Assembly (NCBI GenBank): GCA_965200975.1 | Contig: OZ241740.1 | Location: 1,996,244-2,060,243 of the forward strand | Direction: 5' to 3' | Source of the DNA: Dehalococcoidia bacterium | GTDB taxonomy: Bacteria > Chloroflexota > Dehalococcoidia > Lucifugimonadales > Australimonadaceae | DNA: 64,000 nucleotides | In this document: positions 1 through 64,000 of the stretch, piece by piece | Layout: every line of letters begins with the position of its first letter | How positions within the stretch are numbered: position 1 is the stretch's first letter | Notes under the pieces: generated by a model | Told to the model about the DNA's origin: nothing | Database searches by the model: none | What the model saw: the letters and a program-made list of their open reading frames with translations, nothing else | Translations under genes and position numbers: made by a program

Positions 1-711
<711 letters not shown>

Positions 712-877
712 CGCGGAACCTCGCCTTCAGCCCATTCTAGCAGGCGGGGGCGGCGCTCCCGGAAGGAGCATCGCAATCGCTCAGAGCGCGTCCGGAAGCG
801 CACCCCCTGCCCCCCGTCGGGCGCGCAATGTCCGGAAGCAAACGCAGAGCTTCCCGCTGGGCTAGAATGCCGCCACT

Positions 878-1795
878 ATGCGAATCGACGTTCACGCCCA
901 CTACATCCCAGCCTCTCTGCCCGAGATCGCGAACCGGCGCGGCGGCTTCGGCCCCGCCGCCAATATGCGCGACAGTATGTCCGACCTCGACCGGCGCATC
1001 GCCGATATGGACGAGCGCGGCATCGACGTCGAGCTCGTCTCCGCGCCGCCCTACGTGCAGAACGCCGACCCCGACGTCTGCCGGCGGATGAACGACGCCA
1101 CCGCCGAGGCGATAGCCGGTTCGGCGCGGTTCATCGGCCTCGCCACGCTGCCGATGCAAGAGCCGGAGACGGCTGCCGCCGAGCTCGAGCGGTGCGTGCG
1201 GGAGCTGGGCTTTCGGGGGTTGGAGATCCTTACGAACGTGCACGGCGAGAACCTGCACGCGCCGCGCTTTGCGCCCCTCTACCGCAAGATGGAGGAGCTC
1301 GACGTTGCAGCGTTCGTGCATCCGCAGAACGTGCTCGGCGCCGACCGGCTCGGCCAGTTCTTTATGAACAACATCATCGGCAACCCGAGCGACACCGCCG
1401 TCGCCGCAGGCTGCCTGATCTTCGGCGGCGTGCTGGCGGAGATGCCCGCGCTCCGGTTCGTCCTCGCGCACGGCGGCGGCACGTGCCCGCTGCTGCGCGG
1501 ACGCTGGGAACACGCCTGGCGGCAGCATCTGGTGGAGGACGCCGCCATCACCCGCCCGCCGTCGGAGTACTTCCGTAAGCTCTACTTCGACACCCTGACG
1601 CACAGCGGCCCCGCGCTCAGCTACCTGGTGGAGACGGTAGGGCCGGAGCGCCTGATGCTCGGAAGCGACTACCCGTTCGGCATGGGCGACTACACCCCGC
1701 CGGCGAGCGTGCAAGCCCTCCCCCGCCTAACCGACGCCGAACGCGACGCCATCTACAGCCAAAACGCCATCCGCGTATTCGGCCTCGACCTCTAA
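878..1795 (+). CDS. amidohydrolase family 2 (ACMSD-like metal-dependent hydrolase/decarboxylase)
   Basis: ORF 878..1795. It starts RIDVHAHYIP (metal-binding HxH), has HGGG mid-protein and GSDYPFG near the C-terminus. Confidence 0.8.
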   Translation: MRIDVHAHYIPASLPEIANRRGGFGPAANMRDSMSDLDRRIADMDERGIDVELVSAPPYVQNADPDVCRRMNDATAEAIAGSARFIGLATLPMQEPETAAAELERCVRELGFRGLEILTNVHGENLHAPRFAPLYRKMEELDVAAFVHPQNVLGADRLGQFFMNNIIGNPSDTAVAAGCLIFGGVLAEMPALRFVLAHGGGTCPLLRGRWEHAWRQHLVEDAAITRPPSEYFRKLYFDTLTHSGPALSYLVETVGPERLMLGSDYPFGMGDYTPPASVQALPRLTDAERDAIYSQNAIRVFGLDL

Positions 1796-1843
1796 GCAGC
1801 GCACCCCGCCCCGCCTGCGGCTGCCAGAGCGCGGCTGCCCCTT

Positions 1844-2050
1844 GGCTGCCAGGGGGTCTGGGGGAGCGGACGCTCTCCCAGCTGCTACGCAACACCGGCG
1901 CCCCGCCCATAACAGCCCCCAGCTGCTACGCAACACCGGCGCCCCCGCCTGCTCAGAGGCGCCCCCACGCAACAGCTCGCCTGCCCAGAGCACGCCGCCT
2001 TGTCGACAACTCCCGGGAGAGAGTTCTCTCCCCCGGACCCCCTCATTATT
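1844..2050 (+). repeat. REPIN/MITE-like element, copy A (contains an internal ~40-bp duplication)
   Basis: Left end ggctgccAGGGGGTCTGGGGGAGCGGACGCTCTCCCAGCTGCTACGC. Right end CTCCCGGGAGAGAGTTCTCTCCCCCGGACCCCCTCATTATT. The two ends are inverted copies of each other and each is itself a hairpin. Confidence 0.9.
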
Positions 2051-2114
2051 GCTCCTGCTGCGCGCTTGCTCCTGCTGCGCGCTCGCGCCTGCTTAGGGAC
2101 GCCGCCCGCCAGAC

Positions 2115-2279
2115 GGCTGCCAGGGGGTCTGGGGGAGCGGACGCTCTCCCAGCTGCTACGCAACACCGGCGCCCCCGCCTGCTCAGAGGCGCCCCCACGC
2201 AACAGCTCGCCTGCCCAGAGCACGCCGCCTTGTCGACAACTCCCGGGAGAGAGTTCTCTCCCCCGGACCCCCTCATTAT
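2115..2279 (+). repeat. REPIN/MITE-like element, copy B
   Basis: Near-identical to 1920-2050 over ~165 bp, with the same terminal hairpins. Confidence 0.9.
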
Positions 2280-2343
2280 GTATTGCAGCGCGCCCGCGCT
2301 TGCTGAGGGCGCGCGCGGTGGGGAATTCCTTGGTTGCAGACTG

Positions 2344-2374
2344 TTGACAGCGGCAACCGGATAACTCGTATACT
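2344..2374 (+). promoter_or_regulatory. sigma70-type promoter of cassette 1
   Basis: TTGACA (2344-2349), 19-nt spacer, TATACT (2369-2374). The same arrangement sits at the same place upstream of cassette 3 and resembles the rpmH promoter at 41389. Confidence 0.6.
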
Positions 2375-2497
2375 ATTGCCCCCGTTGGGCGTTTTGCCCG
2401 GCGGCGCCTCGCCGGATAGAGGGCGGGGCGCGGCGGTCTGCGATAGCCGTTCAGGAGGGCGAACGCTTCCTGCGGCGATCAGGAAAGGAGGAGCGCG
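2375..2497 (+). promoter_or_regulatory. conserved ~120-nt 5' leader of cassette 1 with covarying hairpins
   Basis: Alignable with 4943-5060. GCGCCTCGCC..GGCGGGGCGC and CAGGAGG..CTTCCTG stems change compensatorily in copy 3. Ends in the RBS GGAAAGGAGG. Confidence 0.4.
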
Positions 2498-3396
2498 ATG
2501 AGTGCGCTTTCGAGTGTTCGTCCCGTTCGGTTGGTTGCCCTGCTGGCTGCGCTACTCGCGCTCGTCTCACTCGGCATCCCCCCCCCGCACACGCAGCGTA
2601 TGAGGACTGCCCGGGGAGCACGTGCACGATAGCGGTCGATGACTCCACGGACGTCCTCACGATCACCTACACAGACACAGACCACAACGGTGTAACGACG
2701 ACATTGACGGCGTCGGTGACGTTCACCAATGACTCAGGCGACCCCGGTTGGGAGAATCCGACATTCACAGGGGGGCTGAGGCTTCCTGCTCAGACTCCTC
2801 CCTATGAATTTGGCGATCTGCCCTCCAACCGTTGGTTGTACTCCAACGAAGTCTACTTCTACGAGAACAACGACCGGTTCTACATTCGGCGCGGCGGCTA
2901 TAACAGCGTGGGCATCAACGGCGGCTATAACAGCGTGGGCATCAACGGCGACTATAACGCTGAGACCGGCAACGTCGATTTCCTCGTCATCGGCACCGAT
3001 CCCGACCAGACCTTCACCGTATCCGGAACCCCGGCCACCCCGCCCTCGACCCTCGACCTCGGCACGTGCACGGTGAGCTCCGGTGGCGAGAGCGGCAACT
3101 GGTGCACCACCAACACGCCGAAGATCACCGTCACCTACGACGACAACGATACGTCGAGCGTCAACCTGCGGATATGGGGGCGCAAGCCGTCCTACAACCC
3201 GGCTAGCATCAAGCGCGCCTCTAACGGCGGACACATAGGCATACCCGGGTGGCGGAGCAGCGTCCGCACGATAACGTTCTCGCGCAACGGCTACGAGGAC
3301 GTTAAGGTGGACTTCTCGGTGGACTACCGCAACGACTTGGATCCCCCCTTGCACGGCAGCAGGTTCGTTCTCTCGGCTTGGGAGCGCGACTACTAG
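2498..3396 (+). CDS. secreted protein, paralog 1 (signal peptide and mature domain in different frames at a C9 tract)
   Basis: ATG 2498 with RBS gives MSALSSVRPVRLVALLAALLALVSLGIPPP, then stops at 2630-2632. The mature frame is open from the C-run through ORF 2704..3396. One extra C would give ...PPPPAHA|AYEDC, an AxA cleavage site. Confidence 0.7.
2893..2946 (+). repeat. perfect 27-bp tandem duplication inside paralog 1
   Basis: ggcggctataacagcgtgggcatcaac occurs twice back to back (GGYNSVGIN x2), followed by a diverged third unit. Confidence 0.95.
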
Positions 3397-3432
3397 CAAG
3401 CGCGCAAGCGCACAAGCAGCAACGAGTAGAGA

Positions 3433-3469
3433 GGGGCGGGGGCCATGCGTGGCCCCCGCCCTTTCTTTG
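3433..3469 (+). terminator. Rho-independent terminator of cassette 1
   Basis: GGGCGGGGGCCA-tgcg-TGGCCCCCGCCC followed by TTTCTTTG. Confidence 0.85.
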
Positions 3470-3497
3470 CGCCCCGCGCGGCTGGCGGCTGCCCCTT

Positions 3498-3662
3498 GGC
3501 TGCCAGGGGGTCTGGGGGAGCGGACGCTCTCCCAGCTGCATCGCAACACCGGCGCCCCGGCTGCTCAGAGGCGCCCCCACGCAACAGCTTGCCTGCCCGG
3601 AGCACGCGCGCTTGTCGACAACTCCCGGGAGAGAGTTCTCTCCCCCGGACCCCCTCATTATT
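3498..3662 (+). repeat. REPIN/MITE-like element, copy C
   Basis: Same two terminal hairpins and core as copies A and B. Confidence 0.9.
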
Positions 3663-3740
3663 GTTTGCTGCGCGCCCGCGCTTGCTCCCTCGTTATTTGC
3701 TTGCTCCGCGCCCGCGCTTGCGCCGCCTCGTTATTGCCCC
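3663..3740 (+). repeat. iterated sub-terminal motif array (GCGCTTGC..CCTCGTTATT)
   Basis: cgcgcttgctccctcgttatt and cgcgcttgcgccgcctcgttatt follow directly after the ..CCCCCTCATTATT end of copy C. Confidence 0.7.
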
Positions 3741-3792
3741 CTGCGCAAAGCGCCCCTCCGTGGCCCAGAGCGCCCGCTCTCCCGGCGCGCTG

Positions 3793-3822
3793 TTGACAGG
3801 GGCGCGTGGAGGCTGGTATAAG
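3793..3822 (+). promoter_or_regulatory. sigma70-type promoter of cassette 2 (extended -10)
   Basis: TTGACA (3793-3798), 18-nt spacer, TGG-TATAAG (3814-3822). Confidence 0.6.
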
Positions 3823-3938
3823 AATCCCCCCGCTGGGGCGGCCTGTCTCGCGGGGATCCTTGCCGGAAAGGGCGAGGAGCGACAGCGATTCCGTTCCGGG
3901 AGGCGGGCGCCCCCCGCGACAGATAAGAAGGAGTGCCA

Positions 3939-4489
3939 ATGAGTTCGCTTCTGAGCATTCGTCCCGTCTGGTTGGTCGCCATGCTGCTGCGCTGCTCGCG
4001 CTCGCCTCGCTCGGCATTGGCGCCCTCCTCTCCCCCGCCGCGCATGCGCAATCGGCGACCGTCATCGACGGTCAGGGCCGCAGCAGCATAGAGCTTCCCC
4101 CCATCAAGCCCCTGCCCCGCGGCGGCGTCCTCGACCTCGGCTCGTGCACGGTGCCCGTCCCCGGCGTGCACGGTAACGCCTACGAGTGCACCACCGACAC
4201 GCCGACGATCAGCGTCACCTACTTCAACGACGAGTCCCGGGTCTCGAGCGTCGATCTGCGGATATACGCCGGCAAGCCGTCGTACAACCCGGCCAGCAGG
4301 AGGTACGCTCCTCGCGGGCGTATTTGGATACCCGGGTGGGGGAACAGGGTCCGCACGATAACGTTCTCGCACCGCGACCTCCCGAACATTCTCGTGAACT
4401 TCAGGGTGTCCCGCAGCTGCGACGACGATGGCAACTGCAAGCCCGTCCTCACGGTTTGGGAGCAGCAAAGCAACTTCTGGTACCGGTAG
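3939..4489 (+). CDS. secreted protein, paralog 2 (short form; 1-nt frame break inside the signal peptide)
   Basis: RBS AAGGAG plus ATG 3939 gives MSSLLSIRPVWLVA, then goes off frame. The mature frame (ORF 3806..4489) reads ..AAALLALASLGIGALLSPAAHA|QSATV. Alignment to copy 1 shows one nucleotide missing near 3980. Confidence 0.65.
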
Positions 4490-4517
4490 AAGCGCAAGCG
4501 CAACCTACAGCAAGAGA

Positions 4518-4554
4518 GGGGCGGGGGCCACGCAACACCCCCGCCCCCTTTTTG
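4518..4554 (+). terminator. Rho-independent terminator of cassette 2
   Basis: GGGGCGGGGG-ccacgcaaca-CCCCCGCCCC followed by TTTTTG. Confidence 0.85.
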
Positions 4555-4584
4555 CGTCCTGCCCACAACGCCAAGCGGGTGCGG

Positions 4585-4622
4585 AGAATAACGGGGGGGG
4601 GATAACGAGGGCGCGGGGGGAG
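4585..4622 (+). repeat. iterated sub-terminal motif array (ATAACG(A)GGGGG)
   Basis: gagaataacggggggggg, gataacgagggcg and gagaataacgaggggg stacked in front of copy D. Confidence 0.65.
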
Positions 4623-4859
4623 AATAACGAGGGGGTCTGGGGGAGCGGACGCTCTCCCAGCTACAACGCAACACCCCCGCCTCGCCCATAACAGCCCCCT
4701 GCGCAACCGCGCTCGGCGCTGCCCCCGGCTGCCAGGGGGCGCCGCCCGGACGGCTGCCCCCCGCTGCAACGGCAATGAGCGCTGTCTGCTGTTGTATGGG
4801 CGGCGCCGGCTGCCGACACTCCCGGGAGAGAGTTCTCTCCCCCAGACCCCCTCGTTATT
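4623..4859 (+). repeat. REPIN/MITE-like element, copy D (long variant, subfamily II core)
   Basis: Ends AATAACGAGGGGGTCTGGGGGAGCGGACGCTCTCCCAGCTAC ... CTCCCGGGAGAGAGTTCTCTCCCCCAGACCCCCTCGTTATT. The core differs from copies A-C and matches inverted copy E. Confidence 0.85.
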
Positions 4860-4911
4860 CTTCCTCCGCAACCGCGCTTGCGCCCCGCGGGAATTCCCTG
4901 CTTGCAGACTG

Positions 4912-4942
4912 TTGACGGCGGCAACGGGAGGACTCGTATACT
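4912..4942 (+). promoter_or_regulatory. sigma70-type promoter of cassette 3
   Basis: TTGACG (4912-4917), 19-nt spacer, TATACT (4937-4942). The flanking box gaattccctgcttgcagactg is conserved with cassette 1. Confidence 0.6.
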
Positions 4943-5060
4943 AATTGCCCCGTTGGGCGTTTTGCCCGGCGGGCGCCTCGCCTGACAGGGCGAGGCGCGG
5001 CGTCTGCGGCGCCGTTCAGGGGGCGGGCGCTCCCTGCGGCAGTAAGAAAGGAGGAGCGCG

Positions 5061-5884
5061 ATGAGCGCGCTTTCGAGTGTTCGTCCCGTTCGGTTGGTTG
5101 GCCTGCTGGCTGCGCTACTCGCGCTCGTCTCATTCGGCATTTTCACCCCCCCCCCGCGTATGCAGCGTTTACAGACTGCGACAATGAGTCGGGGAGCACG
5201 TGCACGCTAGCGATAAGCGGCGAAACCCTCACGATCACCTTCACCGATGGTGAGACGGCGGCGGTGACGTTCACCACTACCGCAGGCGCCCCCGATTGGA
5301 AAGATGAGACCCTCTCATCGGGTCTGAGTGAAGTGGATTTTTCCACCCTGAGCCGCACACCGCCTATAAAGCTGTTGGGAAACGACGAAGTCTACTTCTA
5401 CAAGAACAACAACCGGTTCTACATTCGGCGCGGCGGGTATCACAGCGTGCGCATCGACGCCGACGAGGACAACAACACCTTCAAGTTCCTCGTCCGCAAC
5501 ATCGGGGAGACCATCACCATAAACGGCTACCCGGACACGATCCTCGACATAACCAATTGCGAGGGCCCCAATGCGCCCGAATGCACCTCGAACAAGCCGA
5601 CGATCAGCGTCGCTTACGCCAACGGCTTTACCTCGAGCGTCCGGTTGCGGGTGCACAGAGGCAAGCCCTCCTATATTCCGAGCAGCCGTAGCCCCGCCTT
5701 TGGCGGAGGATCCATCAGCATACCCGGGTGGGGCAGGAGCATCCGCACGGTAACGTTCTCGCACTCCCTCTTTAAGGACGTCAAGGTGGATTTCGCCGTG
5801 GACTACCGCTGTGATCGGGACTCGGACGGCAAACGCACCAATTGCGGGTACAGGGTCTCGGCCTGGAAGAGCGACAGCCAGTAA
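5061..5884 (+). CDS. secreted protein, paralog 3 (signal peptide and mature domain in different frames at a C10 tract)
   Basis: ATG 5061 gives MSALSSVRPVRLVGLLAALLALVSFGIFTPPP, then stops at about 5208. The mature frame is open through ORF 5264..5884. One extra C would give ..TPPPPAYA|AFTDC. Confidence 0.7.
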
Positions 5885-5914
5885 GCGCGCAAGCGCAAGC
5901 AATGCAACGAGAGA

Positions 5915-5947
5915 GGCGGGGGCCTTGCGTGGCCCCCGCCCTTTTTG
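5915..5947 (+). terminator. Rho-independent terminator of cassette 3
   Basis: GGCGGGGGCC-ttgcgt-GGCCCCCGCC followed by CTTTTTG. Confidence 0.85.
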
Positions 5948-6009
5948 CGCCCTGCGCGCCCTGCGCGCCCGCGCCTGCGCTTGGCAGCCGAGTGCTGGCG
6001 GGGAGGAGG

Positions 6010-6177
6010 AAATAACGAGGGGGTCCGGGGGAGAGAACTCTCTCCCCCGGGAGTTGTCGGCAAGTCGGCGCCCCTCAAACAGCAGACAGCGCTCATACGT
6101 TGCGCAGGGGCTGCTATGGGCGGGGCGGTTGCGTTGCAGCTGGGAGAGCGTCCGCTCCCCCAGACCCCCTCGTTATT
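6010..6177 (-). repeat. REPIN/MITE-like element, copy E (inverted, subfamily II core)
   Basis: AAATAACGAGGGGGTCCGGGGGAGAGAACTCTCTCCCCCGGGAG ... CAGCTGGGAGAGCGTCCGCTCCCCCAGACCCCCTCGTTATT. The core is the reverse complement of the copy D core. Confidence 0.85.
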
Positions 6178-6250
6178 CTCCCCCCGCCGCCCCTGCCCCC
6201 CCTCATTATTGCTTGCTCCCCCCGCCGCCCCTGCCCCTCGTTATTCTTCT
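6178..6250 (+). repeat. iterated sub-terminal motif array
   Basis: cccgccgcccctgccccccctcattatt and ccgccgcccctgcccctcgttatt follow copy E. Confidence 0.6.
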
Positions 6251-6346
6251 CTCCTCCTCCCCGCCAGCGATCGGCTGCCATCTCCCCCGAAGGCGGCAGC
6301 CGTATCGGGTATACTCGCGGCATTCCCTTTGGAGCGTGGAGGCGGT

Positions 6347-7285
6347 ATGGCGGATTTGGAGAAGCGCGCACTGGGCCGCACGGGCATCGACATCACCGTT
6401 CTCGGCTACGGCGCGATGGAGCTGCGCGGCGCCCCCCGCGGACGCGATCTGTCGGAGGACGACGCGGGGAGCATCCTCAACGCCGTCCTCGACCTGAGCG
6501 TCAACTTCATCGATACGTCTATCGACTACGGGGTGAGCGAGGAGCGCATCGGGCGCCATATCGCGCGCCGCCGCGGCGAGTACTTCCTCGCCAGCAAGTG
6601 CGGCTGCCTCGTCGGCTGGGAGCCCGATCCCGGGCGCGACCGCGGCGGCCCCCACGTCTACACCAAGGAGAATATCGTCGCGGGGATCGAGCAGAGCCTG
6701 CGGCGCCTGAACACCGACTACATCGACCTGCTCCAGGTGCATATGACGCCGTCGCGGCAGGCGCTGGAGGAGAACGACGTCGTCGGCACGATGACCGAGC
6801 TGCGCGACCAGGGCAAGATCCGGTTCCTCGGAATGTCCGGCGCGATACCCAACCTCGCCGACCATATCGCGATGGGCGCATTCGACGCGTTCCAGATCCC
6901 CTACTCCGCCTCCCAGCGCGAGCACGAGAGCCTCATCTCCGCAGCCTCCGCAGCCGGCGCCGGCGTCATCATCCGCGGCGGCGCGGCGCGCGGAGCCCCC
7001 AGCGGCGATCAGCGCGCCGCCCAGCGCAATCCCGAACTCCTCGACGTCTGGGAGCGCGCCGGGATGGACGAGCTCCTCGACGAGGGGCAGTCCCGCATGG
7101 AGTTCGTCATTCGCTTCACCGAAACGCACCCGGATATGGACACCAACATCGTCGGCACGATCAACCCCGCGCACCTGGAGGCGAACCTCGCCGCCGCCGC
7201 CAAGGGGCCGCTGCCGGCGGACGTGTACGACGAGGCGAAACGCCGCCTCGCCGACGCAGGAACAGCCCCTCAAGCCCTCGCATAA
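6347..7285 (+). CDS. aldo/keto reductase
   Basis: In-frame ATG 6347 within ORF 5945..7285 gives MADLEKRALGRTGIDITVLGYGAMELRG...IDTSIDYG. The upstream part of the ORF reads through repeat DNA. Confidence 0.85.
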   Translation: MADLEKRALGRTGIDITVLGYGAMELRGAPRGRDLSEDDAGSILNAVLDLSVNFIDTSIDYGVSEERIGRHIARRRGEYFLASKCGCLVGWEPDPGRDRGGPHVYTKENIVAGIEQSLRRLNTDYIDLLQVHMTPSRQALEENDVVGTMTELRDQGKIRFLGMSGAIPNLADHIAMGAFDAFQIPYSASQREHESLISAASAAGAGVIIRGGAARGAPSGDQRAAQRNPELLDVWERAGMDELLDEGQSRMEFVIRFTETHPDMDTNIVGTINPAHLEANLAAAAKGPLPADVYDEAKRRLADAGTAPQALA

Positions 7286-7289
7286 CGGC

Positions 7290-8168
7290 ATGACGACCAC
7301 CGTAGGCATCCTCAGCGCAGGCGATATGGGCGCCGCCATCGGCGCCGCGCTCACGGCGGGCGGCGTCGACGTCGCCACGAGCCTCGAGGGCCGCAGCAGC
7401 CTCACCCGTCTGCGCGCGGACGAGGCCGGCATCCGCGACGCGGGAAGCGTCCGCGCGCTCGTCGAGCAGTGCGGCGTACTGCTCTCCGTCCTCGCGCCGT
7501 CGGAAGCCGTCGCGGTGGCGGAGCGCGTCGCCGGCGCGATGGCCGAGAGCGGAGCGCGGCCCGTGTTCGTCGAGTGCAACGCCGTCGCCCCGCAGACAGT
7601 CCAGCGGATCGCCACGCTCATCCTCGATACGGGCGCGCCGGTCATCGACGCGGGAATCATCGGCGCGCCCCCCAAGCCCGGGTCGCGCACGACGCTCTAC
7701 TGCTCCGGCCCCGATACGTCGGCGTTCGAGAAGCTCGGCGAGCACGGGCTCGACATCCGGAACGTCGGGCCGCGCATCGGGCAGGCGTCCGGCCTCAAGA
7801 TGGTGTACGCCGCATCGACCAAGGGGACGACCGCGGTGTGGACGGAGCTGCTGGTGGCGGCGGAGGCGATGGGCCTGAAAGAGGCGCTGCTCGCCGAGTT
7901 CGGCGGCGCGCCCGACCCCGCGCGTCATATGCAGGGCGCCACGGAGATGCCGCGGCGCGCCCGGCGGTGGGTCGGCGAGATGGAGGAGATCGCCGCCACG
8001 TTCGAGCATCTCGGCCTCACCCCCAGAATTCTGCTAGGGGCGGCGGATATGTTCCGCCTCGTGAGCGACACGCCGCTCGCCGACCAGACCTCGCGCGAGC
8101 CCGACCCGGAGCTCGGCGAGATGCTCCGCGTCCTCGCGCTGTGGGCCGCCGGCGCGGCGCGGCCTTAG
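7290..8168 (+). CDS. NAD(P)-binding oxidoreductase, 6-phosphogluconate/3-hydroxyisobutyrate dehydrogenase-like (DUF1932-type C-terminus)
   Basis: ORF 7290..8168 with an N-terminal VGILSAGDMGAAIG Rossmann motif. Confidence 0.65.
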   Translation: MTTTVGILSAGDMGAAIGAALTAGGVDVATSLEGRSSLTRLRADEAGIRDAGSVRALVEQCGVLLSVLAPSEAVAVAERVAGAMAESGARPVFVECNAVAPQTVQRIATLILDTGAPVIDAGIIGAPPKPGSRTTLYCSGPDTSAFEKLGEHGLDIRNVGPRIGQASGLKMVYAASTKGTTAVWTELLVAAEAMGLKEALLAEFGGAPDPARHMQGATEMPRRARRWVGEMEEIAATFEHLGLTPRILLGAADMFRLVSDTPLADQTSREPDPELGEMLRVLALWAAGAARP

Positions 8169-8172
8169 GCGA

Positions 8173-9468
8173 ATGCGGAGCGCTCCCGTGCCCGATCCTG
8201 AGCCGGAAGAGAGCCGCTCGCAGCGCTCCGTCGCCGCCAGCATCCTCGCAGTTCCCGCGCTCTTCTGTGCGTTCGCGCGCCGCCCTCGCAATCACCCCAC
8301 CTACCTCGGCTACACCAACGGGTTCGTCTACGGGTTCGGCATGGGCGCGTCGACGATCCTCTTCCCCCTCTACGCCATCGACCTCGACATCCGCCTCTCC
8401 GGGCAGGGGATCATCGTAGCCGCCCCGGGCGTGGCGATGATTCTGCTGCGGCTCGTCGGCGGCGCTATGTCCGACCGGTTCGGCGAGCGGCTTATCCTCC
8501 GGTTCAGCTTCACCACCGTAACGATTGCGTCAGTGATGGCGGCGTTCTCGGCCACCATCTGGCCGCTGCTCGCGGCGCAGCTGTTCAACGGAGCGTCGCG
8601 CTCGGTCTACTGGTCGGCGGCGCAGTCGTACATCAGCCGCAGCGCGGAGGGCGAGGCGGGCAAGGTGATGGGCCGGCAGCTCAGCTTCGAATCGAGCGGC
8701 GGCATCATCGGCGGCGTCATCGCCGGAGTCTTCGCCGGAAGCGTCGGCTACACCGAGGCGTTTCTGATGACTGCGGGAGCGACGGCGTTCGGCTTCCTCA
8801 TCACCTCGTCGCTGCCGTCGCTGCCGCGCAAAGACCAGGTCCGCAGCTTCAAGGCGAGCCTGGCGCCCGCGAAGACGATGCTCGTGAAGCGGACGCTTCT
8901 GCACGCGCATCTCGTGGCGTTTACGAGCGCCGCCTACGTGGGACTCCTGGGCGGGCTGTTCATCGCGTTCTTCCGCGAGGTTGGCTACAACGAGGGGGGC
9001 ACCGCCCTGGTCATCCGGCTCAACAGCATCGGCGTCAGCCTGCTCTCGTTCTTCTTCGGCATCCTGCTCGCGCGGCTGGGCGCGAATCGCACGGCGGCGC
9101 TCGGCATCACGCTCACCGGGCTCCTCGCCGCGGGAGTCGGCCTCACCGGCGACGTCCCCGTCCTGCCGGTCGCGTTCATGGCGCTCACCGGCATGACGTT
9201 CGGCGGGCTGCGCTCGCTCTACCCCACGCTCGCGGCGGAGAACAGCGCTCCGAACCAGCGGGCGATGGCGCTCTCGGTCGTCGGGCTCTACTGGGCTATC
9301 GGCATCTTCCTCTCGCCGCTCCTCTTCGGGTTCATCGCCGAGGGCACGAGCATCGAGACGTCGATCTACATCTTCAGCGGCTTCACCATCATCGCCGGCC
9401 TCCTCTCGCCGCTGCTCTACCGCTACGGCCGCGCCGGCGTCGAGCAGCCGGAGGAAGCGAAGTCCTGA
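8173..9468 (+). CDS. MFS transporter (start uncertain)
   Basis: ORF 8173..9468. About 12 hydrophobic segments and an MSDRFGERL-like loop 2-3 motif. Confidence 0.75.
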   Translation: MRSAPVPDPEPEESRSQRSVAASILAVPALFCAFARRPRNHPTYLGYTNGFVYGFGMGASTILFPLYAIDLDIRLSGQGIIVAAPGVAMILLRLVGGAMSDRFGERLILRFSFTTVTIASVMAAFSATIWPLLAAQLFNGASRSVYWSAAQSYISRSAEGEAGKVMGRQLSFESSGGIIGGVIAGVFAGSVGYTEAFLMTAGATAFGFLITSSLPSLPRKDQVRSFKASLAPAKTMLVKRTLLHAHLVAFTSAAYVGLLGGLFIAFFREVGYNEGGTALVIRLNSIGVSLLSFFFGILLARLGANRTAALGITLTGLLAAGVGLTGDVPVLPVAFMALTGMTFGGLRSLYPTLAAENSAPNQRAMALSVVGLYWAIGIFLSPLLFGFIAEGTSIETSIYIFSGFTIIAGLLSPLLYRYGRAGVEQPEEAKS

Positions 9469-9497
9469 GCAAGGACCAGGACAGAAACGGAGCAGAT

Positions 9498-9716
9498 ATG
9501 TCTTACGTCGTTTACGAATACAAACCCAGCAATTACGCGACGGCTCACCGGGCGGACTGCCGCTTTGTCAGGCAGCACGGGGGTGTGAGCAAGAATCCGG
9601 GCGATGTCCAATATCACGAACCTTTCGATACGCCCGAGGAGGCGCGCAGCAAACTCCTCAGTCTCAATAAGCGACACACCAAGGTTTGCTCAGTCTGTAG
9701 TCCTTTTCAGTTGTAG
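9498..9716 (+). CDS. small hypothetical protein (low-GC orphan)
   Basis: ORF 9498..9716. GC is visibly lower than its surroundings. It has a Cys pair at the C-terminus (CSVCS). No family recognised. Confidence 0.45.
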   Translation: MSYVVYEYKPSNYATAHRADCRFVRQHGGVSKNPGDVQYHEPFDTPEEARSKLLSLNKRHTKVCSVCSPFQL

Positions 9717-9732
9717 CCCTTGGCGATGTCCC

Positions 9733-11217
9733 CTACTCCTCGCACTCCTGTAGCAGCGCGTCGAGGATGCGCGCCATCGCCTCGGTGTCGCGGCGACAGT
9801 AGGCGAGGAGCGCGCTGCGGATCGCGGCGCGCTCCTCTTCCGGCGTTTCCGGCGCCGTCATGCGGAGGTACGATGCCGCGGCAGCCTCGCCGTCCGCGAT
9901 ATCCAGGTCGCCGTAGCCGAACCCGGGAACGAGCGCGGGCAGCGCCGATTTGAGAGAGAAGCTTCCGCGAAATCCCGGGTGGTAGTAGCCGCCGCGGACT
10001 ATCGCCAGCAAGTCGACGATGCGGCCTGCGAGGGCGAGCAGCCCGTCGCTGTATTCGGGGAACGTCCCGGCGAGATTCCGCAGAATCCTCCCCTCATAGT
10101 CGGAGTAGGCGAGGATGGGCCCCTCGGCAGGCGCCGCGTCGAGCAGGCTTGCCGCGAACCGCTCGCGCGGGTCGTCGCCGTCCGTGTTGAGGAACTCGCA
10201 GTGTTCGAGCTCGCCCTGCGCGTCGCGCACATGAAGCGACCACTGAAAGGGGACCGTCTGGAACGGCCTCGCGCCGGGGTAGACGGGAAGGATCGCCATA
10301 AACGTTTCGAAGTCGAGAAAGCCGACGGGCAGGCCAAGCGCCCGCAGCTGCGGCCCAAGCTCGGGGCCGACGAAGGGGCGCCCCGTTGCGACGCTCTCCC
10401 GCACGCGGCGCTGTAGCGCGTTGAGGCCGGGGAAGTCCGGCGGAATCGCGGCGATGTCGCCTACTTGCGCCTCCTGTAGCTGGCGCCACAGTTGAGGGCG
10501 CAGGCCCGGCAGCTCGCGCACCGGATGCTCGGGTTCGCCGGCGTGGCAATGCCCGAAGAACGGGCACCGGTACGGCGACCTGCACTGCGGGCCGGTCGGG
10601 ATATCCGGCGGCGCCTCCCGCTCCAGCGTCTCCCACATCGACGGCAGGTCGCCGGCGATCTGCTCGGCGAGGAGCGCCCGAACGCTCTCCGTTACGTCGG
10701 CGAGCGTGAAGAGTTGGAGCAGGTCGTACTCGCCGCCCTGATAGACGTGCTCCTTGTTGAGGTGCATCAGAAACACGTTGTCGACGGCTACGCCGGCACC
10801 CTCGACGACGTACGTCTGGATAGCCGCGTCCGTCCTGTGCTGGGCCTTGACGCTGCCGGTCGACTTGACTTCGATGAGATCGAAGCCGCCGCCGGCGTTG
10901 GGCGCGAGAATGTCGACGCGCACCCGGATGCCCTCGAAAGCGAAGGCCGCCTCGAAGAGCGGCGCGGGCGCCGGCTCGGCCAGGAGCGCGCGCGTCCGCT
11001 CGACCGCCTGATCGTGTTCGAGGTGCGACTCGTCGACGAGCACGCCGTCGGGCCACCGCCGCCGCGCCGTCTCGCCGACGACGTCCCCCATATCGAACCG
11101 CGCCTGCTGCCCCGCGTCGACCGGATCGGCGAGCCCCCAGTGGTAGCTCTCCAGATAGAGCCTCTTCAGACACTGCAGGCCGTACTGAAACCGCGATTTC
11201 GAGAGCGAGAGGGGCAT
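9733..11217 (-). CDS. DUF2779-type protein (PD-(D/E)XK / Cas4-like nuclease with Cys cluster)
   Basis: ORF starts MPLSLSKSRFQYGLQCLKRLYLE and has the CRSPYRCPFFGHC cluster. Its start overlaps the upstream stop (TGATG). Confidence 0.65.
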   Translation of the reverse strand: MPLSLSKSRFQYGLQCLKRLYLESYHWGLADPVDAGQQARFDMGDVVGETARRRWPDGVLVDESHLEHDQAVERTRALLAEPAPAPLFEAAFAFEGIRVRVDILAPNAGGGFDLIEVKSTGSVKAQHRTDAAIQTYVVEGAGVAVDNVFLMHLNKEHVYQGGEYDLLQLFTLADVTESVRALLAEQIAGDLPSMWETLEREAPPDIPTGPQCRSPYRCPFFGHCHAGEPEHPVRELPGLRPQLWRQLQEAQVGDIAAIPPDFPGLNALQRRVRESVATGRPFVGPELGPQLRALGLPVGFLDFETFMAILPVYPGARPFQTVPFQWSLHVRDAQGELEHCEFLNTDGDDPRERFAASLLDAAPAEGPILAYSDYEGRILRNLAGTFPEYSDGLLALAGRIVDLLAIVRGGYYHPGFRGSFSLKSALPALVPGFGYGDLDIADGEAAAASYLRMTAPETPEEERAAIRSALLAYCRRDTEAMARILDALLQECEE

Positions 11218-13346
11218 CAGGCGAGCGGACTCTCCGCCGCTCCTTCTCCGTTTCCCTCTCCGCTTCCTGCTCCGTTCGCGGCGTTACCGGGAGAAGACTC
11301 GCCGGCCTCTCCTTTGGCCGGAGCGTCGCCCGCGGAGAGCGAGGCCGCCAGTTCGACGAAGAAATCGAGCGCGCCGGGGTTGGCGAGGGCGTCCATGCTC
11401 GCCGCCTGCTCGGGGCGCGCGCCATTGAGTATCTTCTTCACCGGAACCTCGAGCTTCTTGCCGTTCAGCGTCCGTGGCGCTTCCGGTATCCGCCAGGTCT
11501 CGTCGGGAACATGGCGGGGCGACAGGTTCGACCGGATGGCTGCGTCTATCTTGCGCTTCATCGCATCGTCGAGCGCATGGCCCTCGCGCATCACGACGAA
11601 CAGCAGCAGCTTCCCCTCCGCGCCCAGCCGCGTCGTATCGATGACGAGGCTGTCGAGCACCTCCGGAATGTCCTCGACGACGCGGTAGAACTCGCTGGCG
11701 CCCATGCGCACGCCGCTGCGGTTGAGCGTCGAGTCCGACCGCCCGTAGATGACGCACGCGCCCTCCCCGGTGACCTTGAGCCAGTCGCCGTGGCGCCACA
11801 CGTCCGGGTAGACGTCGAAGTAGCTCTCGTGCAGCCGCTTGCCGTCCTCGTCGCTCAGGAATCGAACGGGCATCGACGGCATCGGTTCGGTGACCACCAG
11901 CTCGCCTACTTCGCCGACGACCGGCTCGCCGTCCTCCCCGAAGCTCTCGACCTTGCAGCCGAGGCAGCGGCACTGTATCTCGCCGGCGCGCACCGGCAGC
12001 GTCGGGCCGCCCCCGATGAACGCGGTGAGGACATCGGTGCCGCCGCTGACGGAGGCGAGCAGCAGATCGCGCTTGACGCGCTCGTACACCCACGCGAACC
12101 CCTCGGGCGGAAGCGGCGCGCCGGTCGAGCCAATGGCGCGCATCGCGCTCAAGTCGAGCTCGCGTCCCGGCTCGACGCCCGCCTTCATGCAGCCGAGGAT
12201 GTACGGCGCGCTCACGCCGAAGCACGTCGTGCGGGTCTGCTCGGCCATGCGCCAGAGCGCGTACATATCGGGATGGGCCGGGCTGCCGTCGTACAGCACA
12301 ATCGTCGCGCCGAGCAGCAGCCCGCTCACGACGATGTTCCACATAATCCAGCCCGTGGTGCTGAACCAGAAGAAGCGGTCGCCCTCCTTGATGTCGAGGT
12401 GGAACGACAGCAGCTTGAGATGTTCGAGCAGCGCGCCTCCATGACCGTGCACGATCGCCTTGGGCGCCCCTGTCGTGCCCGACGAGTACACCACCCACAA
12501 CGGATGGTCGAACTCCACCGGCTCGAACGCGAGCTCGATTCCCGGCGTCAGCAGCTCGTCCCACAGCATGGCGTCGCGCAGCGCGCCAATGTCCGGAGCG
12601 GCGGAGAGGCGCGGAAGCACTACCGTCTTGCGGAGCGTCGGCAGCGCCTGCTGGATCTCCGCCACGGCGCCGAGCGCGTCGAACGGCTTCCCCCCGTAGG
12701 TGTAGCCGTCCACTGTGAGCAGCGCCTTCGGAGCGAGCTGCTGAAACCGCTCGATAACGCTCCGCGCGCCGAACTCCGGCGGGCAGCTCGACCACGTCGC
12801 GCCGATGGCTGCCGTTGCAAGCGCCGCCGCCGCCGCCTCGGCTACATTCGGCATATACGCGACGACCGCGTCGCCCCTGGCGACGCCGAGTCCGCGCAGA
12901 CCGGCGGCGATCTCCGCGGCGCGCGCGTAGAGCTGCGCCCTCGTCCACTCGACCGTAGCGCCCGATTCGTGCACGGCTATGAGCGCCGGGGCGCCGTCGC
13001 GGCGCGCGAGGGCGTACTCCGCGTAGTTGATTCGCGAGCCGGCGAACCAGCGCGCGCCCTCGACCCGCGTTCCGTTCGGCCCTGGCGCCAGCGCGCGCTC
13101 GTACGGACGCTTCGACTGCACGCCGAAGTACTCCCACACCGTCTCCCAGAACGCCCCGACATCCGCCACCGACCACCGCCACAGCTCCTCGTAGCCGTCG
13201 AACTGCAGCCCGCGCGTCTCGCCCAACCACCGCTCGTAGGCGGCGAGGTTGCTGGCGGCCTTACGGCTCTCGGACGGCGTCCACAGAAGAACGCCCTCTT
13301 CGATGAGGTTGGACGCGTTGGACGCGGAGGCCGGCTGCTCAGTCAC
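11217..13346 (-). CDS. acetoacetate-CoA ligase (acetoacetyl-CoA synthetase)
   Basis: ORF 11217..13490. Likely GTG start at 13346 with GAGGA upstream. Matches include LWTPSE..AASNLAAYERWL..YEELWRWSV and the AMP-binding core YSSGTTGAPK. Confidence 0.85.
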   Translation of the reverse strand: MTEQPASASNASNLIEEGVLLWTPSESRKAASNLAAYERWLGETRGLQFDGYEELWRWSVADVGAFWETVWEYFGVQSKRPYERALAPGPNGTRVEGARWFAGSRINYAEYALARRDGAPALIAVHESGATVEWTRAQLYARAAEIAAGLRGLGVARGDAVVAYMPNVAEAAAAALATAAIGATWSSCPPEFGARSVIERFQQLAPKALLTVDGYTYGGKPFDALGAVAEIQQALPTLRKTVVLPRLSAAPDIGALRDAMLWDELLTPGIELAFEPVEFDHPLWVVYSSGTTGAPKAIVHGHGGALLEHLKLLSFHLDIKEGDRFFWFSTTGWIMWNIVVSGLLLGATIVLYDGSPAHPDMYALWRMAEQTRTTCFGVSAPYILGCMKAGVEPGRELDLSAMRAIGSTGAPLPPEGFAWVYERVKRDLLLASVSGGTDVLTAFIGGGPTLPVRAGEIQCRCLGCKVESFGEDGEPVVGEVGELVVTEPMPSMPVRFLSDEDGKRLHESYFDVYPDVWRHGDWLKVTGEGACVIYGRSDSTLNRSGVRMGASEFYRVVEDIPEVLDSLVIDTTRLGAEGKLLLFVVMREGHALDDAMKRKIDAAIRSNLSPRHVPDETWRIPEAPRTLNGKKLEVPVKKILNGARPEQAASMDALANPGALDFFVELAASLSAGDAPAKGEAGESSPGNAANGAGSGEGNGEGAAESPLA

Positions 13347-13558
13347 GGCGGGGTCCTCGCGGGCAGTACTCGCGGCGGCAGCGGCGCCGCGGCGGACTTC
13401 CGAGCATAGCGCATCCTGAGGGCGTGGGGGAGGGCGTCGCGCGAGTCCCCGCGGAAGCGGCGCTTCCCGATCCCCGCGCCAACCCCCCACGCGCGCCCTT
13501 CGTCAGGAGCGCGGGGCGAGGCGTACAATAAGGAGCGTCGCGCAAGGAGGCCGCGCAA

Positions 13559-14516
13559 ATGCTCCCCAGGCAGCTCACATTCGTCACCCTCGGGCTCGCA
13601 GCGTCCGCCGCGCTCGTCCTGCTCGCATTCGCCGCGTGCAGCAATCCAACGCCGACGCCTACCTCCGCGCCGCCAACGCCGACTCCGACAGCCACGCCGA
13701 CGGCAACCCCGTCTCCTACGCCGACGCCTACGCCGACGCCTACGCCGACGCCTACGCCGACGCCTACGCCGGCGCCGACTCCCACCCCTACGCTCGCGCC
13801 TGCCCCCGCTCCAACGCCGACGCCAACACCGGCGCCGGAGCAGACAGAATCGCCGGAACCTCCAGGCGCCATCGACGACCTCGTGATCACCGACGCCACT
13901 ACGATGGCCGACATCGTGAGCGCGCTCTCCGAGGAGGAAGCCTCCTGCGTCAGAGAGGCCGTCGGCCCCGAACAGTTCGACGCGGCGCAGGACACGCCTC
14001 TGGCGGAGCTCGGCCCCGAAGTTGGCGCCCTTTCCCACGCACTGCCTCGCTCCTGAGGCCGCCGTCAGCCTCGGCATCGCTATGATGTCGACGCAGACCG
14101 GCGGGCTCACCCCCGAGTCGCGCGACTGCCTCCAAACCCTTGGAATGGAGCAGCCCAGCGTCTTCGGCGTCGGCGAACCCCCGGAAGACCCCTCCGCCCT
14201 CTTCTCCGCAGCCTTACGCTTGCAGCTCTGCCTCACCGACGAGGAAGCCGCGAACCTCCTCGGCGCCGACGGAGTGGACGGAGAAGCGTTGCGGTGCCTG
14301 GTCGACCAGATGGGCGGCGAGGACGCGCTCACCGCCCTCTTCTCCGACGACCTGGACCTCGCCGGGCTGCTCAGCCTCTTCGCCGCAGCCGAGGAGTGCG
14401 GCGTGAGCTTCGCGCCCGAAGGCGCCTCGCCAAACAGCATCGCGCCCAACGGCATGTCCGACGGCATGACGCTGGACAGCATGGCGCCGGAAGGCGCCGC
14501 GCCCGACTCCCCCTGA
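13559..14516 (+). CDS. lipoprotein with long Pro-Thr linker; frame break near 14015-14030
   Basis: Lipobox LLAFAAC, then a (TP)n linker. ORF 13559..14056 and ORF 14022..14516 share a repeated x-C-(L/V)-x-x-E helical motif and read as one gene if one indel is corrected. Confidence 0.65.
13718..13765 (+). repeat. perfect 12-nt tandem repeat (acgccgacgcct x4) encoding TPTP
   Basis: Four exact units, embedded in a longer degenerate PT-coding tract at about 13650-13840. Confidence 0.9.
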
Positions 14517-14630
14517 GAACTCCCTCCGGGGGACGCGCCCGGCGGCGGCGTCCTCTCTCTCCTCCCGTCGGGGGGAATCGCCTGAACCCGCCCCAGCCAA
14601 GCGCCCCTAACCCCCAGGGGGCGGCGCCCC

Positions 14631-14801
14631 GGCTGTGGCCGCCAGGGGGTCTGGGGGAGCGGACGCTCTCCCAGCTGCTACGCAACACCCCCGCCGCGCC
14701 TGCTTAGAGGCGCCCCCACGCAACAGCTTGCCTGCCCAGAGCACGCGCGCTTGTCGGCAACTCCCGGGAGAGAGTTCTCTCCCCCGGACCCCCTCATTAT
14801 T
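14631..14801 (+). repeat. REPIN/MITE-like element, copy F
   Basis: Same terminal hairpins and subfamily I core. Confidence 0.9.
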
Positions 14802-14882
14802 CGCTCCTCCCCCCGCTCGCGCTTGCCCCCTCGTTATTGCTCGCGGCGCGCCCCGCCTGCCAGAGCGCGCCGCCCGCCGGAT

Positions 14883-15015
14883 GGCTGCCAGGGGGTCTGG
14901 GGGAGCGGACGCTCTCCCAGCTGCTACGCAACACCGGCACCGCGCCTGCTCAGAGCACGCCGCCTTGTCGACAACTCCCGGGAGAGAGTTCTCTCCCCCG
15001 GACCCCCTCATTATT
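14883..15015 (+). repeat. REPIN/MITE-like element, copy G (core-deleted short form)
   Basis: Both terminal hairpins are intact. The core is about 35 bp shorter than in copy F. Confidence 0.85.
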
Positions 15016-15100
15016 TGCTCCTCTCCCCACTCGCGCTTGCTCCCCTCGTTATTCTTCCTCCCCGCTCGCGCTTGCCCCCCCCTCGTTGTATTGCTGCGCG
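15016..15100 (+). repeat. iterated sub-terminal motif array
   Basis: ctcgcgcttgctcccctcgttatt and ctcgcgcttgcccccccctcgttgtatt follow copy G. Confidence 0.7.
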
Positions 15101-15164
15101 CGCTCCCTGGGCAGCGTGACAATTGGCGGTTGCGCGGGGCGCTTGGACGCTGGATGCTGCGGGT

Positions 15165-15503
15165 ATGTCGCTCGAACATGCTCGCGAAATGCGATCGAAT
15201 CCGACGGAGGCGGAGGCTGCGCTGTGGCAGCGTCTGCGGCGGAACAGGCTCGACGGCATCCACTTCAGGCGGCAGGCGTTGCGCGGGCGGTACATCGTCG
15301 ACTTCCTTGCTCCGAAGGCCCGGCTGGTTGTCGAGATCGACGGCGGGCAGCACGGGGGCGCGTACGACGCCCAGCGGGACCGCGCTCTGCAGCGGATGGG
15401 GTATACGGTGCTGCGGTTCTGGAACAACGAGGCGCTCACGAACGTAGAAGGAGTGCTGGAGGTCATTCGCCGCGCAGCGCACCCCGAGGGCGAGGGGCAA
15501 TAA
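15165..15503 (+). CDS. DUF559 endonuclease-domain protein (Vsr-like PD-(D/E)XK)
   Basis: In-frame ATG 15165 of ORF 15123..15503: MSLEHAREMRSNPTEAEAALWQRLRR..FRRQ...YIVDF...VVEIDGGQH...VLRFWNNE. Confidence 0.85.
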   Translation: MSLEHAREMRSNPTEAEAALWQRLRRNRLDGIHFRRQALRGRYIVDFLAPKARLVVEIDGGQHGGAYDAQRDRALQRMGYTVLRFWNNEALTNVEGVLEVIRRAAHPEGEGQ

Positions 15504-15536
15504 CGAGGGGGGCGGAGGACATTAACGAGGGGGCGA
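15499..15536 (+). repeat. iterated sub-terminal motif array (AATAACGAGGGGG x3)
   Basis: caataacgagggggg, cattaacgaggggg and aaataacgaggggg; the last one is the true end of copy H. Confidence 0.7.
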
Positions 15537-15703
15537 AATAACGAGGGGGTCTGGGGGATCGGACGCTCTCCCAGCTGCTACGCAACACCGCCGCCCCCGG
15601 CTGCTCAGAGGCGCCCCCACGCAACCGCTTGCCTGCCCCAGAGCACGCGCGCTTGTCGACAACTCCCGGGAGAGAGTTCTCTCCCCCGGACCCCCTCATT
15701 ATT
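15537..15703 (+). repeat. REPIN/MITE-like element, copy H
   Basis: AATAACGAGGGGGTCTGGGGGATCGGACGCTCTCCCAGCTGCTACGC ... CTCCCGGGAGAGAGTTCTCTCCCCCGGACCCCCTCATTATT. Confidence 0.9.
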
Positions 15704-15923
15704 TTCTCCTCTCCGCGCTCGCGCTTGCTTAGGGGGCAGCAGCGCGATGGGCGTGCGGCGTGAGGGGGGTTCCCAAAGCAGGCGGAATGGTGCAACCTTA
15801 GGGCGAGCCCCGTTGAGAGGCAGCGCCCACCCTCACGGCGCTCACCCTCGCGGCGCTCATCGACCGTTCGCATTGTCGGCGCCGCACTAATGGCTTAGCC
15901 TGCCGCCGGAGGAGCTTCAGCAT

Positions 15924-16346
15924 ATGCCCGACACCATTATCACCGCCGCGATGCAGGCAGCCGTCGGCGCGAAAGGCGAGGAGCGGCAGGCTGTCGTCGA
16001 ACGCGGCGCCATCGAACGGTTCGCCGCCGCCATCGGCGACGATAACCCGCTCTTCCCCGACATCGCCCCGCCCACGTTCCTCCGCTCGATCGGCCGCGCC
16101 ATCCCCGCCCTGCCCGACGGCGACGCCGTGCCGCGCGCGCTCGACGGCGGCAGCGAGTGGACCTACGGCCCGCCCGTCCGCGCCGGCGACTCCATCGCAT
16201 ACTCCACCCAGCTCGAGGCGCTCGTGGAGCGCCAGGGACGCATGGGCCCGATGCTCATCGCCACCTATTTCACCCAGTACGTGAACCAGCGCGGCGAGGT
16301 AGTAGCCACCCAGCGCAACACCACTATCAGGATGCCGGAAGCATGA
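15924..16346 (+). CDS. MaoC-N / FAS1-like dehydratase domain protein
   Basis: ORF 15924..16346, ...ERGAIERFAAAIGDDNPLF. ATGA overlap with the next gene. Confidence 0.7.
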   Translation: MPDTIITAAMQAAVGAKGEERQAVVERGAIERFAAAIGDDNPLFPDIAPPTFLRSIGRAIPALPDGDAVPRALDGGSEWTYGPPVRAGDSIAYSTQLEALVERQGRMGPMLIATYFTQYVNQRGEVVATQRNTTIRMPEA

Positions 16347-16765
16347 CCTCCCGCCCTACCCTGCAAAGCGTCGCCCCCGGAGACGAACTGCCCGCGCTCG
16401 TAAAGCGCCCCACCACGCGCCAGCTCGTGATGTACGCGGGCGCCTCCGGCGACTTCTACGAAATCCACTACGACCAGGAGTTCGCGCGGGCGCAGGGACT
16501 CCCCGGCGTCATCCTCCACGGCGCCCTCAAGAGCGCCTTCCTCGGCCAGCTCGTAACCGACTGGGCCGGCGCCGACGGCGCGCTCCGGTCGCTCTCCGTC
16601 CGCTACCGCGAAATGGACGCTCCCGGCGACGCGCTCGCCTGCAAGGGCGTCGTCGCCGGGAAGGACGAGGAGGCCGGCACGGTGCGCTGCGAGATCTGGA
16701 TCGAGAACGACGCCGGCGTCAAGACCACCACCGGCGAGGCCGTCGTCGCCCTTCCCGCATCCTGA
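16343..16765 (+). CDS. MaoC-like (R)-hydratase domain protein
   Basis: In-frame ATG 16343 of ORF 16157..16765: ...LVMYAGASGDFYEIHYDQEFARAQGLPGVILHG. Confidence 0.8.
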   Translation: MTSRPTLQSVAPGDELPALVKRPTTRQLVMYAGASGDFYEIHYDQEFARAQGLPGVILHGALKSAFLGQLVTDWAGADGALRSLSVRYREMDAPGDALACKGVVAGKDEEAGTVRCEIWIENDAGVKTTTGEAVVALPAS

Positions 16766-16835
16766 CGCCCCCGCGCCGGGAGATTCTCTCCAGGCCTTCC
16801 GCGCTACCGCGCCCCCTTCGCGCTCCATTTCCTCT

Positions 16836-18128
16836 ATGATGGCGCCATACCCGATGCGCGGAGGTGAGGAGATGCGCCTCGTCCTCGAACATGCCGCTCT
16901 CTTGCTGGTCGATGTCCAGCGCGACGCCCTTCATCCCGACGGCGCTATGGCCCGCGCGGGCGAGGCGCCAAGTCCCGCCGAGACCTCCCGCCTCGTCGAC
17001 GCGTGGACGAGCCTCGCCCGCCTTATGCGCGAAGCCGGCCGCCCTGTGGTCTGGGTGAAAACCTGCCTGCGCCCCGACTTCGCCGACAGCACGCACGCCC
17101 CGCTTTGGCTGGAGCGCCGGCGCGCCCAAACCGGCCCGTTCTTCATCGAGGGATCGTGGGGCGCCGAGCTTATAGACGGCCTCCCCGCCGAACCGGACGG
17201 CTACGTCGTCGTCAAGAAGGGCCACAGCGCCTACGACAACACCCACCTCGACCGGCTCCTCACGAACCTCGGCGCCGCCCAGTGCATCGTCGCCGGCGGC
17301 GGAGTCGCCGACTCGATCGCCGAGACCGCGCGCACCGGCGGACGGCTCGGGTACGAGCAGTTCGTCGTGCAGGATGCGCTCTACCCTCCCGACGCCGCCA
17401 AACTGCACGCCCCCCGCAAGCAGGCCGAAGTCGTCTCGCTCTCCGACGTGTTCGACGCCGCGTCCGCCGCGCCCGAACCCGCGCGGCCCAGCCCGGACTA
17501 CGCGATGGTGCTCGTGGATATGCAGAACGACTTTATGAACGCAGAGCGTCCGCACGTCCTCTACGGACTCAGCGACCCTATGCCCGAAGAGAAGCGGCTG
17601 AACGTCGTCGAAAACACGCAGAGGCTGAGCGCCGCGATGCGCGAACGCGGCTGGCCTGTCGTCTACGTGCGCGTCGTCCGCCGGCAGGACAACTCCGACG
17701 ACGTGCACAGCAGGACTCACCGCCGCGCCCGAACCCTGCCGCCCGGCGTAACGCACTGCGCCTACGGCACATGGGGCGCCGAGATGGTCGACGAGCTGCT
17801 TCCGGAGAGCAGCGACTATGTAGTGGAGAAGAAAGGTGGCAGCGGCTTCGGCTACACGCCCCTCCACCGCATCCTCCGCAACCTGAACGCCCGGCGCCTC
17901 CTGATGACGGGCGGCGCCGTCACCGGCTGCGTTTGGGCCACCGCGCTCGACGGCGTCGCGCTCGGCTACGACATCACCGTCGTCGCCGACGCAACCTATC
18001 CGCCGGACTCGCCCGACCTCGGAGCGCTCGCCGAGTGGTGCGCCGTCCGCCCTGCCGGCGACGTGCTCGCAGACCTGGGAGTCCTCTCGTCCGACGCGGA
18101 AGCGCGCCAAGAAGCGCGAGGAGCCTAG
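16836..18128 (+). CDS. tandem isochorismatase-family (cysteine hydrolase) domains
   Basis: Two copies of the family signature: LLLVDVQRD and MVLVDMQNDF. Start uncertain. Confidence 0.75.
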   Translation: MMAPYPMRGGEEMRLVLEHAALLLVDVQRDALHPDGAMARAGEAPSPAETSRLVDAWTSLARLMREAGRPVVWVKTCLRPDFADSTHAPLWLERRRAQTGPFFIEGSWGAELIDGLPAEPDGYVVVKKGHSAYDNTHLDRLLTNLGAAQCIVAGGGVADSIAETARTGGRLGYEQFVVQDALYPPDAAKLHAPRKQAEVVSLSDVFDAASAAPEPARPSPDYAMVLVDMQNDFMNAERPHVLYGLSDPMPEEKRLNVVENTQRLSAAMRERGWPVVYVRVVRRQDNSDDVHSRTHRRARTLPPGVTHCAYGTWGAEMVDELLPESSDYVVEKKGGSGFGYTPLHRILRNLNARRLLMTGGAVTGCVWATALDGVALGYDITVVADATYPPDSPDLGALAEWCAVRPAGDVLADLGVLSSDAEARQEARGA

Positions 18129-18156
18129 GGAAAGAGGGACGGGACGCGCCGGGAGT

Positions 18157-18702
18157 CTAGGAAGAGGGCCGGGGCGGAAGCGCCTCCCACTCCTCGCGGG
18201 TGATCTCCATGCGAATGAAGTCGCGGCCCGCGCGGCGCAGGGGCCCCACCTCGCGGAACCCGCAGCCGGCGAACGCACGGCGCGCCCGCGCGTTCCACTC
18301 CAGCGTGTGCAGGTAGAGCATCCGCATCGACTCCATCCTGAAGCACTCCCCAATGAGCAGCTGCAGGGCCTCCCGCCCGTACCCGCCGTCCCAGTAATCG
18401 CGGTCGCCGAGCAGGATTCCCACCTCGCACCGCCCTTGCACAGTGTCTATGTCGTACACCATGCAGTTGCCGATGTGCCGCCCGTCGAGGGTGTCGATGC
18501 CGTACCGGCGCACCCACGGCGTCGGATGGGCCAGCTCGCTCCGGTAGTCCCGCAGGTAATCGTGCAGCGGCTGCCGCAAGGGAGGCGCCGCGTCGAGTTC
18601 CGCCAGCTCAGGGTCGGCCCGCCAGCGGTGATCGTCCTCGCCGTCCTCTATCTGCTTGGCGCGGATAACGACCTTCACTCCCCGGGCGACAGGGTCAGCC
18701 AC
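18157..18702 (-). CDS. GNAT family N-acetyltransferase
   Basis: ORF with ..WDGGYGREALQLLI...LEWNARARRAFAGCGFRE. Confidence 0.8.
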   Translation of the reverse strand: MADPVARGVKVVIRAKQIEDGEDDHRWRADPELAELDAAPPLRQPLHDYLRDYRSELAHPTPWVRRYGIDTLDGRHIGNCMVYDIDTVQGRCEVGILLGDRDYWDGGYGREALQLLIGECFRMESMRMLYLHTLEWNARARRAFAGCGFREVGPLRRAGRDFIRMEITREEWEALPPRPSS

Positions 18703-19144
18703 CGCCGCCCTCCCGCTGTTCGAGCGCGTCGATAGCGCGCAGCAGCACCTCGCGCTCCGTCTTGTGGGTCAGCAGCTGCAGAGCGCGCTCCGCCGTCGCC
18801 CACTCCACGACGTCGAACTCCGGGTCGTGGCCGTCGAACGAGCCGCCGCGCTCGGCCATCAGGAAGAAGTAGACGCGCTTGTGGATGCGCTGCTCGCGCC
18901 GCTCGAACCAGTACTCGATATGCCCGAGCGGAGCCTCGATGGCGACCTGCAGCCCCGTCTCCTCGCGCACCTCGCGCAGCGCCGTCTGCTCGATAGTCTC
19001 GCCGTCGTCGGGCGTCCCTTTGGGAAGCGCCCACAAGCCCGCCCCCACGCGTCCGCAGATAGCCACCTTCAGGCCGTCGGCGCCGTCGTTGTACACGACG
19101 CCTCCCGCCGAGACAGCTTCAGCGACGATCCTCTTGCGCGCCAC
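18695..19144 (-). CDS. NUDIX hydrolase
   Basis: Nudix box LPKGTPDDGETIEQTALREVREETGL. Confidence 0.9.
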   Translation of the reverse strand: MARKRIVAEAVSAGGVVYNDGADGLKVAICGRVGAGLWALPKGTPDDGETIEQTALREVREETGLQVAIEAPLGHIEYWFERREQRIHKRVYFFLMAERGGSFDGHDPEFDVVEWATAERALQLLTHKTEREVLLRAIDALEQREGGGG

Positions 19145-19147
19145 CGG

Positions 19148-20083
19148 CTACTCGTCCTCCTCGGACAGCGCGAGCATCGTGAAGTCCATAACGTCGCTGT
19201 CCATCACGGCGAGCGCCTCCTCCGCAGCCTCGCTCACTGCGCTCTCCCCGGTCTCGACGTACCGCAGCAGCAGCTTCCTGGCCGCGGCGCCCCCGACTCC
19301 CCCGATCGCATAGACTGCGGCGACGGCCACCTGCAGGTCGCCGTCGCTCACTAGCTCATGCAGATGCGGCAGCGACTCCGGGTCGGCGATGCTGCGCGCG
19401 GCGTTGGCGGCCTCGAAACGCATGGCCGGATCGTCGCTGCGCATCTCGTCGACCACCAGCGGCAGCCATGCGGAGTCGCAGGTGCGTCCCATAGCGTACA
19501 GCGCGCTCTGCCGGAACTCGGCGTCGTCGCGCTCGTAGGCCCAGCGCACCCAGTCTCCCACGCCCGCGCCGGCCAACGGAGCGATAGCCTCGAGCGCGCG
19601 GCGGCGCACGAGCGTCTCCTCGTCCTCATCCCTCAGCGCGCGGAGCAGCGCGTCCCGCAGCCGGCTTCCGTCGCGCTCTATCAGCTTGCCAGCCTCCGCA
19701 AGGTCGACGAAATGGCCGAGGGTCGTGGCGGCGGCGGCGCGCGCCTCCGGCGACTCGTCCGCGTCGAGCATCCCCAGGAGCGGAGTGATCACCAGACGAT
19801 CGTCGGTCTCCCACAAGCCTCCGGCGGCGGCGGCCCGCACCTGCGCCTCGTCGTCCTGCAGCGCCGCGCAGAGCACCGGCACGAAATCGAACTCGATGTT
19901 CTCTTCCGCCAGCCCGGCGACGCCCTCGACGATCTGGAGCCGGCGCTCCGCAGGAATGTCGGGCCAGGCGTCCCGCAGCTCCGCCTGAGCGTCTGCAAGA
20001 AGCCCGCTCAGCTTGCCGAGCAGCGACGGCTTCAGCTCTTTCTCCGGGCTGATCAGGTCGTCGATGACTGCGCCGAGGCTCAT
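19148..20083 (-). CDS. HEAT-repeat protein
   Basis: Repeated D..VR..A..AL helical units throughout the ORF. Confidence 0.6.
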   Translation of the reverse strand: MSLGAVIDDLISPEKELKPSLLGKLSGLLADAQAELRDAWPDIPAERRLQIVEGVAGLAEENIEFDFVPVLCAALQDDEAQVRAAAAGGLWETDDRLVITPLLGMLDADESPEARAAAATTLGHFVDLAEAGKLIERDGSRLRDALLRALRDEDEETLVRRRALEAIAPLAGAGVGDWVRWAYERDDAEFRQSALYAMGRTCDSAWLPLVVDEMRSDDPAMRFEAANAARSIADPESLPHLHELVSDGDLQVAVAAVYAIGGVGGAAARKLLLRYVETGESAVSEAAEEALAVMDSDVMDFTMLALSEEDE

Positions 20084-20086
20084 GGA

Positions 20087-21420
20087 CTACCCCTTCGCCG
20101 AGACGGAAACGCCTCCGACCGCGATGGCCGGCGCGTACAGCCCGCCTCGAATCCAACGCCCCTCGCTGCCGATGGCGATGACATCGTTCAACGCCTTGTA
20201 GGCGTTGCCGGAGATCATCGTGTTCTTCACCCGGCCCGCCACTCTGCCGCGCTCCACCTTGTAACCGAGCAGCACATTCGCGTTGAAGTCCCCGCCCAGC
20301 ACGTTGCTCTGCCCCGCCCCAAGCAGCGCCTCGACGATCAGCGCCTCCTCCATACCGGCGATCATATCGTCGAACGCCGTGTCGCCTTCGCCCATCAGCA
20401 GCACCGACGCCGACGGCCCCGGCAACGACCCCAGCCCGCGCTCTCCCGAGCCCGTGCTCTCTGCGCCCGCCTGCCCCGCCGTCTGCAGGTCGTACAGGAA
20501 CGTGCGGGCGACTCCCGCCTCGACAAGCGGCAGGCGCCGGCTCGCTACGCCCTCGTCGTCTGCCGGACGGCTCGACGGCGAGCGCTGAGTGGTCGCGTCG
20601 TCCGTCAGGCTGAACCGCTCGTCGACGATGCGCTCGCCGAGCCGTCCGATGAGCGGCGACGTCCCCTGCAGCGCCGCCTTGCCGCTAAGCCCCGCGAGCA
20701 GCGGCGCCAGCAGCACGCGCGACACCGCTTGCGGCATCAGTATCACGGGCATCGTCTTCGTGTCGGCCTGAACCGTCTCGCGCGCCCATTCCAGCTGCCG
20801 CAGCACCGACGCGACGATCTCCGACGCGTCGGTCACGGCGGCGATCGACGAAACGCTTTCGGACGTGAACAGCATATCCTCGCCCCGGATGACCGTGGCC
20901 TCGAACCCCGCGCCCGCCCGCGAACGGACGTAGCTCACGCCGCCGCCCTCGCTGTTCAGCAACGCAATGCGCGAAGTCGATTTGGAGACGCCGCCCTCGA
21001 CCTGCGCCTCCGTCGAGGCGGCCCGCAACTCGGCGATAACGCGCTCGCCCAGCGCGACCATCTCCTCGAGGCTCATCCCCTCCACCGAATCGTCGTAGAC
21101 CGCAACCTCCGGGCAGGACTGCGGGCCGGGAAAGTCGAACCGCGCCTCGGCGCCGAACGGCGCAGTCTCGAGCGCCGCGTCCACCAACGCCTGCGGCGCC
21201 TCCAGGTTCGAGGTCGAACTGAACCCGATGCGCCCGTCCTTGATGAGGCGGAGCGCAACTCCTGCCGCGTCGTTCGCGTCCACGCCCTTGACGGCGTTCG
21301 CCTCGAAATGCACCGGCGTCGAGGAGGACTCCACGTAGAAGACCTCGGCCTGATCGGCGACGGCGGAGGCTAGTTCGAGAATGCGCCCGGCGACGGCGGG
21401 GATGTCGGCGTGGGAAGCGA
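20087..21420 (-). CDS. pmbA: TldD/PmbA family metalloprotease partner (PmbA-like); start unresolved
   Basis: C-terminal ~445 aa of ORF 20087..21604 match the family layout. No ATG/GTG/TTG lies between the tldD stop (21424) and the conserved N-terminus. Confidence 0.75.
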
Positions 21421-21423
21421 TGA

Positions 21424-22800
21424 CTACGCCCCTCCTATCAGGCACTGCCGAATGCGGATGTGCGGGCTGCCGTTCGAGACCGGCAGGGGGCTCTGCCCCG
21501 CCTTGCCGCAGCCGCCCCCCTCGTTCATCCCCAAATCGCCGGCGATGGCGTCGATGTTGTGCAGCGTCGAGAACACGTTGCCCGACAGCATCACCGGGCG
21601 GCACAGTTCGGCGATTCGTCCGTTGCGTATGCGGTAGGCCTCGCCGGCGGAGAAGGTGAACATCTCCATCGACGTCATGCCGCCGTACCAGTTCTTCACG
21701 TACAGGCCGTCCTCTACGTCGGCGAACAGATCCTCGACGCTCGCCTCGCCCGGCACGATGAACGTATTGGTCATCCGCACGATAGGCGCGAACCGGTAGT
21801 TGAGCGCCCGCGCGTTGCCGGTGGGCCGCTCGCCGAGTTTCGCCGCCGTCTCCCGCGAGTGAAGCCGCCCCACCAGCACGCCCTCGCGAATGAGGTCGGT
21901 CTCCTGCCCCTGCACCCCCTCGTCGTCGTACACGTACGAGCCGCGCAGGGTCGCGCTGGGCACGGTCGCGCCGTCCTTCACGTTCAGGTGCGCGCCGCCG
22001 AACCGCTTGCCGGGCTTCATCAGCTCCTGCAGCCGCGGCTCAGCGTAGATATGGTCAGCCTCTGAAAGGTGCCCGAACGCCTCGTGGATGAACACGCCCG
22101 CGAGAATCGGGTCGAGCACCACGGTGTACTCCCCGCCCTTCACCTCCGGAGCGTCGAGCAGGGCGACGGCCTTCTCGGCGACCTCTCGCGCGTCTTCCTG
22201 CAGACCCATCACGAACGCGAAATCGCCCAGGCTGCCCAGACTAATGCCGTACTGCTGCACGTCGGCCCCGTTGCGCGCCTGCGCATTGAGCCGCAGGTTC
22301 ACGTCGATCCGCTCCTGGTCGACGTACGACCCCTCGGAGTTCGCATACACCATCCGGCGCCGCGCGTCGGCGTAGCCCACGCTCGCCGACTGCACTCCCG
22401 GCGTATCCATAATGATGCCGACGTACTCATCGAGCACGCCCTTCTTGTCGGCGAGCGTCAGCGCCGTCGGGTCTTGCCCTACGACCGGCGGAACGTAGTC
22501 GACGACCGAGGGGACTTCGGCAAGCTCGATGCGCTCGCCGCCGATCACGCGCGCCTGCTCCACCGCCTGCCGCGCCTTGGCCTCGATCTCGTTCAGGTCG
22601 TTGAACGAGGCGAAGCCCCAGCCGCCGCCCGCGAGGGCGCGAACGTTGCCGCCGAGCCCGCTGCTGCGCCCGATCTCTTCGAGTTCGCGCCCGCGGTGCC
22701 GGATGTGCGACGACGCGCCCTCCTCGATGTGCACCTCGACGTACTGCCCGCCCGCCGCCTTCAACGCAGCCTCGACGCGTTCGCGGATGCGCTCGTCCAT
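21424..22800 (-). CDS. tldD: TldD family metalloprotease
   Basis: In-frame ATG 22800 of the 1052-aa ORF gives MDERIRERVEAALKAAGGQYVEVHIEE...HEAFGH. The rest of that ORF is antisense to the MMPL gene. Confidence 0.88.
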   Translation of the reverse strand: MDERIRERVEAALKAAGGQYVEVHIEEGASSHIRHRGRELEEIGRSSGLGGNVRALAGGGWGFASFNDLNEIEAKARQAVEQARVIGGERIELAEVPSVVDYVPPVVGQDPTALTLADKKGVLDEYVGIIMDTPGVQSASVGYADARRRMVYANSEGSYVDQERIDVNLRLNAQARNGADVQQYGISLGSLGDFAFVMGLQEDAREVAEKAVALLDAPEVKGGEYTVVLDPILAGVFIHEAFGHLSEADHIYAEPRLQELMKPGKRFGGAHLNVKDGATVPSATLRGSYVYDDEGVQGQETDLIREGVLVGRLHSRETAAKLGERPTGNARALNYRFAPIVRMTNTFIVPGEASVEDLFADVEDGLYVKNWYGGMTSMEMFTFSAGEAYRIRNGRIAELCRPVMLSGNVFSTLHNIDAIAGDLGMNEGGGCGKAGQSPLPVSNGSPHIRIRQCLIGGA

Positions 22801-22944
22801 GCCTGCCCCCGGGGGAGATGTCCCTGTCGGCAGTCTAACCAAGAGCGCCGGGCACGGGCAACGGAACGCATCCCCGCGCCTGCGCGAGTATGCTATGCTA
22901 TGATTGGAGCGGCATAGCGCCGTAGAGAAGGAGCAGCGCCCACG

Positions 22945-25179
22945 ATGACCGAGCGACTCGCACGATTCTGCACACGACGGCCCTGGCTCACAGTCGCCGT
23001 ATGGATAGTGGCGTTGGTTGTGTTCATCGGCGTCGCCGGGCAGTTCCTCGCATCCGGGTCGACAACCGAGTTCCGGCTCGGCAGTTCGCAGCCCTCCACC
23101 CAGGCGGCGGAGCGGCTTACTCAGTTCGGCTCCGACACCCCCGTCGAAGTCGTCGTCGTGAAGTCCGCCAGCGGCGCGACCGTGGACGACCCGGCGTTCG
23201 CCGCCAAAGTCGAGGCGCTCGCCGCGGAGATCGAGGCGCTCGGCCCCGAAATAATCGCTCGGGCAGACACCTATTACCGGATCGCCGCTATCGCCCAGCA
23301 GACGGGCGACGCAGCGCTCGTCGGCCAGGCCGCCCTCATGCTGTCCGCCGACCGCACCTCCACCCTGCTGTTCATCAGATTCGCCGGCGACAAGGAGAGC
23401 GCGCTCGATCACATCGAGGACATGCTCCACATCGTGGAGGAGGCGCGGGGCGATCCCGCGTTCGATGTGCGCCAGATCGGCGTCACCAGCATCAACTACG
23501 AGAACAACGAAATCGCCGTCCACGACCTGGAGCAGGGAGAGCGCGTCGGCATCCCCGTGGCGCTGCTGGTGCTGCTGCTGCTGTTCGGCTCCGTCGTCGC
23601 GGCGCTCATCCCCATCATCGTCGCCGTCATCTGCATCCTCATCACGCTCGGCGTCGTGGCCGTCATCGGGCAGTTCCACCAGGTGGTCGTCTTCGCGCAA
23701 CTCGGCGCCACGATGATCGGCCTGGCTGTCGGCATCGACTACGCCCTCCTCATCATCTCCCGCTACCGCGAGGAGATAAATAGCGGCAAGGAAAAGATCG
23801 AGGCCATCGCGCGCGCCGGCGGCACGGCGGGCCGCACGGTGCTGTTCAGCGGCGTCACTGTCGTCATCGCCCTCAGCGGGATGTTCGTCATTCCGTTCAA
23901 CTTCTACCAAACGCAGGCGCTGGCGATGATCATCGTCGTCACGCTCACCATTGTGGCGATGCTCACCCTCCTCCCGGCCGTGCTGGCGATACTTGGGGGA
24001 AAGGTGAACGCGCTCCGCATCCCCATCGTTGGGCGCTCCATCGAGCGGGTCAGCGCCGACCAGGAGGAGGGCGGGTTCTGGAACACCGCCACCCGCATCG
24101 TCATGCGCTTCCCCGTCATCAGCCTCCTTCTCGTCGGCGTTCCGATGGTCGCGCTCGCCGTGTTGTACGTTACGACGAACGAGACCGGCCTCGCCGGAAC
24201 CGACCAGGCGCCTGAGGGGTCCAACCAGCGCTTGGCCTTCGAGTTGATCGAGCAGGAGTTCCCCGCCGGCCTCGGCCTCATCGCGCCCATCGACGTCGTG
24301 CTCGAGGGCGACGTCAACAGCCCGGAGGGCCAGGCCGCCATCCAGCGCATTGTTGCGGCCATCCAGGCCGACTCGCGCTTCCCCGCTCCGCCGCTCCTCA
24401 ATCCGAGCCCCAACGGCGCCTCCATGCTGCTCTCCGTCTCCATCCCGGGGTCGGTCACGTCGAGGGAGAACATCGACACGCTCATCGACCTGCGCGACCG
24501 GGTCATTCCCGAGGCCGTGGACGGCGCGAACGTGCAGGCGTACATCGGCGGCAACATGGCGGAGGGCGCCGACGTGATCCACGTCGTGAACACCTACCAG
24601 CCGTACGTGTTCGCCTTCGTGCTCGCGTTCAGTTTCGTCGTGCTGATGGTCGTCTTCCGGTCGATCGTCATCCCCATCAAAGCCGTGTTTATGAACCTCC
24701 TCTCCGTAGGAGCTACCTACGGAATCCTGGTGCTGGTGTTCCAGCAGGGCTGGCTGATCGACATCCTTGGCTTCCAGCGCGCGGACACCATCGAGGCCTG
24801 GCTACCGCTCTTCCTCTTCTCCATCCTGTTCGGGCTGTCGATGGACTACCACGTGTTTATGCTTAGCCGCATCAAGGAGCGGTACGACCACACCGGCGAC
24901 AACCGCGAGGCGGTCGCCTACGGCCTGCGCTCCACCGCCAGCCTCATCACCGGCGCCGCGCTCATCATGGTCGCCGTGTTCGGCGCATTCGCCTCCGGCC
25001 AGAGCCTCAACAACCAGATGCTCGGCTTCGGCCTCGCCGTCGCCATCCTGCTCGACGCCACCCTCGTGCGGTCGGTGCTCGTCCCCGCGTCGATGGAACT
25101 CCTCGGCAAAGGCAACTGGTACCTCCCGCCGTTCCTCAATTGGCTGCCCCGGATCGATGTCGAAGGCGAAAGCCACTAG
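22945..25179 (+). CDS. MMPL/RND-superfamily membrane transporter
   Basis: 744 aa with two 6-TM bundles, each with a large loop. Typical motifs DYALLIISRYREE and GLSMDYHVFMLSRIKE. Confidence 0.85.
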   Translation: MTERLARFCTRRPWLTVAVWIVALVVFIGVAGQFLASGSTTEFRLGSSQPSTQAAERLTQFGSDTPVEVVVVKSASGATVDDPAFAAKVEALAAEIEALGPEIIARADTYYRIAAIAQQTGDAALVGQAALMLSADRTSTLLFIRFAGDKESALDHIEDMLHIVEEARGDPAFDVRQIGVTSINYENNEIAVHDLEQGERVGIPVALLVLLLLFGSVVAALIPIIVAVICILITLGVVAVIGQFHQVVVFAQLGATMIGLAVGIDYALLIISRYREEINSGKEKIEAIARAGGTAGRTVLFSGVTVVIALSGMFVIPFNFYQTQALAMIIVVTLTIVAMLTLLPAVLAILGGKVNALRIPIVGRSIERVSADQEEGGFWNTATRIVMRFPVISLLLVGVPMVALAVLYVTTNETGLAGTDQAPEGSNQRLAFELIEQEFPAGLGLIAPIDVVLEGDVNSPEGQAAIQRIVAAIQADSRFPAPPLLNPSPNGASMLLSVSIPGSVTSRENIDTLIDLRDRVIPEAVDGANVQAYIGGNMAEGADVIHVVNTYQPYVFAFVLAFSFVVLMVVFRSIVIPIKAVFMNLLSVGATYGILVLVFQQGWLIDILGFQRADTIEAWLPLFLFSILFGLSMDYHVFMLSRIKERYDHTGDNREAVAYGLRSTASLITGAALIMVAVFGAFASGQSLNNQMLGFGLAVAILLDATLVRSVLVPASMELLGKGNWYLPPFLNWLPRIDVEGESH

Positions 25180-25199
25180 GCAGGGAAGAGGAGCCGTTC

Positions 25200-26576
25200 A
25201 TGGCGCAAACCAAACCGCGCGTCAAGAAGGGGTACACGCTCCCGCCCGGGCTCGTAGACCTCAAGAACCCGATCGCGCACATCCGCCGCGTCGCCTCGCC
25301 GTTCGACGTGTTCACGATGGCGCAAGAGCACGGCGACTTCGTCATCTGCCTCACGAAACCAGCGCTCACCTACGCCGTCTACCACCCCGACATCATCCAG
25401 GACATCCTGGAGAACCAGCGCCACGCCGTCGTGCGCGCCGCCAATAAGACCGGCCACACAATCATCCAAACGCTCGGTTACTCCCTCCTCACCCTCGACG
25501 GCGAGCCGGAACAGCAGATGCGACGCGTGGTCGAGCCCGCGTTCCACCAAGACGTCATCGCAGGGCTCGCAACGGCAATGACCGGCGTCGCCGACAGCAT
25601 CCAGTCGCAGTGGACGGACGGCGCTACGGTCGATATGAAAGCGGCGATGGAGGATATGGTGCTCCGCATCGTCGCTCGGAGCCTCCTCGGCAACGACATC
25701 GAAGACGACACCCTCTTCCACCAAACCATCTACACCGTCAGCAGGCACGTCACCACGCGCTCGCTAATGCCGCCAGGCCTCTCGTCGCTGATGTACAAAC
25801 TGCCGCTGCCCTGGTCGCGCAAGGTCAAACGCGAGGTCGCGCGGTTCGACCGCATTACCTACGACCTCATCCGCCGCCGCCGCGAAGCAGGCGCGCGGAC
25901 GGAAGCCCCTGCCCTCGTCGATATGCTTATGCAGGCGGCGGACCCCGACACCGGCGAGCAACTGGACGACACGGCCATCCGAAGCGAAATCGGCGTGTCG
26001 CTCCTCACCGGCCACCACATCCTCGCAACCTCGCTGATGTGGCTATGGAACTCGTTCGCCGCCTACCCCGAAGCAGCCGCCGCAGTCTACGACGAGGTCG
26101 ACAACGTCGTCGGCGACCGCCTCCCCACCCTCGACGACGTGCCGAACCTGACAGCCACGAACCGCTTCATCCTCGAATCGCTACGCCTCTCCCCCTCGTT
26201 CTATATGACCTTCCGTATGACGAACCAGGAGACCACGATCGGCGGCTACGCCGTGCCCCCCAACTCGTTCGTCGTCATCCCCATGATGTGGGTCCAGCGC
26301 GACCCACGCTGGTGGGACGAGCCGGAAGAGTTTCGCCCCGAGCGATGGCAGCCCGGCTTCCGCGAATCGCTCCATCCCTACGCCTACATCCCCTTTCACA
26401 CTCCTGCCCCCTCCGGCTGCCTCGCCGAACACTACGCGATGACGGCGATGACGCTGTCCGTCGCGGCCATAGCCCGGCGCTGGCGCGTACGCCTGCAAGG
26501 CGCGCCGCCTAAAATGTGGTACTCGTTCAACCGCTCCATCAAAGGCTCGTTCCCCTTGACCCTCGAAAGGCGTTAG
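25200..26576 (+). CDS. cytochrome P450-like protein with atypical Cys-ligand loop
   Basis: In-frame ATG 25200. ESLRL (ExxR) is present. The heme loop reads FHTPAPSGCLA instead of the canonical FxxGxRxCxG. Confidence 0.7.
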   Translation: MAQTKPRVKKGYTLPPGLVDLKNPIAHIRRVASPFDVFTMAQEHGDFVICLTKPALTYAVYHPDIIQDILENQRHAVVRAANKTGHTIIQTLGYSLLTLDGEPEQQMRRVVEPAFHQDVIAGLATAMTGVADSIQSQWTDGATVDMKAAMEDMVLRIVARSLLGNDIEDDTLFHQTIYTVSRHVTTRSLMPPGLSSLMYKLPLPWSRKVKREVARFDRITYDLIRRRREAGARTEAPALVDMLMQAADPDTGEQLDDTAIRSEIGVSLLTGHHILATSLMWLWNSFAAYPEAAAAVYDEVDNVVGDRLPTLDDVPNLTATNRFILESLRLSPSFYMTFRMTNQETTIGGYAVPPNSFVVIPMMWVQRDPRWWDEPEEFRPERWQPGFRESLHPYAYIPFHTPAPSGCLAEHYAMTAMTLSVAAIARRWRVRLQGAPPKMWYSFNRSIKGSFPLTLERR

Positions 26577-26606
26577 CGCGTAGTCTCTCCAAAGAAGGTC
26601 GCACTC

Positions 26607-27803
26607 ATGACAACCACAGCGAAAACAACCCATTCCGGCACGGTTATGCCGACCGACTACATCGCCGGCTATGACGACGCATACGCTCGCGACCCGGAGC
26701 TGACCGACAGGTACGTCGAGCACGCATGGATCGGCGACCCCCTCGCCGACGCGATGACCGACGCCCTCGCGGAACTCCCCCACGAAGAGGCCAACCGCAT
26801 AACCACCGCCGCAATGAACGAGGAGTACGACCAGATCAAGGACGCCCCGAAAGAGGTGTTCGAGTTCTTCGAGTCGTACAAGGACACTCCCGCCTGGCTC
26901 GACAAGAGCAAGTTCACCCCCGGCTACCGCCTCTTCCACCGCAACAGCACCACCGTGCTCGCCTCAATGCTCGGCGGCGTGCTCATCGAGGGGTTCTCGA
27001 CCAACATCGCCCAGTCGTTCTTCATCACCGGCCGCCTGCGCGAAATGGGCATCCGCCGCCTCAAGCAGAATAACCGCCAGCTCATCGAAATCTTCCTCCC
27101 CGGCGGGCTCGACCGCCAGGGCGACGGCTGGAAACTCAGCGTCCGCCTCCGGCTCGTCCACTCCCGCGCCCGGCGACTCCTCGCCAAATCCGACGAGTGG
27201 GACTACGACTCGTGGGGAGTGCCCCTCTGCTCCGCCCATATGGGCTTCGCCGTAACAGCCTTCTCCGCCCGCTGCGTCGACCACGCCAAAACCCTCGGCG
27301 CATCCTTCACCAAAGAAGAAGAGACCGGGTTCATCGACACCTGGCGCTACGCCGCATGGCTTATGGGCATACCCGACTCCATCCTTTACACGGACAAGGA
27401 GAACGCCCTCCACCTGTGGCGCCTCGGCGCCATCATCGAGCCCCCGCCCGACATCGCATGCATCGCTATGGCGAACTCGCTCATCAGCTGCGCCCCCATC
27501 GTGCTGGGAATCGAAGACTCCACCGGCCGCAAAGACCTCGCATCCTATATGTTCAGCATGTCCCGCGCCCTCATCGGCAACGAGCTGGCCGACCAACTCC
27601 GGTTCGACCAGTCGCGCAGGCTCGGCAAGATATCGTTCTTCCGCGCCCAGATCCGCTACAACCGCATTATGGGCAAGCTGTTCCCCAACCGCCTGATCAA
27701 GAACAATGCGATGGCCGGCCTGTTCGACGTCGCTCACTACCAGGACGACCTCGCCTACCACCTCCCCGACACCGTCCACGCCGAACACTCATCCAACTGG
27801 TAG
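26607..27803 (+). CDS. DUF2236 / MpaB-type oxygenase family protein
   Basis: ORF 26607..27803; ...RLVHSRARRLL...W..PLCSAHMGF... layout typical of the family (recognised from memory). Confidence 0.6.
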   Translation: MTTTAKTTHSGTVMPTDYIAGYDDAYARDPELTDRYVEHAWIGDPLADAMTDALAELPHEEANRITTAAMNEEYDQIKDAPKEVFEFFESYKDTPAWLDKSKFTPGYRLFHRNSTTVLASMLGGVLIEGFSTNIAQSFFITGRLREMGIRRLKQNNRQLIEIFLPGGLDRQGDGWKLSVRLRLVHSRARRLLAKSDEWDYDSWGVPLCSAHMGFAVTAFSARCVDHAKTLGASFTKEEETGFIDTWRYAAWLMGIPDSILYTDKENALHLWRLGAIIEPPPDIACIAMANSLISCAPIVLGIEDSTGRKDLASYMFSMSRALIGNELADQLRFDQSRRLGKISFFRAQIRYNRIMGKLFPNRLIKNNAMAGLFDVAHYQDDLAYHLPDTVHAEHSSNW

Positions 27804-27892
27804 CCTGATCACTCCTGAAGGAGCCTCCGTCGCCCAGCGCCTTCCCTCATCGGGATAGCACGACAGGGCGGCGGAAACGCAGGCGCCCCGCC

Positions 27893-28189
27893 TCACGCCA
27901 TCGCCAGAACCCCCGCCGCCTCGAGCAGCCACCACGCCAGCGACGTGAGGCCCGCGCTCCCGCCGACTACGGCAACGTCCCGGCGGCTCGGACGCCAGCG
28001 CCCATCGTCCCCGCCGAACGGGCGCAGCGGCGGGTCGAGCAGCGCCCGCTCGATGTTCCGCAAACGCGCGTCGATCGCCTCCAGCTTCGCCGTCCACACC
28101 TTGTCCGTCAGATCATGCGCCGTGGCGTGCGCCTCCCGCCCCGCCTCGAGCGACGCCAGCCTCTCGCGCTGCGTCAACGCCGCCGTCAT
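27893..28189 (-). CDS. small phage-associated membrane protein (C-terminal TM)
   Basis: ATG 28189 overlaps the upstream stop (ATGA). MTAALTQRERL...coiled segment...VAVVGGSAGLTSLAWWLLEAAGVLAMA. Confidence 0.5.
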   Translation of the reverse strand: MTAALTQRERLASLEAGREAHATAHDLTDKVWTAKLEAIDARLRNIERALLDPPLRPFGGDDGRWRPSRRDVAVVGGSAGLTSLAWWLLEAAGVLAMA

Positions 28190-29004
28190 GCCGCCCCCAA
28201 ACGGTACGGCTCCAGCAGCATCCGCACGTCCGTGTCCAGGCCCGGCCCCACGTAGAACGGCTCGAACGCCGGTGCCCGAGTCCATATCCGCGCCGCATTG
28301 ATCAGCGCCGCCCGCTCAACCGGCGCCGGCCACCGCACAATCGAGACAGCCGCATTGTCCGCATGCGCCAACGGCCTCGTCCCGTTCAATCCCCGCGTCA
28401 CGGTCAGCGTCTGCGACGACGCCCCGGCGACTAGCATTCGCTCCGCCCCGACGGCGATAGTCTGCCCCGCCGCAAAGTCCGCCGCCCGGTCGACGCTCAG
28501 AGCCTCCGCTGTGCTGCCCACTGCCCCGTCGAGCAGCGAGCCCGAGGGCTCCAGGCGCTCCCGGTACCCCCACAGCCCGGCGATGCGCACTCGGGCCTGA
28601 CCCCGCGAGAACTGCGTCCGCGGCCCCGGCGCTCGAGCGCGCACTGCGTTGTAGGGCGTCCCCCAGTGCGCGGTGGGCGCGGCGTTCAGCGGCAGCAGCT
28701 GATACGCCGACTCCTCCCAGACCGTCTCGTACTCGCCGTCGTCGTTCTCGTCGGTCGCCAGCGACGTAACCGCTATGAGGTCGGGCACGGTCAGCAGGCC
28801 GTCGCCGCTGCCGTCGAAGTAGCGCTCCGCCGTAATCGCGTAGAAGTGCCGGTTGCAGTAGTTGTCCACCGCCTCCGACGCCGCCAGGAGCAGCTGAAAC
28901 AGCGCCGTATCCGCCGAAAGGCCGCTTGCCGGATCGTCAAGCAGCGACGGGTCTTTCAGTTTGCTGAGGTCGCCGTACAGCGACCGGTGCGCCTCGATTG
29001 CCAT
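28186..29004 (-). CDS. phage head-tail connector (gp6-like) protein with C-terminal extension
   Basis: N-terminal ...ALFQLLLAASEAVDNYCNRHFY resembles the gp6-like connector motif. It sits downstream of the capsid gene. Confidence 0.5.
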   Translation of the reverse strand: MAIEAHRSLYGDLSKLKDPSLLDDPASGLSADTALFQLLLAASEAVDNYCNRHFYAITAERYFDGSGDGLLTVPDLIAVTSLATDENDDGEYETVWEESAYQLLPLNAAPTAHWGTPYNAVRARAPGPRTQFSRGQARVRIAGLWGYRERLEPSGSLLDGAVGSTAEALSVDRAADFAAGQTIAVGAERMLVAGASSQTLTVTRGLNGTRPLAHADNAAVSIVRWPAPVERAALINAARIWTRAPAFEPFYVGPGLDTDVRMLLEPYRLGAA

Positions 29005-29007
29005 GCC

Positions 29008-29469
29008 CTAACGCTCCTCGGTGTACTCGACTATCAGCTTGTGCGACGTCGCCGGCGCATACGTCCACCGTATGCTTAGCGGCTCGTTCCGGGCGCCCGC
29101 CGGCCCCGCGCCCCGCCCCCAGGTGCGCGTCGACCCTTGCCCCACGTCCGACACTCGCACGATAGCCACCGCCTTCCTCTCATTCGCTCCGATGCTGGCG
29201 CCCTCGCCAAAGTAGAGCTCGCAAAAGTGCAGGCCGTCGCTCGTAGTCTGGACGATCGTGAGGTTGATGAGCCGCAGCCGCTTCCCTCGCGAGGGCCGAA
29301 GCAGCGTCTGCCGGTCGGTCGACCGCCCCGGGTCGCTGAAGAAGAGCGACATCGTGTCCGAAAGGTCTTCCAGGTAGCCCGGGGTGTACCGGCGCAGCCC
29401 ATCCTGCCGGGCGGAACGCGGACGCACCGCAGGCGTGTATTCGCTTCTCGGTCTCGGTTGTGTCGTCAT
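29008..29469 (-). CDS. hypothetical phage protein
   Basis: In-frame ATG 29469 of ORF 29008..29664: MTTQPRPRSEYTP...LINLTIVQTTSDGLHFCELYFGEG. No family recognised. Confidence 0.5.
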   Translation of the reverse strand: MTTQPRPRSEYTPAVRPRSARQDGLRRYTPGYLEDLSDTMSLFFSDPGRSTDRQTLLRPSRGKRLRLINLTIVQTTSDGLHFCELYFGEGASIGANERKAVAIVRVSDVGQGSTRTWGRGAGPAGARNEPLSIRWTYAPATSHKLIVEYTEER

Positions 29470-29471
29470 CG

Positions 29472-29509
29472 CAAATGAAAAGCCCTCCGGCCTTCTCGAC
29501 CGGAGGGCT
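29472..29509 (-). terminator. Rho-independent terminator after the alpha/beta hydrolase gene
   Basis: The minus strand reads AGCCCTCCGG-tcgagaag-CCGGAGGGCT followed by TTTTCATTT. Confidence 0.8.
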
Positions 29510-29575
29510 CTCCCTCCCTTGATTCTGTGCTGTGCAGCAGCGCGCGTGCGCGTGCGATCGTTGCCCCGCCGCTCT

Positions 29576-30391
29576 CTACGCCAGCAGGAACTCCAGCGCC
29601 ATCTTGTTGAACTGCTCCGCCGCCTGCTGCGGCAGCATATGACCAACTCCCTCGAACGGCGCAAGCCGCGCGCCGGGGATCGCCGCAGCCGTCTGCTCCC
29701 CCATCTCGAACGCGTTCGTCTGGTCGTCCGTGCCCCAGCACACCAGCGTCGGCGCCTTGATGCGCGGCATCCGCCGCAGCGTGTTGTAGCGCGTGCGCGT
29801 GTCCGGATTCGTCATGTGCCGCATCACGCCCGCGAACGCCTCCGCGTGCCCCGGCAGCGAGTTCTTCCGAATGTACGGCGCCGCCACCTTCTCGAGGTTC
29901 ACCGTGCCTTCCGGGAACCGGTTCGCGAACTGCTCCCGGATCTGCTCTTCCGTCGGGACCTTGAACTCCACCATATTCTGCAGAGGACGCGTCGCCGTTC
30001 CCCCGCCTGCAACGTTCACCACCTTGTTTACGCGCTCCGGGCTCTCGTACGAAAGCAGCGTCACGATCCAGCCGCCCATCGAGTGGCCAATGAAGTTCGC
30101 CCGCTCTATGCCGAGAACATCCATCAACTCCCGAACATGGTCCACCAGGTACGCAAACGAGAACTCTTGCTGAAACACGTCGCCTACGCCCCAGTTCAGA
30201 CAGTCGATCGCGAACACGTGAAAGTGCTCCGACAATGGCCCGATGTTGCGCACCCACGACTCGCAGCCGCTCGTCCATCCCGCCCCGTGGATCAGGATCA
30301 CCGGGAATCCCGCGCCGGCTTCCCAATAGCGCGTCTTCCCGTGCGTCATCTCAGCGTACTTCTCCGTCCACACTCTCTCGGCAGTCGTCAT
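29576..30391 (-). CDS. alpha/beta hydrolase (meta-cleavage-product hydrolase-like)
   Basis: In-frame ATG 30391: MTTAERVW...VILIHGAGW...FIGHSMGG (nucleophile elbow GxSxG). Confidence 0.85.
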   Translation of the reverse strand: MTTAERVWTEKYAEMTHGKTRYWEAGAGFPVILIHGAGWTSGCESWVRNIGPLSEHFHVFAIDCLNWGVGDVFQQEFSFAYLVDHVRELMDVLGIERANFIGHSMGGWIVTLLSYESPERVNKVVNVAGGGTATRPLQNMVEFKVPTEEQIREQFANRFPEGTVNLEKVAAPYIRKNSLPGHAEAFAGVMRHMTNPDTRTRYNTLRRMPRIKAPTLVCWGTDDQTNAFEMGEQTAAAIPGARLAPFEGVGHMLPQQAAEQFNKMALEFLLA

Positions 30392-30577
30392 ACGCGCTCC
30401 CCTTGCAGCATTTTGTTGCGGTCGCCGGACGCATAACGCCGCGCCCCGGCGACCGTCTGCTAGCTTACACCAACCCGCGCGCACGCCTCCTCCCCCGGAG
30501 GGCGCGGAGGAGCGCTTGCTCCCCCGCGCCGCTTCCCCGCAACGGAGAAGACCCCGCCGCCCGGCGCGGCGACCGCC

Positions 30578-31903
30578 CTACGACCGCGCGATGTTGTACT
30601 GCAGCGCCGTATGCGTCGCCGTCGACCGGCTCCCCGTGCGCTCCGCAAACGCCGCGCGCATGCTCACCACCATCACGTTCTGACGCTTCTGGATATCCCG
30701 CTCCGTCTCGATCAGCAGCTCCCGCCTGAACCCCTTCCGCCACTGCGTGCGGTTCACCAGAAGCAACCGCCCCTTGTTCGACACGTTCCCCGCCGCCGTC
30801 ACCTTGCCGTCCGTGTCCGCCTCCTGCAGCTGCTCCGACACGATAACCGGCGTCCCTTCCACAGCTCCAAGCTGACCGGTCAGCAGCGTCGCGTGCGGCC
30901 CCAGCTTGTCCACCGTCTGGAAACCCTCGATTCCCACCGCCGCAATGTACGTGTTCACGTCCGTCACGAATGCAAGCTCCGACGGACGAAGCCCGTACTT
31001 CCCTATCTTCCGGCGCAGCTCATTGAACATATCGACCGACGCCGCGGCGTTATGGTTGTTCCGCATACTCGTGTTGTCCACAAGCGGCAGATGCAGGAGC
31101 CCGTCGAACCCGATGAGGAAGTGCGCCGAGCCCGCCGTCGTTTTCGCCAGCGTCCCACCGTCGTAGTTGACGTTCCCCGTCGTCGACTGGTCGGCGTTGA
31201 GGATGACGTCGTCGAGCACCTGAGCCGCGTTCCGCAGCAGCGTCGACCTCACCTCGGCCATCATCGCCGCCACGGAGTCCTCATCCAACTCATACGCCCA
31301 CGGCACCATCCCCACCAGCTCGTGAGCCGTAAGCGTCTGCTTCGCCGTCTTCAGGTCCGTCGCAGTCGCCGCGGTGTTCGCCGCGCCCGGGTACCAGTTC
31401 ACATCTCCCAGCTCCAGCGGAATGTCGAACGGGTTCGAGGGCATCGTCACCGTGTCGAACAGCGACGCCACCGCAGCCTCCGCGTTCACGTCCGCCCACA
31501 ACTGACGCGCCGCCTCCTGCGGCACCAGCTCGTCCCCCGCCCCTGCCGTCGTCGAGTCCATCGCCTTCGCGACGCTCTCCTCCCACGCCCGCAGCGACCG
31601 GGGATCGTAGTCCTGCGGACGGGCCTGCTGAGCCGCCAGCAGGCTCCGGGCGATCGCCACGTCCACCAGGTCGAAACCGTCGAACTTCCCGCCCCGGACG
31701 CGCGCCCGATCGTTCGTCGGACGTCCCAGCAGCGCCTCCCGGCGCGACGCGCGGTCGCGGTCGAGCGTGCGGCGGACCTCGCTCGCCAGCCGTTCCTGCT
31801 CCTCCCGCACGAGCGACAACTCGCGCGTGATCGGGTCGATCCGCTCCCGCACGAACTCCTGCGTCTGCACTATCTCCCGCTGCACTTCTTCGATCACCGT
31901 CAT
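30578..31903 (-). CDS. HK97-family phage major capsid protein with N-terminal coiled-coil (delta-like) domain
   Basis: ATG 31903 with RBS GGGGAGGA. Coiled-coil N-terminus, then ...ELVPQEAARQLWADV...PSNPFDIPL...AYELDEDS. Confidence 0.85.
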   Translation of the reverse strand: MTVIEEVQREIVQTQEFVRERIDPITRELSLVREEQERLASEVRRTLDRDRASRREALLGRPTNDRARVRGGKFDGFDLVDVAIARSLLAAQQARPQDYDPRSLRAWEESVAKAMDSTTAGAGDELVPQEAARQLWADVNAEAAVASLFDTVTMPSNPFDIPLELGDVNWYPGAANTAATATDLKTAKQTLTAHELVGMVPWAYELDEDSVAAMMAEVRSTLLRNAAQVLDDVILNADQSTTGNVNYDGGTLAKTTAGSAHFLIGFDGLLHLPLVDNTSMRNNHNAAASVDMFNELRRKIGKYGLRPSELAFVTDVNTYIAAVGIEGFQTVDKLGPHATLLTGQLGAVEGTPVIVSEQLQEADTDGKVTAAGNVSNKGRLLLVNRTQWRKGFRRELLIETERDIQKRQNVMVVSMRAAFAERTGSRSTATHTALQYNIARS

Positions 31904-32056
31904 ACGTCCTCCCCTACCTGTTGTTCTCTGCACTCGTCGCCGTCCCGGCCTTCTCTTCCGCCCTCCCCTCTGCGCGTCTGGGCCTGTTTCGTCTCGTCCG
32001 CCTCGCCCTCCTGTCTGTTCCCCTCACCCCCAACACGCCGCCCGCCGGCGAGCGGA

Positions 32057-32761
32057 CTACGCCACCAACCGCCGAAGCCGGCGAAGCTCCGCAATCAGCC
32101 GGCGCGCCGCTTCCGGATCGATCGAGTCCGGCGAGGGATCGAACGTGAATATCGACCGCAGCCGCGGCGCCGACACGACTCCGCCGTCGAGCGCCCGCGC
32201 CAGCGCGCCCGGGTTCGCCGGCACCGGCGCCGCGCTCAGCTCCAGCAGCTCCTGGCTCGTGTACTCGATCCCCTCGACCCCGCCGTCGCGCCCCTTCCGG
32301 AACGTGAACGCCCGCGGACGAAACCCGACGCTCACCGCCCGCAGAAACCGCTGCCGGTACAGCGTCTCCACCTCTCGCGCGAACTCTGTCGGCGCAAACT
32401 CGAGCGTCGCCACCAAGCGGCTCCCGTCGACGCCCACCCACGAACTCCGGCCTATCGGCGTTCGCGTGTAGTCGTGCGCCCACAGAAACACCGGGTTCCG
32501 CTTGTACGCCCGCAGATCCCAGCCGTCCGCCCGCACTACGTCCCCCAGACGGTCCACCGTCTCGTCCGACGCCACCACCGTCAGCGGACGCTCCTCGTTC
32601 GGCGACGATGCGTGGTTCACCACGAACTTCTGCACCACGGGAGCGTCGGCCATCCCCCGCCGGTACGCATCCAGCGACTCGTACAGCCGCTCACGCTCCC
32701 ACCGCTCCCGGTCGCTCTCCGACGGCGTCCCGCCGCCTGCCGACATCGTCGTACCCCTCAT
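32057..32761 (-). CDS. HK97-family prohead protease
   Basis: ...VFLWAHDYTRTPIGRS...LRAVSVGFRP.. typical of the prohead serine protease. RBS GGAGGA upstream. Confidence 0.85.
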   Translation of the reverse strand: MRGTTMSAGGGTPSESDRERWERERLYESLDAYRRGMADAPVVQKFVVNHASSPNEERPLTVVASDETVDRLGDVVRADGWDLRAYKRNPVFLWAHDYTRTPIGRSSWVGVDGSRLVATLEFAPTEFAREVETLYRQRFLRAVSVGFRPRAFTFRKGRDGGVEGIEYTSQELLELSAAPVPANPGALARALDGGVVSAPRLRSIFTFDPSPDSIDPEAARRLIAELRRLRRLVA

Positions 32762-32934
32762 CTGCGCTCCTCCATCAGTTGATCGGCTGACTACCCAGCC
32801 ACTTCGACGGCAAACAAAAACCCCGGCCCTCTCGAAAGGGGCCGGGGCTCATCCCCGACGCATCATCGGGCTCCTCGCCCGACGCAACCCAGCATACGTC
32901 CTTGAATGTCAGTTACGCAACAGCATTATGTCGC
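32692..32934. repeat. 243-bp direct repeat, left copy (protease 5' end + RBS + terminator hairpin)
   Basis: Matches 34143-34386 with a handful of mismatches and one 1-nt indel. Confidence 0.95.
32811..32847 (-). terminator. Rho-independent terminator (inside the left direct repeat)
   Basis: The minus strand reads CCCCGGCCCC-tttcgaga-GGGCCGGGG followed by TTTTTGTTTG. Confidence 0.8.
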
Positions 32935-32959
32935 GCTTACTCGTCCGTCCGCGCCGATG

Positions 32960-33229
32960 TCAAATCACTCCCTTCTCACGGAGAAGGGTCAGGTAGCCCT
33001 CGCGGCCCAGCGTGCAGGCAATTGCGTCGCGCAGTTGATCGTCGCTCAACTTCATCTGCTGGCGGATGCTGTGCTGCATCGGCAAGTCCCCGGAGGACTT
33101 CCATGAACGACGAGTGCGCGCTACGACTTTGCCGTCGACTTCGAGCCACGCGAACCGGTGATCGCCTGCTCTCGTCTGGTACCCAAACTTATTGACCAGC
33201 AGGTCGAACTCACGTGCTGAGAGTGGCAT
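32960..33229 (-). CDS. HicA-like toxin candidate
   Basis: ..EFDLLVNKFGYQTRAGDHRFAWLEVDGKVVARTRRSWKSSGDLP.. resembles the HicA pattern (G[SD]H ... H..gdl). Overlaps the upstream ORF by 20 nt. Confidence 0.4.
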   Translation of the reverse strand: MPLSAREFDLLVNKFGYQTRAGDHRFAWLEVDGKVVARTRRSWKSSGDLPMQHSIRQQMKLSDDQLRDAIACTLGREGYLTLLREKGVI

Positions 33230-33623
33230 CGGCCCTGCGGAGCTTGCGGTTGAGCGTAGCCTTCACGGCTGCCAGGTCGGCGCCAAGCCGGCCCTGCTCG
33301 GCCTCAAGCGTGAAGTAGAGTTGGGCAATTGCCGCCTGCAAGTCAGCGAGCGCCGCCGACACGCTGTCGCCGAACCCGAACTCTTTCAATTCCTCAGCTT
33401 CAACAACGACCGAACCAGCTTCCTCCTTCCAGGCGACCTCGAACGGTTCGACTACTCGCAAGCGGCCGTCACGGAGACTTCCCAAGGCGAACTCCCGGGG
33501 AAGCGGGGCCGCCTCGTACGGAGGAATAGCGGGTTCTACCATCTGGCCGAGGGGCGGATTTGAGGAACCTTGGGCGTTCTCATCGTCCAACTGCGGCGGG
33601 AGGGACTCAATGCGGGCTACCAT
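33210..33623 (-). CDS. HicB-like antitoxin candidate
   Basis: ..FEVAWKEEAGSVVVEAEELKEFGFGDSVSAALADLQAAIAQLY.. resembles the HicB N-terminal domain. The C-terminus is coiled-coil, not an obvious HTH/RHH. Confidence 0.4.
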   Translation of the reverse strand: MVARIESLPPQLDDENAQGSSNPPLGQMVEPAIPPYEAAPLPREFALGSLRDGRLRVVEPFEVAWKEEAGSVVVEAEELKEFGFGDSVSAALADLQAAIAQLYFTLEAEQGRLGADLAAVKATLNRKLRRADATLST

Positions 33624-33635
33624 GTTGCCTCCTCC

Positions 33636-34064
33636 TTACTTCTTTGGAACGGCGGGGCGCTGAACGGCATCGAAAAAAGTGGAGCCCAAGAACATCTGAT
33701 TGGCCCATATTTGAAACTCGTACCGGCCTGCCTCAGGGATGGGGACTGGCGAGAAGTCGACGAGGTAATCCGACGAAGCCAATCGATCACCGAAGTTCAT
33801 CTCTCCTTCAGCGCTGGTAAGAATCTCACCTGTACCTGTTCTGACGTACCTGATACTTACAGCATATCGCCCCTCGGCATCGGTAAGCTTAAGGTACACA
33901 GAGACTGGGCGCTTGGTCGGGAATTTATGGACGTTTACTCTGACGAAGATGCCTACCAGGTTCTTCTTCCCTGTGCTGGGATCGACCACGGCAGCATCGC
34001 ATACCAAGGCGGCTACCAGGAATGGCGTTACCTGGCTGAACGGCTGCTCCTCATCCTCGGACAT
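33636..34064 (-). CDS. hypothetical beta-rich protein (reminiscent of DUF6941-type proteins, low confidence)
   Basis: ORF with RBS AAGGAGG. ...PFLVAALVCDAAVVDPSTGKKNLVGIFVRVNVHKFP...; lower GC. Confidence 0.5.
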   Translation of the reverse strand: MSEDEEQPFSQVTPFLVAALVCDAAVVDPSTGKKNLVGIFVRVNVHKFPTKRPVSVYLKLTDAEGRYAVSIRYVRTGTGEILTSAEGEMNFGDRLASSDYLVDFSPVPIPEAGRYEFQIWANQMFLGSTFFDAVQRPAVPKK

Positions 34065-34142
34065 CTCTCAGTGCCTCCTTACCTTGGGTTTTACCATCGC
34101 ACCCCTCGCCGGTCAATTTGCCCCCCTGCCGCTACCCCAAGC

Positions 34143-34386
34143 CACGCTCCCACCGCTCCCGGTCGCTCTCCGACGGCGCCCCGCCGCCTGCCGACATCGT
34201 CGTACCCCTCATCTGCGCTCCTCCATCAAGTTGATCGGCTCACTACCCAGCAACTCCGCCGGCAAACAAAAACCCCGGCCCTCTCGAAAGGGGCCGGGGC
34301 TCATCCCCGACGCATCATCGGGCTCCTCGCCCGACGCAATCCAGCATACGTTCTTGAATGTCAGCTACGCAACAGCATTATGTCGC
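34143..34386. repeat. 243-bp direct repeat, right copy (carries a truncated protease 5' fragment)
   Basis: Matches 32692-32934. The protease fragment reads MRGTTMSAGGGAPSESDRERWER and is fused to GLG-stop. Confidence 0.95.
34264..34300 (-). terminator. Rho-independent terminator (inside the right direct repeat)
   Basis: Same hairpin and T-run as 32811-32847. Confidence 0.8.
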
Positions 34387-34422
34387 AGATAATAATCGCG
34401 GCGGCCAGTAAATCCAGACCGT

Positions 34423-34746
34423 TTACCCCGCAAGCTTGTCCTCGAGATCTTGTATCTGCCGCTCCAACGCCACCTCATGGTTCTTCAACCGGACCATAGC
34501 ATCTCCGTCGTCGCGATCGTACGCCCGCCAGAACTCTGTATCCACAGCCTCCTGCCTTGTGCGCAGAACGAACAACTCGTTCTCGATGTTGCTCTGCTCC
34601 TCCCACCGCTCCCGCAAGTGCGGGAATAGTCTGCGGAGGAAGAACCGGGCAATAGCTGTCGTCTGCGGCCATAGGCCAACGCGAAGGATCGCGAACATAA
34701 TGCCGAAGGCGATCAGCGTCGCCAGTACTGTCTGAACAGCCTCCAT
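34423..34746 (-). CDS. membrane-anchored coiled-coil protein
   Basis: ATG 34746 with RBS GAGGAGAG. MEAVQTVLATLIAFGIMFAILRVGLW (TM), then a coiled coil. ATGA overlap with the upstream ORF. Confidence 0.55.
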   Translation of the reverse strand: MEAVQTVLATLIAFGIMFAILRVGLWPQTTAIARFFLRRLFPHLRERWEEQSNIENELFVLRTRQEAVDTEFWRAYDRDDGDAMVRLKNHEVALERQIQDLEDKLAG

Positions 34747-35018
34747 CACTTCTCTCCTCTCGAAATACGCCGAGCTTCCTCTTGGGCCTCGCGCTGCACT
34801 CGCTTCCTCCACGCCTCTTGTTTGCTGTCGTGCACAACTGTGACGATTGCGATAACCAGCGCCGTTGCGATAGCAGCCCAGACGGTCCACATGCCTGTCG
34901 GTTCGATTCCGAACATCACTTGCCTTCCCTTCTTCTCTTGGCCGGGAAGGATCCCACGGCGCCACGCTTCGTTCACCAGATAATCGTAGAGCTCCTGATC
35001 GTCAACCATCCTCGACAC
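34746..35018 (-). CDS. small single-TM protein
   Basis: ORF 34746..35018 with a central TM, WTVWAAIATALVIAIVTVV. Lower GC. Confidence 0.5.
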   Translation of the reverse strand: MSRMVDDQELYDYLVNEAWRRGILPGQEKKGRQVMFGIEPTGMWTVWAAIATALVIAIVTVVHDSKQEAWRKRVQREAQEEARRISRGEK

Positions 35019-35031
35019 GGACGTCAGCCAC

Positions 35032-35060
35032 TTGACAACGATCGGTGCGTCTGCTATAGA
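35032..35060 (+). promoter_or_regulatory. sigma70-type promoter of the GIY-YIG gene
   Basis: TTGACA (35032-35037), 17-nt spacer, TATAGA (35055-35060), then RBS AGGAGG before ATG 35102. Confidence 0.55.
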
Positions 35061-35101
35061 TGACAGGGTAGTTCAAATCCCAAAACAGCAGGAGGCGCCT
35101 G

Positions 35102-35407
35102 ATGGGCATATTCAATCGAGGTAGGCCTAGCCGCCAGTCTCCACCAAAAGCTCCAGGGGAGTATCGGATCCGCGATAAGGATACCGGGAAGATTAAGTAC
35201 ATCGGCGAGACCAACAATCTGAGCCGACGAGTTAAAGAACACAATCGCGGAAGCTTCCCTTCCAAGGATAATGTGGCCGAATGGCAGCGAGCTGACCGCG
35301 ACAGCACATCCCAGGAGCGCCGGCTGCATGAGAAGCGCAAGATTGATCAGCACCAGCCGCCCATGAACCAGCGGCGGGGAGGCGGCGGCAGGATAGCGGA
35401 CCGCTAG
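35102..35407 (+). CDS. free-standing GIY-YIG nuclease
   Basis: PGEYRIRDKDTGKIKYIGETNNLSRRVKEH contains the GIY...YIG...R motifs. Opposite strand to the phage genes; low GC. Confidence 0.8.
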   Translation: MGIFNRGRPSRQSPPKAPGEYRIRDKDTGKIKYIGETNNLSRRVKEHNRGSFPSKDNVAEWQRADRDSTSQERRLHEKRKIDQHQPPMNQRRGGGGRIADR

Positions 35408-35666
35408 CTGCAGAGGGTGCGAGGCGACAGACAAAGCCCTTAAACCAACGAGGCCGGAGTGATTCCGGCCTCTGCCTCGTTCGCACATTTTGCCAATCTG
35501 CGCCTTAGTCCGGCGCACCTGTTCGCAGAGTTCCTTGGCCTGTCCTGTTTCGCTCATCCTTGGCTGAAGCGGGCTTTGCCTCCTCAAGATGCCTCAGTAG
35601 CAGATCTGCGGCCCCGATCAGGCGTATATCCCGCCCGCCTGCGCCAGTCGCCCTCTCCCCCTGCCA

Positions 35667-36842
35667 CTACCCCAAGCCACGCTCTGCGCGCGCCTCCTCG
35701 ACCGTCATGATCCCCGCCCGCACGAGCTCCACCTGACGCCGAGTCCGCTCCGTTTCCGTCTCCGACAACGCCTCAATCGACCCCAGGTCGAACCCTACCC
35801 GCAAGCCTTGCGCCTGCGGCCCCAGCCGCGGCAGCAGGCTCTCGTTCATCGCTCCCGCCAGAAACGTCAGCTCCGGCACAACCGTCTTCTCCCAGAACAT
35901 CCGGCGCGCCTCCCGCACATTGTTCAGCGTCGCGTGCGAGAAGTCCTCCAGCAACGGAAGCGGAACGCCATACACCCGCGCCACTCCCTCCAGCGCCCAG
36001 CGCAACCCCGAAAGCCACTCCATATCCCGCTGGTTCAATCCCAGGCGGTGCACCTCCCAGCCTTCCCCCGTCACTATCGGACGCTGCGCCCGCGACGTCC
36101 CCACGTGCCGCGCCTCCAGCCGCGAATAGAAGTCCGACACCTGATCGTCCGTCACCGGCCCCCGCGCCCGGAACACCAGGTCCTGCGGCTGCGCCCCGTT
36201 GCGGAAGAACTCCCGGTTGAACCGCAGCGCGTCCATCCCCATATCCGCCGTCAAGCGCGCTGCCGCCAGCGGCGCAAACCCGGCATACTCCTCCAGCGGA
36301 TTGAAGTACCGGAACCACACCACTTCCTCCGGAAGCAACGCCGACTCCTGCCCGTTCTCTTCGTAGACGAACCCCGCCACGTAACGCGACGAGTCCCGCA
36401 CCACCCGCACCCGGTCCGGACGCAGCGCCCACAGCTCGTCCGGCGTCCCCGCCCCGCCCTCCGAGCGCCCCAACCGCCAGAACGCCGCTCCCCACAGGCA
36501 CAGGTGCGTCTCCGTCGCAATCAACAGATCGCTCCGGCTCCACCAGCCGTTCACCCGGTCGAGCAGACGCTGCACCGGATGCTCCGGCCCAACCCAACGC
36601 TCGACCCCCGCAGCGTCCGTCCTGCGCACTTGCAACGGCGGACGCGACACCGCCTCCGCCCGCAGCTTCACCGCCGCGTACACGTCGACGCTGCGCGCGT
36701 AGTACTCCCCGTACGCAGACGACTGCCACTCCGGCCCAACCCCCGCGTCGCCCGAAACTCTCCGCAGCGCGGCCGGCGGCCGGCCAGCCCGCGCCTGCGC
36801 TCCCGCATTCCCGCCCAACAGACCACGCAACGTCCCCAGCAT
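35667..36842 (-). CDS. HK97-family phage portal protein
   Basis: In-frame ATG 36842 with RBS GAGGAGGA. ...YGEYYARSVDVYAAVKLRAEAV...LIATETHLCLWGAAFW.... Confidence 0.85.
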   Translation of the reverse strand: MLGTLRGLLGGNAGAQARAGRPPAALRRVSGDAGVGPEWQSSAYGEYYARSVDVYAAVKLRAEAVSRPPLQVRRTDAAGVERWVGPEHPVQRLLDRVNGWWSRSDLLIATETHLCLWGAAFWRLGRSEGGAGTPDELWALRPDRVRVVRDSSRYVAGFVYEENGQESALLPEEVVWFRYFNPLEEYAGFAPLAAARLTADMGMDALRFNREFFRNGAQPQDLVFRARGPVTDDQVSDFYSRLEARHVGTSRAQRPIVTGEGWEVHRLGLNQRDMEWLSGLRWALEGVARVYGVPLPLLEDFSHATLNNVREARRMFWEKTVVPELTFLAGAMNESLLPRLGPQAQGLRVGFDLGSIEALSETETERTRRQVELVRAGIMTVEEARAERGLG

Positions 36843-36897
36843 CGAACATCCTCCTCGCTCATTCCCTCCACCACTTATCCCCGGCGGCAAAGACCTC

Positions 36898-36936
36898 CCA
36901 GGGGGTCTGGGGGAGCGGACGCTCTCCCAGCTGCGC
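36898..36936 (+). repeat. solo REP-like hairpin (left-end type) between terminase and portal
   Basis: CCAGGGGGTCTGGGGGAGCGGACGCTCTCCCAGCTGC is identical to the left ends of the full elements. Confidence 0.9.
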
Positions 36937-37135
36937 CCCAGCCCTCACTATCGCCGCAGCAGCCGCGCCCCGAGCCACGCCCACCAGCTCGCAGCCCATG
37001 CAGCCCCTAGCGCAACAGCCTCCCACGGAAGCCCCAGATAACTCGCCGCCAGAACCGGCGCCAGCGGCGCCGCTCCCAGCGCCGCAAACACCGCGCAAAG
37101 CTCCGCCCCCGCCTTCACTCCGCCCTTCCCTCGAA

Positions 37136-38475
37136 TCACATCCACACCTCCATCGACGGAGGACTCATGAACGCAAGCGCCAGCGCGTCCGCCTTGTCCG
37201 GCGACGGCAGCCCCGCCTTTCGCAACTCCTCCTTGCTCACTAGCCGGATACGTCCTCCGCTCTCGATCCTGTACCGCAACGACAACAGCTGACCAACGAG
37301 CTCCGGGTCGTCCGGCAGCGCAATCTCCTCCTCCGCCATCCGGCGCCGCAACTCCCAGAAGATCTCCGCCCGCAGGTCCTCGAAACGCTCTTTCAGACGC
37401 GCCCGGCCTCCCGCCTGCACGCCGATCACCGGCGCCCCCAACTCCTTCAAACGGTCCACCACGCCGCCGCCGACCCCCGCCTCGTCCACGAACACCGCCA
37501 CCACCTCTTGCGCATTCACCGCCTCGTTCACTTCCGCCGCTATCCGCATCGTGTCCACTCCCCGGTACACCGCCATCCTCTCGACCCGCGGCCCCCGGCG
37601 CAGACACAGCACCGTCTTGTCGTTGCCGAACCGCGCAACGTCCCCCCCCCATAATCAGGAACGCCCCCTCCGAACGGGCGGCTCCCCGCCCCCAGCGCGC
37701 CACTGCCGCGTCCAACTGCTTGCGCGACACCAGCGAGTCGTCCAGAGCCTCGGGAAACTGCCCCAGCACCGCAATCACATACCGGGAGTCGTCCTCTCCC
37801 CACTCCCGCCGGCGCTCATCCACATCCTCCGGAGTCAGCATCCCCGGCACAGCGTCGGGGCGGCCCGCAACCAGGTTCGGCGTGTCGAACGCCGAGATCG
37901 CCACCCGCGAGTACAGCGCGCTCTTCGAGTGATGCGAGTCGTAGAACTCCCCCGTCAGCGACAACGGGTTGCCGGTGAACAGCAGCCGCTTCGGGTTCAG
38001 CCGCTTCAGAGCGTCGAGGTGGCCCTGCCCCACCGCGTGAGCCTCCGTAACCACCACCAGCAACTCCGGCGAGTGAAACCCCTGCAGGTTGTACGGATGG
38101 TCCGTCGCGAACCCCAGCGCAAACCGCTCGTCGTTCACCACGTACTTCGACGCGTGCATCTTCCCGCTCAGGCTTCGGCCAGCCAGCGCATACGCCAGCC
38201 GAAGCTCCCGCCACACCACCTCCTCCACCTGCCGCTGCGTCGGCCCCGTCACGATCGCCTTCGACTGCAAGCGCGTCTCTATCCACCACAGCACTACCCG
38301 GGCCGCAGCCCAGTCCTTCCCCCGATCCGTTGCATCCCACCACCGACACCCGCCGGTTCGCCGCCACTCGCTCCAGCACTTCCGACTGCTTCCCGTACGG
38401 TCTCCCTCCTTCCCCCAGCACATCCTCCACAAACCCCACCGGATCGTCCGCGTACTGCTCCAGCGCCAGCCCCAT
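37136..38475 (-). pseudogene. terminase large subunit, broken by two frameshifts in G-runs
   Basis: Three ORF pieces. 38475->~38322: ..VVGCNGSG. ~38320->37650: KDWAAARVVLWWIE...GFHSPELLVVVTEAH. 37648->37136: DVARFGNDKTV...VFVDEAGVGGG...SPDKADALALAF. Confidence 0.85.
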
Positions 38476-38503
38476 GAACCCTCCGCCCCTCAGCGTTCAG
38501 CCT

Positions 38504-38656
38504 TCAGTTCCGCAATCGCCCCTCCTCGCACCACGTGTGCTTGCAGAACGGGCACATGAGCACCGCATGCCCTTCCTCCGCAAGCCTGCTCAGCTCCCGC
38601 ATCCCCCGCGCAGCGCAGCGCGGACAGCGCACCTTCTCACGCACTACTGGAGGCAT
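38504..38656 (-). CDS. 50-aa zinc-ribbon protein
   Basis: RBS AAGGAGGGG plus ATG 38656: MPPVVREKVRCPRCAARGMRELSRLAEEGHAVLMCPFCKHTWCEEGRLRN (CxxC...CxxC). Too short for the ORF track. Confidence 0.5.
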   Translation of the reverse strand: MPPVVREKVRCPRCAARGMRELSRLAEEGHAVLMCPFCKHTWCEEGRLRN

Positions 38657-38915
38657 AACCTCGCCCCTCCTTTCCTTTCCCCCGCAGGGCTGCCGCGCCG
38701 GGATGCCCGGCTAGCCCGTGTCGGAGCTCCTTCCCTTCCGCCCGCAAGAGCTGCCCCACTTGGCAATCCTTACGACATGTTCTAGTATCCCTACTGTCAG
38801 ATTAATAACACTATCCCGCCACGGCCCGCCACCGCGCAACCGCCTTCTGTCGCGTCCCCGCGCCGACATCTCCCCGTTGCGCGCTCCCCCAAGCCTCGGA
38901 CAAACTCCAGGAAGG

Positions 38916-39287
38916 ATGCACGCCATGACCACCAGCCCCCAGAACGATCTCGCCGCCTTCCTCAAACGATGGCTCGACGACAAGAAGATGGCGCCCCTCG
39001 CCCTCTCCCGCAGGGCAGGCGTCCCTCACGCCATCCTCAGCGGACTCTTCAACCACGGCAACATCCCTCGCCCTTCCACCCTCCGAAAGCTCGCCGCCGC
39101 TATGGGCATCCCTGTCGGACAACTCCTCGTCGCCGCCAACTACCTCGACGAGGAGGAGTACCAAAACCCCATCCGCGAGACCGACCTCGCCCGCCTCTAC
39201 GAGATCGGCGACCTCACCTCCAACGAATGGGAACAGGTGCGCGACTTCGCCCGCTACGTCCGCGGCAAACGCCGGGCCGAGCCGTAA
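38916..39287 (+). CDS. XRE-family HTH regulator (cI-like)
   Basis: ..LALSRRAGVPHAILSGLFNHGNIPRPSTLRKLAAAMGIPVGQLL. Divergent from the structural genes. Start at 38916 or 38925. Confidence 0.8.
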   Translation: MHAMTTSPQNDLAAFLKRWLDDKKMAPLALSRRAGVPHAILSGLFNHGNIPRPSTLRKLAAAMGIPVGQLLVAANYLDEEEYQNPIRETDLARLYEIGDLTSNEWEQVRDFARYVRGKRRAEP

Positions 39288-39291
39288 CCCC

Positions 39292-39721
39292 TTGCGCGCC
39301 TTCCATCTCGGCAGAGCCATCGCTCAGCGCGAGGGCATCGACTACGACGCAGACCTCGGCCCGCTCCTCGCCAAACTCGGACTCGAGGTCATCCCCTGGC
39401 GCTTCGACGGACGCGTCCGCGAGTTCATCTTCGAAGGCGCCATCGGCGTCGAGGAATCACTCCCCGCCGACTGGCGCCGGTGGGTGACCGCCCACGCCGT
39501 CGGGCACCACCTGCTCCACACCGGCGCAAGCCTCTACCTCGCAACATGGCGGGGAGTCAGCCGGCGCAAGGACGAACGCCAGGCCGAAGAGTTCGCCGCA
39601 GGACTTCCTCGTCTCTCCCTCCGCCGCCGCCAACGCCGGCGAACTCGCCATCGCCCGTCGCTGCAACATCCCCCGCGAAAAAGCCCGCTGGCTCCTCGCC
39701 AACCTCCACAACCCCGCCTAA
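39292..39721 (+). pseudogene. ImmA/IrrE-like metallopeptidase, frame-broken and with HAxxH in place of HExxH
   Basis: ..WVTAHAVGHHLLH...QAEEFAAGL, then a frame change at about 39605 into LVSPSAAANAGELAIARRCNIPREKARWLL, stop 39719-39721. The rest of ORF 39292..40668 is antisense to tlyA. Confidence 0.65.
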
Positions 39722-39888
39722 CCACAATCCCCAAACCCCTCTCTCGCCCCCACTCCCCCACTCCAACCCCCGCGCTTTACCCCTCGCCGCGCTTTACCCC
39801 CCTCCCTCCCGCAGCGGGGGGAGGGTTGGGGAGAGGGGCAGAGAGGGGCAGCTCCGCCACTCCAACCCCCTGCGCTTTACCCCACAAC

Positions 39889-40674
39889 CTACGCCCGCAG
39901 CGCCACGAAAAACTCACGGTTCCCCGCATCCCCGGTCAGACGCGACGCGCGCACCCCCAGCACCCGCAGACCCTCGCCTATCCCCCACAGGCAGAATCCC
40001 CCCACAACCTGCGCATGCGTCGCCGGCGACCGCACAACGCCCCGCGCTCCCGCAGCGCCGCGGCCCGCCTCGAATTGCGGCTTCACCAGCACGACCGCCA
40101 AACCCGGACGCCGCAGGTGACGCAGCGCCTCCGGCAGCACCAACCGCAACGAAATGAACGAAACGTCCGCAACAACAAGGTCCGCCTGCTCCGGCAACTC
40201 GAACGGCGCCCGGGCGTTCACTCCCTCCCGAAACGACACCCGCTCATCCCGCCGAAGCCGCTCCGCCAGCTGACCCCGCCCCACGTCGACTGCATACACG
40301 CGCCGGGCGCCCGCCTGCAGCAGGCAGTCCGTGAACCCTCCCGTCGACGCGCCGACGTCCAGCGCCGTCAGACCCCGAACATCGATCCGGAAGTCCTCGA
40401 GCGCCCCCGCGAGCTTGTCCCCTCCACGGCCCACGAACCGCCGCCGCTCCGCCAGCCGCACATCGGCGTCCGCAGGCAACAGCTGCCCCGGCTTCTCGAC
40501 GCGTCCGTTGGGCAGCAGCGCCTCGCCGGCAAGAATCATCGCCCGCGCCGACTCGCGCGACCGCGCCAGCCCCCGGCTCACCAGCAGCTGATCAGCCCGC
40601 TCCCGCCTCACCCGCAACCTCCTCGCTGCGCCTGCTCCCCGAACTATAACGAGGAGAAGACTAGTTAGTATCAC
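39889..40674 (-). CDS. tlyA: TlyA-family rRNA 2'-O-methyltransferase (start uncertain)
   Basis: ..RADQLLVSRGLARSRESARAMILAG (S4) ...FVGRGGDKLAGAL...ALDVGASTGGFTDCLLQAGA. Confidence 0.88.
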   Translation of the reverse strand: MILTSLLLVIVRGAGAARRLRVRRERADQLLVSRGLARSRESARAMILAGEALLPNGRVEKPGQLLPADADVRLAERRRFVGRGGDKLAGALEDFRIDVRGLTALDVGASTGGFTDCLLQAGARRVYAVDVGRGQLAERLRRDERVSFREGVNARAPFELPEQADLVVADVSFISLRLVLPEALRHLRRPGLAVVLVKPQFEAGRGAAGARGVVRSPATHAQVVGGFCLWGIGEGLRVLGVRASRLTGDAGNREFFVALRA

Positions 40675-40814
40675 GCCGGCTGCGCCACGCCCCGGAAGCG
40701 CCCGTCCCGGCAGGTATCCCTGAACGCTGCCAACACGATAAGCTCTGAACCGATTCTGAGCAGACAGGAAGCCGCGCCCTCAATGCGAAACCCACGATTC
40801 TCCGGTTCTCCGGC

Positions 40815-41303
40815 TTGAGGATTCCCCCCTGCATTGCAGCCGCTGCGTCGGCGCTCGCCGCCCTCTTGCTCGCCGCCTGCTCGACTTCCTCTGACGGCGC
40901 CCCTCTCTCGCCGGCCGCCGCTGCCGGCCAACCCCTGTTCGCCGCAAACTGCGCGGTCTGCCACGGGATAGGCGGTGAAGGCCAGCCCGACTGGCACATC
41001 AAGCGGAGCGACGGCACGCTGCCCGCGCCGCCTCTGAATGGCGACGGGCACACGTGGCACCATGGGGACGGCCTGCTGTACCGCATCATCAGCCAGGGCG
41101 GGAGCATACTCGAAAGCCCCGATGTTCCCGGATTCAAGAGCGGCATGCCAGCCTTCGGCGACCGGCTCAGCCACGACGAAATCATCGCTGTGCTCGCCTA
41201 CGTCAAAAGCCACTGGAGCGGCAAGACTGTCAGGGGCCTCTCTATCAGTGAAGCGCAGGCCCTGGCAAGCGAAAACGACCCCTTCCCGCCCAGCGGAGGG
41301 TAG
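40815..41303 (+). CDS. lipoprotein c-type cytochrome
   Basis: Lipobox LLLAAC, heme motif CAVCHG, distal MPAF. Confidence 0.8.
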   Translation: MRIPPCIAAAASALAALLLAACSTSSDGAPLSPAAAAGQPLFAANCAVCHGIGGEGQPDWHIKRSDGTLPAPPLNGDGHTWHHGDGLLYRIISQGGSILESPDVPGFKSGMPAFGDRLSHDEIIAVLAYVKSHWSGKTVRGLSISEAQALASENDPFPPSGG

Positions 41304-41388
41304 CCAATTCGCCCACGCTGCCCCCGGCGCCGGCAGCGCCGCGCCTTCGGCGTCTCGCCCGCCCGACGCTTACCGCTCTCCCGGCGGT

Positions 41389-41418
41389 TTGACACTCAGG
41401 GCAAGCCGCCGGTATACT
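41389..41418 (+). promoter_or_regulatory. sigma70-type promoter of rpmH
   Basis: TTGACA (41389-41394), 18-nt spacer, TATACT (41413-41418). Confidence 0.6.
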
Positions 41419-41458
41419 CGCCACTCGTATATCGTTACCTCATTCGGAGATTTGCGTC

Positions 41459-41596
41459 GTGCCGAAACGCACTTGGCAACCCAAGAAACGGCGCCGTCAG
41501 CGGCGGCACGGCTTTATGGCCCGTATGCACACCCCGGGCGGACGCAGAGTGCTGAGCGCGCGGCGCCTCAAGGGCCGTCGCCGGCTTGCGGTCTAG
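41459..41596 (+). CDS. rpmH: 50S ribosomal protein L34
   Basis: GTG 41459 with GGAGA upstream: [45 protein letters not shown]. Too short for the ORF track. Confidence 0.93.
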
Positions 41597-41621
41597 ACCC
41601 TCCGGTTCGGCGCCTTCACCT

Positions 41622-42014
41622 ATGGCAGCCCAAACCATCCGGCGAGAACAACGACTCCGTCGGTTCCGGGACTTCAAAACCCTCCGCAAACGCGGCGCCG
41701 CCCGCGCGCACCCTTTGATCGTCCTCCGCGCCGCCCCCAACGAACTCCCCTACTCCCGCTTCGGCTTCGTCGTCTCCAAACGCGTCTCCAAACTTGCCGT
41801 CATCCGGAACCGCGTCCGCAGGCGCATGAAGGAGACCGTCCGGCGCCTCTCCTGGCCTGACGGCTGGGACTTGCTCATCATCGCCCGCGGCGGCGCCGGC
41901 GCAGCCCCCTTCAGCGACCTCCGCGACGCCATCGTGCGCCTCGCCGTGCGCCTCGGGCTCCTCCCCAAACAACCAGCAGCCCCCGCCCTCGCCGGAGCAG
42001 ACAGCGATGCGTAA
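41622..42014 (+). CDS. rnpA: RNase P protein component
   Basis: In-frame ATG 41622: ..[24 protein letters not shown]...[26 protein letters not shown]. Confidence 0.88.
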
Positions 42015-42261
42015 AGCTGCTCTCGCCGCCATAACCCTCTACCAGCGCGCCCTCTCCCCCTACATGCCCGGCGCCTGCCGCTACTCCCCCACCTGCTCGC
42101 ACTACGCCCACCAGGCCATCCGCCTCCATGGACTGCCAAAAGGCGCATGGCTCGCCGTCAAACGCCTCGCCCGCTGCAACCCCTGGGGCGGCATGGGTTA
42201 CGACCCTGTTCCCCTGCCCCACGCCGCCAACAACAACCACGCCGGCGTCAGCTCAGCCTAG
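42007..42261 (+). CDS. yidD: membrane protein insertion efficiency factor YidD
   Basis: ..[45 protein letters not shown]. Confidence 0.92.
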
Positions 42262-42320
42262 CCGAGCCGGCCCGCTCCCGCTCAGGCCCCAGCGCCCGCG
42301 CGGGAAGCAAGGATGCACAG

Positions 42321-43487
42321 TTGAATCGGACCCTACCCCGCCCCGCTCTCCTGCGGGGCCCGCTGCTCGCACTCATCGTTCTGCTCGGCGCAGCCCTCCT
42401 CCTCGCCGGTTGCGCCCAGAACCGCAGCGCCGCAACCCAAAGCTGGTCAGGCGTCGCCATCTCCGACGGCACCCTCTTCGTCGGCACCAGCGGAGGTCAG
42501 CTCATCCAGCTCGCCGCCGACACCGGCATCGCCCGCTACGCCCCCTTCGACGTCCCTGAAGCCGACGACGGCCAGGGATTCCCCGCCCTCTACGGCGCCC
42601 CGGCTGTCGACGGCGGACGCGTCGTCGCCGGCGCCTACAACGGCGTCGTCGTCTCCGTCAGCGCAGACGGACTAGGCGCCCCTATCCGCTTCGAGATCGA
42701 CGGCAACCCCCTCACCAAAGGCATCGCCGGCTCCGTTGTCCCCGGCAACGGCGTCCTCGCCGTCGCCGCCTCCGAAGACGCCGACCAGGGCAGGCTCTAC
42801 GTCCTCGACAGCTCCTCTCTCACCGAAAACTGCCGCTACCCCGCCCGCAACGAACCTCCCATCGGCCAGCTGTGGACTACCCCCGTCGTACGAGGAAACA
42901 TCGCCTACTTCGGCGACCTCAGCCAGCGCGTCCACGCCGTAAACCTCACCGACTGCCGACCCGTATGGAGCCAGCCCGCCGAACTCGGCGGCGCCATCGT
43001 CGCTCTCCCCGCCATCGCCCGCGGCAACCTCTACGTCGGCGCGTTCGATCAGACCTTCTACGCCATCGACCTCGCCAGCGGAGGCGTAACCCGCCTCTTC
43101 AGCGCCGACAACTGGTTCTGGGCCGGCGCAGTCACCGACGGCGACCGCCTCTACGCCCCCAATATGGATGGCAACGTCTACGCCTACGACATCGCCGGCA
43201 ATAACGTTGTCTGGGCCTACCCCAACGAGACCGCCGAACCCATCCTCTCTACCCCCGTCATCGTCGAAGGCCAGCTCGTCTACGCCTCCGACACCGGCGT
43301 TATGACCGTCCTCCGCGCCTCCGACGGCGTCCGCGAATGGGACCGCCGCGTCGGCGACACCGTCCGCGCGCCAATCGCCGCCGACGGCGACATCGTCTAC
43401 CTCCACGCCCTCGACGAAACCGTCGCCGCCGTCGACCTCCGAACCAAACAACTCGCCTGGGAACGTAATCTGAACGACGTGCGCTAG
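42321..43487 (+). CDS. PQQ-like beta-propeller lipoprotein
   Basis: Probable TTG start 42321 with AAGGA upstream. Lipobox LLLAGC. Repeated ..G.LYA.D..tG...W.. blades. Confidence 0.7.
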   Translation: MNRTLPRPALLRGPLLALIVLLGAALLLAGCAQNRSAATQSWSGVAISDGTLFVGTSGGQLIQLAADTGIARYAPFDVPEADDGQGFPALYGAPAVDGGRVVAGAYNGVVVSVSADGLGAPIRFEIDGNPLTKGIAGSVVPGNGVLAVAASEDADQGRLYVLDSSSLTENCRYPARNEPPIGQLWTTPVVRGNIAYFGDLSQRVHAVNLTDCRPVWSQPAELGGAIVALPAIARGNLYVGAFDQTFYAIDLASGGVTRLFSADNWFWAGAVTDGDRLYAPNMDGNVYAYDIAGNNVVWAYPNETAEPILSTPVIVEGQLVYASDTGVMTVLRASDGVREWDRRVGDTVRAPIAADGDIVYLHALDETVAAVDLRTKQLAWERNLNDVR

Positions 43488-43552
43488 CATCAAGCCCCTC
43501 CCACCCAACGGGAAGGACGCCTGCACGCAGAAGGCAACAGCGAACAGCAACG

Positions 43553-44494
43553 ATGGAACTCCTCTCGCTCCTCTGGAACGAAGTCATCACCAAACCGATG
43601 ACCAATAGCCTCCTGGTTCTCTACGCCGTCCTCGGCGCCAACCTCGGCATCGCCATCATCGCCTTCACCATCATCGTCCGGGGCCTTACCTACCCCCTCG
43701 TCGTCCGCCAGCTCCGGCAGATGAAACGCCTCCAAAGCCTCCAGCCGCGCGTCCGCGAGATCAACGAAAAGCATAAGAACAACCCCCAGCTCCGCGGCCA
43801 GGAGACGATGAAGCTCTACCGCGAAATGGGCGTCAACCCCGTCGGATGCCTCGGCCCTCTTGTCATACAGATGCCCATCTTCATCGGCCTCTTCTGGGCC
43901 ATCAACAACGTCCTCCCCTTCACTCCCGAGAACCTCGCCGGACTCTCCAGCAAACTCTACGGATGGCTCCCCTTCCTCGACGCCATCGTCCCCGTCAACC
44001 GCAACTTCATCGGCCTCGACCTCGCCCTCGACCCTATGCGCGACGGCAGCGTCCTCGGCTTCACCCTCGTCGGCCTCTCCGGCGTCAGCATGTACGTCCA
44101 GCAAAAGATGAGCCAGGTCCCCTCCACCGACCCCTCTCAGCAAAGCACCCAGCGCATGATGCTGTTCATGTTCCCCGTCATGTTCGGCATGTTCAGCCTC
44201 TTCTTCCCTCTCGGTCTCGTCATCTACTGGGTCGCCTCTACGCTCATCGGCATTGTTATGCAATATTTCATCTCCGGCTGGGGCGGCCTCCGCTCCCAGG
44301 ACCAGCCTGCATCCCCCGCCCCCTCCAGGCTTGGCCCTTCCCTCAACCTTGCCCCGCCGGACAAGGAGCCAGGCGATGGAACACCCGCAGGACCGGAGCA
44401 TCGTCCGAACGGCCAAGACCGTGGAGGAGGCGATCGAGCTCGCAACCCTCGAACTCGGCGTCGGCCGCGACGAAATCGAGGTCGACGTCCTTAA
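43553..44494 (+). CDS. yidC: membrane insertase YidC (short form, basic C-terminal tail)
   Basis: ..IIAFTIIVRGLTYPLVVRQLRQMKRLQSLQPRV..MKLYREMGVNPVGCLGPLVIQMPIFIGLF. The 3' end overlaps jag by 119 nt. Confidence 0.88.
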   Translation: MELLSLLWNEVITKPMTNSLLVLYAVLGANLGIAIIAFTIIVRGLTYPLVVRQLRQMKRLQSLQPRVREINEKHKNNPQLRGQETMKLYREMGVNPVGCLGPLVIQMPIFIGLFWAINNVLPFTPENLAGLSSKLYGWLPFLDAIVPVNRNFIGLDLALDPMRDGSVLGFTLVGLSGVSMYVQQKMSQVPSTDPSQQSTQRMMLFMFPVMFGMFSLFFPLGLVIYWVASTLIGIVMQYFISGWGGLRSQDQPASPAPSRLGPSLNLAPPDKEPGDGTPAGPEHRPNGQDRGGGDRARNPRTRRRPRRNRGRRP

Positions 44495-45077
44495 CCCGGG
44501 TCGCGCAGGCATTCTCGGCATCGGCGCCGAATCCGCCAGAGTCCAGGTCCGCCTCATCGAAGGCGACGACGGCCACGCCCGCGCCGCTCTCAACATCATC
44601 ACCCGTATCCTCGACGCCCTCGACGTCGACGCCTCCTCCTCCATACTCTCCGCAGAGCCCGACCAGCCCTCCATCATCGACATCCAGGGCGACGACGCAG
44701 GGCTCCTCATCGGACGGCGCGGCGAAACCCTTCGCGCCCTCCAATTCGTCGCCAACCTCATTCTCAACCAGGGCGAATCACGCTCCGCAAGCGTCATCGT
44801 CGACGTCGCCAAATACCGCGAACGCCGCGAGCGCCAGCTTCGCGACGTCGCCCGGAGAATGGCCCAGCGCGCTATCAACAACCGCGCCAGCGTCGACCTC
44901 GAACCCATGAGCCCCGCCGACCGCCGCATCATTCACGTAACCCTCGCCGACGTCCGGGGCGTCCGCACCGAAAGCTTCGGCGAAGGCAACAGACGCGCCG
45001 TAACCATCTCCCCCACCGGCGAAATCCGCCCCTCCGCCGGGGGCGACCAGGCCCCCGGGAGGCGCCGACGCCGGTAG
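44376..45077 (+). CDS. jag: Jag/KhpB RNA-binding protein (Jag-N, KH, R3H)
   Basis: In-frame ATG 44376 with RBS AAGGAG. ..AKTVEEAIELATLELGV..DEIEVDVL...GRRGETLRALQ...ERRIIHVTL. Confidence 0.85.
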   Translation: MEHPQDRSIVRTAKTVEEAIELATLELGVGRDEIEVDVLNPGRAGILGIGAESARVQVRLIEGDDGHARAALNIITRILDALDVDASSSILSAEPDQPSIIDIQGDDAGLLIGRRGETLRALQFVANLILNQGESRSASVIVDVAKYRERRERQLRDVARRMAQRAINNRASVDLEPMSPADRRIIHVTLADVRGVRTESFGEGNRRAVTISPTGEIRPSAGGDQAPGRRRRR

Positions 45078-45156
45078 CAGCTCCTCCCAACCCGCCCTAG
45101 CCCTATGCCCTCCGGAGACGCCAACGCTAGGCAGTAGCCCCTCCTAACCCCGCCCT

Positions 45157-46041
45157 ATGCCCTCCGAAATCCCGCCAGAGTCAAAACCCAACGGCGACAG
45201 CCGCGACCCTGACCACGAGCGCCCCGCAGACCCGCCTTTCCGCCCCGCAGGCCTCCCGCCTGAGTCCCGCCTCGCCGACAGGCGCAAGCTCCTCCTCACC
45301 CTCGGCGCCCCCTACGCCCTCCTCCTCCTCGCATCGCTCGCCGCCTGGCCATGGCGCGCGCTCGACATCCCCGGCGTCATCGGAACGCTCCCTCTCCTCA
45401 GCTTCCTCTTCCTCGCCGCCGCCGTCGCCAGCTCCACCATCGCCCTCAGACGACGCCTCCCCCTCAACATGATCACCTGGCTCCCCGCCGGACAGGGCGC
45501 CATCGTCCTGCTCGCCACCGGACTCTTCGCCGCCGGCCCGCAAGACCAGCTCGCCGGCCTCGCCTTCCTCATCGCCTACGGCGTCATCTTCCTCATCGTC
45601 CTCGCCGTCTCCACCGCGGTCGCCTCCCATAGCGGCCCTCTCGCCATAAGCTTTATGGCCTTCTTCATCTTCACCCAGGCGGCGCGCTTCCCCGTATTCG
45701 AAGCCGACGCCCCCGCCCCGCTCGAACTAGCGACCGCCCTCACCGCCGCCGCCGCCCTCCTCGCCGCCGCCGAGATCGCCCTCATCGCCTGGCTTGCCCG
45801 GCGGCTCGTCGAAGCCGCCGACGTCTCCGCCATGCGCTCCGCCCTCGCCATCGTCGCGCTCGTCATCGCCCACGGCGCCCTCGCCTCCTGGCAAGACCCT
45901 ACCCTCAACGGCGTCCTCTCTCTTACAACCGCCGCCGAACAGTTCGTCCGCTGGCTCCTCCTCATCGGCATCCAGCTCGGCATGGCCGCCGTCCTCATCC
46001 GCTTCCGCCGCGCCCAAGTCCGCGAAATGGAGCAGGGGTAG
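45157..46041 (+). CDS. polytopic membrane protein, unknown function
   Basis: ORF 45157..46041 with about 7 hydrophobic segments. No family recognised. Confidence 0.5.
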   Translation: MPSEIPPESKPNGDSRDPDHERPADPPFRPAGLPPESRLADRRKLLLTLGAPYALLLLASLAAWPWRALDIPGVIGTLPLLSFLFLAAAVASSTIALRRRLPLNMITWLPAGQGAIVLLATGLFAAGPQDQLAGLAFLIAYGVIFLIVLAVSTAVASHSGPLAISFMAFFIFTQAARFPVFEADAPAPLELATALTAAAALLAAAEIALIAWLARRLVEAADVSAMRSALAIVALVIAHGALASWQDPTLNGVLSLTTAAEQFVRWLLLIGIQLGMAAVLIRFRRAQVREMEQG

Positions 46042-46186
46042 CGGGACATCCCCGCTTGCGCACGTCAGCCGCAAAGCGTCATTCGACCTCGTCAACCGTG
46101 AGGCGCGGGCAGCGCCCGCTTCCCCCACTCCCCTAACCTCCCGACCCGCTACAATCCCCCAAACGCCGCTCCACTGGAGGCGCCCT

Positions 46187-46937
46187 ATGGACACCGGCCT
46201 CGACGGGAAAGTCGTCCTCATCACCGGCGCCGGACGCAACATCGGACGCGCAACCGCCCTGGATGTTCGCCGAAGAGCGCGCGCGCCTCGTCCTCGCCAC
46301 CCGCCGAAGCGCGGACCGCCTGGAACAGACTGCCGCCGACTGCCGCGCACTCGGCGCCGAGGCAATTACAACCCTCTGCGACGTCGCCGACGAGCAGCAG
46401 GTCAACGCTATGATCGAAACCGCCCAAACAGCGTTCGGCGGCGTCGACATCCTCGTCAACAACGCCGCCAACCGCATCCAGGGCCCCTTCCTCCAAAGCA
46501 GCGCGGAGGACTGGCGCGCCACCGCCGCCGTCAACCTCGACGCCGTCATCTTCGCCTCCCGCGCCGCCCTCCCCGGTATGATCGACCGCGGCTGGGGACG
46601 CATCATCAACTACTCCGGCGTCTCCGCCTACCGAGGAGGCGGCGCCCTCAAAGCCGCCGTCAAGCTCGGCGTCGTCGGCCTCACCAGGGGACTCGCCCGC
46701 GAGTTCGGCAAGCACGGCGTCACCGTCAACGCCATCGCCCCCAGCTCCATCGAGGGCGAACGCGACCCCGGAACAGAGCGCGACGTCGACATCGCCGGCG
46801 TCGACCCCAAGCTACCCATCCCGCGGTTCGGCGCGCCCGAAGAAGTCGCCGCGCTCGTCGTCTACCTCTGCAGCAAGCACGCCGGCTACGTCACCGGCCA
46901 GACCTTCCACATCAACGGCGGCGAGATCTTGCAATAA
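46187..46937 (+). CDS. short-chain dehydrogenase/reductase, frame break near 46258
   Basis: RBS GGAGG plus ATG 46187 gives MDTGLDGKVVLITGAGRNIGRATAL, then goes off frame. ORF 46263..46937 continues FAEERARLVLATRRS...NNAA...YSGVSAYRG..ALKAAVK. Confidence 0.8.
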
Positions 46938-46969
46938 CCCCTCGCCCAACCCGCACCGGAGCAACCCCT

Positions 46970-48277
46970 ATGACCACCCCAACCCCCTTCGACGCCCTCG
47001 CCTCATACATCGCATCTGCCCTCGAACGCCCCCTCCCCCCTGCCATCCTCGAAAAGACCAAACACCACGTCCTCGACACCATCGCCGCGATGATCACCGG
47101 CTCGCGCCTCAAGCCCGGCGAAGCCGCCATCGACTTCATCCGCTCGCAAGGCGGCGTCCCCGAGTCCGCCGTCGTCGGCTCCAACGTCGTAACTACCGCC
47201 ATCAACGCCGCTATGGCCAACGGAATGCTCGCCCACTCCAACGAAACCGACGACTCCCACGCGCCGTCCCTCACGCACCCCGGCTGCGCCGTCGTCCCCG
47301 CCGCGCTCGGCTACGACGTCGGATCGCGCATCGCCCGCCTTATGGGCGGCATCGACGCGCGCGGAATGCACGGCCACGCAACGCACACCATCGGCCCAAT
47401 GTTCGGCGCCGCAGCAGCAGCTGCCGCGCTCGTCGGGCTCGACCCCCGGGGCGTCCGCTACGCCCTCGCCTACACCGCGCAGCAGGCCTCCGGCGTCACC
47501 TCATGGGCCCGCGACTCCGAACACATCGAAAAGTCGTTCGTCTTCGGCGGCAACGGCGCGCGCTGCGGCGTAACATCCGCCCTCTTCGTCGCCTCCGGAA
47601 TGACCGGCGAGGAGAACGCCTTCGACGGCGAAAACGGCTTCCTCGACGTCTTCTGCCCCCGCCGCGACGAGTTCCCCCAGTGGGTCGCCTCTCTCGGCGA
47701 GCACTACGAAATCAGCCTCACCAACATCAAGAAGTTCTCCGTCGGCTCCCCCATCCAGGCCGCCGCCGAGGCGATGACCTCCCTCGTAACCGAGCACAAC
47801 ATCCAGCCCGCCGACATCCTCGACGTCGAAGCGCTCCTGCCTCCGCAAGGCGCAGGCATCGTCAACGGACGCCACATGCCCGACGTCAACCTGCAGTACT
47901 GCATGGCCGCCATCGCCCTCGACGGCGGCAAGCTCACCTTCCAGGCCACGCACACCTACGAGCGAATGAGCGACCCCGCCATCGTCGACTTTATGGCCAA
48001 AGTCCGCCTCACCCCCAACCCCGAGTTCGCAGCCCTCGAACGGCAACGCCCCGCAACCGTCCGCATCCGCACTGCCGGCGGCGTCCTCGAACGGCACGTC
48101 CCCGCCGTCCGCGGCACTCTCGACAGCCCAATGACCACCGAGGAAGTCGACGCCAAAGCGCTCGACCTCATCGGCAGCGTCTACGGCGAAACCCGCGCCC
48201 GCGACCTCGTAGCCGCCGTCCGCAACCTCGACGCAACCCCCGCCGCCGCGCTCCGCCCACTGCTCACCGAGGAATAG
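46970..48277 (+). CDS. MmgE/PrpD family protein
   Basis: In-frame ATG 46970 of ORF 45794..48277. ..HVLDTIAAMITGS...AHSNETDDSH..SLTHPG. Confidence 0.8.
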   Translation: MTTPTPFDALASYIASALERPLPPAILEKTKHHVLDTIAAMITGSRLKPGEAAIDFIRSQGGVPESAVVGSNVVTTAINAAMANGMLAHSNETDDSHAPSLTHPGCAVVPAALGYDVGSRIARLMGGIDARGMHGHATHTIGPMFGAAAAAAALVGLDPRGVRYALAYTAQQASGVTSWARDSEHIEKSFVFGGNGARCGVTSALFVASGMTGEENAFDGENGFLDVFCPRRDEFPQWVASLGEHYEISLTNIKKFSVGSPIQAAAEAMTSLVTEHNIQPADILDVEALLPPQGAGIVNGRHMPDVNLQYCMAAIALDGGKLTFQATHTYERMSDPAIVDFMAKVRLTPNPEFAALERQRPATVRIRTAGGVLERHVPAVRGTLDSPMTTEEVDAKALDLIGSVYGETRARDLVAAVRNLDATPAAALRPLLTEE

Positions 48278-48285
48278 CAGCGCCA

Positions 48286-49635
48286 ATGTGGACACACCTC
48301 CGGCGCGACATCGCAATTTGGGACTGGCGGCTCTACCTGTCCATACTGCTCTTCCTTGGCCTGCCGAGCCTCTACCAACTCTACCGCGTCCAACTCATCG
48401 GAAACGAGCTCCCCGACGCAGGGAGCCTCGCTATTGTGTCGCAGTGGCAATTCGTCGGACTCGTCATCGAGGTCTTTCAAGAAGCCAGCGTCCTCGCCAT
48501 TTTCTTCTTTCTCGGCTCCCAAATACGGAACTCGGCAGAAATCCAACTTGACAGGGCAAAGAGCGTCTTCGCATTCATCTTCCTCGCCTCCCTGGTATTC
48601 GCTGTTGCAGTGTTCATCTTCCGCGGCGCCTTCATTTCGCTCATCGGCACGCCGTCAGACATCCAGGAGCAGACGCGCGCATATCTGGGAATCAGCATCT
48701 TTAGCGTCCCGTTCACCGTGCTCGCCGCAGCCATTATTGTCCTGTTCGAGTCGCTCGGCCTCCGCGCTATCGTCTTCGTTATGGCCGCCGCAAACGTCGC
48801 GCTCCGCTTTCTGCTCGATACGCTCTTCTTCGGCGGACACGCATTCTCGCTGCAAGTAGACGTTGTAGGCGTAGGCTGGGCGACGCTGCTGGCAAGCCTC
48901 GCGCTCTTCCTGATCGGCGCTGCGCTGCTATTCCGCGCCAAGAGCATCCCCTTCGCCGCATTGACCACTCTGCCGTCGTTCGCGGATATGCGCGTGTACC
49001 TGCGCGTAGGTCTCGGCAGCGGAGCGGATAGCCTCATCCGAAATGTGTTCTACTTCTTTATGATAATTCGCATCGTAAACACCATCGGCTCCACCGAAAT
49101 CGGCGGCTATTACCTCGCCGTACAGATACTGTGGAGCTTCATGCTCGTCCCCGTTCTCGCCCTCGGCGACTCCGCCAAAGCGCTCGTCGCAAACGCCGCC
49201 GGCGACATCGCCCGAATACGGACGCTCTGGCGCGCCTCGATGGTCATTACCGCCAGCATGATGCTTGTCTGGGTTGCGCTCGCCCCAATGTTCAGCGGAT
49301 TCGCAAATGCGCTAAGCAGCGACCCAGAAACGGTGCAATGGGCTGTCACCGCATTCGGAATTCTCTTCGTCCCCTACGTGCTCCTCTCATTCAATATGGT
49401 GATGGACAGCTTCTTCTACGGAACGGGCCGCACCAAGTACCTCGCCTATCAGTCCCTCATCACGAACGGAACCGTCTACGCCGCAGCATTCCTGCTCTAT
49501 ATCGCCGACGTATGGAACCCCACATTCGAGAGCGTAATGCTCCTCTTTGCCCTCGGCATAGTGGTCGACTCGTTCCTAACCGTCCTCTTCCTCGTAAAGA
49601 CGCTCTATCTCGACCACTCTGCGCTTTCGCGCTAA
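48286..49635 (+). CDS. MATE-like polytopic efflux/flippase family membrane protein
   Basis: In-frame ATG 48286. About 12 TM segments. GC visibly lower than its neighbours. Confidence 0.55.
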   Translation: MWTHLRRDIAIWDWRLYLSILLFLGLPSLYQLYRVQLIGNELPDAGSLAIVSQWQFVGLVIEVFQEASVLAIFFFLGSQIRNSAEIQLDRAKSVFAFIFLASLVFAVAVFIFRGAFISLIGTPSDIQEQTRAYLGISIFSVPFTVLAAAIIVLFESLGLRAIVFVMAAANVALRFLLDTLFFGGHAFSLQVDVVGVGWATLLASLALFLIGAALLFRAKSIPFAALTTLPSFADMRVYLRVGLGSGADSLIRNVFYFFMIIRIVNTIGSTEIGGYYLAVQILWSFMLVPVLALGDSAKALVANAAGDIARIRTLWRASMVITASMMLVWVALAPMFSGFANALSSDPETVQWAVTAFGILFVPYVLLSFNMVMDSFFYGTGRTKYLAYQSLITNGTVYAAAFLLYIADVWNPTFESVMLLFALGIVVDSFLTVLFLVKTLYLDHSALSR

Positions 49636-49687
49636 CCGCCGCCACGCTCCGCCCTCTGCTGACGGGAGGCTGAGGCTGCCGGACGCC

Positions 49688-51520
49688 CTAACGCAGCCCC
49701 TCCCGCTCCGCATAGCCGCGTATCGCCTCGATAAATCGCGCGCCGTACCGTTCGAGCTTCGCCGGACCAACCCCAGGGATGCGCGCAAACTCCTCAACGC
49801 TCCGCGGCGCTGCCGCCGCCATATGCCGCAGCGCCGCGTCGGCGAACACCATGAACGCAGGGACGCCCTCCGCATCCGCCAGACGCTTCCGCAGCGCGCG
49901 CAGCTCCTCGAAGAGGCCCGCGTCGAACGCCGCCTCTTCCGTCGACTTCGCGCCTCCGCCGCGCGGCGCCCGCGTCCTCGCGGACGCCGCAGGCCGGGGA
50001 AGGCTGAGCGACTGCCGCTCCTTTAGGAACTCCGACCCTTCCGACGTCAGCGAGAGCGTCGCGTACCCATCGCTGCTCTGCGCCAGCAAGCCTCGCGCCG
50101 CCAGGCGCCCAATGATTTCCCGTATCTGCGGCTCGGTGAAGTCCCGGACTATGCCGTACACGCTCAGCCGATCGTGCCCCAACTCCGCAATCCGCTTGCC
50201 CTTACTCCCAAGCAGCACACGAGCAATGTAGGCGGCCCCGAATCTCCCACCCGTCCGCGCAACTGCCGAGAGCGTCTTCCGCGCGATCTCCGTCGCGTCG
50301 AACTCCTCCCGCATGTCGAGGCACACGTCGCACGCCCCGCAACTCTCGTGCGGCCACTCCTCCCCGAAGTATTCGAGCAACGCCCGGCGGCGGCACACGG
50401 GGAGCTGGGCGAACTCCACCATCCTGGCGAGCTTCTGTTGCGCGTTCTCGCGCTCCCTTGCATCCTGGATCTGTCCGATGAAGTGGTCTTGCCGGCGCTT
50501 GTCGGCGTACGAGAAGAAGAGCACGCAGTCGCTCGGCAGCCCGTCCCTGCCGGCGCGCCCCGTCTCCTGATAGTAGCCCTCGAGCGACTTCGGCATGCTG
50601 TAGTGCGCAACCAGCCGAATGTTCGGCTTGTCGATGCCCATGCCGAAAGCGATCGTCGCAACGATAATCGGCGTCGCCCCGCCCAGAAACGACTCCTGCG
50701 TCCGCCGGCGCGTTTCGGCTTCGAGCCCCGCGTGATACGGACGCGCCCGGAACCCCGCGGCGTTCAGCTCCTCCGCCAACTCCTCGGTCTCCCTCCGCGA
50801 GGAGCAGTAGACGATAGCCGACGCCCCCGGACGCTCTCGCAGCAGCCCGGCAAGCTGCTCCAACGCGCCTTCCTTTGGCCTCACCGTGTACGTGAGGTTC
50901 GACCGGTTGAAGCTCGATACGAACTCGCGCCCCTGACGCAGGCGCAGCTGCTCGATGATGTCTTCCCGCACCCGCTTGGTCGCCGTCGCCGTGAGCGCAA
51001 TAACCGGCGTCTCCGGGAACTCCTCACGCAACTGCAGCAGATTGCGGTAGTCGGGACGGAACTCGTGGCCCCACTCCGAAATGCAGTGCGCCTCGTCGAT
51101 AGCGATGAGGCTGAGCTTTACGCCCCGCAGGAATTTGACGAACCCCGGCATGCCGATCCGCTCCGGCGCCGCATACAGCAGCTTTGCCCGCCCCGCGCGC
51201 ACTCGCGCCAGCGCCTCCCCCGCCTCCTGGAAAGAGAGCGTACTGTTGATGAACTCCGCCGCCACCCCCTTGGCGTTCAGCGCGTCCACCTGGTCCTTCA
51301 TCAGCGCAATCAACGGCGAGACCACCAGCGTCACGCCGGGAAGCATCAGCGCCGGCAGCTGATAGCAGAGCGACTTGCCTCCGCCGGTAGGCATCAGCGC
51401 CAGGGTGTCGCGCCCCGAAAGCATGTTGTCGACGATCTCTCTCTGCAGCGGACGAAAACCCTCATGCCCAAACCAGCGCCTGAGGCTATCCGGCAGCAAA
51501 GCATCGTCGACTGCGCTCAT
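49688..51520 (-). CDS. recQ: ATP-dependent DNA helicase RecQ
   Basis: ..FRPLQREIV...MPTGGGKSLCYQLPA...IDEAHCISEWGHEFRPDY..., Zn-binding Cys cluster, C-terminal HRDC. Confidence 0.95.
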   Translation of the reverse strand: MSAVDDALLPDSLRRWFGHEGFRPLQREIVDNMLSGRDTLALMPTGGGKSLCYQLPALMLPGVTLVVSPLIALMKDQVDALNAKGVAAEFINSTLSFQEAGEALARVRAGRAKLLYAAPERIGMPGFVKFLRGVKLSLIAIDEAHCISEWGHEFRPDYRNLLQLREEFPETPVIALTATATKRVREDIIEQLRLRQGREFVSSFNRSNLTYTVRPKEGALEQLAGLLRERPGASAIVYCSSRRETEELAEELNAAGFRARPYHAGLEAETRRRTQESFLGGATPIIVATIAFGMGIDKPNIRLVAHYSMPKSLEGYYQETGRAGRDGLPSDCVLFFSYADKRRQDHFIGQIQDARERENAQQKLARMVEFAQLPVCRRRALLEYFGEEWPHESCGACDVCLDMREEFDATEIARKTLSAVARTGGRFGAAYIARVLLGSKGKRIAELGHDRLSVYGIVRDFTEPQIREIIGRLAARGLLAQSSDGYATLSLTSEGSEFLKERQSLSLPRPAASARTRAPRGGGAKSTEEAAFDAGLFEELRALRKRLADAEGVPAFMVFADAALRHMAAAAPRSVEEFARIPGVGPAKLERYGARFIEAIRGYAEREGLR

Positions 51521-51547
51521 CCTCTCCTTCCGCCTGACTGAAAAGGC

Positions 51548-53203
51548 TTACCGCCCTTCCTGAACGTCGAACACTGTCTCCGAGTACGGCGCAGGATCGA
51601 TGAACGCCTCGACCACGCTCGGCCCGTCGAGCGAGAGCGCCCAGCCCATCGCGGAGCGAAACTCCTCCGGCGTCCTCACCGCGCGGACAGGAACGCCAAA
51701 ATAGTGCGCCGGCGCGTCCGGCTGCTCTCCCAGAAACGCTCCTGACGACCCTAACGACCCGCGCTCCTGCTTCACCTTCATCAGGCTGAGCCAGCCGTCG
51801 TTCAGCACCACGATGGGCGCGCGCAAGCCCAAACGCCGCGCCGTCGCCAGCTCCCCCACCGTCATTTGAAAGCAACCGTCTCCCACAACCCCTACAACCG
51901 TGCGCTCCGGACGCGCCAGCTTGGCCGCATACGCTGCCGGCATTCCGTACCCCATCGACGACCACCCGTTAGTCGCCAGCGCCGTGTGCGGGTAGTCCGT
52001 CGTCCACTGCGTCGCTATCTGATGCGTGTGCGCTCCAACGTCGTAGGCGATGACTCCGTCCTCCGGCAGCAGCGCCCGCAGCTCGTCGAGCACATGATGC
52101 GCAGCCATCCCGTTGGCGGCAGGCCGCAAAGCTGCGGCAAGCCTCCGCCGGTGCTCCTCCCACTCTGCAGGACGCCAGCTGTTGCGCGCCGGCCTCGTCT
52201 CGCCCAGCGCCTCGATGATCGCGTCGATATCCCCCGCAGCCTCGTAAGCCGGATTCGCCCGCTCCCCCGGCTGCGCTGCGTCCGGACTCAGATGCGCCGT
52301 CGGCGTCGCTTTCGCCCAGTCCTCGTAGTCGATCTCCACCGGGTCGAACCCCACCGCAATCAGCAGGTCCGCCCGGTCGATCATCCGTTGCACGTCCGTC
52401 CGGCGCGCGCGCCCCATCACTCCCAGATTCGCCGGATGCGAGTCCGGCAGAAACCCTTTCGCATGCAGCGTGGACACCCATGGGACGCGCTGCGCCTCGA
52501 TGAACCGCAGCAGCCTCTCCGGACGCCGCGCCCGCGTGAACGCAAGCCCCACCGCAACCATCGGACGCTCCGCGCCCTCGAGCAGCCGCTCGACCTGCTC
52601 GGCCATATCGCCCGGCGGAGGCGGAAGCGCGTCCGGCGTCCGCGGCGCGAGCGCCTCCTCCGACGCCGGCGCCGTCCCTACGTCCTCGGGGAAGTCGAGA
52701 TGCACGGGCCCCGGCGGCTCGCTCGACGCAATGCGGAACGCGCGCTCCACCGCCCCGGCGACGTCGCCCTCCTCGACCAGTATCGACGCCTTCGTAATGG
52801 GAGCGAACAGCGCCTGGTGATCGATCCACATCTGCGTGCGCCTGCCCATCAGACGCCTCGCGTAGTCGCACGTGATGGCCACAACAGGCGACCGGTCGAG
52901 GTACGCCCCGCCGACTCCCGTCGCGAGGTTCGTCGCCCCGGGGCCCACTGTCGACACGCACACTCCCGGCGTTCCGGTAAGGCGCCCTGCCGTCTCGGCC
53001 ATGAATCCGGCGGACGTCTCGCTCGCCGTCAACACGAAATCGACGCTGCCGCTCTTCCGCAGCGCCTCGATAAGCGGCAGCACCGGGCCGCTCGGCACCC
53101 CAAACACCCACCGCACGCCGGCGCGCTCCAGCATACGGACAACCAGCTCAACGTTGTTCACAAGCAGCAATCCTACCGCACCCCGCCGCCAACGCGCTCG
53201 CAC
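51548..53203 (-). CDS. thiamine-diphosphate enzyme, acetolactate-synthase-like (start uncertain)
   Basis: ..VRMLERAGVRWVFGVPSG...GPGATNLATG...GDGCFQMTVGELATA...NDGWLS. Confidence 0.8.
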   Translation of the reverse strand: MRARWRRGAVGLLLVNNVELVVRMLERAGVRWVFGVPSGPVLPLIEALRKSGSVDFVLTASETSAGFMAETAGRLTGTPGVCVSTVGPGATNLATGVGGAYLDRSPVVAITCDYARRLMGRRTQMWIDHQALFAPITKASILVEEGDVAGAVERAFRIASSEPPGPVHLDFPEDVGTAPASEEALAPRTPDALPPPPGDMAEQVERLLEGAERPMVAVGLAFTRARRPERLLRFIEAQRVPWVSTLHAKGFLPDSHPANLGVMGRARRTDVQRMIDRADLLIAVGFDPVEIDYEDWAKATPTAHLSPDAAQPGERANPAYEAAGDIDAIIEALGETRPARNSWRPAEWEEHRRRLAAALRPAANGMAAHHVLDELRALLPEDGVIAYDVGAHTHQIATQWTTDYPHTALATNGWSSMGYGMPAAYAAKLARPERTVVGVVGDGCFQMTVGELATARRLGLRAPIVVLNDGWLSLMKVKQERGSLGSSGAFLGEQPDAPAHYFGVPVRAVRTPEEFRSAMGWALSLDGPSVVEAFIDPAPYSETVFDVQEGR

Positions 53204-53275
53204 TTTTTGTCCGCTCTCCCGGCAGCGCGCCGGCGCTCACGGTTGCGGTATGCTTGCCGCGCAAAGGAGGCGCGC

Positions 53276-53683
53276 ATGAATCCCCTCACCCTCGACGAAT
53301 CCCTCCGAATGCTGACCGCCGGACGCGCCAAAGCCGAGCAGCTCGGCGTGCGCGTCAGCATCGCCGTGCTCGACCCCCGCGGCGACATCGTCGCCCTTCA
53401 CCGTATGGACGGCGCCCTCTGGCGAAGCGTCCCTATCTCTCAGGGGAAGGCTGCCGCCTCCGCCGCATGGGACGCCCCCAGCGGCGACCTCCGCGACCGC
53501 TGGGACCAGCCCGTCGTCCGCGCCCTCTCGATGATGGAGAACGGACGCATCATCCCCTGGCAAGGCGCCCTCCCCGTACGGCGCCCCGACGGAACTATGA
53601 TCGGCGCCATCGGCGTCAGCGGCGCTCGCCCCAACGAAGACGAGGAGGTGGCGGCGGCTGGCCTCGCCGCGCTCGAATCATGA
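53276..53683 (+). CDS. GlcG/HbpS-like heme-binding (DUF336) protein
   Basis: In-frame ATG 53276. ..VSIAVLDPRGDIVALHRMDGA...SQGKAAASA...GAIGVSGARPNEDEE. Confidence 0.8.
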   Translation: MNPLTLDESLRMLTAGRAKAEQLGVRVSIAVLDPRGDIVALHRMDGALWRSVPISQGKAAASAAWDAPSGDLRDRWDQPVVRALSMMENGRIIPWQGALPVRRPDGTMIGAIGVSGARPNEDEEVAAAGLAALES

Positions 53684-54756
53684 CCGAAAGCTTCAAAATC
53701 AAGGAAGAAGACGCCGTCCGCGTCGACCCCGCCCCGCTCCGCGAGGCCGTCGTCGCCCTCTTCGAAAAGGTCGGCGTACCCCCCGAAGACGCCCGCATCG
53801 GCGCCGACGTCATCATCTCCGCCGACCTCCGCGGCGTCGACAGCCACGGCGTCTCCAATATGCTCAAGGTCTACCTCGACCGCTACGCCGACGGAACGCA
53901 GAACCCCACCCCCGACTGGAAGATCGTGCGTGAACGTCCGTCCTCCGCAAACATCGACTGCGACCGCGGACTCGGCATCATCCTCGCCCCCAAGGCGATG
54001 CGCATCGCCATCGAAAAAGCCCGCCACTCCGGCGTCGGCGTCGTCACCCTGTTCAACAGCGGACACGTAGGCATGGCCGCCTACCATGCAATGCTCGCCC
54101 TCGAACACGACATGATAGGAATGTGCATGACCGCCGCCGGCCCCGCCGTCCTCCCCACGTTCGGACGCGTCCCCCGGCTGGGAACCAACCCCATCGCCAT
54201 TGCCGCGCCCGCAGGCGCCGAGCGCGCCTGGGTGTTCGATATGGCCACCAGCGTCGTCCCCGTCAACAAGGTGCGCAACGCCCGCCGAATGGGGACGCTT
54301 CTCCCCCCCGGCCTCATCGCCGACGAGGAAGGGACGCCCATTATGCAGCCCACCCTCGCCCCCGAGAACTTCCAACTCCTCCCCCTCGGAACAGACCGCG
54401 ACGCCGGCTCCCACAAGGGCTACGGACTCGCGGTCGCGGTCGACATCCTCTGCTCCGTCCTTGCCGGCGCCGACTTCGGCATCCGCGCCGGACGCCTCCA
54501 CTTCCGCCACTACGTCGCCGCCTACAACATCGACGCCTTCAGCGACGTCGGCGAGTTCAAGGCTCGCATGGACGACTTCATCCGCGAACTGAACGCCACC
54601 CCGCCGGCGGCTGGCCACGAGCGCGTCCTCGTCGCAGGCCAACCGGAATGGGAAGCGCTCGACGAACGCTCCACCCGCGGCATCCCCCTCCACCGCGACG
54701 TAGTAGAATGGCTCCGCAGCGTCTGCGCCGAACTCAACGTCCCCTGCGAGATCTGA
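53680..54756 (+). CDS. Ldh2-family malate/L-lactate/ureidoglycolate-type dehydrogenase
   Basis: ATGA overlap with the upstream stop. ..ADLRGVDSHGV...LFNSGHVGMAAYH... Confidence 0.85.
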   Translation: MTESFKIKEEDAVRVDPAPLREAVVALFEKVGVPPEDARIGADVIISADLRGVDSHGVSNMLKVYLDRYADGTQNPTPDWKIVRERPSSANIDCDRGLGIILAPKAMRIAIEKARHSGVGVVTLFNSGHVGMAAYHAMLALEHDMIGMCMTAAGPAVLPTFGRVPRLGTNPIAIAAPAGAERAWVFDMATSVVPVNKVRNARRMGTLLPPGLIADEEGTPIMQPTLAPENFQLLPLGTDRDAGSHKGYGLAVAVDILCSVLAGADFGIRAGRLHFRHYVAAYNIDAFSDVGEFKARMDDFIRELNATPPAAGHERVLVAGQPEWEALDERSTRGIPLHRDVVEWLRSVCAELNVPCEI

Positions 54757-54792
54757 AGATCCCCGCCACAGCGCACGCCAAGGAGCGCACCT

Positions 54793-55251
54793 ATGCCCGG
54801 ACTACCAATCCCAGACAGCATGGAAGAACACCTCATCTATATCGGCATGGGAAAGTCTCTCAAAACGCGCTTGGAACAGATCATCAAAGACGTGGACCTG
54901 GCCACTCCAAGCGATATCGACTCCAAAAGCAAAAGGCATCCCGCTGCGACAGAGCGCGTAGCCGTAAAGATGGGATGTCGGCTAGAAGTCTCGTGGGCGG
55001 AGACGGTAAGCCACGACAGTGCAAAAGCTCATAAAGCGGCTCTCATCCATGAGTACGTCAAACAGCACAGCTCCTTGCCGTGGATTGAGAGCCCAGAGGG
55101 GCGCGTTCTCGGCAACCACCAAACTCCAAAACTCCGGCAGGAGCCTGTATCCGACCTCGATTGGTCAGACTGGACTGAGATGCGGGAATCTAACATAGCC
55201 CGCATCCCCGAAAACCCTGGGGTCTACCGCGTTCGAGCGCTATGCCCGTAG
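54793..55251 (+). CDS. low-GC hypothetical protein with degenerate GIY-YIG-like N-terminus
   Basis: PGLPIPDSMEEHLIYIGMGKSLKTRLEQ has the YIG...R spacing of GIY-YIG, with GLP in place of GIY. The C-terminus ends ..IPENPGVYRVRALCP. Confidence 0.5.
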   Translation: MPGLPIPDSMEEHLIYIGMGKSLKTRLEQIIKDVDLATPSDIDSKSKRHPAATERVAVKMGCRLEVSWAETVSHDSAKAHKAALIHEYVKQHSSLPWIESPEGRVLGNHQTPKLRQEPVSDLDWSDWTEMRESNIARIPENPGVYRVRALCP

Positions 55252-55267
55252 CGCACACCTCAGCCGA

Positions 55268-55343
55268 CGCCCTCTGGCGAAGCGTCCCTATCTCTCAGGG
55301 CAAGGCCGCCTGCGCCGAACTCAACATCCCCTGCGAGATCTGA
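55268..55343 (+). repeat. mosaic duplicate: glcG-internal fragment fused in frame to the last 33 bp of ldh2
   Basis: 55268-55310 matches about 53411-53455. 55311-55343 matches 54724-54756 with one mismatch. Confidence 0.9.
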
Positions 55344-55377
55344 CGCGGAACGCAATCTCGCAGCTCCTCAGGAGCTC

Positions 55378-55416
55378 CCCAGGGGGTCTGGGGAAGCGGA
55401 CGCTCTCCCAGCTACG
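55378..55416 (+). repeat. solo REP-like hairpin
   Basis: CCCAGGGGGTCTGGGGAAGCGGACGCTCTCCCAGCTACGCC. Confidence 0.9.
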
Positions 55417-55575
55417 CCCAAGCGCTCATGCCCCCACGACGCTTGCCCATTGCCCCATGCTCCCCGCGATTGATACGCTGCCCATCGCGACAGCCCCCCC
55501 CCGACGTGAAGCCATACCCCCACTTACGAGTGAGATGAGCCCAATTACCTCCGCATCGATGCGAAAGCAGGCCCC

Positions 55576-56559
55576 ATGAAAGCTGCATGGTATGAGCGGT
55601 ACGGCCCCGCGCGCGAGGTGCTGCAGACCGGCGAACTGCCAGACCCAGAGCCCGCGCCCGGCGAGGCGCTGGTGCGCGTCCGCGCGTCCGGCGTGAACCC
55701 GTCCGACTGGAAGGCGCGCACCGGGTCGCGCGGCCCGCAGATGCCCTTCCCGTTCGTCGTGCCTCACAGCGACGGCGCAGGCGAGATCGTCGCCGTCGGC
55801 CCGGACGTCGACCCCGCCCGCATCGGGCAGCGCGTCTGGCTGTTCGAGGGGCAGTGGCAGCGCCAGTTCGGCACGGCGGCGGAACTCATCGCGCTCCCCG
55901 CCGAGCACGCCGTCCCCCTTCCCAACGGCGTGAGCTTTACCGAAGGCGCCTGCATCGGCATTCCGGCAATGACCGCTCACCGCTGCCTCTTCGCATCCGG
56001 CCCCGTCACCGGCATGACCGTTCTCGTCACCGGCGGCGCAGGCGCTGTCGGGCACTACGCCATTCAATTCGCCAAGTGGGCCGGCGCCGCCGTCATCGCG
56101 ACCGTCAGCTCCGATGAGAAGGCCGCGCGCGCCGTCTCTTCCGGCGCCGACCACACCGTGAACTACCGCGCCGAGGATGTCGCGGCGCGCGTCCTCGACA
56201 TCACCGCCGGCAACGGAGTCGATCGCATCGTCGAGGTCGATTTCGGCGGCAACCTCTCCGTAACCAGGCAGGTGATCGCGCTGAACGGCGCCGTCGGCTG
56301 CTACGCCTCCACGGGCGACCGCGAACCGGCGGTCGAGTACCAGGCCTTCTCCCGCAAGAACGCCACCGTGCATTTCGTGCTCGTCTACTCCGAACCCGAG
56401 GCTGCTAAACGCCACGCGGTCGATGACATCGCCAAGGCGAGCGCCGACAACGCGCTGACGCATCCCGTAGCCGCCGCGATGCCGCTCGAAGAGATCGCCG
56501 CCGCCCACGAACTGCAGGAGAGCAACTCCGCTATCGGCAACATCATCCTCACGTTGTGA
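55576..56559 (+). CDS. NADPH:quinone reductase-like medium-chain dehydrogenase
   Basis: MKAAWYERYG..LVRVRASGVNPSDWK...VLVTGGAGAVGHYAIQ. Confidence 0.85.
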   Translation: MKAAWYERYGPAREVLQTGELPDPEPAPGEALVRVRASGVNPSDWKARTGSRGPQMPFPFVVPHSDGAGEIVAVGPDVDPARIGQRVWLFEGQWQRQFGTAAELIALPAEHAVPLPNGVSFTEGACIGIPAMTAHRCLFASGPVTGMTVLVTGGAGAVGHYAIQFAKWAGAAVIATVSSDEKAARAVSSGADHTVNYRAEDVAARVLDITAGNGVDRIVEVDFGGNLSVTRQVIALNGAVGCYASTGDREPAVEYQAFSRKNATVHFVLVYSEPEAAKRHAVDDIAKASADNALTHPVAAAMPLEEIAAAHELQESNSAIGNIILTL

Positions 56560-56668
56560 GCGCAACCGGCGCCGTCAGCGCCGAGCAGGCAGCCTCCCGC
56601 GTCTGCTCCCCCAAACCCCGCCCCGGCTACGCCGGAGAAGCCGCGCAGCCCCGCCCCAAACGCGTAGA

Positions 56669-57808
56669 ATGCCCTTGCCCGCTATGACCAATCCGCCCCC
56701 GCCACGAACCTACGCCGAGTCCGGCGTCGACACCGAGGCCGCAGCCGCCGGCCTCTCCGGTCTCCTCGCGTTCGTCCGCGAGACCCGCGCCTTCCGCAAC
56801 GGCGCCGGCGAACAGCTCGTCCCCAACGGCTTCTTCGCCTCCGTACTGCGCCTCGCAAACGCCCTCTCCCTCGCCGTCTCCACCGACGGCGTCGGCTCCA
56901 AAAGCGTCCTCGCCCAACTCACCGGCGACTTCGAGTCCATCGGGTGGGACTGCGTCGCCGTCAACGTCAACGACGTCGTCTGCGTCGGCGCCGAGCCCAT
57001 CGCTCTCCTCGACTACATCGCCCTCCAGTTCCCTCACCCCGACCTGCTCGCCGGGCTCGGAAAGGGGATGCGCGACGCCGCCGAACGCGCCGGCGTCGTC
57101 ATCGCCGGCGGCGAACTCTCCCAGCACCCCGACACCCTCGCCGGCCCCCGCCCAGGCTATGCGTTCGACATCTCCGGAACCTGCGTCGGACTCCTCGACA
57201 ACGCAGCCCCCATCACCGGCGACCGCGTCGCGCCGGGCGATCTGGTCATCGGCCTGCCCAGCAACGGCGTCCACGCCAACGGGCTCACCCTCGCGCGCCA
57301 GGTGCTGATGTCCGGCGGCGCAGACGACGCCGCGCGCTTCCTCCCGGAGTGCGGACGCTCCGTCGGCGAGGAGCTGCTCCGCCGAACCCGCATCTACGTC
57401 CCCGAAGCGCTCGCCCTGCTCCAGGCCGGGATCGACGTCCACGGCCTCGCCCACATTTCGGGCGACGGACTCCTCAACCTCCTGAGGCTCGACGCCGAGG
57501 TCGAGTACCGCCTCGACGCGCTCCCGGCCCCGCCGCCGGTGTTCGAAACGATACAGCGCGACGGAAACGTCGATCTCGCCGAGATGCACCGCGTCTACAA
57601 TATGGGCGTCGGCTTCTGCGCAGTCGTCCCCGAAGCCCAGGCCGCCGCAGCCCTCGAAGCCATCAGCGCAGCCGTCCCCCCCAACGAAGAAGCACCGGCG
57701 GACTCCGCCGTCGTCATCGGCGTCGTTCGCGAGGGCCCGCGGCGCGTCGTCCTGCCCGCGCAAGGGCTCGTAGGCGCCGATGGGGCATTCCGCCCGGCGG
57801 ATTCCTAG
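56669..57808 (+). CDS. purM: AIR synthase (PurM)-like protein
   Basis: ..YAESGVD...STDGVGSKS...GWDCVAVNVNDVVCVGAEPIALLDY. Confidence 0.7.
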   Translation: MPLPAMTNPPPPRTYAESGVDTEAAAAGLSGLLAFVRETRAFRNGAGEQLVPNGFFASVLRLANALSLAVSTDGVGSKSVLAQLTGDFESIGWDCVAVNVNDVVCVGAEPIALLDYIALQFPHPDLLAGLGKGMRDAAERAGVVIAGGELSQHPDTLAGPRPGYAFDISGTCVGLLDNAAPITGDRVAPGDLVIGLPSNGVHANGLTLARQVLMSGGADDAARFLPECGRSVGEELLRRTRIYVPEALALLQAGIDVHGLAHISGDGLLNLLRLDAEVEYRLDALPAPPPVFETIQRDGNVDLAEMHRVYNMGVGFCAVVPEAQAAAALEAISAAVPPNEEAPADSAVVIGVVREGPRRVVLPAQGLVGADGAFRPADS

Positions 57809-57895
57809 CCCCGCGACGCATCCGCGTGTAGAATCGCCTTCCCCGGCCCCGCCCCGCAAAGCGCTTGGCCGCCCACATCAGACCGGAGCCCTCAG

Positions 57896-58849
57896 ATGGC
57901 CCTCTACGAAGAACTAAAGATCTTCTCAGGCAACTCCAACCGCCCCCTCGCATCGAGAGTCGCCGAATACCTCGACATCCCCCTCGGCCAAAACGACGTA
58001 TTCAAGTTCAGCAACGACAACACGTTCGTCCGCATCCGCGAGAACATCCGCCAGCGCGACGTCTTCCTCATCCAGTCATTCTCCCTGCCCGTGAACGACC
58101 ACGTCATGGAGATGCTGATTATGATCGACGCCGCCAGGCGCGCCTCCGCCGGACGCATCACCGCCGTCATCCCCTACTACGGCTACGGACGCACCGACAA
58201 GAAAGACCAGCCCCGCGTCCCCATAACCGCAAGGCTTATCGCCGACCTCCTCACGACCGCAGGCGCCGACCGCGTCCTCACCATGGATCTCCACGCCGGG
58301 CAGATACAAGGCTTCTTCAACATCCCCGTGGACGAGCTCACCGCCCTTCCCATCATCGTCAACCACTTCCAGGATATGGCCCTCGATAACCCCGTCGTCG
58401 TCGCCGTCGACATCGGCATCTCCAAGCGCGCCCGCGATATGGCCGAACGGCTCGGCGCCCCCCTCGCCATCATCGAAAAACGCCGCACCGGCAACGAAGA
58501 CCAGACCGAACTCCTCAACATCATCGGCGACGTCCAGGGCAGAACCGCCATCCTGATGGACGACGAAGTGGACACCGGCGGCTCGATGGTAAGCGCCGCC
58601 GACGCGCTGATAGACTCCGGCGCCCTTGCCGTCTACTCCTCTTCCACTCACGCCGTCCTCTCCGGCGGCGCCGTAGCCCGATTCCAGGCCAGCCACATAC
58701 AGCACCTCGTCTGCACCGACACCATCGACCTCCCCGAGGAGAAACGCGACGGGTTCGTCGAGACCGTCTCCGTCGCCGAAGTCCTCGGCGAGGCCATCCA
58801 CCGCATCCACAGCGGCATGTCCGTCGGCGCAATGTTCGATAAACACTAG
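57896..58849 (+). CDS. prs: ribose-phosphate pyrophosphokinase
   Basis: MALYEELKIFSGNSN..LA...YYGYGRTDKK...MDLHAGQIQGFF...DDEVDTGGS. Confidence 0.95.
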   Translation: MALYEELKIFSGNSNRPLASRVAEYLDIPLGQNDVFKFSNDNTFVRIRENIRQRDVFLIQSFSLPVNDHVMEMLIMIDAARRASAGRITAVIPYYGYGRTDKKDQPRVPITARLIADLLTTAGADRVLTMDLHAGQIQGFFNIPVDELTALPIIVNHFQDMALDNPVVVAVDIGISKRARDMAERLGAPLAIIEKRRTGNEDQTELLNIIGDVQGRTAILMDDEVDTGGSMVSAADALIDSGALAVYSSSTHAVLSGGAVARFQASHIQHLVCTDTIDLPEEKRDGFVETVSVAEVLGEAIHRIHSGMSVGAMFDKH

Positions 58850-58851
58850 CT

Positions 58852-59340
58852 ATGCCCGACGACCGCGCATACGCCCGCCACGACCTCGGCGCCTGCGCCC
58901 TGGTCGAACCCGAGTACGTCGGCGTCCCCGGCCGCCGCACGTTCCGCCTCTACGCCAGCGGCGAGAACGGCGCCGCCCTCCTCTGGCTCGAAAAAGAAGA
59001 ACTCTACGAACTCGCCCTCACCATCAAACGAATGCTCGGCTCCCCCGTCCGCGAGACCGGCGAGCCCGTCGTCAGCGCCAGCGCAAACGCCCGCGCCGAC
59101 TTCAACCACAAGGTCACCAGCCTCTCCCTCGGCCACGACCGCCAGTCCGGACGCTATATGATCCTCGCCCAGGTGTCCGAAGAAGAAGACGACGCCATCG
59201 CTATGTGGGCCGACCGCGACGTGATGGAATGGCTCGCCGACCGCGCCTTCGAAGTGCACGACGCCGGCCGCGCTCGCTGCGTCCTCTGCGGAGCCCCTAC
59301 CCGCGAAGGCAAGACCCACGCCTGCCCACGCGCCAACTGA
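58852..59340 (+). CDS. DUF3090-type protein
   Basis: ORF 58852..59340 with a C-terminal CVLCGAP...HACPR Zn-like motif. Paired with the SCO1664-type gene, as is commonly seen (from memory). Confidence 0.55.
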   Translation: MPDDRAYARHDLGACALVEPEYVGVPGRRTFRLYASGENGAALLWLEKEELYELALTIKRMLGSPVRETGEPVVSASANARADFNHKVTSLSLGHDRQSGRYMILAQVSEEEDDAIAMWADRDVMEWLADRAFEVHDAGRARCVLCGAPTREGKTHACPRAN

Positions 59341-60116
59341 TGCCCCTCTACGCCCGCTACCCCCGCGAGCAGATCGCAACGGGCCGCCACGACATCCTCC
59401 CGTCAGACCCGGACGCTGAGCAGTTCCTCCGCAACGCCCGCATCGGCGACGGCTGGCTCCACCCCGACGCCTCGAACTACACGTTCGTCGTCGAACTGGA
59501 GTCCGAAGGATGCGCCGCGCACGGGGTCTACAAACCCCGCGCCGGGGAAGCCCCCCTGTGGGACTTCCCTCGCGGCTCCCTCTACCGCCGCGAATGCGCC
59601 GCCTACGAGCTCGGCAAAGCGCTCGGATGGGGCCTCATCCCCCCAACCGTCGAGCGCGAGGGCGAAGCCGGCGAAGGCTCCCTGCAACTGTTCGTGCCCC
59701 ACGACGCCGACTCCAACTTCTTCACCTTTCGCGACGAACGCGAGGAAGAATGCCTGCGCCTCGCCGTGTTCGACGTCATCGCCAACAACGCCGACCGCAA
59801 GGGCGGCCACTGCTTCGTCGGCCCCGACGAACGCGTCTGGGCCGTCGACAACGGCCTCACCTTCAACGCCGACTACAAGCTCAGGACCGTAATCTGGGAC
59901 TTCAGCGGACGCCGCACGCCGGACGCGCTGCTCGCCGACGCAGCCCGCGTTGCAGACGACCTCGCGTCGGGCGCCGGGCCGCTGGCGCGCGCGCTCGCCC
60001 CCATGCTCGACGAGTCCGAGACCGATGCGCTCCTCGACCGCCTGCGCAGCCTCGCCGACGACCCGCATCTCCCCTCGCCGCGCTCCCGCCGCGACTTACC
60101 CTGGCCCTGGATCTGA
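59340..60116 (+). CDS. SCO1664-family PI3/4-kinase-like protein
   Basis: TGATG coupling. ..HGVYKP..GE.PLWDFP...FDVIANNADRKGGH...DNGLTF. Confidence 0.6.
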   Translation: MPLYARYPREQIATGRHDILPSDPDAEQFLRNARIGDGWLHPDASNYTFVVELESEGCAAHGVYKPRAGEAPLWDFPRGSLYRRECAAYELGKALGWGLIPPTVEREGEAGEGSLQLFVPHDADSNFFTFRDEREEECLRLAVFDVIANNADRKGGHCFVGPDERVWAVDNGLTFNADYKLRTVIWDFSGRRTPDALLADAARVADDLASGAGPLARALAPMLDESETDALLDRLRSLADDPHLPSPRSRRDLPWPWI

Positions 60117-60149
60117 ATCCCCCAAAAGGGACGGCGACGGAGAAAGCTG

Positions 60150-61094
60150 CTATCCGGGACGCCGGAGCGTCGGAGGAGGCGCAGGCTGACTCCTGCCCAG
60201 CAACTGCCCCACTCGCCGCTGCAGCGCGCGCATAGGATACGTGCGCGGCGTGATGCCCGATGTGATGTGCTCGACGACGGGCGGTTTCCCGAGCACCATC
60301 GCCCCGCGCCAGCCGCGCAACTCGCTGGGCCGCGGACTCCGATGAGGGTCGGGGGAGAACGTGTCGAACGGCCCCCACTGCTTCGTTCGGGGATCCCACA
60401 GATACACCGCGCCTCCCGCTTCCCGAACCAGCAGCGCGCCAGCCGCCAGGTCCCACACCATCGGCCCGTTGAACACAACGTAATCGAACACCCCGCGGAC
60501 GGCCATCGCCTGCTCGAACCCTGCGCTGCCGGTCGACCGCAAGTCCCCGAGTCTCCGCCGCAGATGCCGGCCCTGCCTGAACATCCGCAGAAAATAGCCG
60601 GGCGCCGACGCCATCCGCCGGGGAGGGTCGAGTCCCTCGAGAACTATCGGGCGGCCGTCTTCGTACGCGCCGCCCCCGCTCCTGCCATGGAGCACGCGGC
60701 CCTCGGCGCTGCCGATGCGCGGAATGTAGATGGCCGCAGCCACGGGCCGGCCCTGCTCCAGCGCAGCCACCATCGCCGCGAACACCGGCAGCCCGTGCAG
60801 AAAGTTCGTCGTTCCGTCGAGCGGATCAACAACCCACGTAATCTCCCGGGCCTCGTCCGAGTCCGACTCCGTCTCCTCCGTAACCACGCCGTGCTCGGGA
60901 AAGCGCTCCGCTATGCGCGCGCGGAGGAACTCGTCCGCAGCCTGGTCGGCCTCCGTCACCGGATTGCGATTGTTGGCCGACTTGTAATCGACGGCAAGGG
61001 GACGGTCGAAGTAGTCGAGAAGCAACGCCCCGGCGCCGCGGATAAGGTCGGCGGCCTGCCGCTCTAGATCTTGGAGCTGGGCGTCGTCGAGCAT
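60150..61094 (-). CDS. inositol monophosphatase family protein
   Basis: In-frame ATG 61094. ..NPVTEADQAADEFL...VVTEETE...WVVDPLDGTTNF. Confidence 0.88.
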   Translation of the reverse strand: MLDDAQLQDLERQAADLIRGAGALLLDYFDRPLAVDYKSANNRNPVTEADQAADEFLRARIAERFPEHGVVTEETESDSDEAREITWVVDPLDGTTNFLHGLPVFAAMVAALEQGRPVAAAIYIPRIGSAEGRVLHGRSGGGAYEDGRPIVLEGLDPPRRMASAPGYFLRMFRQGRHLRRRLGDLRSTGSAGFEQAMAVRGVFDYVVFNGPMVWDLAAGALLVREAGGAVYLWDPRTKQWGPFDTFSPDPHRSPRPSELRGWRGAMVLGKPPVVEHITSGITPRTYPMRALQRRVGQLLGRSQPAPPPTLRRPG

Positions 61095-61230
61095 CGGACT
61101 CCTGCGTGTGCGCCGCCCGATTGTACACCCCCGCGGCGCCTCTCCGCCGCCAGGGTGGTAATCTCTGACTTGCGCGAGAGCAGCCCCCACGGCGGGACGG
61201 AAGCAGAACGGAAGCAGAGAGGAAGCGTCA

Positions 61231-62307
61231 GTGCGCGAGCACAAGGTAATCGTCATCGAAGGCGACGGCATCGGCCCCGAGCTCGTGGGAGCAGCCCTCG
61301 CGGTGCTCCGCGCCGTCGAACAGACGGCGGGAACGTTCCGCCTCGATATCGAGTTCCACCGGGGCGGCGCCGCCCTCTACAGCGAGACCGGCGTCAATCT
61401 CTCCCCGGAATCCCTGGCGGCAATCAAGGCAGCCGGCGCCACAATGAAGGGGCCGGTGGGCCTGCCAAGCGTCCGGCTTCCCGACGGCACCGAGGCCGGC
61501 GTGCTCGGCGGCGTGCTCCGCATCGGACTCGACACTTACGCCAACGTGCGCCCCGTGCGGCTGCTGCCCGGCGTCCCCGCCTCGCTCAAGGCCGAGCCGG
61601 GAGAGATCGACTACGTAATCGTCCGCGAGAACACCGAGGGCCTGTACTTGTCCAGAGGAAAGGGCGTGCAGACCGATACGGCGGCGGCGGACACTCTGCT
61701 CGTAACCCGCAAGGGAGTGGAGCGCGTGGCCCGGCGGGCGTTCGAACTGGCCGCTCAGCGCAACGGCGCTCCCGCCGACGGCGTGCGGCGCGTGACCTGC
61801 GTCGACAAGGCGAACGTGCTCCCTTCGATGGCGTTCTTCCGGCGCGTCTTCGATGAAGTTGGCGAGGAGTACCCCGGCGTCCAGCGGGAGCATCTCTACG
61901 CCGACGCTGCGGCGCAAGCCCTGGTCGCGGGCCCCCAACACTTCGACGTGCTCGTCATGGAAAACTTCCTCGGCGACATCCTCAGCGACCTGGGCGGAGG
62001 AACGGTCGGCGGCATCGGCCTCTGCCCGTCAGGCAATATCGGCGACGAACACGCGTACTTCGAGCCTATCCACGGCTCCGCGCCCGATATCGCAGGACAG
62101 GACAAAGCTAACCCTGTTTCGCAGACGCTCTCCGTCGCGATGATGCTGGACCACCTCGGCGAAACGGCGGGCGCGGAACTCGTGCGGCGAGCTGTGGCGG
62201 AATCGCTCGCAACCGGACGCCTGCAGATAGGAGAGCGCGGCCAGCCTGTCGGCGGCACGGCCAAGGCTGGCGAAACCATCGCCAACGTCGCCCGCCAGCT
62301 GGACTAA
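61231..62307 (+). CDS. isocitrate/isopropylmalate/tartrate dehydrogenase family protein
   Basis: ..IVIEGDGIGPE...VRENTEGLY...NFLGDILSDL...GSAPDIAGQDKANP. Confidence 0.88.
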   Translation: MREHKVIVIEGDGIGPELVGAALAVLRAVEQTAGTFRLDIEFHRGGAALYSETGVNLSPESLAAIKAAGATMKGPVGLPSVRLPDGTEAGVLGGVLRIGLDTYANVRPVRLLPGVPASLKAEPGEIDYVIVRENTEGLYLSRGKGVQTDTAAADTLLVTRKGVERVARRAFELAAQRNGAPADGVRRVTCVDKANVLPSMAFFRRVFDEVGEEYPGVQREHLYADAAAQALVAGPQHFDVLVMENFLGDILSDLGGGTVGGIGLCPSGNIGDEHAYFEPIHGSAPDIAGQDKANPVSQTLSVAMMLDHLGETAGAELVRRAVAESLATGRLQIGERGQPVGGTAKAGETIANVARQLD

Positions 62308-62489
62308 CCCACCCCACACCAACCAGGGGGTCTGGGGGAGCGAACGCTCTCCCAGTTTGCGTAGATATCGTTCGTCTGAAAGTACCGCAGCGCGGCGAAT
62401 GCCCGGATGCGCCGGACCTCCGGGTCGCCCTTGCCGGGCAACTCTGCGCCGCCCCAGAACTGCTTACGCGGGTCAATCTTCTCCGTCAC
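62304..62489 (-). CDS. small paralog P3 (C-terminus replaced by repeat DNA)
   Basis: MTEKIDPRKQFWGGAELPGKGDPEVRRIRAFAALRYFQTND.. aligns with P1 and P2 up to the repeat junction. Confidence 0.4.
   Translation of the reverse strand: MTEKIDPRKQFWGGAELPGKGDPEVRRIRAFAALRYFQTNDIYANWESVRSPRPPGWCGVG
62323..62357 (+). repeat. solo REP-like hairpin truncating small ORF P3
   Basis: CCAGGGGGTCTGGGGGAGCGAACGCTCTCCCAG. Its antisense translation forms the C-terminus (NWESVRSPRPPG) of ORF 62304..62489. Confidence 0.9.
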
Positions 62490-62679
62490 CTTGCTTGCTC
62501 CGGAGATATTCGCCGATGCGTTCCTCGGCCTTGCGAAACACCGTGATGTCCTCAGTCCGGTTGTACTCAGCGTGCGCCTCTCGCCGGATCTGATTTACCA
62601 CGGGGTCGCCTTCGCTAGCTAAGCTGGTGGCTGGCTCCCCCCCCCAGCGCAGCCCCGGGTCCCAGTGTTTCTCCGTCAT
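62473..62679 (-). CDS. small paralog P2
   Basis: MTEKHWDPGLRWGGEP..GDPVVNQIRREAHAEYNRTEDITVFRKAEERIGEYLRSK. ATGA overlap with P1. Confidence 0.5.
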   Translation of the reverse strand: MTEKHWDPGLRWGGEPATSLASEGDPVVNQIRREAHAEYNRTEDITVFRKAEERIGEYLRSKQGDGED

Positions 62680-62888
62680 TCGCCCTTGCTCCGCAAGTAT
62701 TCCGCGACGCGCTCCTCGCCCTTGTCAAGCTCGGCCGTATCGCGCGTCCGGTAGAACCGGTCCGCAGCTTCGCCGCGGATGCGCCGGACCTCCGGGTCAA
62801 CTTTGCTCGGCCAATCGAACGCCGGAGCTATCCAACGCTCCATCCGGCGGCGCTCTCGTTCCTCGTCCTCGCGGTCTTTATCTACCAT
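62676..62888 (-). CDS. small paralog P1
   Basis: ..WPSKVDPEVRRIRGEAADRFYRTRDTAELDKGEERVAEYLRSKGE. Confidence 0.5.
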   Translation of the reverse strand: MVDKDREDEERERRRMERWIAPAFDWPSKVDPEVRRIRGEAADRFYRTRDTAELDKGEERVAEYLRSKGE

Positions 62889-62889
62889 C

Positions 62890-63144
62890 TCAGCCTCCTC
62901 GCTTCTTCTTCGCCCGCTTCCGTCGAGCGACCGCTCGTTCAGCCCGCTCCCGCGCTTCCGGGAGGGGCATCTCGGGCGGGATCTTCTCCTTGCGCGGCCA
63001 GAGTCCGAGCTCGTGCAGCTTGTCCGTCCGCCGCTCGAGCTGGAGCTGGACGATGGCCTCCATAAACGCCTCCCGCCGGTCGGCCTGTGCCTTCGACGTG
63101 AAGTAGACGCGCTTGCCGTCCCGTATGACGAACGACGGGTTCAC
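62890..63144 (-). CDS. 84-aa hypothetical basic-tailed protein
   Basis: GTG start 63144. MNPSFVIRDGKRVYFTSKAQ...RRKRAKKKRGG. No family recognised. Confidence 0.45.
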   Translation of the reverse strand: MNPSFVIRDGKRVYFTSKAQADRREAFMEAIVQLQLERRTDKLHELGLWPRKEKIPPEMPLPEARERAERAVARRKRAKKKRGG

Positions 63145-63258
63145 GACGACCTCCTCGGGAGAATGCCGAGCTCTTCGAGCAGCGTCCGGTCTCCGGTGTC
63201 ACGCCAGAGCCGCCACGCCTCACGCTGTTCGGGACGAGAGGTCTTCTCTGGAGCCCGC

Positions 63259-64000
63259 CTAGGGGTCGGTGCGCGGAGAACCGCGCCGTCCGCTGTCGTC
63301 CACCTTCCGCAGTTCGCGCGGAAGCACGAATTCGACGTTCTCCTCGCTCACCTGCACGGTCTCCACCGAGTCGGGCTTCAGGAAGTCGATAACCTGCTCA
63401 ACCAGCGCTTCCGGCGTGGACGCGCCGGAGGTGATGCCGACCCGCTCTTTGCCCTCTATCCAGGCAGGATCGATATTCGACGCGTCGGGTATCAGGTAGG
63501 CGGGCAGGCCTGCAAGCTCCGCAACCTCGCGCAAGCGGTTGCAGTTGGAGCTGTTCTCCGCGCCCACGACCAGCACGAGCTCGACGCGCTTCGCCAGCTC
63601 CTTTACCGCATCCTGGCGGTTCGTTGTCGCGTAGCAGATGTCGTTCCGCGCCTCCAGCGCAGGGAAACGCTCCCTCAGAACGCCGATAACCTCTCTGGTG
63701 TCGTCGACCGAGAGCGTAGTCTGCGTGAGAGCGACCACCCGCTCCGGGTTGGCGACCTCCACACGCTTCGCCTCGCCCATGTCGTTCACAAGAGCCGAAG
63801 CATCGGGCGACTGCCCCATCGTGCCGACGACCTCGGGGTGGCCCTCATGGCCAATCACGAGAACGGAGTACCCCTCCCGAGCGAACTTCTTGGATTCGAG
63901 ATGCACCTTGGTCACGAGCGGGCACGTCGCGTCGATGACGTTCAGCCCTCGCTCAGCCGCAGCGCTCCAAACCTTGGGCTCGACCCCATGGGCGCTGAAG
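63259..64000 (-). CDS. ispH: 4-hydroxy-3-methylbut-2-enyl diphosphate reductase, C-terminal part (runs off window end)
   Basis: ..ATCPLVTKVHLE...VIGHEGHPEV...TTLSVDDT...ICYATTNRQ...NSSNCNRL. The reading frame stays open to 64000. Confidence 0.92.
   Translation of the reverse strand, partial: FSAHGVEPKVWSAAAERGLNVIDATCPLVTKVHLESKKFAREGYSVLVIGHEGHPEVVGTMGQSPDASALVNDMGEAKRVEVANPERVVALTQTTLSVDDTREVIGVLRERFPALEARNDICYATTNRQDAVKELAKRVELVLVVGAENSSNCNRLREVAELAGLPAYLIPDASNIDPAWIEGKERVGITSGASTPEALVEQVIDFLKPDSVETVQVSEENVEFVLPRELRKVDDSGRRGSPRTDP

What the first reader, a model, noticed from the sequence alone, without database searches (positions are those of the whole stretch)
1844..2279. Abundant ~165-bp REPIN/MITE-like element whose inverted ends are themselves hairpins
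There are eight full copies: 1844-2050, 2115-2279, 3498-3662, 4623-4859, 6010-6177 (inverted), 14631-14801, 14883-15015 and 15537-15703. There are three solo ends: 36898, 55378 and 62323. The ends are AATAAYGAGGGGGTCYGGGGGAG...CTCTCCC in inverted orientation. Each end folds into a ~10-bp stem, and the single G.T pair sits on the same relative strand in both ends. In most full copies a CTAC (GTAG on the other strand) sits 0-3 nt from the inner foot of the left hairpin. This is the layout described for REP sequences recognised by RAYT (Y1) transposases. Two core subfamilies exist (A-C and F-H versus D and E), and copy G has a core deletion. No transposase is present in the window.
Basis: partly seen in the sequence, partly recalled or inferred. 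Interest (0 to 1): 0.7.

Follow-up and report, generated by a model that had tools for sequence, protein, structure and literature searches.

The report
Triplex-motif repeats flanking a DUF559 nuclease
The ~165-bp repeats are real: each is an inverted pair of a BoxC-type "triplex motif" (a G-rich box plus a hairpin), a long-known bacterial repeat of unknown origin, and one small nuclease gene (DUF559/YcjD family) sits between such motifs here and in many unrelated bacteria, so it is a candidate partner enzyme.

Summary
The 16-mer AGGGGGTCYGGGGGAG occurs 19 times (0.36 expected), as eight inverted pairs plus three solo units, all intergenic. No target-site duplication was found.

The REP/RAYT reading is only partly right. 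Each end is GAGGGGG-TCY-GGGGGAG-loop-CTCTCCC: a mirror-repeat purine box plus a 10-bp homopurine/homopyrimidine hairpin. That is the block layout of BoxC/PIT/"TM" intrastrand-triplex motifs (Holder 2015), here as a class I variant. As in E. coli, two variant types always pair in inverted orientation. No transposase or RAYT was detected in the window.

A DUF559 (YcjD/Vsr-fold) nuclease gene (15165-15503) lies between copies G and H, with the boxes facing the gene. The same polar layout (hairpin-box, gene, box-hairpin) recurs around DUF559 homologues:
- in 80 metagenome loci, full motifs are 25-fold denser within 300 nt of the gene than elsewhere;
- it also occurs in Sphingomonas and Rhodanobacter;
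- a motif lies near E. coli ycjD.

I found no paper linking DUF559 to these motifs.

Best reading: a lineage-specific BoxC/TM-type repeat family whose likely cognate protein is the DUF559 nuclease. The association is shown; mobilisation is inferred. The source genome could not be scanned.

The parts
1844..2050 (+). Doublet A. Left-type unit 1851-1881, core with a 41-nt internal duplication, right-type unit 2013-2043 (read on the minus strand).
2115..2279 (+). Doublet B. Left unit 2122-2152, right unit 2243-2273. It lies about 45 nt upstream of the promoter-like region of the first tandem paralogue.
3498..3662 (+). Doublet C. Left unit 3505-3535, right unit 3625-3655. It follows the terminator hairpin of paralogue 1.
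3651..3735 (-). Array of box-only sub-repeats (ATAAYGAGGGG, period about 36 nt) extending outward from the right end of C.
4588..4859 (+). Doublet D, of the D/E core subfamily with a long core. Left unit 4630-4660, right unit 4822-4852. Two extra boxes precede it at 4588-4612.
6010..6244 (-). Doublet E, in inverted orientation. Right-type unit 6018-6050 on the plus strand, left-type unit 6140-6170 on the minus strand. Extra boxes at 6199-6209 and 6234-6244.
14637..14837 (+). Doublet F. Left unit 14644-14674, right unit 14764-14794. One extra box at 14827-14837.
14883..15089 (+). Doublet G, with a core deletion. Left unit 14890-14920, right unit 14978-15008. Three boxes on the minus strand (15004-15014, 15042-15052, 15079-15089) face the DUF559 gene. 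Together these form the upstream arm (hairpin then boxes) of the DUF559 cassette.
15165..15503 (+). DUF559 (YcjD-like, Vsr-fold PD-(D/E)XK) nuclease gene, 112 aa. It was the only source-contig protein among the 120 best homologues listed.
   Evidence: Pfam PF04480, E = 2.5e-37. Exact protein P0017 sits on the 2,381,319-bp contig. PDB 3HRL, E = 5e-24. Model pLDDT 85; best fold matches are 3HRL, I-Bth0305I and Vsr.
15500..15703 (+). Three boxes on the plus strand (15500-15510, 15522-15532, 15538-15548), then doublet H (left unit 15544-15574, right unit 15666-15696). The boxes plus the left unit form the downstream arm (boxes then hairpin) of the DUF559 cassette.
36900..36930 (+). Solo left-type unit, upstream of the phage-type portal gene.
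55381..55411 (+). Solo left-type unit (one mismatch in the purine arm), upstream of a zinc-type alcohol dehydrogenase gene.
62325..62355 (+). Solo left-type unit, 18 nt after the stop of the Iso_dh gene. Short-read contigs of the same organism end inside it.
39799..39842 (+). Single canonical class II BoxC/TMECO-like motif (CCCCCTCCC..GGGGGGAGGG-TTG-GGGAGAGGGG). It is a different sequence family from the 19 units.

Best explanation
The repeats are a lineage-specific family of BoxC/PIT/'TM'-type intrastrand-triplex motifs.

The unit. The basic unit is about 31 nt:
- a purine box GAGGGGG, which is the mirror image of the next block;
- a 3-nt loop TCY;
- the purine arm GGGGGAG(MG);
- a 4-nt loop;
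- the pyrimidine arm (CK)CTCTCCC.
On one strand it can fold as a 10-bp hairpin. By base-triad rules the box can lie back on the purine arm, giving a class I purine-motif triplex.

Higher-order layout. Two unit variants exist: L (TCT loop, C-G closing pair) and R (TCC loop, A-T closing pair). They always pair in inverted orientation around an ~85-nt core, giving the ~165-bp doublets. Doublets, solo units and box-only 36-nt sub-repeats are combined into BIME-like mosaics in intergenic DNA.

Likely cognate protein. The best candidate is the DUF559/YcjD nuclease encoded between doublets G and H, not a RAYT. The gene is bracketed by units with their boxes facing it (hairpin-box, gene, box-hairpin). 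The same polar cassette surrounds DUF559 homologues in many unrelated bacteria.

Inferred mechanism. The nuclease binds the boxes or the folded unit. It nicks at or near the structure when the DNA is single-stranded or extruded, possibly cued by the conserved stem mismatch. Repair, recombination or copy-and-paste at such nicks then duplicates, inverts and disperses units and doublets. These behave as non-autonomous partners of a single-copy gene, by analogy with REPIN-RAYT.

Status of each step:
- Shown: the repeat family, its structure, its three-block (BoxC/TM-type) layout, and the DUF559 association with its polarity.
- Inferred: triplex formation for this particular sequence, nuclease activity on the units, and any mobilisation.
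For: Repeat family:
- 19 units against 0.36 expected.
- Hairpin 97.9% paired, two compensatory positions, invariant G.T.
- The box is a mirror repeat of the purine arm in all units.

Known class (PMC4666352):
- BoxC/PIT/TM motifs are three-block purine/pyrimidine motifs. Class I is defined as reverse-Hoogsteen domain, then purine, then pyrimidine.
- E. coli has 23 of them, all intergenic. Five inverted pairs always combine type A with type B.
- 13 of the 23 carry one mismatched triplet.
- The authors found no transposase or integrase nearby.

DUF559 link:
- The window gene has three boxes plus a hairpin on each side in mirror symmetry.
- Its two closest homologues (64% and 63% identical; L009, L010) are embedded in arrays of hairpin repeats of different sequence. 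In L009 the repeat families lie at 9583-10641, around the gene at 10001-10324, within a 10.6-kb locus.
- In 80 metagenome loci, 52 share exact words of at least 12 nt between the flanks upstream and downstream of the gene.
- In those loci, full motifs number 2.81 per kb within 300 nt of the gene and 0.114 per kb elsewhere.
- Orientation of the nearest hairpin: upstream 30 hairpin-then-box against 4 box-then-hairpin; downstream 39 box-then-hairpin against 1.
- 34 of 46 loci with at least 2 kb of further sequence have no hairpin with the same arm sequence elsewhere.
- Many homologues have C-terminal tails that look like translated motifs.
- The canonical cassette occurs in Sphingomonas sp. R1 and in Rhodanobacter.
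- In L034 the cassette between carA and carB is inverted relative to L032, L043 and L011, and is there flanked by two ~125-nt box-hairpin-core-hairpin-box doublets.
- E. coli ycjD has TMECO #9 about 170 nt downstream.
- Sampled ycjD-positive E. coli chromosomes hold a median of 21 motif places, against 4 in ycjD-negative ones.

Fold. The nearest solved structures are 3HRL, the homing endonuclease I-Bth0305I, and Vsr.
Against: - No experiment or computation here shows that DUF559 cuts or moves these units. The association could reflect regulation, or target preference of the gene cassette.
- The window family has class I polarity. All motifs detected in the 80 metagenome loci are class II or IV, so the strand logic differs.
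- The conserved doublets have their boxes outside. The gene cassette has its boxes inside.
- The 'elsewhere' control is mostly coding DNA. Per intergenic region I estimate the enrichment at about 5-fold rather than 25-fold.
- The 80 loci are the closest relatives of one DUF559 subfamily.
- The E. coli correlation is confounded by phylogeny. In ycjD-negative lineages the site holds an efflux operon, and some of them still carry 12-18 motifs.
- The E. coli ycjD flanks are not in the canonical arrangement.
- The source genome could not be scanned, so a RAYT elsewhere in it cannot be excluded.
Confidence: 0.5

Rival explanations
1. Host-driven spread. These are BoxC/TM-type structured repeats that spread and persist without a dedicated enzyme. 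The proposed routes are replication slippage, template switching, gene conversion and recombination at non-B DNA. The DUF559 gene would be an independent small selfish or accessory cassette. It would either use such motifs as its own ends or regulatory sites, or insert preferentially into them.
For: - Holder et al. link these motifs to local genome instability and found no mobility genes near them (PMC4666352).
- Part of the local copy pattern follows segmental duplication. B and D sit at the same distance from the homologous promoter regions of tandem paralogues.
- Tandem sub-repeats and an internal 41-nt duplication suggest slippage.
- Some ycjD-negative E. coli keep 12-18 motifs.
- Several DUF559 loci are syntenic across related organisms, so the gene is not highly mobile.
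- The best non-DUF559 fold match is a homing endonuclease.
Against: - The polarity (boxes facing the gene) and the narrow spacing around DUF559 in most of the 80 loci are hard to explain by chance insertion into hot spots.
- The unit sequence differs between lineages while the layout around the gene is kept. That pattern is what co-evolution of a protein and its site would produce.
- The ends are nearly invariant while the cores diverge. This argues for constraint on the ends.
Confidence: 0.28
2. REPIN/REP family mobilised in trans by a RAYT (Y1 HUH transposase) encoded elsewhere in the genome.
For: - Short imperfect palindromes in intergenic DNA, as solo units and inverted pairs, arranged in BIME-like mosaics.
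- CTAC lies 0-3 nt from the hairpin foot in 6 of 8 left-type units and in one solo unit.
- No target-site duplications, as expected for Y1 transposition.
Against: - No Y1 transposase in the window or in any fetched locus.
- The tetranucleotide is absent from all eight right-type units.
- The mirror-repeat box is not a REP feature but is the defining third block of BoxC/TM motifs.
- A different nuclease family is consistently associated with such units.
Confidence: 0.12
3. MITE: an internally deleted derivative of a DDE-transposase insertion sequence, recognised through its ~35-bp terminal inverted repeats.
For: Size of 120-240 bp, long terminal inverted repeats, intergenic location, and two core subfamilies.
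Against: - No target-site duplication at four boundary definitions.
- Solo ends and box-only arrays exist.
- Conservation extends beyond the inverted repeats.
- No related insertion sequence in the window.
- No match in the plasmid collection.
Confidence: 0.04
4. The element acts at the RNA level, as a small RNA, an mRNA-stabilising 3' structure or a terminator, and its copies are kept for that reason.
For: - Several copies lie just downstream of genes (C, D, E, H and the solo unit at 62325).
- Hairpin pairing is maintained.
Against: - No Rfam family matches.
- No terminator-like or promoter-like sites in 14400-16000.
- The whole-element fold is not clearly better than shuffled sequence: z = -2.2 on one strand and -0.7 on the other.
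- As summarised in PMC4666352, Maher and colleagues found no promoter or terminator activity for BoxC/PIT elements.
- According to the same paper, purine-motif triplexes do not form in RNA.
Confidence: 0.05

Closest known systems
BoxC / PIT elements / TMECO intrastrand-triplex motifs (E. coli and more than 260 proteobacterial genomes; Hoyne and Maher 2000, Holder et al. 2015, PMC4666352)
   Same: - Three-block layout: a homopurine/homopyrimidine hairpin plus a third block that mirrors the purine arm, separated by short loops.
- Multi-copy and strictly intergenic.
- Occurs both as single units and as inverted pairs that always combine two variant types.
- Often carries one conserved mismatch in the stem.
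- No transposase nearby.
   Different: - The sequence does not fit the TMECO consensus CCCTCNCCC-N3-6-GGGNGAGGG-N3-GGGNGAGGG.
- The polarity is class I (box at the 5' end of the purine strand) rather than class II.
- The arms are shorter (7-8 triads against 9).
- Pairs have their boxes outside and enclose a conserved ~85-nt core. Four of the five E. coli pairs have boxes inside with 16-27-nt spacers.
- There are extra 36-nt box-only sub-repeats.
REP/BIME and REPIN-RAYT systems (Enterobacteria, Pseudomonas)
   Same: - Short structured intergenic units, as singles and inverted doublets, in mosaic clusters with alternating orientation and conserved linkers.
- A single-copy gene flanked by inverted units, which is the proposed analogy for DUF559.
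   Different: - No Y1/HUH transposase was detected.
- The GTAG/CTAC tetranucleotide is not conserved on both unit types.
- The units carry a triplex-type third block.
- The associated gene belongs to the PD-(D/E)XK Vsr-like fold, which is unrelated to RAYT.
DUF559 / YcjD / NGO0050 (PDB 3HRL), Vsr and the homing endonuclease I-Bth0305I (Vsr-like PD-(D/E)XK nucleases)
   Same: - The window protein matches PF04480 (E = 2.5e-37) and 3HRL (E = 5e-24).
- The model superposes on the I-Bth0305I catalytic domain (TM-score 0.67-0.77) and on Vsr.
   Different: - I found no biochemical function reported for stand-alone DUF559 proteins.
- From prior knowledge, Vsr is a T:G mismatch nickase tied to Dcm methylation, and I-Bth0305I is encoded in an intron.
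- Neither is known to be associated with repeat families.
Bacterial MITEs (Correia/NEMIS, ERIC, RUP)
   Same: Elements of 100-250 bp with terminal inverted repeats, intergenic, and occurring in several subfamilies.
   Different: No target-site duplication. Solo ends and sub-unit arrays are present. No parent insertion sequence was found.

Membership tests
BoxC/PIT/TM intrastrand-triplex motif | Three consecutive blocks: a purine arm, a complementary pyrimidine arm, and a third block that mirrors the purine arm (purine motif), separated by loops of 1-6 nt. | tested here: met
   GAGGGGG-TCY-GGGGGAG-(4-6 nt)-CTCTCCC in all 19 units. My mirror-repeat detector assigns class I/III to the units it detects. 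Class definitions are from PMC4666352.
BoxC/PIT/TM intrastrand-triplex motif | Multi-copy, intergenic, with inverted pairs that combine two variant types. | tested here: met
   19 units, all between the genes I called. All 8 pairs are L plus R. E. coli comparison: 5 of 5 pairs are type A plus type B.
BoxC/PIT/TM intrastrand-triplex motif | Fit to the TMECO consensus CCCTCNCCC-N3-6-GGGNGAGGG-N3-GGGNGAGGG (class II). | tested here: not met
   The 19 units have a different sequence and class I polarity. Only one unrelated site, at 39799-39842, resembles the consensus. The family is therefore a variant of the kind, not a TMECO member.
BoxC/PIT/TM intrastrand-triplex motif | The single strand actually folds into a triplex (shown for TMECO by CD and NMR). 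| not testable with these tools
   ViennaRNA models only Watson-Crick and wobble pairs. Triad compatibility (G*G.C and A*A.T) was checked by eye only.
REP/REPIN-RAYT | A short imperfect palindrome with a conserved GTAG/CTAC at its foot on every unit. | tested here: not met
   CTAC is present in 6 of 8 left-type units and 0 of 8 right-type units.
REP/REPIN-RAYT | A cognate RAYT (Y1 HUH transposase) gene, usually flanked by the REPs. | tested here: inconclusive
   None in the 64-kb window (Pfam scans; RayT tblastn). The rest of the 2.38-Mb contig was not retrievable.
MITE (derived from a DDE transposon) | Terminal inverted repeats plus target-site duplications. | tested here: not met
   Inverted repeats are present. 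No duplication longer than 2 nt at four boundary definitions.
DUF559 / YcjD Vsr-like nuclease (the gene at 15165-15503) | Match to PF04480 above the curated cut-off, and a Vsr-like fold. | tested here: met
   127.5 bits against a cut-off of 20.6. 3HRL, E = 5e-24. Model pLDDT 85; Foldseek hits 3HRL, 3R3P and 1VSR. Acidic residues D46, E57 and D59 are invariant in 36 homologues.
DUF559 / YcjD Vsr-like nuclease (the gene at 15165-15503) | Nuclease activity on the flanking units. | not testable with these tools
   No biochemical data were found in the literature searches.

The most novel reading that the evidence does not exclude
DUF559/YcjD nucleases are the missing cognate enzymes of BoxC/TM triplex-motif repeats. 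Together they would form a widespread, RAYT-REPIN-like partnership between a gene and its repeats, built on an unrelated (Vsr-like PD-(D/E)XK) nuclease that recognises a folded hairpin or triplex DNA structure. On this reading the window's ~165-bp doublets are the non-autonomous partners of the single DUF559 gene at 15165-15503.
Probability: 0.35. Interest if true: 0.85.

Novelty: new variant of a known kind. Interest (0 to 1): 0.68.

Why it matters
BoxC/PIT/TM motifs have been known in E. coli since the 1990s and occur in hundreds of genomes. The main study linked them to genome instability and reported no associated mobility function (PMC4666352). DUF559/YcjD is a very large family of small nucleases with no known role.

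A conserved, polar physical association between the two gives each a testable hypothesis. The test can be run in E. coli K-12, using ycjD and its 23 TMECO sites.

If the nuclease acts on the folded motif, this would be a second, independent invention of the 'domesticated nuclease plus structured repeat' arrangement typified by RAYT-REPIN. It would also be an example of a protein that reads non-B DNA.

For this genome, the finding explains why short-read assemblies break at these sites. It also explains why the repeats look like REPs yet lack a RAYT in the window.

Tried and rejected
1. Collection scans with end patterns. Scans of genome, metagenome and viral collections used 29-nt end patterns: the stricter AGGGGGTCYGGGGGAGMGRACKCTCTCCC for genomes, and a version with NNNNNN in the loop for metagenomes and viruses. 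The only hits were two Elioraea loci carrying a single copy between two conserved genes that look like lpdA and sucB. Short-read contigs end about 25 nt into the motif, so a 29-nt pattern misses them.
2. Retrieving the source contig by exact-protein look-ups. It was never returned.
3. Searching the protein collection with a six-frame translation of the element, to count copies. Only one spurious ORF came back, P0137. It does prove one more cluster exists elsewhere in the genome.
4. Rfam and tRNA scans found nothing.
5. A search of the plasmid collection found no match.
6. A related genome (L007, amidohydrolase 84% identical at DNA level) lacks this family but carries class IV/II BoxC-like motifs.
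7. The idea that the element encodes a peptide (GGAG..AATAATG..MRGSGGENSL) was rejected. ACG replaces ATG in several copies, and the core insertions and deletions are not multiples of three.
8. The idea that the G.T pair is the Vsr-type recognition cue is kept only as speculation. Many metagenomic motifs have perfect stems.
9. The E. coli ycjD presence/absence comparison was informative but not clean. ycjD-negative strains carry an efflux operon at the site rather than an empty cassette.
10. A direct test for a RAYT in the source genome was judged infeasible. Protein searches list only the 120 best hits.
Full report

Yes. The window is 61-71% G+C in 2-kb windows. The 16-mer AGGGGGTCYGGGGGAG, allowing up to 2 mismatches, occurs 19 times against 0.36 expected, and none of 100 shuffles reached that number.

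Three solo units lie at 36900, 55381 and 62325.

An alignment of the eight copies confirms two core subfamilies: A-C and F-H versus D and E. It also confirms the core deletion in G and a 41-nt internal duplication in A.

All copies lie between the genes I could call from codon-position G+C and Pfam.

No target-site duplication is present at any of four boundary definitions.

**2. Anatomy of the unit**

I oriented all 19 ends the same way. Two unit types emerge:
- L type: (C/G)AGGGGG-TCT-GGGGGAGC-GGAC-GCTCTCCCAG. There are 11 copies, including the three solos.
- R type: AATAATGAGGGGG-TCC-GGGGGAGA-GAAC-TCTCTCCCGG. There are 8 copies.

Every doublet is L plus R.

The hairpin has 10 pairs and 97.9% of cells are paired. 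Sliding the 3' partner by 1-3 columns gives only 45-64% pairing. L and R differ at two stem positions by compensatory double changes: U-A/C-G (11/6) and C-G/A-U (11/8). One G.T pair is invariant in 19 of 19 units.

The block 5' of the hairpin, GAGGGGG, is the exact mirror image of the purine arm GGGGGAG.

Conservation does not stop at the ~165 bp. The right flanks share CATTATT..CGCGCTTGC. Several left flanks share CGCCTGC..GGCTGCC. The box itself (ATAAYGAGGGG) occurs 25 times against 0.9 expected. It often forms outward-running arrays with a ~36-nt period next to the ends.

The loci are therefore mosaics of oppositely oriented units with two kinds of conserved linker, much like BIMEs.

**3. 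What the unit is**

The combination of a homopurine/homopyrimidine hairpin and a mirror-repeat third block is the block layout of a known repeat class. These are the motifs first called BoxC in E. coli, later PIT elements, and then 'TM' intrastrand-triplex motifs (Holder et al. 2015, PMC4666352).

That paper defines class I as reverse-Hoogsteen domain, then purine domain, then pyrimidine domain. The window unit has this order.

The E. coli TMECO consensus is CCCTCNCCC-N3-6-GGGNGAGGG-N3-GGGNGAGGG, which is class II. E. coli MG1655 has 23 copies, all intergenic. Five inverted pairs always combine a type A with a type B motif. Thirteen of the 23 carry one mismatched triplet.

The parallels with the window are close: L plus R pairing, an invariant stem mismatch, and both solo and paired forms.

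The authors state that they never found transposase or integrase remnants near the motifs. They link the motifs to local genome instability. As summarised there, Maher and colleagues found no promoter or terminator activity.

The window family does not fit the TMECO consensus and has the opposite polarity. I therefore file it as a new variant of this known kind. One unrelated, canonical class II motif lies at 39799-39842.

**4. Spread beyond the window**

The source is a 2,381,319-bp contig held by NCBI and ENA, but it was never returned by look-ups.

Three lines show that the family is not confined to the listed loci:
- Copies lie at 1.8-6.2 kb, 14.6-15.7 kb, 36.9 kb, 55.4 kb and 62.3 kb of the window.
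- Short-read assemblies of the same organism (SRR33960551-4) end inside the motif.
- A spurious 271-aa ORF of the same contig (P0137), not encoded in the window, reads through at least six further ends of both core subfamilies.

Part of the local pattern is segmental. B and D sit at the same distance from the homologous upstream regions of tandem paralogues.

Public scans with 29-nt end patterns found only one copy in two Elioraea genomes and nothing in metagenomes or viruses. The pattern is slightly longer than what survives at short-read contig ends. The source species was evidently not present in usable form.

**5. The gene between the repeats**

No Pfam transposase family matched any of the 50 ORFs scanned across the window. 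A tblastn search with E. coli RayT found nothing.

Between G and H lies a 112-aa DUF559 protein (15165-15503):
- PF04480, E = 2.5e-37.
- PDB 3HRL, E = 5e-24.
- An AlphaFold model with pLDDT 85. Its best solved matches are 3HRL, the catalytic domain of the homing endonuclease I-Bth0305I, PvuRts1I and Vsr.

Its flanks are mirror-symmetric. Upstream lies the R hairpin of G followed by three boxes on the minus strand. Downstream lie three boxes on the plus strand followed by the L hairpin of H. The boxes face the gene on both sides.

Among the 120 best homologues listed, it is the only protein from the source contig.

**6. Is that arrangement general?**

*Closest homologues.* The two closest (64% and 63% identical) are embedded in arrays of hairpin repeats of different sequence. 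In L009 the repeat families lie at 9583-10641, around the gene at 10001-10324, within a 10.6-kb locus. They form ~150-nt elements on both sides of the gene.

*C-terminal tails.* Many homologues end in tails such as PSPNPSHQGRGV, which look like translated motifs.

*Eighty metagenome loci.* These were retrieved with the family alignment.
- 52 share exact words of at least 12 nt between the 500-nt flanks upstream and downstream of the gene. These are mostly inverted and 20-46 nt long. My estimate of the chance expectation is about 0.01 shared 13-mers per locus.
- Homopurine-arm hairpins number 3.42 per kb within 250 nt of the gene and 0.18 per kb elsewhere.
- Full motifs (hairpin plus mirror block) number 2.81 per kb near the gene and 0.114 per kb elsewhere.
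- 34 of 46 loci with at least 2 kb of extra sequence have no hairpin with the same arm sequence elsewhere.

*Polarity of the nearest hairpin.*

| Side of gene | Hairpin then box | Box then hairpin |
|---|---|---|
| Upstream | 30 | 4 |
| Downstream | 1 | 39 |

The upstream hairpin typically lies at -130 to -45 from the start. The downstream one typically lies at 0 to +60 from the stop.

*Named organisms.* The same cassette is present in Sphingomonas sp. R1, between genes with YqeY and DnaG-primase domains. It is also present in a Rhodanobacter genome.

*The carA-carB site.* In four related metagenome loci the cassette sits between what I read as carA and carB.
- In L034 it is inverted relative to L032, L043 and L011.
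- In L034 it is flanked by two direct copies of a ~125-nt box-hairpin-core-hairpin-box doublet. This is the same architecture as the window's doublets.
- L032 carries a ~45-nt duplication of the carB start on both sides of the cassette.

*Synteny.* Several other DUF559 loci are syntenic between related organisms. The gene therefore behaves more like a resident single-copy gene than like an active insertion sequence.

**7. E. coli as a check**

ycjD, the K-12 DUF559 gene, lies next to fabI. TMECO #9 of Holder's Table 1 (1,351,204-1,351,239) lies about 170 nt downstream of it. With 18 motif loci among roughly 4,300 genes, I estimate the chance of this at about 1%.

The motif has a median of 17 places per complete E. 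coli genome.

ycjD is present in 3,378 of 5,426 complete genomes. In a spread sample:
- ycjD-positive chromosomes hold 13-29 motif places, median 21 (n = 36).
- ycjD-negative chromosomes hold 1-18, median 4 (n = 21).
- Mann-Whitney p = 1e-9.

This comparison is confounded by phylogeny. In the two ycjD-negative genomes I fetched, an efflux operon adjoins sapF where K-12 has ycjD. Some ycjD-negative strains, such as O157:H7, keep about 12 motifs. It is suggestive only.

**8. Literature**

Full-text searches for DUF559, YcjD and COG2852, for BoxC, and for 'intrastrand triplex' found no paper that connects the nuclease family with these repeats. Subscription-only literature is not covered.

**9. 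Mechanism and rivals**

*Shown:* a structured repeat family with the BoxC/TM block layout, and a conserved polar association of such units with DUF559 genes, including the one in this window.

*Inferred:* the nuclease recognises the boxes or the folded unit and nicks there. Repair or recombination then spreads units and doublets. The arrangement would be analogous to REPIN-RAYT but built on an unrelated fold.

*Speculative:* the conserved stem mismatch (G.T here, G.A in most E. coli motifs) is a cue for a Vsr-like mismatch-reading nuclease. Many metagenomic motifs have perfect stems.

*Main rival (0.28).* The motifs spread through host processes at non-B DNA. The DUF559 cassette merely uses or targets them.

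*Other rivals.*
- The RAYT reading (0.12) cannot be excluded without the whole genome. It lacks its defining gene in the window and its tetranucleotide on half of the units.
- The MITE reading (0.04) fails on target-site duplications.
- RNA-level roles (0.05) have no support.

*Points against my own reading.*
- The window units are class I/III. All 80 metagenome loci have class II/IV.
- The conserved doublets have boxes outside, while the gene cassette has boxes inside.
- The 'elsewhere' control is mostly coding sequence. Per intergenic region I estimate the enrichment at nearer 5-fold.

**10. Verdict**

The finding is real and more interesting than a routine REP family. The element is a new variant of a known but unexplained repeat class. 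The window also holds what may be its partner enzyme, in an arrangement that recurs across bacteria and that I did not find described.

Noticed in passing
window 2321-5950: Three tandem paralogous genes with no Pfam match. The first and third have near-identical upstream regions containing TTGACA...TATACT (2321-2404 is 89% identical to 4889-4972). Each gene ends with a G+C-rich hairpin followed by a T-run. The repeat doublets sit between them.
   Followed up: partly
window 30578-36944; 32692-32934 and 34143-34386: Head module of a prophage or gene-transfer-agent-like element: capsid, S78 prohead protease and portal, all on the minus strand. A 243-nt direct repeat (96-99% identical) lies 1.45 kb apart inside it. 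The solo unit at 36900 lies just upstream of the portal gene.
   Followed up: no
window 39799-39842: One canonical class II BoxC/TMECO-like motif (CCCCCTCCC...GGGGGGAGGG-TTG-GGGAGAGGGG). Its sequence is unrelated to the 19 class I units. A GAGAGGGGCA tandem duplication overlaps its 3' end (39831-39851).
   Followed up: partly
window 26000-60000; 43469-45077: Strongly negative GC skew (-0.2 to -0.3) over more than 30 kb. Genes with YidC (60KD_IMP) and Jag/R3H domains lie inside this stretch.
   Followed up: no
window 62304-62888 (minus strand): Three tandem small paralogous ORFs of 61-70 aa that share a DPEVRRIR motif. The solo unit at 62325 overlaps the 3' end of the first.
   Followed up: no
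window 13649-13837: A CGCCGA hexamer array of about 28 copies (also scored with periods of 12 and 24) in the region before doublet F.
   Followed up: no
L004 7597-7625 and L005 899-927 (Elioraea tepidiphila and an Elioraea MAG): A near-identical class I unit (CAGGGGGTCCGGGGGAGAGGACGCTCTCCCCCGG) lies about 75 nt from a second hairpin. Both sit in the gap between two conserved genes that look like lpdA and sucB by sequence. These were the only hits in 185,579 representative genomes.
   Followed up: partly
E. coli: L093 (NC_000913.3 1351000-1352400), L094, L095: ycjD is present in only 3,378 of 5,426 complete E. coli genomes. In the two ycjD-negative genomes I fetched, an efflux operon adjoins sapF where K-12 has ycjD. 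Sampled ycjD-negative chromosomes carry far fewer BoxC/TM places (median 4 against 21).
   Followed up: partly
L032 3876-3925 and 4380-4430: A duplication of about 45 nt of the start of what I read as carB flanks the DUF559 cassette inserted between carA and carB. In the related locus L034 the cassette has the opposite orientation in the same site.
   Followed up: partly
L098 6619-7077 (Rhodanobacter): A tandem array of seven class II triplex motifs with a 73-nt period lies 3 kb from the DUF559 cassette.
   Followed up: no
L007 203-385: In a related genome, three tandem 61-nt repeats (93-95% identical to the reference copy) lie next to several class IV/II BoxC-like motifs. That 21-kb locus has at least six motif sites (detected hairpins at about 519, 642, 3866, 7734 and 9292, plus a weaker copy near 13817) and no DUF559 gene.
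   Followed up: no

What the first reader, a model, noticed from the sequence alone, without database searches (positions are those of the whole stretch)
2570..2635. Paralog 1: signal peptide and mature domain separated by a frame break at a C9 tract
ATG 2498 with its RBS encodes a complete n/h-region and then runs through CCCCCCCCC (2578-2586) into a stop at 2630-2632. The mature domain is open in the frame reached by adding one C or removing two. That change creates ...GIPPPPAHA|AYEDC with an AxA signal-peptidase site. Possible causes are DNA-level phase variation, transcriptional slippage, -1 ribosomal slippage on Pro codons, or a homopolymer miscall.
Basis: partly seen in the sequence, partly recalled or inferred. 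Interest (0 to 1): 0.6.

Follow-up and report, generated by a model that had tools for sequence, protein, structure and literature searches.

The report
Poly-C frameshift silences secreted-protein gene
A run of nine C's in the export-signal part of a gene of unknown function puts the rest of the gene out of frame; its neighbours are broken the same way in independent data, so it is most likely a real 'off' or dying copy of a slippage-prone, fast-evolving secreted-protein family in an uncultured Dehalococcoidia bacterium.

Summary
ATG 2498 with a strong RBS encodes a textbook signal-peptide n/h-region. It runs into C9 (2578-2586) and stops at 2630-2632. The 266-codon mature domain is open in the frame reached by +1C or -2C.

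The break is not isolated:
- Neighbour P3 has the same break at a homologous C10 (5146-5155).
- P2 is broken by a 1-nt deletion outside any homopolymer.
- A fourth paralog elsewhere in the genome (P0006) is broken just after its signal peptide.
- Only one of the five paralogs (P0004) is intact.

Independent short assemblies of public runs reproduce P3's C10 exactly in 7 samples. They also reproduce the P2 and P0006 breaks. A G9 that lies in frame in another ORF is reproduced unchanged. An intergenic G9 next to P2 is G8 in half of the samples.

A homopolymer miscall is therefore unlikely, although P1's own tract could not be checked. No stimulatory RNA structure follows the tract, and the paralogs do not share one break site, so programmed recoding is unsupported.

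Best reading: a real DNA-level slippage frameshift, an OFF allele of the pilC / P. acnes PPA2127 type. Whether it still switches or is simply decaying is unresolved. It is a new member of a known kind, of moderate interest.

The parts
2344..2374 (+). Promoter-like element of P1: TTGACA (2344-2349), 19-nt spacer, TATACT (2369-2374)
   Evidence: Both hexamers are conserved in all three paralogs in alignment A2. A promoter role is inferred.
2375..2497 (+). Conserved 5' leader of about 125 nt, with RBS AAAGGAGGAG at 2484-2493
   Evidence: 80-87% identical between P1 and P3. Three hairpins are shared by the three paralogs, with 2 compensatory pairs. No Rfam family matches.
2498..2632 (+). Signal-peptide reading frame of P1 (44 codons plus TAG): n-region MSALSSVRPVR, h-region LVALLAALLALVSLGI, then the out-of-frame tail PPPHTQRMRTARGARAR
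   Evidence: The region is 95-97% identical in DNA to the P3 signal-peptide region.
2578..2586 (+). C9 homopolymer, the frame-break point. C10 or C7 would be in frame and give GIPPPAHA|AYEDC or GIPPAHA|AYEDC
2596..3396 (+). Mature-domain frame of P1: 266 codons plus stop, starting AYEDCPGSTC. It has paired cysteines and a conserved C-terminal domain of about 75 aa (LRI..KPSYNPAS...IPGW...RTITFS)
   Evidence: Zero stops; 0 of 2000 shuffles stay open. GC3 is 0.82. Homologous to P3, P2, P0004 and P0006.
2892..2945 (+). Perfect in-frame 27-bp tandem duplication inside P1 (GGYNSVGIN twice)
   Evidence: repeated 31-mers at 2892/2919.
3434..3468 (+). GC-rich hairpin followed by TTTCTTT, a terminator-like end of the P1 unit
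   Evidence: Read. The homologous hairpin after P3 (5915-5940) was reported by the scan.
3939..4489 (+). Paralog P2. ATG 3939 follows RBS AAGGAG. One base is missing at about 3985/3986 relative to P1 and P3 (CTGGCTG becomes CTGCTG). The ATG frame stops at 4089-4091 and the mature frame runs to 4489
   Evidence: Alignment A2. The sequence is identical in 4 independent contigs, L011-L014.
4593..4601 (+). Intergenic G9 between P2 and P3. Its length is polymorphic among samples
   Evidence: G9 in L012 (a contig shared by 3 samples) and G8 in L011, L013 and L014. L012 and L013 match the window at every other base over about 1 kb; L011 has one further mismatch.
5061..5884 (+). Paralog P3. ATG 5061; C10 at 5146-5155; the ATG frame stops at 5208-5210; the mature frame (AFTDC...) runs to 5884. 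It needs C11 or C8
   Evidence: C10 is confirmed in L015-L019, covering 7 samples.

Best explanation
C9 is the true, dominant genomic sequence. P1 belongs to a lineage-specific tandem array of fast-evolving secreted proteins. Members share a conserved 5' cassette (promoter-like element, leader, RBS, signal peptide) joined to a divergent all-beta, cysteine-paired mature domain.

In its in-frame length (C10) the poly-C tract encodes the Pro-Pro-Pro of the signal-peptide c-region, just before the AHA|A cleavage site. Replication slippage (slipped-strand mispairing) removed one C. Ribosomes starting at ATG 2498 therefore make only a 44-residue leader and stop at 2630. The mature domain is never joined to an export signal.

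P1 is thus an OFF allele of a slippage-prone gene. It works like the homopolymer switches in the signal-peptide regions of Neisseria pilC or P. acnes PPA2127. A +1C slip would turn it back on.

Shown: the anatomy, the homologous break in P3, that the P3, P2 and P0006 breaks are real, and the instability of a neighbouring tract.

Inferred: that P1's C9 is equally real, that slippage caused it, and that the protein is exported.

Of my 0.78 for a DNA-level cause, I put slightly more on recent inactivation in a family that is being shut down (about 0.43). That view rests on four of five paralogs being broken, two of them irreversibly. I put about 0.35 on a maintained ON/OFF switch.
For: 1. Anatomy. 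The break lies within the tract, between a complete n/h-region and a mature frame that opens with an AxA site.
2. P3 has the same -1 defect at a homologous tract of a different length, C10 where C11 or C8 is needed.
3. P3's C10 is reproduced exactly in 5 independently assembled contigs covering 7 samples from two run series.
4. The P2 break (a single-base deletion) and the P0006 break lie outside homopolymers. They are identical in 4 and 5 independent contigs. Genuine frameshifts are therefore the rule in this family.
5. Controls. A G9 in the small ORF 62476-62679(-) reads in frame on both sides, as judged against its paralogs. It is reproduced in 3 contigs. A prophage terminase is broken at G9 and G5 and needs one base fewer. 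PHROG 2 matches across both repaired sites at E = 1e-31. There is therefore no uniform under-calling of long runs.
6. The intergenic G9 at 4593-4601 is G8 in 3 of 4 contigs that are otherwise identical apart from one mismatch in L011. Runs of this length do slip in these populations.
7. The mature frames are real coding sequence with a single lesion each: 0 stops, 0 of 2000 shuffles open, GC3 0.80-0.88.
8. Family signature. The signal-peptide DNA is 95-97% identical between P1 and P3, against 35-75% in the mature part. dN/dS between paralogs is 0.7-1.7. The array is an insertion absent from the closest relatives.
Against: - P1's own tract could not be checked in independent data. The expected downstream fragment was not on record.
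- No tract-length variation was seen at P3, which is C10 in all 7 samples. Reversibility is not demonstrated.
- The independent assemblies may come from the same sequencing project as the reference. Their read technology is unknown to me.
- The number of C9 runs in the window is not above chance.
- No ON allele of P1 or P3 was found in any collection. Full-length genes could not assemble there, because a 31-mer is shared between P1 and P3.
Confidence: 0.78

Rival explanations
1. Programmed recoding. RNA polymerase slips on the C9/C10 template and adds a C to a fraction of transcripts, or ribosomes slip -1 on C CCC CCC. A set fraction of full-length secreted protein would then be made from the 'broken' gene.
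For: - A run of at least 9 identical bases lets the whole RNA-DNA hybrid re-pair (general knowledge).
- P1 and P3 both need the same shift.
- P3's C10 is invariant in 7 samples while a nearby intergenic tract varies. This could hint at constraint on its length.
- Promoter-like element, RBS and mature ORF are all intact.
Against: - No significant or shared structure follows the tract, with z-scores of -0.77 and +0.55.
- P2 and P0006 are broken at non-slippery sites, and P0006 needs the opposite shift. P0004 has no tract at all. No single recoding signal is conserved in the family.
- From my own knowledge, the known bacterial cases of transcriptional slippage use A/T runs.
Confidence: 0.07
2. 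Homopolymer miscall at P1 only. The true sequence is C10 and the gene is intact.
For: - Long C/G runs are the commonest site of consensus indel errors, and +1C would repair the gene exactly.
- P1's tract is the one tract I could not verify.
Against: - P3's equivalent break is verified in 7 samples.
- The rest of the array matches independent contigs at 99.8-100%.
- An in-frame G9 elsewhere is called consistently.
- The long ORFs of the window are intact.
- The terminase breaks need a base removed, not added.
Confidence: 0.1
3. Two separate products. The leader ORF makes a small membrane peptide (a TM helix plus an Arg-rich tail). The mature domain is translated on its own from an internal start, such as GTG 2716 as in the deposited annotation (P0001), giving a cytoplasmic protein.
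For: - The public gene call starts at GTG 2716.
- The 44-aa and 49-aa leader products of P1 and P3 both end in RGARAR.
Against: - No RBS precedes GTG 2716 or TTG 2704.
- The internal start would drop about 40 conserved residues, including the first cysteine pair.
- Paired cysteines fit an exported protein, not a cytoplasmic one.
- The intact paralog P0004 is a single signal-peptide-plus-domain protein.
- P2's leader frame has no hydrophobic helix.
Confidence: 0.05

Closest known systems
Neisseria gonorrhoeae pilC1/pilC2: poly-G tract in the signal-peptide coding region
   Same: A G/C homopolymer lies inside the signal-peptide coding region. Its length decides whether the mature protein is in frame. 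On/off switching by frameshift in that tract is described in PMC5354566. There are several paralogous copies, and not all of them are ON.
   Different: - For pilC, switching has been demonstrated experimentally and the product has a known function.
- Here no length variation at the gene's tract and no function are known.
- The organism is an uncultured Dehalococcoidia, not a proteobacterial pathogen.
Cutibacterium (Propionibacterium) acnes PPA2127 / PA-25957 and PPA1880 adhesin genes
   Same: These are high-GC bacteria with secreted proteins that lack homologues elsewhere. [quoted passage not shown]
   Different: - In P. acnes, strain-to-strain tract differences and matching presence or absence in the secretome were shown.
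- Here only one state (OFF) is seen for P3, and P1 is unverified.
Listeria monocytogenes inlA 5' poly-A tract, and the general 5' bias of homopolymer tracts in prokaryotic genes
   Same: A homopolymer near the 5' end gives cheap, reversible inactivation and leaves only a very short product (PMC2831843).
   Different: That study concerns A/T tracts of up to about 7 bases. Here the tracts are C runs of 9-10 bases in a 67% GC genome.
Programmed transcriptional slippage (e.g. Thermus dnaX A9, Shigella mxiE T9, Roseiflexus IS630 T5C5; from my own knowledge)
   Same: A run long enough for the RNA-DNA hybrid to re-pair, with a product that needs one extra base in the mRNA.
   Different: - The known cases use A/T runs or a defined hairpin-dependent motif, and the site is conserved among homologues.
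- Here the run is poly-C, no helper structure was found, and the other paralogs lack the site.

Membership tests
SSR-mediated phase-variable (contingency) gene | A hypermutable simple repeat lies inside the ORF or promoter | tested here: met
   C9 at 2578-2586 lies inside the signal-peptide coding region.
SSR-mediated phase-variable (contingency) gene | A change of repeat length toggles the reading frame between a full product and early termination | tested here: met
   In-silico C7 and C10 give a full signal peptide plus mature protein. C8, C9 and C11 do not.
SSR-mediated phase-variable (contingency) gene | Repeat-length polymorphism at the locus within or between populations | tested here: not met
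   - The P1 tract is not retrievable.
- The homologous P3 tract is C10 in all 7 samples.
- Only the neighbouring intergenic tract varies, G8 or G9.
- Minority alleles inside samples cannot be seen in assemblies.
SSR-mediated phase-variable (contingency) gene | High-frequency, reversible switching of expression | not testable with these tools
   This needs read-level tract distributions or culture work, and the organism is uncultured.
Programmed -1 ribosomal frameshift site | Slippery heptamer X XXY YYZ in the zero frame | tested here: met
   C CCC CCC is present at 2578-2584, so tRNA-Pro can re-pair perfectly. In a homopolymer this is trivially true.
Programmed -1 ribosomal frameshift site | A stimulatory hairpin or pseudoknot a few bases downstream, conserved among homologues | tested here: not met
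   The folds of 2587-2676 and 5156-5245 are no better than shuffles (z = -0.77 and +0.55), and they differ from each other.
Programmed transcriptional slippage | A slippage-prone run conserved at the same place in homologues that all need the same shift | tested here: not met
   Only P1 and P3 have it. P2 and P0004 have no run, and P0006 needs the opposite shift.
Programmed transcriptional slippage | mRNA population with extra bases relative to the DNA | not testable with these tools
   There are no RNA data.
Pseudogene (decaying copy) | A disrupted ORF that is fixed in the population | tested here: inconclusive
   - The ORF is disrupted.
- Fixation is shown for P3, P2 and P0006 at consensus level.
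- It is not shown for P1.
Pseudogene (decaying copy) | Several independent lesions and loss of coding signature | tested here: not met
   - There is a single lesion.
- The mature frame has 0 stops in 266 codons, and GC3 is 0.82.
- Promoter-like element, RBS and terminator-like hairpin are kept.
- If it is a pseudogene, it is a recent one.
Sec-type signal peptide with a signal peptidase I site | Positively charged n-region, hydrophobic h-region of 10-20 residues, small residues at -3 and -1 | tested here: met
No dedicated predictor was available.

The most novel reading that the evidence does not exclude
The break is decoded rather than dead. RNA polymerase or ribosome slippage on poly-C would supply a fixed small fraction of in-frame product for P1 and P3. 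The tract length would then be held constant by selection: P3 is C10 in all 7 samples, while a neutral tract nearby drifts between G8 and G9. That would be poly-C-based programmed recoding of secreted proteins in Chloroflexota.

A less exotic novel reading is maintained ON/OFF phase variation in an uncultured, probably host-associated Dehalococcoidia. It has a probability of about 0.35 and would rate about 0.5.
Probability: 0.07. Interest if true: 0.7.

Novelty: new member of a known kind. Interest (0 to 1): 0.35.

Why it matters
- If the tracts still switch, this would extend homopolymer contingency loci to Chloroflexota/Dehalococcoidia, a phylum where I know of no such report. The relatives appear to be marine or sponge-associated MAGs. 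It would also mark an orphan, fast-evolving secreted family as a likely interface with a host or with phages.
- If they do not switch, it is a clean example of how poly-C runs in high-GC genomes are the first place a dispensable gene breaks.
- For annotation, the deposited gene calls (truncated ORFs starting at GTG 2716 and GTG 5264, and a 227-aa P2 with a false N-terminal extension) misdescribe the locus.
- The check method may be reusable. One predicts where a k=31 assembly must cut a contig, then looks up the resulting partial protein. This verifies homopolymer lengths without access to reads.

Tried and rejected
- Pfam and NCBIfam scans of the repaired proteins gave only sub-threshold noise.
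- Word-indexed protein searches returned only the window's own truncated ORFs.
- Scans of GTDB genomes and JGI metagenomes with the family alignment found no relative.
- There are no family members in the syntenic loci of 48 related genomes.
- Looking up the 44-aa and 49-aa leader ORFs found nothing on record.
- Exact look-up of ten modelled partial proteins with C7-C12 tracts was uninformative, because that collection does not hold contig-cut proteins.
- The P1 downstream fragment 2923-3393 is not on record. The 27-bp duplication may be collapsed or absent in those assemblies.
- The AlphaFold model from three sequences was unusable, with pLDDT 42.
- With ten sequences the C-terminal domain reached pLDDT of about 80-90, but Foldseek against the PDB gave nothing better than E = 0.04 and TM 0.2.
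- Rfam on the whole window gave no match.
- The promoter scan missed the conserved hexamers because their spacer is 18-19 nt.
- I rejected a systematic under-call of long runs. It would break the in-frame G9 ORF, and it would not mend the terminase, P2 or P0006.

Full report
**1. Observation**

- A strong RBS (AAAGGAGGAG, 2484-2493) precedes ATG 2498.
- The ATG frame encodes MSALSSVRPVR-LVALLAALLALVSLGI. It then passes through exactly nine C's (2578-2586) and ends at TAG 2630-2632 after 44 codons.
- The frame one base back reads PPPAHA|AYEDCPGSTC... and is open to 3394-3396.
- C10 or C7 joins the two frames.
- The only correction is that C10 gives three prolines (GIPPPAHA|A), not four.

C9 runs as such are not enriched in this 67% GC window: 7 matches against 2.76 expected, and 10 of 100 shuffles do as well. 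The placement is what is not random. The mature frame is a real coding frame. It has 0 stops in 266 codons; the other frames have 8-15 stops, apart from its antisense partner with 1. No shuffle of 2000 stays open, and GC3 is 0.82.

**2. The break is a family trait**

The window carries three tandem paralogs:
- P1, 2498-3396
- P2, 3939-4489
- P3, 5061-5884

Each has its own conserved promoter-like hexamers (TTGACA, 18-19 nt, TATACT/TATAAG). Each also has a 5' leader of about 125 nt with three shared hairpins, an RBS, and a terminator-like hairpin.

P3 has the same defect as P1 at the homologous position. Its tract has a different length: C10 at 5146-5155, where C11 or C8 is needed. P2 has no run there. 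It lacks one base at about 3985/3986 relative to both others (CTGGCTG becomes CTGCTG), which again separates the ATG frame from the mature frame.

A profile search of 1.84 billion proteins found two more paralogs. They come from the same samples, and they are probably from the same genome.
- P0004 is an intact 282-aa protein with a signal peptide and no Pro run.
- P0006 has a signal-peptide frame that ends shortly after the first cysteine motif and a mature frame that needs the opposite correction.

Four of five members are therefore broken within their first 55 codons or so.

**3. Sequencing error or not**

The public short assemblies (k = 31) of runs SRR33960550-54 and SRR33991074-96 contain this organism.

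From the repeated 31-mers in the window I predicted that the contig carrying P3's tract must start at 5103. Its gene would then be called from the contig edge in the mature frame. Looking up that exact partial product (window 5105-5881) returned 5 contigs representing 7 samples. All start at 5103, and all carry exactly C10.

Other checks:
- The P2 contigs (L011-L014) match the window, including the single-base deletion.
- The P0006 break is identical in five contigs.
- As a positive control, the small ORF 62476-62679(-) contains a G9 that must be in frame, judged against its two tandem paralogs. It is reproduced in three contigs.
- As a control in the other direction, a prophage terminase large subunit is broken at a G9 (37642-37650) and at a G5 (in 38310-38328). 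Both need one base fewer. PHROG 2 then matches residues 11-437 at E = 1e-31.

There is therefore no uniform under-calling of long runs that would mend P1 and P3.

P1's own tract remains unverified. Its contig is cut on both sides, by the 31-mer shared with P3 and by a 27-bp tandem duplication. The look-up tool does not accept such fragments.

**4. Are such tracts unstable here?**

Yes, at least one is. The intergenic G run at 4593-4601 is G9 in one contig (shared by 3 samples) and G8 in three others. Apart from one mismatch in L011, the contigs match the window at every other base over about 1 kb.

P3's C10 shows no such variation. Assemblies only show the majority allele.

**5. What the genes are**

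No Pfam or NCBIfam family matches. The proteins are predicted to be all-beta, with paired cysteines, which fits an exported protein.

The last 75 residues or so form a conserved domain (LRV..GKPSY.P.S...G...I..WG...RTITFS). It recurs, often in tandem, in about 20 other unannotated proteins. It models at pLDDT of about 80-90 but has no PDB fold match.

Between P1 and P3 the signal-peptide DNA is 95-97% identical, while the mature part is 35-75% identical. dN/dS between paralogs is 0.7-1.7. A homogenised 5' cassette on a rapidly diversifying body is the pattern of variable surface or secreted families.

Neighbouring genes place the organism in Dehalococcoidia. The adjacent aldo-keto reductase is 89% identical to those of two Dehalococcoidia MAGs, with synteny at 80-85% DNA identity. 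In those relatives the gap between the flanking genes is about 0.8 kb instead of 4.5 kb, and no family member is present. The array is therefore a lineage-specific insertion, flanked by REP/MITE-like repeats.

Several of the related MAG names are, from my memory, from marine sponges. This is not established here.

**6. Mechanism**

The best-supported account is a DNA-level slippage frameshift. The tract encodes the PPP of the signal-peptide c-region, and loss of one C uncouples the export signal from the mature domain. P1 then yields only a 44-residue leader.

This works like the homopolymer switch in the signal-peptide region of gonococcal pilC (PMC5354566). It also resembles the poly-C tract in the 5' end of the P. 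acnes adhesin gene PPA2127 (PMC3224659). The 5' position fits the general argument that 5' homopolymers give cheap, reversible inactivation (PMC2831843).

Whether switching is maintained is open.
- For it: the family signature, two tracts each one step from ON, intact expression signals, single lesions, and a demonstrably unstable tract next door.
- Against it: P3 is OFF in every sample, and P2 and P0006 carry irreversible breaks, so the lineage tolerates or favours permanent loss.

I put 0.78 on a DNA-level cause, split about 0.43 for recent decay and 0.35 for a maintained switch.

**7. Rivals**

- Recoding (0.07). No stimulatory structure follows the tract. No break site is shared by all paralogs, and poly-C would be an unusual slippage signal. 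The constancy of C10 is the only hint in its favour.
- Miscall at P1 alone (0.10). It is possible because that tract is unverified, but everything around it checks out.
- Separate leader peptide plus an internally initiated cytoplasmic domain (0.05). No RBS precedes the internal starts, conserved residues and a cysteine pair would be lost, and P0004 is a single fused protein.

**8. Verdict**

This is a real feature, correctly observed. It is most likely an OFF or recently dead allele created by poly-C slippage in a fast-evolving orphan secreted-protein family.

It is a new member of a known kind (homopolymer frameshift switches in signal-peptide regions) in an unusual phylum. Interest is moderate (0.35). 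It would rise if read-level data showed ON/OFF heterogeneity or if RNA or protein data showed decoding.

Noticed in passing
window 5061-5884 (C10 at 5146-5155): Paralog P3 has the same break between signal peptide and mature domain, at a homologous poly-C tract of a different length. C10 is reproduced in 5 independent contigs covering 7 samples.
   Followed up: yes
window 3939-4489 (about 3985/3986): Paralog P2 is frame-broken inside its signal peptide by a single-base deletion outside any homopolymer. The sequence is identical in 4 independent contigs. The public gene call (P0003, GTG 3806) gives it a false N-terminal extension.
   Followed up: yes
L007 314-1181 (break near 463-470): A further paralog (P0006), from the same samples, has an intact signal peptide (MSMTRIFLAVTGLLMLALLLAAYFVAPAPVAA|QEE). 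It loses frame just after the first Cys motif and needs the opposite correction (-1 or +2 nt). The break is identical in 5 contigs. Paralog P0004 (L001 1700-2548) is intact.
   Followed up: yes
window 4593-4601: The intergenic G9 between P2 and P3 is G8 in 3 of 4 independent contigs. Apart from one mismatch in L011, these contigs match the window at every other base, so this is real tract-length polymorphism.
   Followed up: yes
window 37136-38475, minus strand: A phage terminase large subunit (PHROG 2, E = 1e-31 after repair) is broken twice at G runs: G9 at 37642-37650 and G5 within 38310-38328. Each needs one base fewer. It is probably a decaying prophage.
   Followed up: partly
window 62307-62888, minus strand: Three small tandem paralogous ORFs of 61-70 aa, with no family assigned. 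The middle one carries a G9 (62637-62645) that lies in frame near its 5' end. This is another tandem family with a long run in a 5' coding region.
   Followed up: partly
window 2892-2945: A perfect in-frame 27-bp tandem duplication in P1 (GGYNSVGIN twice). The expected downstream contig fragment was not on record, so the duplication may be collapsed or absent in the short assemblies.
   Followed up: partly
window 1831-2279, 3485-3663, 4610-4684, 4818-4865, 6011-6046, 6135-6187; also L007 100-170: REP/MITE-like GC-rich palindromic repeats bracket every paralog, for example GGGGGTCTGGGGGAGCGGACGCTCTCCC and CCCGGGAGAGAGTTCTCTCCCCCGGACCCCCTC. They include a 132-nt copy pair that is 100% identical (1918-2049 and 2148-2279). 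The same elements occur next to P0006.
   Followed up: partly
window 2375-2497, 3817-3938, 4941-5060: A conserved 5' leader of about 125 nt with three hairpins is shared by the three paralogs. There are 2 compensatory pairs, but only 3 sequences. No Rfam family matches.
   Followed up: partly
P1 3096-3396, P2 4180-4489, P3 5575-5884; proteins P0005-P0024: A conserved all-beta domain of about 75 aa (LRV..GKPSY.P.S...G...I..WG...RTITFS) recurs, often in tandem, in about 20 other unannotated proteins. It has no Pfam family and no PDB fold match.
   Followed up: partly
window 55494-55502: A C9 run lies 74 nt upstream of the start (55576) of a 327-aa ORF that looks to me like a quinone oxidoreductase (not scanned against any family library). 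It may sit in the promoter region.
   Followed up: no
window 1795-6301 compared with L020 3090-3934 and L021 9175-9961: The whole three-paralog array is an insertion of about 3.7 kb relative to the closest Dehalococcoidia genomes, which have only about 0.8 kb between the same flanking genes.
   Followed up: yes

What the first reader, a model, noticed from the sequence alone, without database searches (positions are those of the whole stretch)
5140..5215. Paralog 3: same frame break at the homologous C10 tract
ATG 5061 encodes MSALSSVRPVRLVGLLAALLALVSFGIFTPPP, then a C10 run (5146-5155) leads to a stop near 5208. Adding one C gives ..TPPPPAYA|AFTDCDNESGSTC in frame with ORF 5264..5884. Two paralogs with different tract lengths (9 and 10) are both exactly one C short of being in frame. 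That is either a systematic under-call of long C runs or a shared OFF state of a slippage switch.
Basis: partly seen in the sequence, partly recalled or inferred. Interest (0 to 1): 0.55.

Follow-up and report, generated by a model that had tools for sequence, protein, structure and literature searches.

The report
Slippage-prone C10 run silencing secreted-protein gene
A run of ten C's right after the signal-peptide code of a secreted-protein gene really is in the DNA and knocks the gene out of frame; this is the familiar on/off repeat layout of phase-variable surface genes, here caught "off" in a gene family that is mostly being silenced.

Summary
C10 lies at 5146-5155, ATG 5061 runs to TAG 5208-5210 (49 aa), and C11 or C8 would fuse a signal peptide (..GIFTPPPAYA|AFTDC; three Pro, not four) to the 5156-5884 body. 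It is not an assembly under-call. Five independently assembled public read sets (7 runs) carry the same C10, and that run series shows Illumina adapter remnants. The tract belongs to a separate class of 9-10-nt C/G runs: run lengths fall 173, 26, 3, 1 for 5-8 nt, then rise to 5 and 1 for 9 and 10 nt. Two intergenic 9-mers differ by one base between samples, so runs of this length do slip. The layout is the known one for poly-C/G phase variation at the signal-peptide boundary (Gardnerella nanH3, Neisseria pilC). Switching of this tract was not seen; my look-up could only retrieve C10. The family has five paralogs, all in this genome. One is intact with no tract, two are broken at C9/C10, and two are broken by single-base indels at non-repeat sites that are the same in every assembly retrieved. 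A phage terminase gene is also broken at a G9. Best reading: a real, slippage-made, in principle reversible OFF allele in a family being silenced. Ordinary in kind, modest interest.

The parts
4912..4942 (+). Promoter-like element of paralog 3: TTGACG (4912-4917), 19-nt spacer, TATACT (4937-4942)
   Evidence: Conserved in all three window paralogs. The consensus scan did not call it because the spacer is 18-19 nt. Promoter function is inferred.
4943..5060 (+). About 120-nt 5' leader with four conserved hairpins, ending in the ribosome-binding site AAAGGAGGAG (5047-5056)
   Evidence: Alignment of the three paralogs. Consensus fold has 35 pairs, only 2 of them with compensatory changes. No Rfam match.
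5061..5145 (+). Start codon and signal-peptide coding part (MSALSSVRPVRLVGLLAALLALVSFGIF-T)
   Evidence: 96% identical in DNA to paralog 1 over 80 nt, against 67% for the gene bodies. The signal peptide is judged by inspection: basic n-region, hydrophobic core, A-x-A.
5146..5155 (+). C10 homopolymer tract, the site of the frame break. C11 or C8 would be in frame.
   Evidence: Identical C10 in Logan contigs L006-L010.
5208..5210 (+). Premature TAG that ends the 49-aa product of the ATG frame in the C10 state
5156..5887 (+). Body frame of paralog 3: the AYA|AFTDC... mature protein, 239 aa after the predicted cleavage site, through stop 5885-5887
   Evidence: 48% identical in protein to paralog 1. 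Predicted all-beta fold; the C-terminal domain has pLDDT about 80.
5915..5946 (+). Intrinsic terminator of paralog 3: 10-bp G+C stem followed by a T run
2498..3399 (+). Paralog 1: ATG 2498, C9 tract 2578-2586, premature stop 2630-2632, body frame 2587-3396. C10 or C7 would be in frame.
3939..4492 (+). Paralog 2: ATG 3939. One G is missing at about 3986-3987 (ctgctg[G]ctgcg) inside the signal-peptide code, with no long C run there. Body frame runs to 4489.
   Evidence: The same deletion is present in Logan contigs L002-L004.
4593..4601 (+). Intergenic G9 tract between paralogs 2 and 3, variable in length between samples
   Evidence: G9 in the window and L003; G8 in L002 and L004.
37642..37650 (-). 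G9 tract (coding strand) that breaks a phage terminase large-subunit gene. G8 or G11 would be in frame. The gene has a second break at a G5 run, 38318-38322.
   Evidence: The repaired protein matches PHROG_2 terminase large subunit in one stretch, residues 11-437, E 1.1e-31.
55494..55502 (+). Intergenic C9 tract 74 nt upstream of a zinc-type dehydrogenase gene (ATG 55576), variable in length between samples
   Evidence: C9 in the window, C8 in Logan contig L025.

Best explanation
The C10 run is genuine DNA. It sits at the boundary between the signal-peptide code and the mature-protein code of a secreted, beta-rich protein of unknown function. This is paralog 3 of a five-member family found only in this genome.

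With ten C's, a ribosome starting at ATG 5061 stops at TAG 5208 after 49 residues, and the 239-residue mature part is not made. With C11 or C8 a full secreted precursor of about 270 residues would be made.

The break was produced by replication slippage on a homopolymer long enough to be hypermutable. Mechanistically it is therefore a reversible ON/OFF (phase-variation-type) locus, captured in the OFF state, as is paralog 1 (C9).

Shown:
- The tract, the frames and the OFF state.
- Reproducibility of C10 in independent read sets.
- That 9-10-nt runs are a distinct, length-variable class in this genome.

Inferred:
- That this particular tract still toggles.
- That ON cells exist.

Four of the five paralogs are frame-broken near the 5' end, two of them at non-repeat sites. 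The family as a whole therefore appears to be undergoing silencing, and the OFF state may be on its way to permanent loss.
For: - Tract, frames and repair.
- The same C10 is in five Logan contigs from 7 runs.
- Illumina adapter remnants occur in contigs of the same run series.
- About 3.9 kb of window sequence was compared with independent assemblies. Apart from the two 9-mers, one SNP, and a C5>C3 difference in a repeat element at two contig ends, nothing differs. All 5-6-nt runs outside that repeat agree.
- The run-length distribution is bimodal.
- The tract encodes PPP as CCC-CCC-CCC, unlike every PPP in the reference genes.
- Intergenic G9 and C9 tracts differ by one base between samples.
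- The intact paralog P0005 has ..GIFASAAQA|QS with no C run at the homologous place.
- Promoter-like element, leader, RBS, ATG, signal peptide and terminator are conserved between paralogs 1 and 3 at 84-96% identity, while the bodies are 67% identical and remain open for 239 and 266 codons.
- The C-terminal domain occurs elsewhere with PKD, fn3, LRR and FlgD_ig domains in signal-peptide-bearing proteins. This marks it as an extracellular protein class.
- The same layout is documented for Gardnerella nanH3: poly-C of 8-14 right after the signal peptide, with truncated peptides of 37-44 aa (bioRxiv 10.1101/2020.09.16.300947).
Against: - No allele other than C10 was seen for this tract. The look-up can only find exact products, so only C10 contigs were retrievable.
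- A look-up designed to catch contigs that start inside the run, as a length bubble in the assembly graph would give, found nothing.
- No full-length (ON) protein of paralog 1 or 3 exists among the complete gene products of the protein collection searched. Logan products cut at contig ends appear not to be in that collection, so this is weak evidence.
- Paralogs 2 and 5 are broken at non-repeat sites, identically in all assemblies retrieved, and a terminase pseudogene is broken at a G9. Long runs here are therefore also associated with plain gene decay.
- The sequencing platform of the SRR3396055x runs that show the 8-versus-9 differences is not known.
Confidence: 0.55

Rival explanations
1. 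Plain pseudogene. The family is no longer needed, or is selected against. Paralogs 1 and 3 were inactivated at their most mutable site, and the OFF state is fixed. There is no functional switching, and the tract is just the place where the first hit fell.
For: - Four of five paralogs carry 5'-proximal frameshifts. Two are at non-repeat sites (missing G at about 3986 in paralog 2; extra base at tgcAAtcgcc in paralog 5) and are identical in every independent assembly retrieved.
- All retrievable paralog 3 contigs are C10.
- No contig starts inside the run.
- No ON protein is in the collection.
- A terminase gene is also dead at a G9 plus a G5.
Against: - The bodies of paralogs 1 and 3 have no stop or further frameshift in 266 and 239 codons. 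The promoter-like element, RBS, ATG and terminator are intact.
- The 5' modules of paralogs 1 and 3 have diverged 4-12%, while both tracts stayed pure and both bodies stayed open. This suggests that tract and function coexisted for a long time (inference).
- Other tracts of this length are variable between samples, so reversion is mechanistically expected.
Confidence: 0.3
2. Sequencing or assembly artefact. The true tract is C11 (and C10 in paralog 1), and long C runs are under-called.
For: - All three coding tracts of 9 nt or more in the window break a frame, while both C7 tracts in coding sequence are in frame.
- Two 9-mers differ by one base between the reference and some Logan contigs.
Against: - C10 is reproduced in five contigs from 7 runs, in a run series that shows Illumina adapters.
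- The terminase G9 needs minus 1 or plus 2, the opposite sign to paralogs 1 and 3.
- Non-homopolymer frameshifts in paralogs 2 and 5 are also reproduced in independent assemblies, so real frameshifts are common in this family.
- Many genes of 600-750 codons elsewhere in the window are uninterrupted.
Confidence: 0.07
3. Recoding. The full-length protein is made from the C10 template, either by -1 ribosomal frameshifting on C CCC CCC or by RNA polymerase slippage that adds one C to the mRNA.
For: - In paralogs 1 and 3 the heptamer C CCC CCC is in the zero frame.
- Paralogs 1, 2 and 3 all need the same shift, -1.
Against: - There is no unusually stable or conserved RNA structure downstream of either tract (z-scores +0.5 and -1.1).
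- Paralog 2 has no slippery run at its break, and paralog 5 needs the opposite shift.
- The intact paralog has no such site.
- From general knowledge, efficient transcriptional slippage in bacteria is documented mainly for A/T runs.
Confidence: 0.05

Closest known systems
Gardnerella piotii nanH3 poly-C phase variation (bioRxiv 10.1101/2020.09.16.300947, read)
   Same: - A poly-C run about 100 nt from the start codon, immediately after the signal-peptide code.
- Out-of-frame lengths give peptides of 37-44 aa that hold only the signal peptide (here 44 and 49 aa).
- Annotation pipelines then call a protein that lacks its signal peptide, exactly as here (P0001 and P0003 start downstream of the tract).
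   Different: - In nanH3, lengths of 8-14 C were seen within cultures, and in-frame lengths were seen. Here only C10 (and C9 in paralog 1) is documented.
- The protein here has no known function.
- Two tandem paralogs carry the tract, and other paralogs are broken at non-repeat sites.
Neisseria pilC and other Neisseria/Haemophilus/Campylobacter contingency loci with intragenic poly-G/C (own knowledge: Jonsson et al. 1991 for pilC; phasome survey PMC5953494 listed, not read)
   Same: - A homopolymer in the signal-peptide coding region of a surface or secreted protein gene.
- The frame is set by tract length.
- The genome holds a distinct class of long G/C runs.
   Different: - Those are host-associated pathogens with measured switching rates and observed ON and OFF alleles.
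- This is an unidentified 67% G+C bacterium known from metagenome-type data, and no ON allele was observed.
Homopolymer-tract phase variants in Mycobacterium tuberculosis, e.g. the glpK 7C tract (bioRxiv 10.1101/717272, PMC6667613, PMC10334774; titles and abstracts seen)
   Same: Reversible frameshifts at C/G runs in a high-G+C genome, where long runs are otherwise rare.
   Different: - The glpK tract is shorter and lies in a metabolic gene.
- Its reversibility was shown experimentally.
- Here the tract lies at a signal-peptide boundary in a paralog family.

Membership tests
Phase-variable (contingency) locus with an intragenic homopolymer tract | An uninterrupted G/C run of about 8 nt or more inside the 5' part of the reading frame | tested here: met
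   C10 at 5146-5155, 86 nt after the ATG. C9 in paralog 1, 81 nt after its ATG.
Phase-variable (contingency) locus with an intragenic homopolymer tract | Changing the tract length by one unit moves the gene between a full-length and a truncated product | tested here: met
   In silico, C11 or C8 gives a signal peptide fused to the 239-aa mature part, and C10 gives 49 aa.
Phase-variable (contingency) locus with an intragenic homopolymer tract | Length polymorphism of this tract within or between populations | tested here: inconclusive
   Only C10 was retrieved (5 contigs, 7 runs), but the look-up can only return C10. A look-up for contigs starting inside the run found nothing. JGI metagenomes hold no copy of the locus. 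Other 9-mers in the window do vary: G8/G9 and C8/C9.
Phase-variable (contingency) locus with an intragenic homopolymer tract | Both ON and OFF alleles exist | tested here: not met
   No full-length product of paralog 1 or 3 is in the protein collections searched. Caveat: Logan contigs break inside the signal-peptide code at 31-mers shared with paralog 1, and products cut at contig ends appear not to be in those collections.
Phase-variable (contingency) locus with an intragenic homopolymer tract | The product is surface-exposed or secreted | tested here: met
   An N-terminal signal peptide with A-x-A is seen by inspection. The intact paralog P0005 has one in frame. The C-terminal domain co-occurs with PKD, fn3, LRR and FlgD_ig domains. 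No signal-peptide predictor was available.
Phase-variable (contingency) locus with an intragenic homopolymer tract | High-frequency, reversible switching of expression | not testable with these tools
   Needs cultures, or deep read-level or single-cell data.
Pseudogene (fixed loss of function) | The disabling mutation is present in all sampled genomes | tested here: inconclusive
   Every retrievable assembly has C10, but retrieval is biased towards C10.
Pseudogene (fixed loss of function) | Further disabling mutations or loss of expression signals | tested here: not met
   The body frame is open for 239 codons, and the promoter-like element, RBS, ATG and terminator are intact.
Programmed -1 ribosomal frameshift site | A slippery heptamer X XXY YYZ in the zero frame | tested here: met
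   ac[C CCC CCC]cg in paralog 3 and at[C CCC CCC]cg in paralog 1.
Programmed -1 ribosomal frameshift site | A downstream stimulatory RNA structure, conserved among homologs | tested here: not met
   Folds of the 80 nt after each tract are no more stable than shuffles (z +0.53 and -1.14) and are not alike. Paralogs 2, 4 and 5 have no such site.
Homopolymer sequencing artefact | The length call is not reproduced by an independent platform or read set | tested here: not met
   C10 is reproduced in 5 contigs from 7 runs. TruSeq adapter remnants occur in contigs of the same run series.

The most novel reading that the evidence does not exclude
This uncultured high-G+C bacterium maintains a true "phasome": a dedicated class of 9-10-nt C/G tracts in coding and promoter-proximal positions. 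It uses them, together with selected 5'-proximal knock-outs, to switch off secretion of a private family of extracellular beta-rich proteins. Plausible pressures are a phage, a predator or a host that recognises these proteins. Paralogs 1 and 3 would then be live switches whose ON forms appear only in some conditions. This would be a contingency-locus system outside the usual host-adapted pathogens.
Probability: 0.3. Interest if true: 0.55.

Novelty: new member of a known kind. Interest (0 to 1): 0.35.

Why it matters
If the tract toggles, it would extend contingency-locus behaviour, best known from host-adapted pathogens, to an environmental high-G+C bacterium and to an uncharacterised family of secreted proteins. 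It would also mark that family as one under fluctuating selection.

There is a practical consequence too. Gene callers annotate these genes as signal-peptide-less fragments (P0001, P0003, P0006), so such loci are systematically mis-annotated in metagenome-derived genomes.

If it is only decay, it is an ordinary example of frameshift pseudogenes arising at mutational hot spots.

Tried and rejected
- Pfam on the three repaired paralogs: nothing significant.
- Word-indexed protein search: returned only the genome's own fragments.
- Genome-contig scan: one remote hit, a 121-aa protein of an Acidimicrobiales MAG carrying only the C-terminal domain. The window's own genome was not returned, so the organism stays unidentified.
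- JGI metagenome scans with a DNA pattern allowing any tract length, and with a family profile: nothing.
- Contig look-ups that returned nothing: P0001, P0003, the 49-aa and 44-aa ATG-frame peptides, and the 494-aa terminase-frame ORF.
- Look-up for a product starting inside the C run, a test for graph branching at the tract: nothing.
- Rfam on 1700-6400: only chance-level miRNA hits.
- Fold search of the AlphaFold model (mean pLDDT 65.7) against the PDB: no match with E <= 0.001 and TM about 0.15, so no functional lead.
- RNA folding downstream of the tracts: no frameshift-stimulating structure.
- Paper search for the run accessions: nothing.
- A Markov simulation timed out. It was replaced by analytic expectations and the observed run-length table.

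Full report
**1. The observation**

The sequence is as described.
- AAAGGAGGAG (5047-5056) precedes ATG 5061.
- The ATG frame reads MSALSSVRPVRLVGLLAALLALVSFGIFT, enters a run of ten C's (5146-5155) and ends at TAG 5208-5210 after 49 residues.
- Adding one C, or removing two, joins this frame to the frame of ORF 5264..5884. The junction then reads ..GIFTPPPAYA|AFTDCDNESGSTC.., a typical signal peptide with an A-x-A cleavage motif followed by a 239-residue mature protein.
- Paralog 1 (ATG 2498, C9 at 2578-2586, stop 2630-2632) is also one C short; C10 gives ..GIPPPAHA|AYEDC...

**2. The gene and its family**

The window holds three tandem paralogs.
- Each has a conserved promoter-like element: TTGAC[AG], an 18-19-nt spacer, then TATACT or TATAAG. 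The consensus scanner missed it because of the spacer length.
- Each has a leader of about 120 nt with four conserved hairpins, a strong RBS, an ATG, a signal peptide, a body and a terminator.
- Between paralogs 1 and 3, promoter plus leader is 88% identical, the signal-peptide code 96%, the body 67% and the 3' end 84%.

Searches for relatives gave little.
- Pfam finds nothing.
- The word-indexed search finds only the genome's own fragments.
- An exhaustive profile search of 1.84 billion representatives finds 24 proteins. Most share only the C-terminal domain of about 70 residues (LRVxxGKPSYxPxS...W..RTxTFS). In those proteins the domain sits alone or in tandem in signal-peptide-bearing proteins, next to PKD, fn3, LRR, FlgD_ig or GLUG domains. 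It is therefore an extracellular module with no curated model.
- The only two full-length relatives, P0005 and P0006, lie on the same 2,381,319-bp contig as the window. The family thus has five paralogs, and the full-length form is private to this genome.
- An AlphaFold model is all-beta (mean pLDDT 65.7; about 80 in the C-terminal domain) and has no significant structural neighbour in the PDB. Function is unknown.

**3. Is C10 real?**

The protein-to-contig index holds Logan assemblies of public runs.
- Their contigs break where 31-mers repeat, so I predicted a contig starting at 5103 with a partial gene starting at 5105.
- That exact 259-residue product is on five contigs from seven runs: SRR33991074, SRR33991081, SRR33991084, SRR33991085, and SRR33960551 plus two further runs. 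All five read C10.
- Contigs from the same SRR339910xx series begin with TruSeq adapter remnants (..ACACGACGCTCTTCCGATCT..TTCAGACGTGTGCTCTTCCGATCT). The adapter identity is from my own knowledge. These are therefore Illumina libraries, not long reads prone to homopolymer under-calling.
- About 3.9 kb of window sequence was compared with independent assemblies. The only differences are one SNP, a C5>C3 difference in a repeat element at two contig ends, and two 9-nt runs. All 5-6-nt runs outside that repeat agree.

The under-call explanation is therefore unlikely (about 0.07).

**4. Long runs are a special, unstable class here**

- C runs on the + strand number 173, 26, 3 and 1 for lengths 5 to 8, then 4 and 1 for lengths 9 and 10. 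G runs number 43, 7, 0, 0 and then one G9.
- Extrapolating the decay predicts far fewer than one run of 9 nt or more; six are present.
- The intergenic G9 at 4593-4601 is G8 in two Logan contigs and G9 in a third.
- The intergenic C9 at 55494-55502 is C8 in a contig from SRR33960551, a run that has C10 at paralog 3.
- Runs of this length thus change on population time scales. I could not prove these differences are biological rather than technical, because the platform of the SRR3396055x runs is unknown.
- The tract encodes PPP as CCC-CCC-CCC. In 15 reference genes CCC is 37.5% of Pro codons, and none of six PPP triplets is all-CCC.
- The intact paralog P0005 has ..GIFASAAQA|QS with no C run at the homologous position. 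The tract is therefore a derived feature of paralogs 1 and 3.

**5. What argues for decay rather than a tuned switch**

- Paralog 2 lacks one G inside its signal-peptide code (ctgctg[G]ctgcg, about 3986-3987), not in a long run. The deletion is identical in three Logan contigs from five runs.
- Paralog 5 (P0006 locus, L017) has an intact ATG and signal peptide (MSMTRIFLAVTGLLMLALLLAAYFVAPAPVAA|QEEP..SC), then one extra base at tgcAAtcgcc. This is identical in all eight contigs inspected; 22 were read, and the index lists the product in 39 blocks of the collection.
- Four of five paralogs are thus frame-broken within the first 160 nt or so, while their bodies remain open.
- The third coding run of 9 nt or more in the window, a G9 on the minus strand at 37642-37650, breaks a phage terminase large-subunit gene. 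That gene has a second break at a G5. The repaired protein matches PHROG_2 in a single stretch over residues 11-437, E 1.1e-31. This gene needs G8 or G11, the opposite sign to paralogs 1 and 3.
- Both C7 runs in coding sequence are in frame.
- For paralog 3 I found no other tract length, but only C10 products can be looked up. A look-up for a product beginning inside the run, as expected if the assembly graph branched at the tract, found nothing.
- No full-length protein of paralog 1 or 3 is in the collections.

**6. What argues that tract and function coexisted**

- The 5' modules of paralogs 1 and 3 differ by 4-12%, far more than the near-zero differences between samples.
- Despite that, both tracts are uninterrupted, both bodies are open for 239 and 266 codons, and all expression signals are intact.
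- By inference, had the genes been dead since their 5' modules diverged, stops and further indels would be expected.
- So either the genes toggled under intermittent selection (classical contingency behaviour), or they sat ON for a long time and slipped OFF recently, together with the hits in paralogs 2 and 5.

**7. Recoding**

- C CCC CCC is in the zero frame in both genes, and paralogs 1-3 all need a -1 shift.
- There is no unusually stable or shared structure after the tracts (z +0.53 and -1.14).
- Paralog 2 has no slippery site, paralog 5 needs the opposite shift, and the intact paralog has no such site.
- I rate recoding at about 0.05.

**8. Comparison with known systems**

The layout is that of Gardnerella nanH3.
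- nanH3 has a poly-C run of 8-14 about 100 nt from the start, right after the signal-peptide code.
- Out-of-frame lengths give 37-44-aa peptides.
- Annotations lack the signal peptide (bioRxiv 10.1101/2020.09.16.300947).

From my own knowledge, Neisseria pilC has the same layout. Homopolymer phase variants are also established in high-G+C Mycobacterium tuberculosis (10.1101/717272, PMC6667613, PMC10334774).

Membership in "phase-variable locus" is met for anatomy and for the frame logic. It is not met, or is inconclusive, for the defining population features: length polymorphism of this tract and the existence of ON alleles.

**9. Verdict**

- The best explanation (0.55) is a real, slippage-generated and in principle reversible OFF allele at a hypermutable C run, in a family of secreted proteins that is being silenced.
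- A plain fixed pseudogene is the main rival (0.30).
- It is a new member of a known kind, of modest interest.
- The read-level tract-length distribution in the named runs would settle it.

Noticed in passing
window 3939-4492 (break at about 3986-3987): Paralog 2 is out of frame because one G is missing inside its signal-peptide code, not in a homopolymer run. It also lacks the N-terminal roughly 100-residue part of the mature protein. The deletion is identical in three independent Logan contigs.
   Followed up: yes
L011 1700-2548 and L017 335-1202 (same genome, outside the window): Two more paralogs lie on the same 2.38-Mb contig. P0005 is intact with an in-frame signal peptide and no C run. 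The P0006 locus is broken by one extra base at tgcAAtcgcc just after the signal peptide, identically in all eight Logan contigs inspected (the product is listed in 39 blocks of the index).
   Followed up: yes
window 37136-38475, minus strand (G9 at 37642-37650, G5 at 38318-38322): A phage terminase large-subunit gene with two frameshifts, one at a G9 run and one at a G5 run. The repaired protein matches PHROG_2 across both breaks. Probably a decaying prophage or GTA-like remnant.
   Followed up: partly
window 4593-4601, 55494-55502, 62637-62645, 15075-15082: Other long C/G runs in apparently non-coding positions. The G9 at 4593 and the C9 at 55494 are one base shorter in some independent assemblies. 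The C9 at 55494 lies 74 nt upstream of a zinc-dehydrogenase gene, so it could affect a promoter. The run-length distribution in the window is bimodal.
   Followed up: partly
window 1831-2279, 3485-3663, 4613-4662, 6135-6187, about 14700-15720: Several families of REP/MITE-like palindromic repeats (for example GGGGGTCTGGGGGAGCGGACGCTCTCCCAGC and CCCGGGAGAGAGTTCTCTCCCCCGGACCCCCTCATTATT) flank every paralog and recur elsewhere. They are where short-read contigs break.
   Followed up: no
window 2375-2497, 3823-3938, 4943-5060: The leaders of about 120 nt in the three paralogs share four hairpins (35 predicted pairs, few compensatory changes) and have no Rfam match. This may be a regulatory leader.
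   Followed up: partly
window 2892-2950: A 27-nt tandem duplication inside the body of paralog 1 (GGYNSVGIN twice), in frame.
   Followed up: no
whole window: The + strand is strongly C-rich (C 24,751 against G 18,268). GC skew is -0.04 to -0.31 in every 4-kb block, and five of the six long runs are C on this strand.
   Followed up: no
P0004, P0007-P0024; L001 5890-6255: The C-terminal domain of about 70 residues (LRVxxGKPSYxPxS..W..RTxTFS) has no Pfam model. It occurs singly or in tandem in about 20 other protein clusters with PKD, fn3, LRR, FlgD_ig or GLUG domains, and alone in a 121-aa protein of an Acidimicrobiales MAG (OZ241331.1).
   Followed up: partly
L020, L022, L024 (first about 25 bases): These Logan contigs begin with Illumina TruSeq adapter remnants. 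This contaminates the assemblies but identifies the platform of the SRR339910xx runs.
   Followed up: yes
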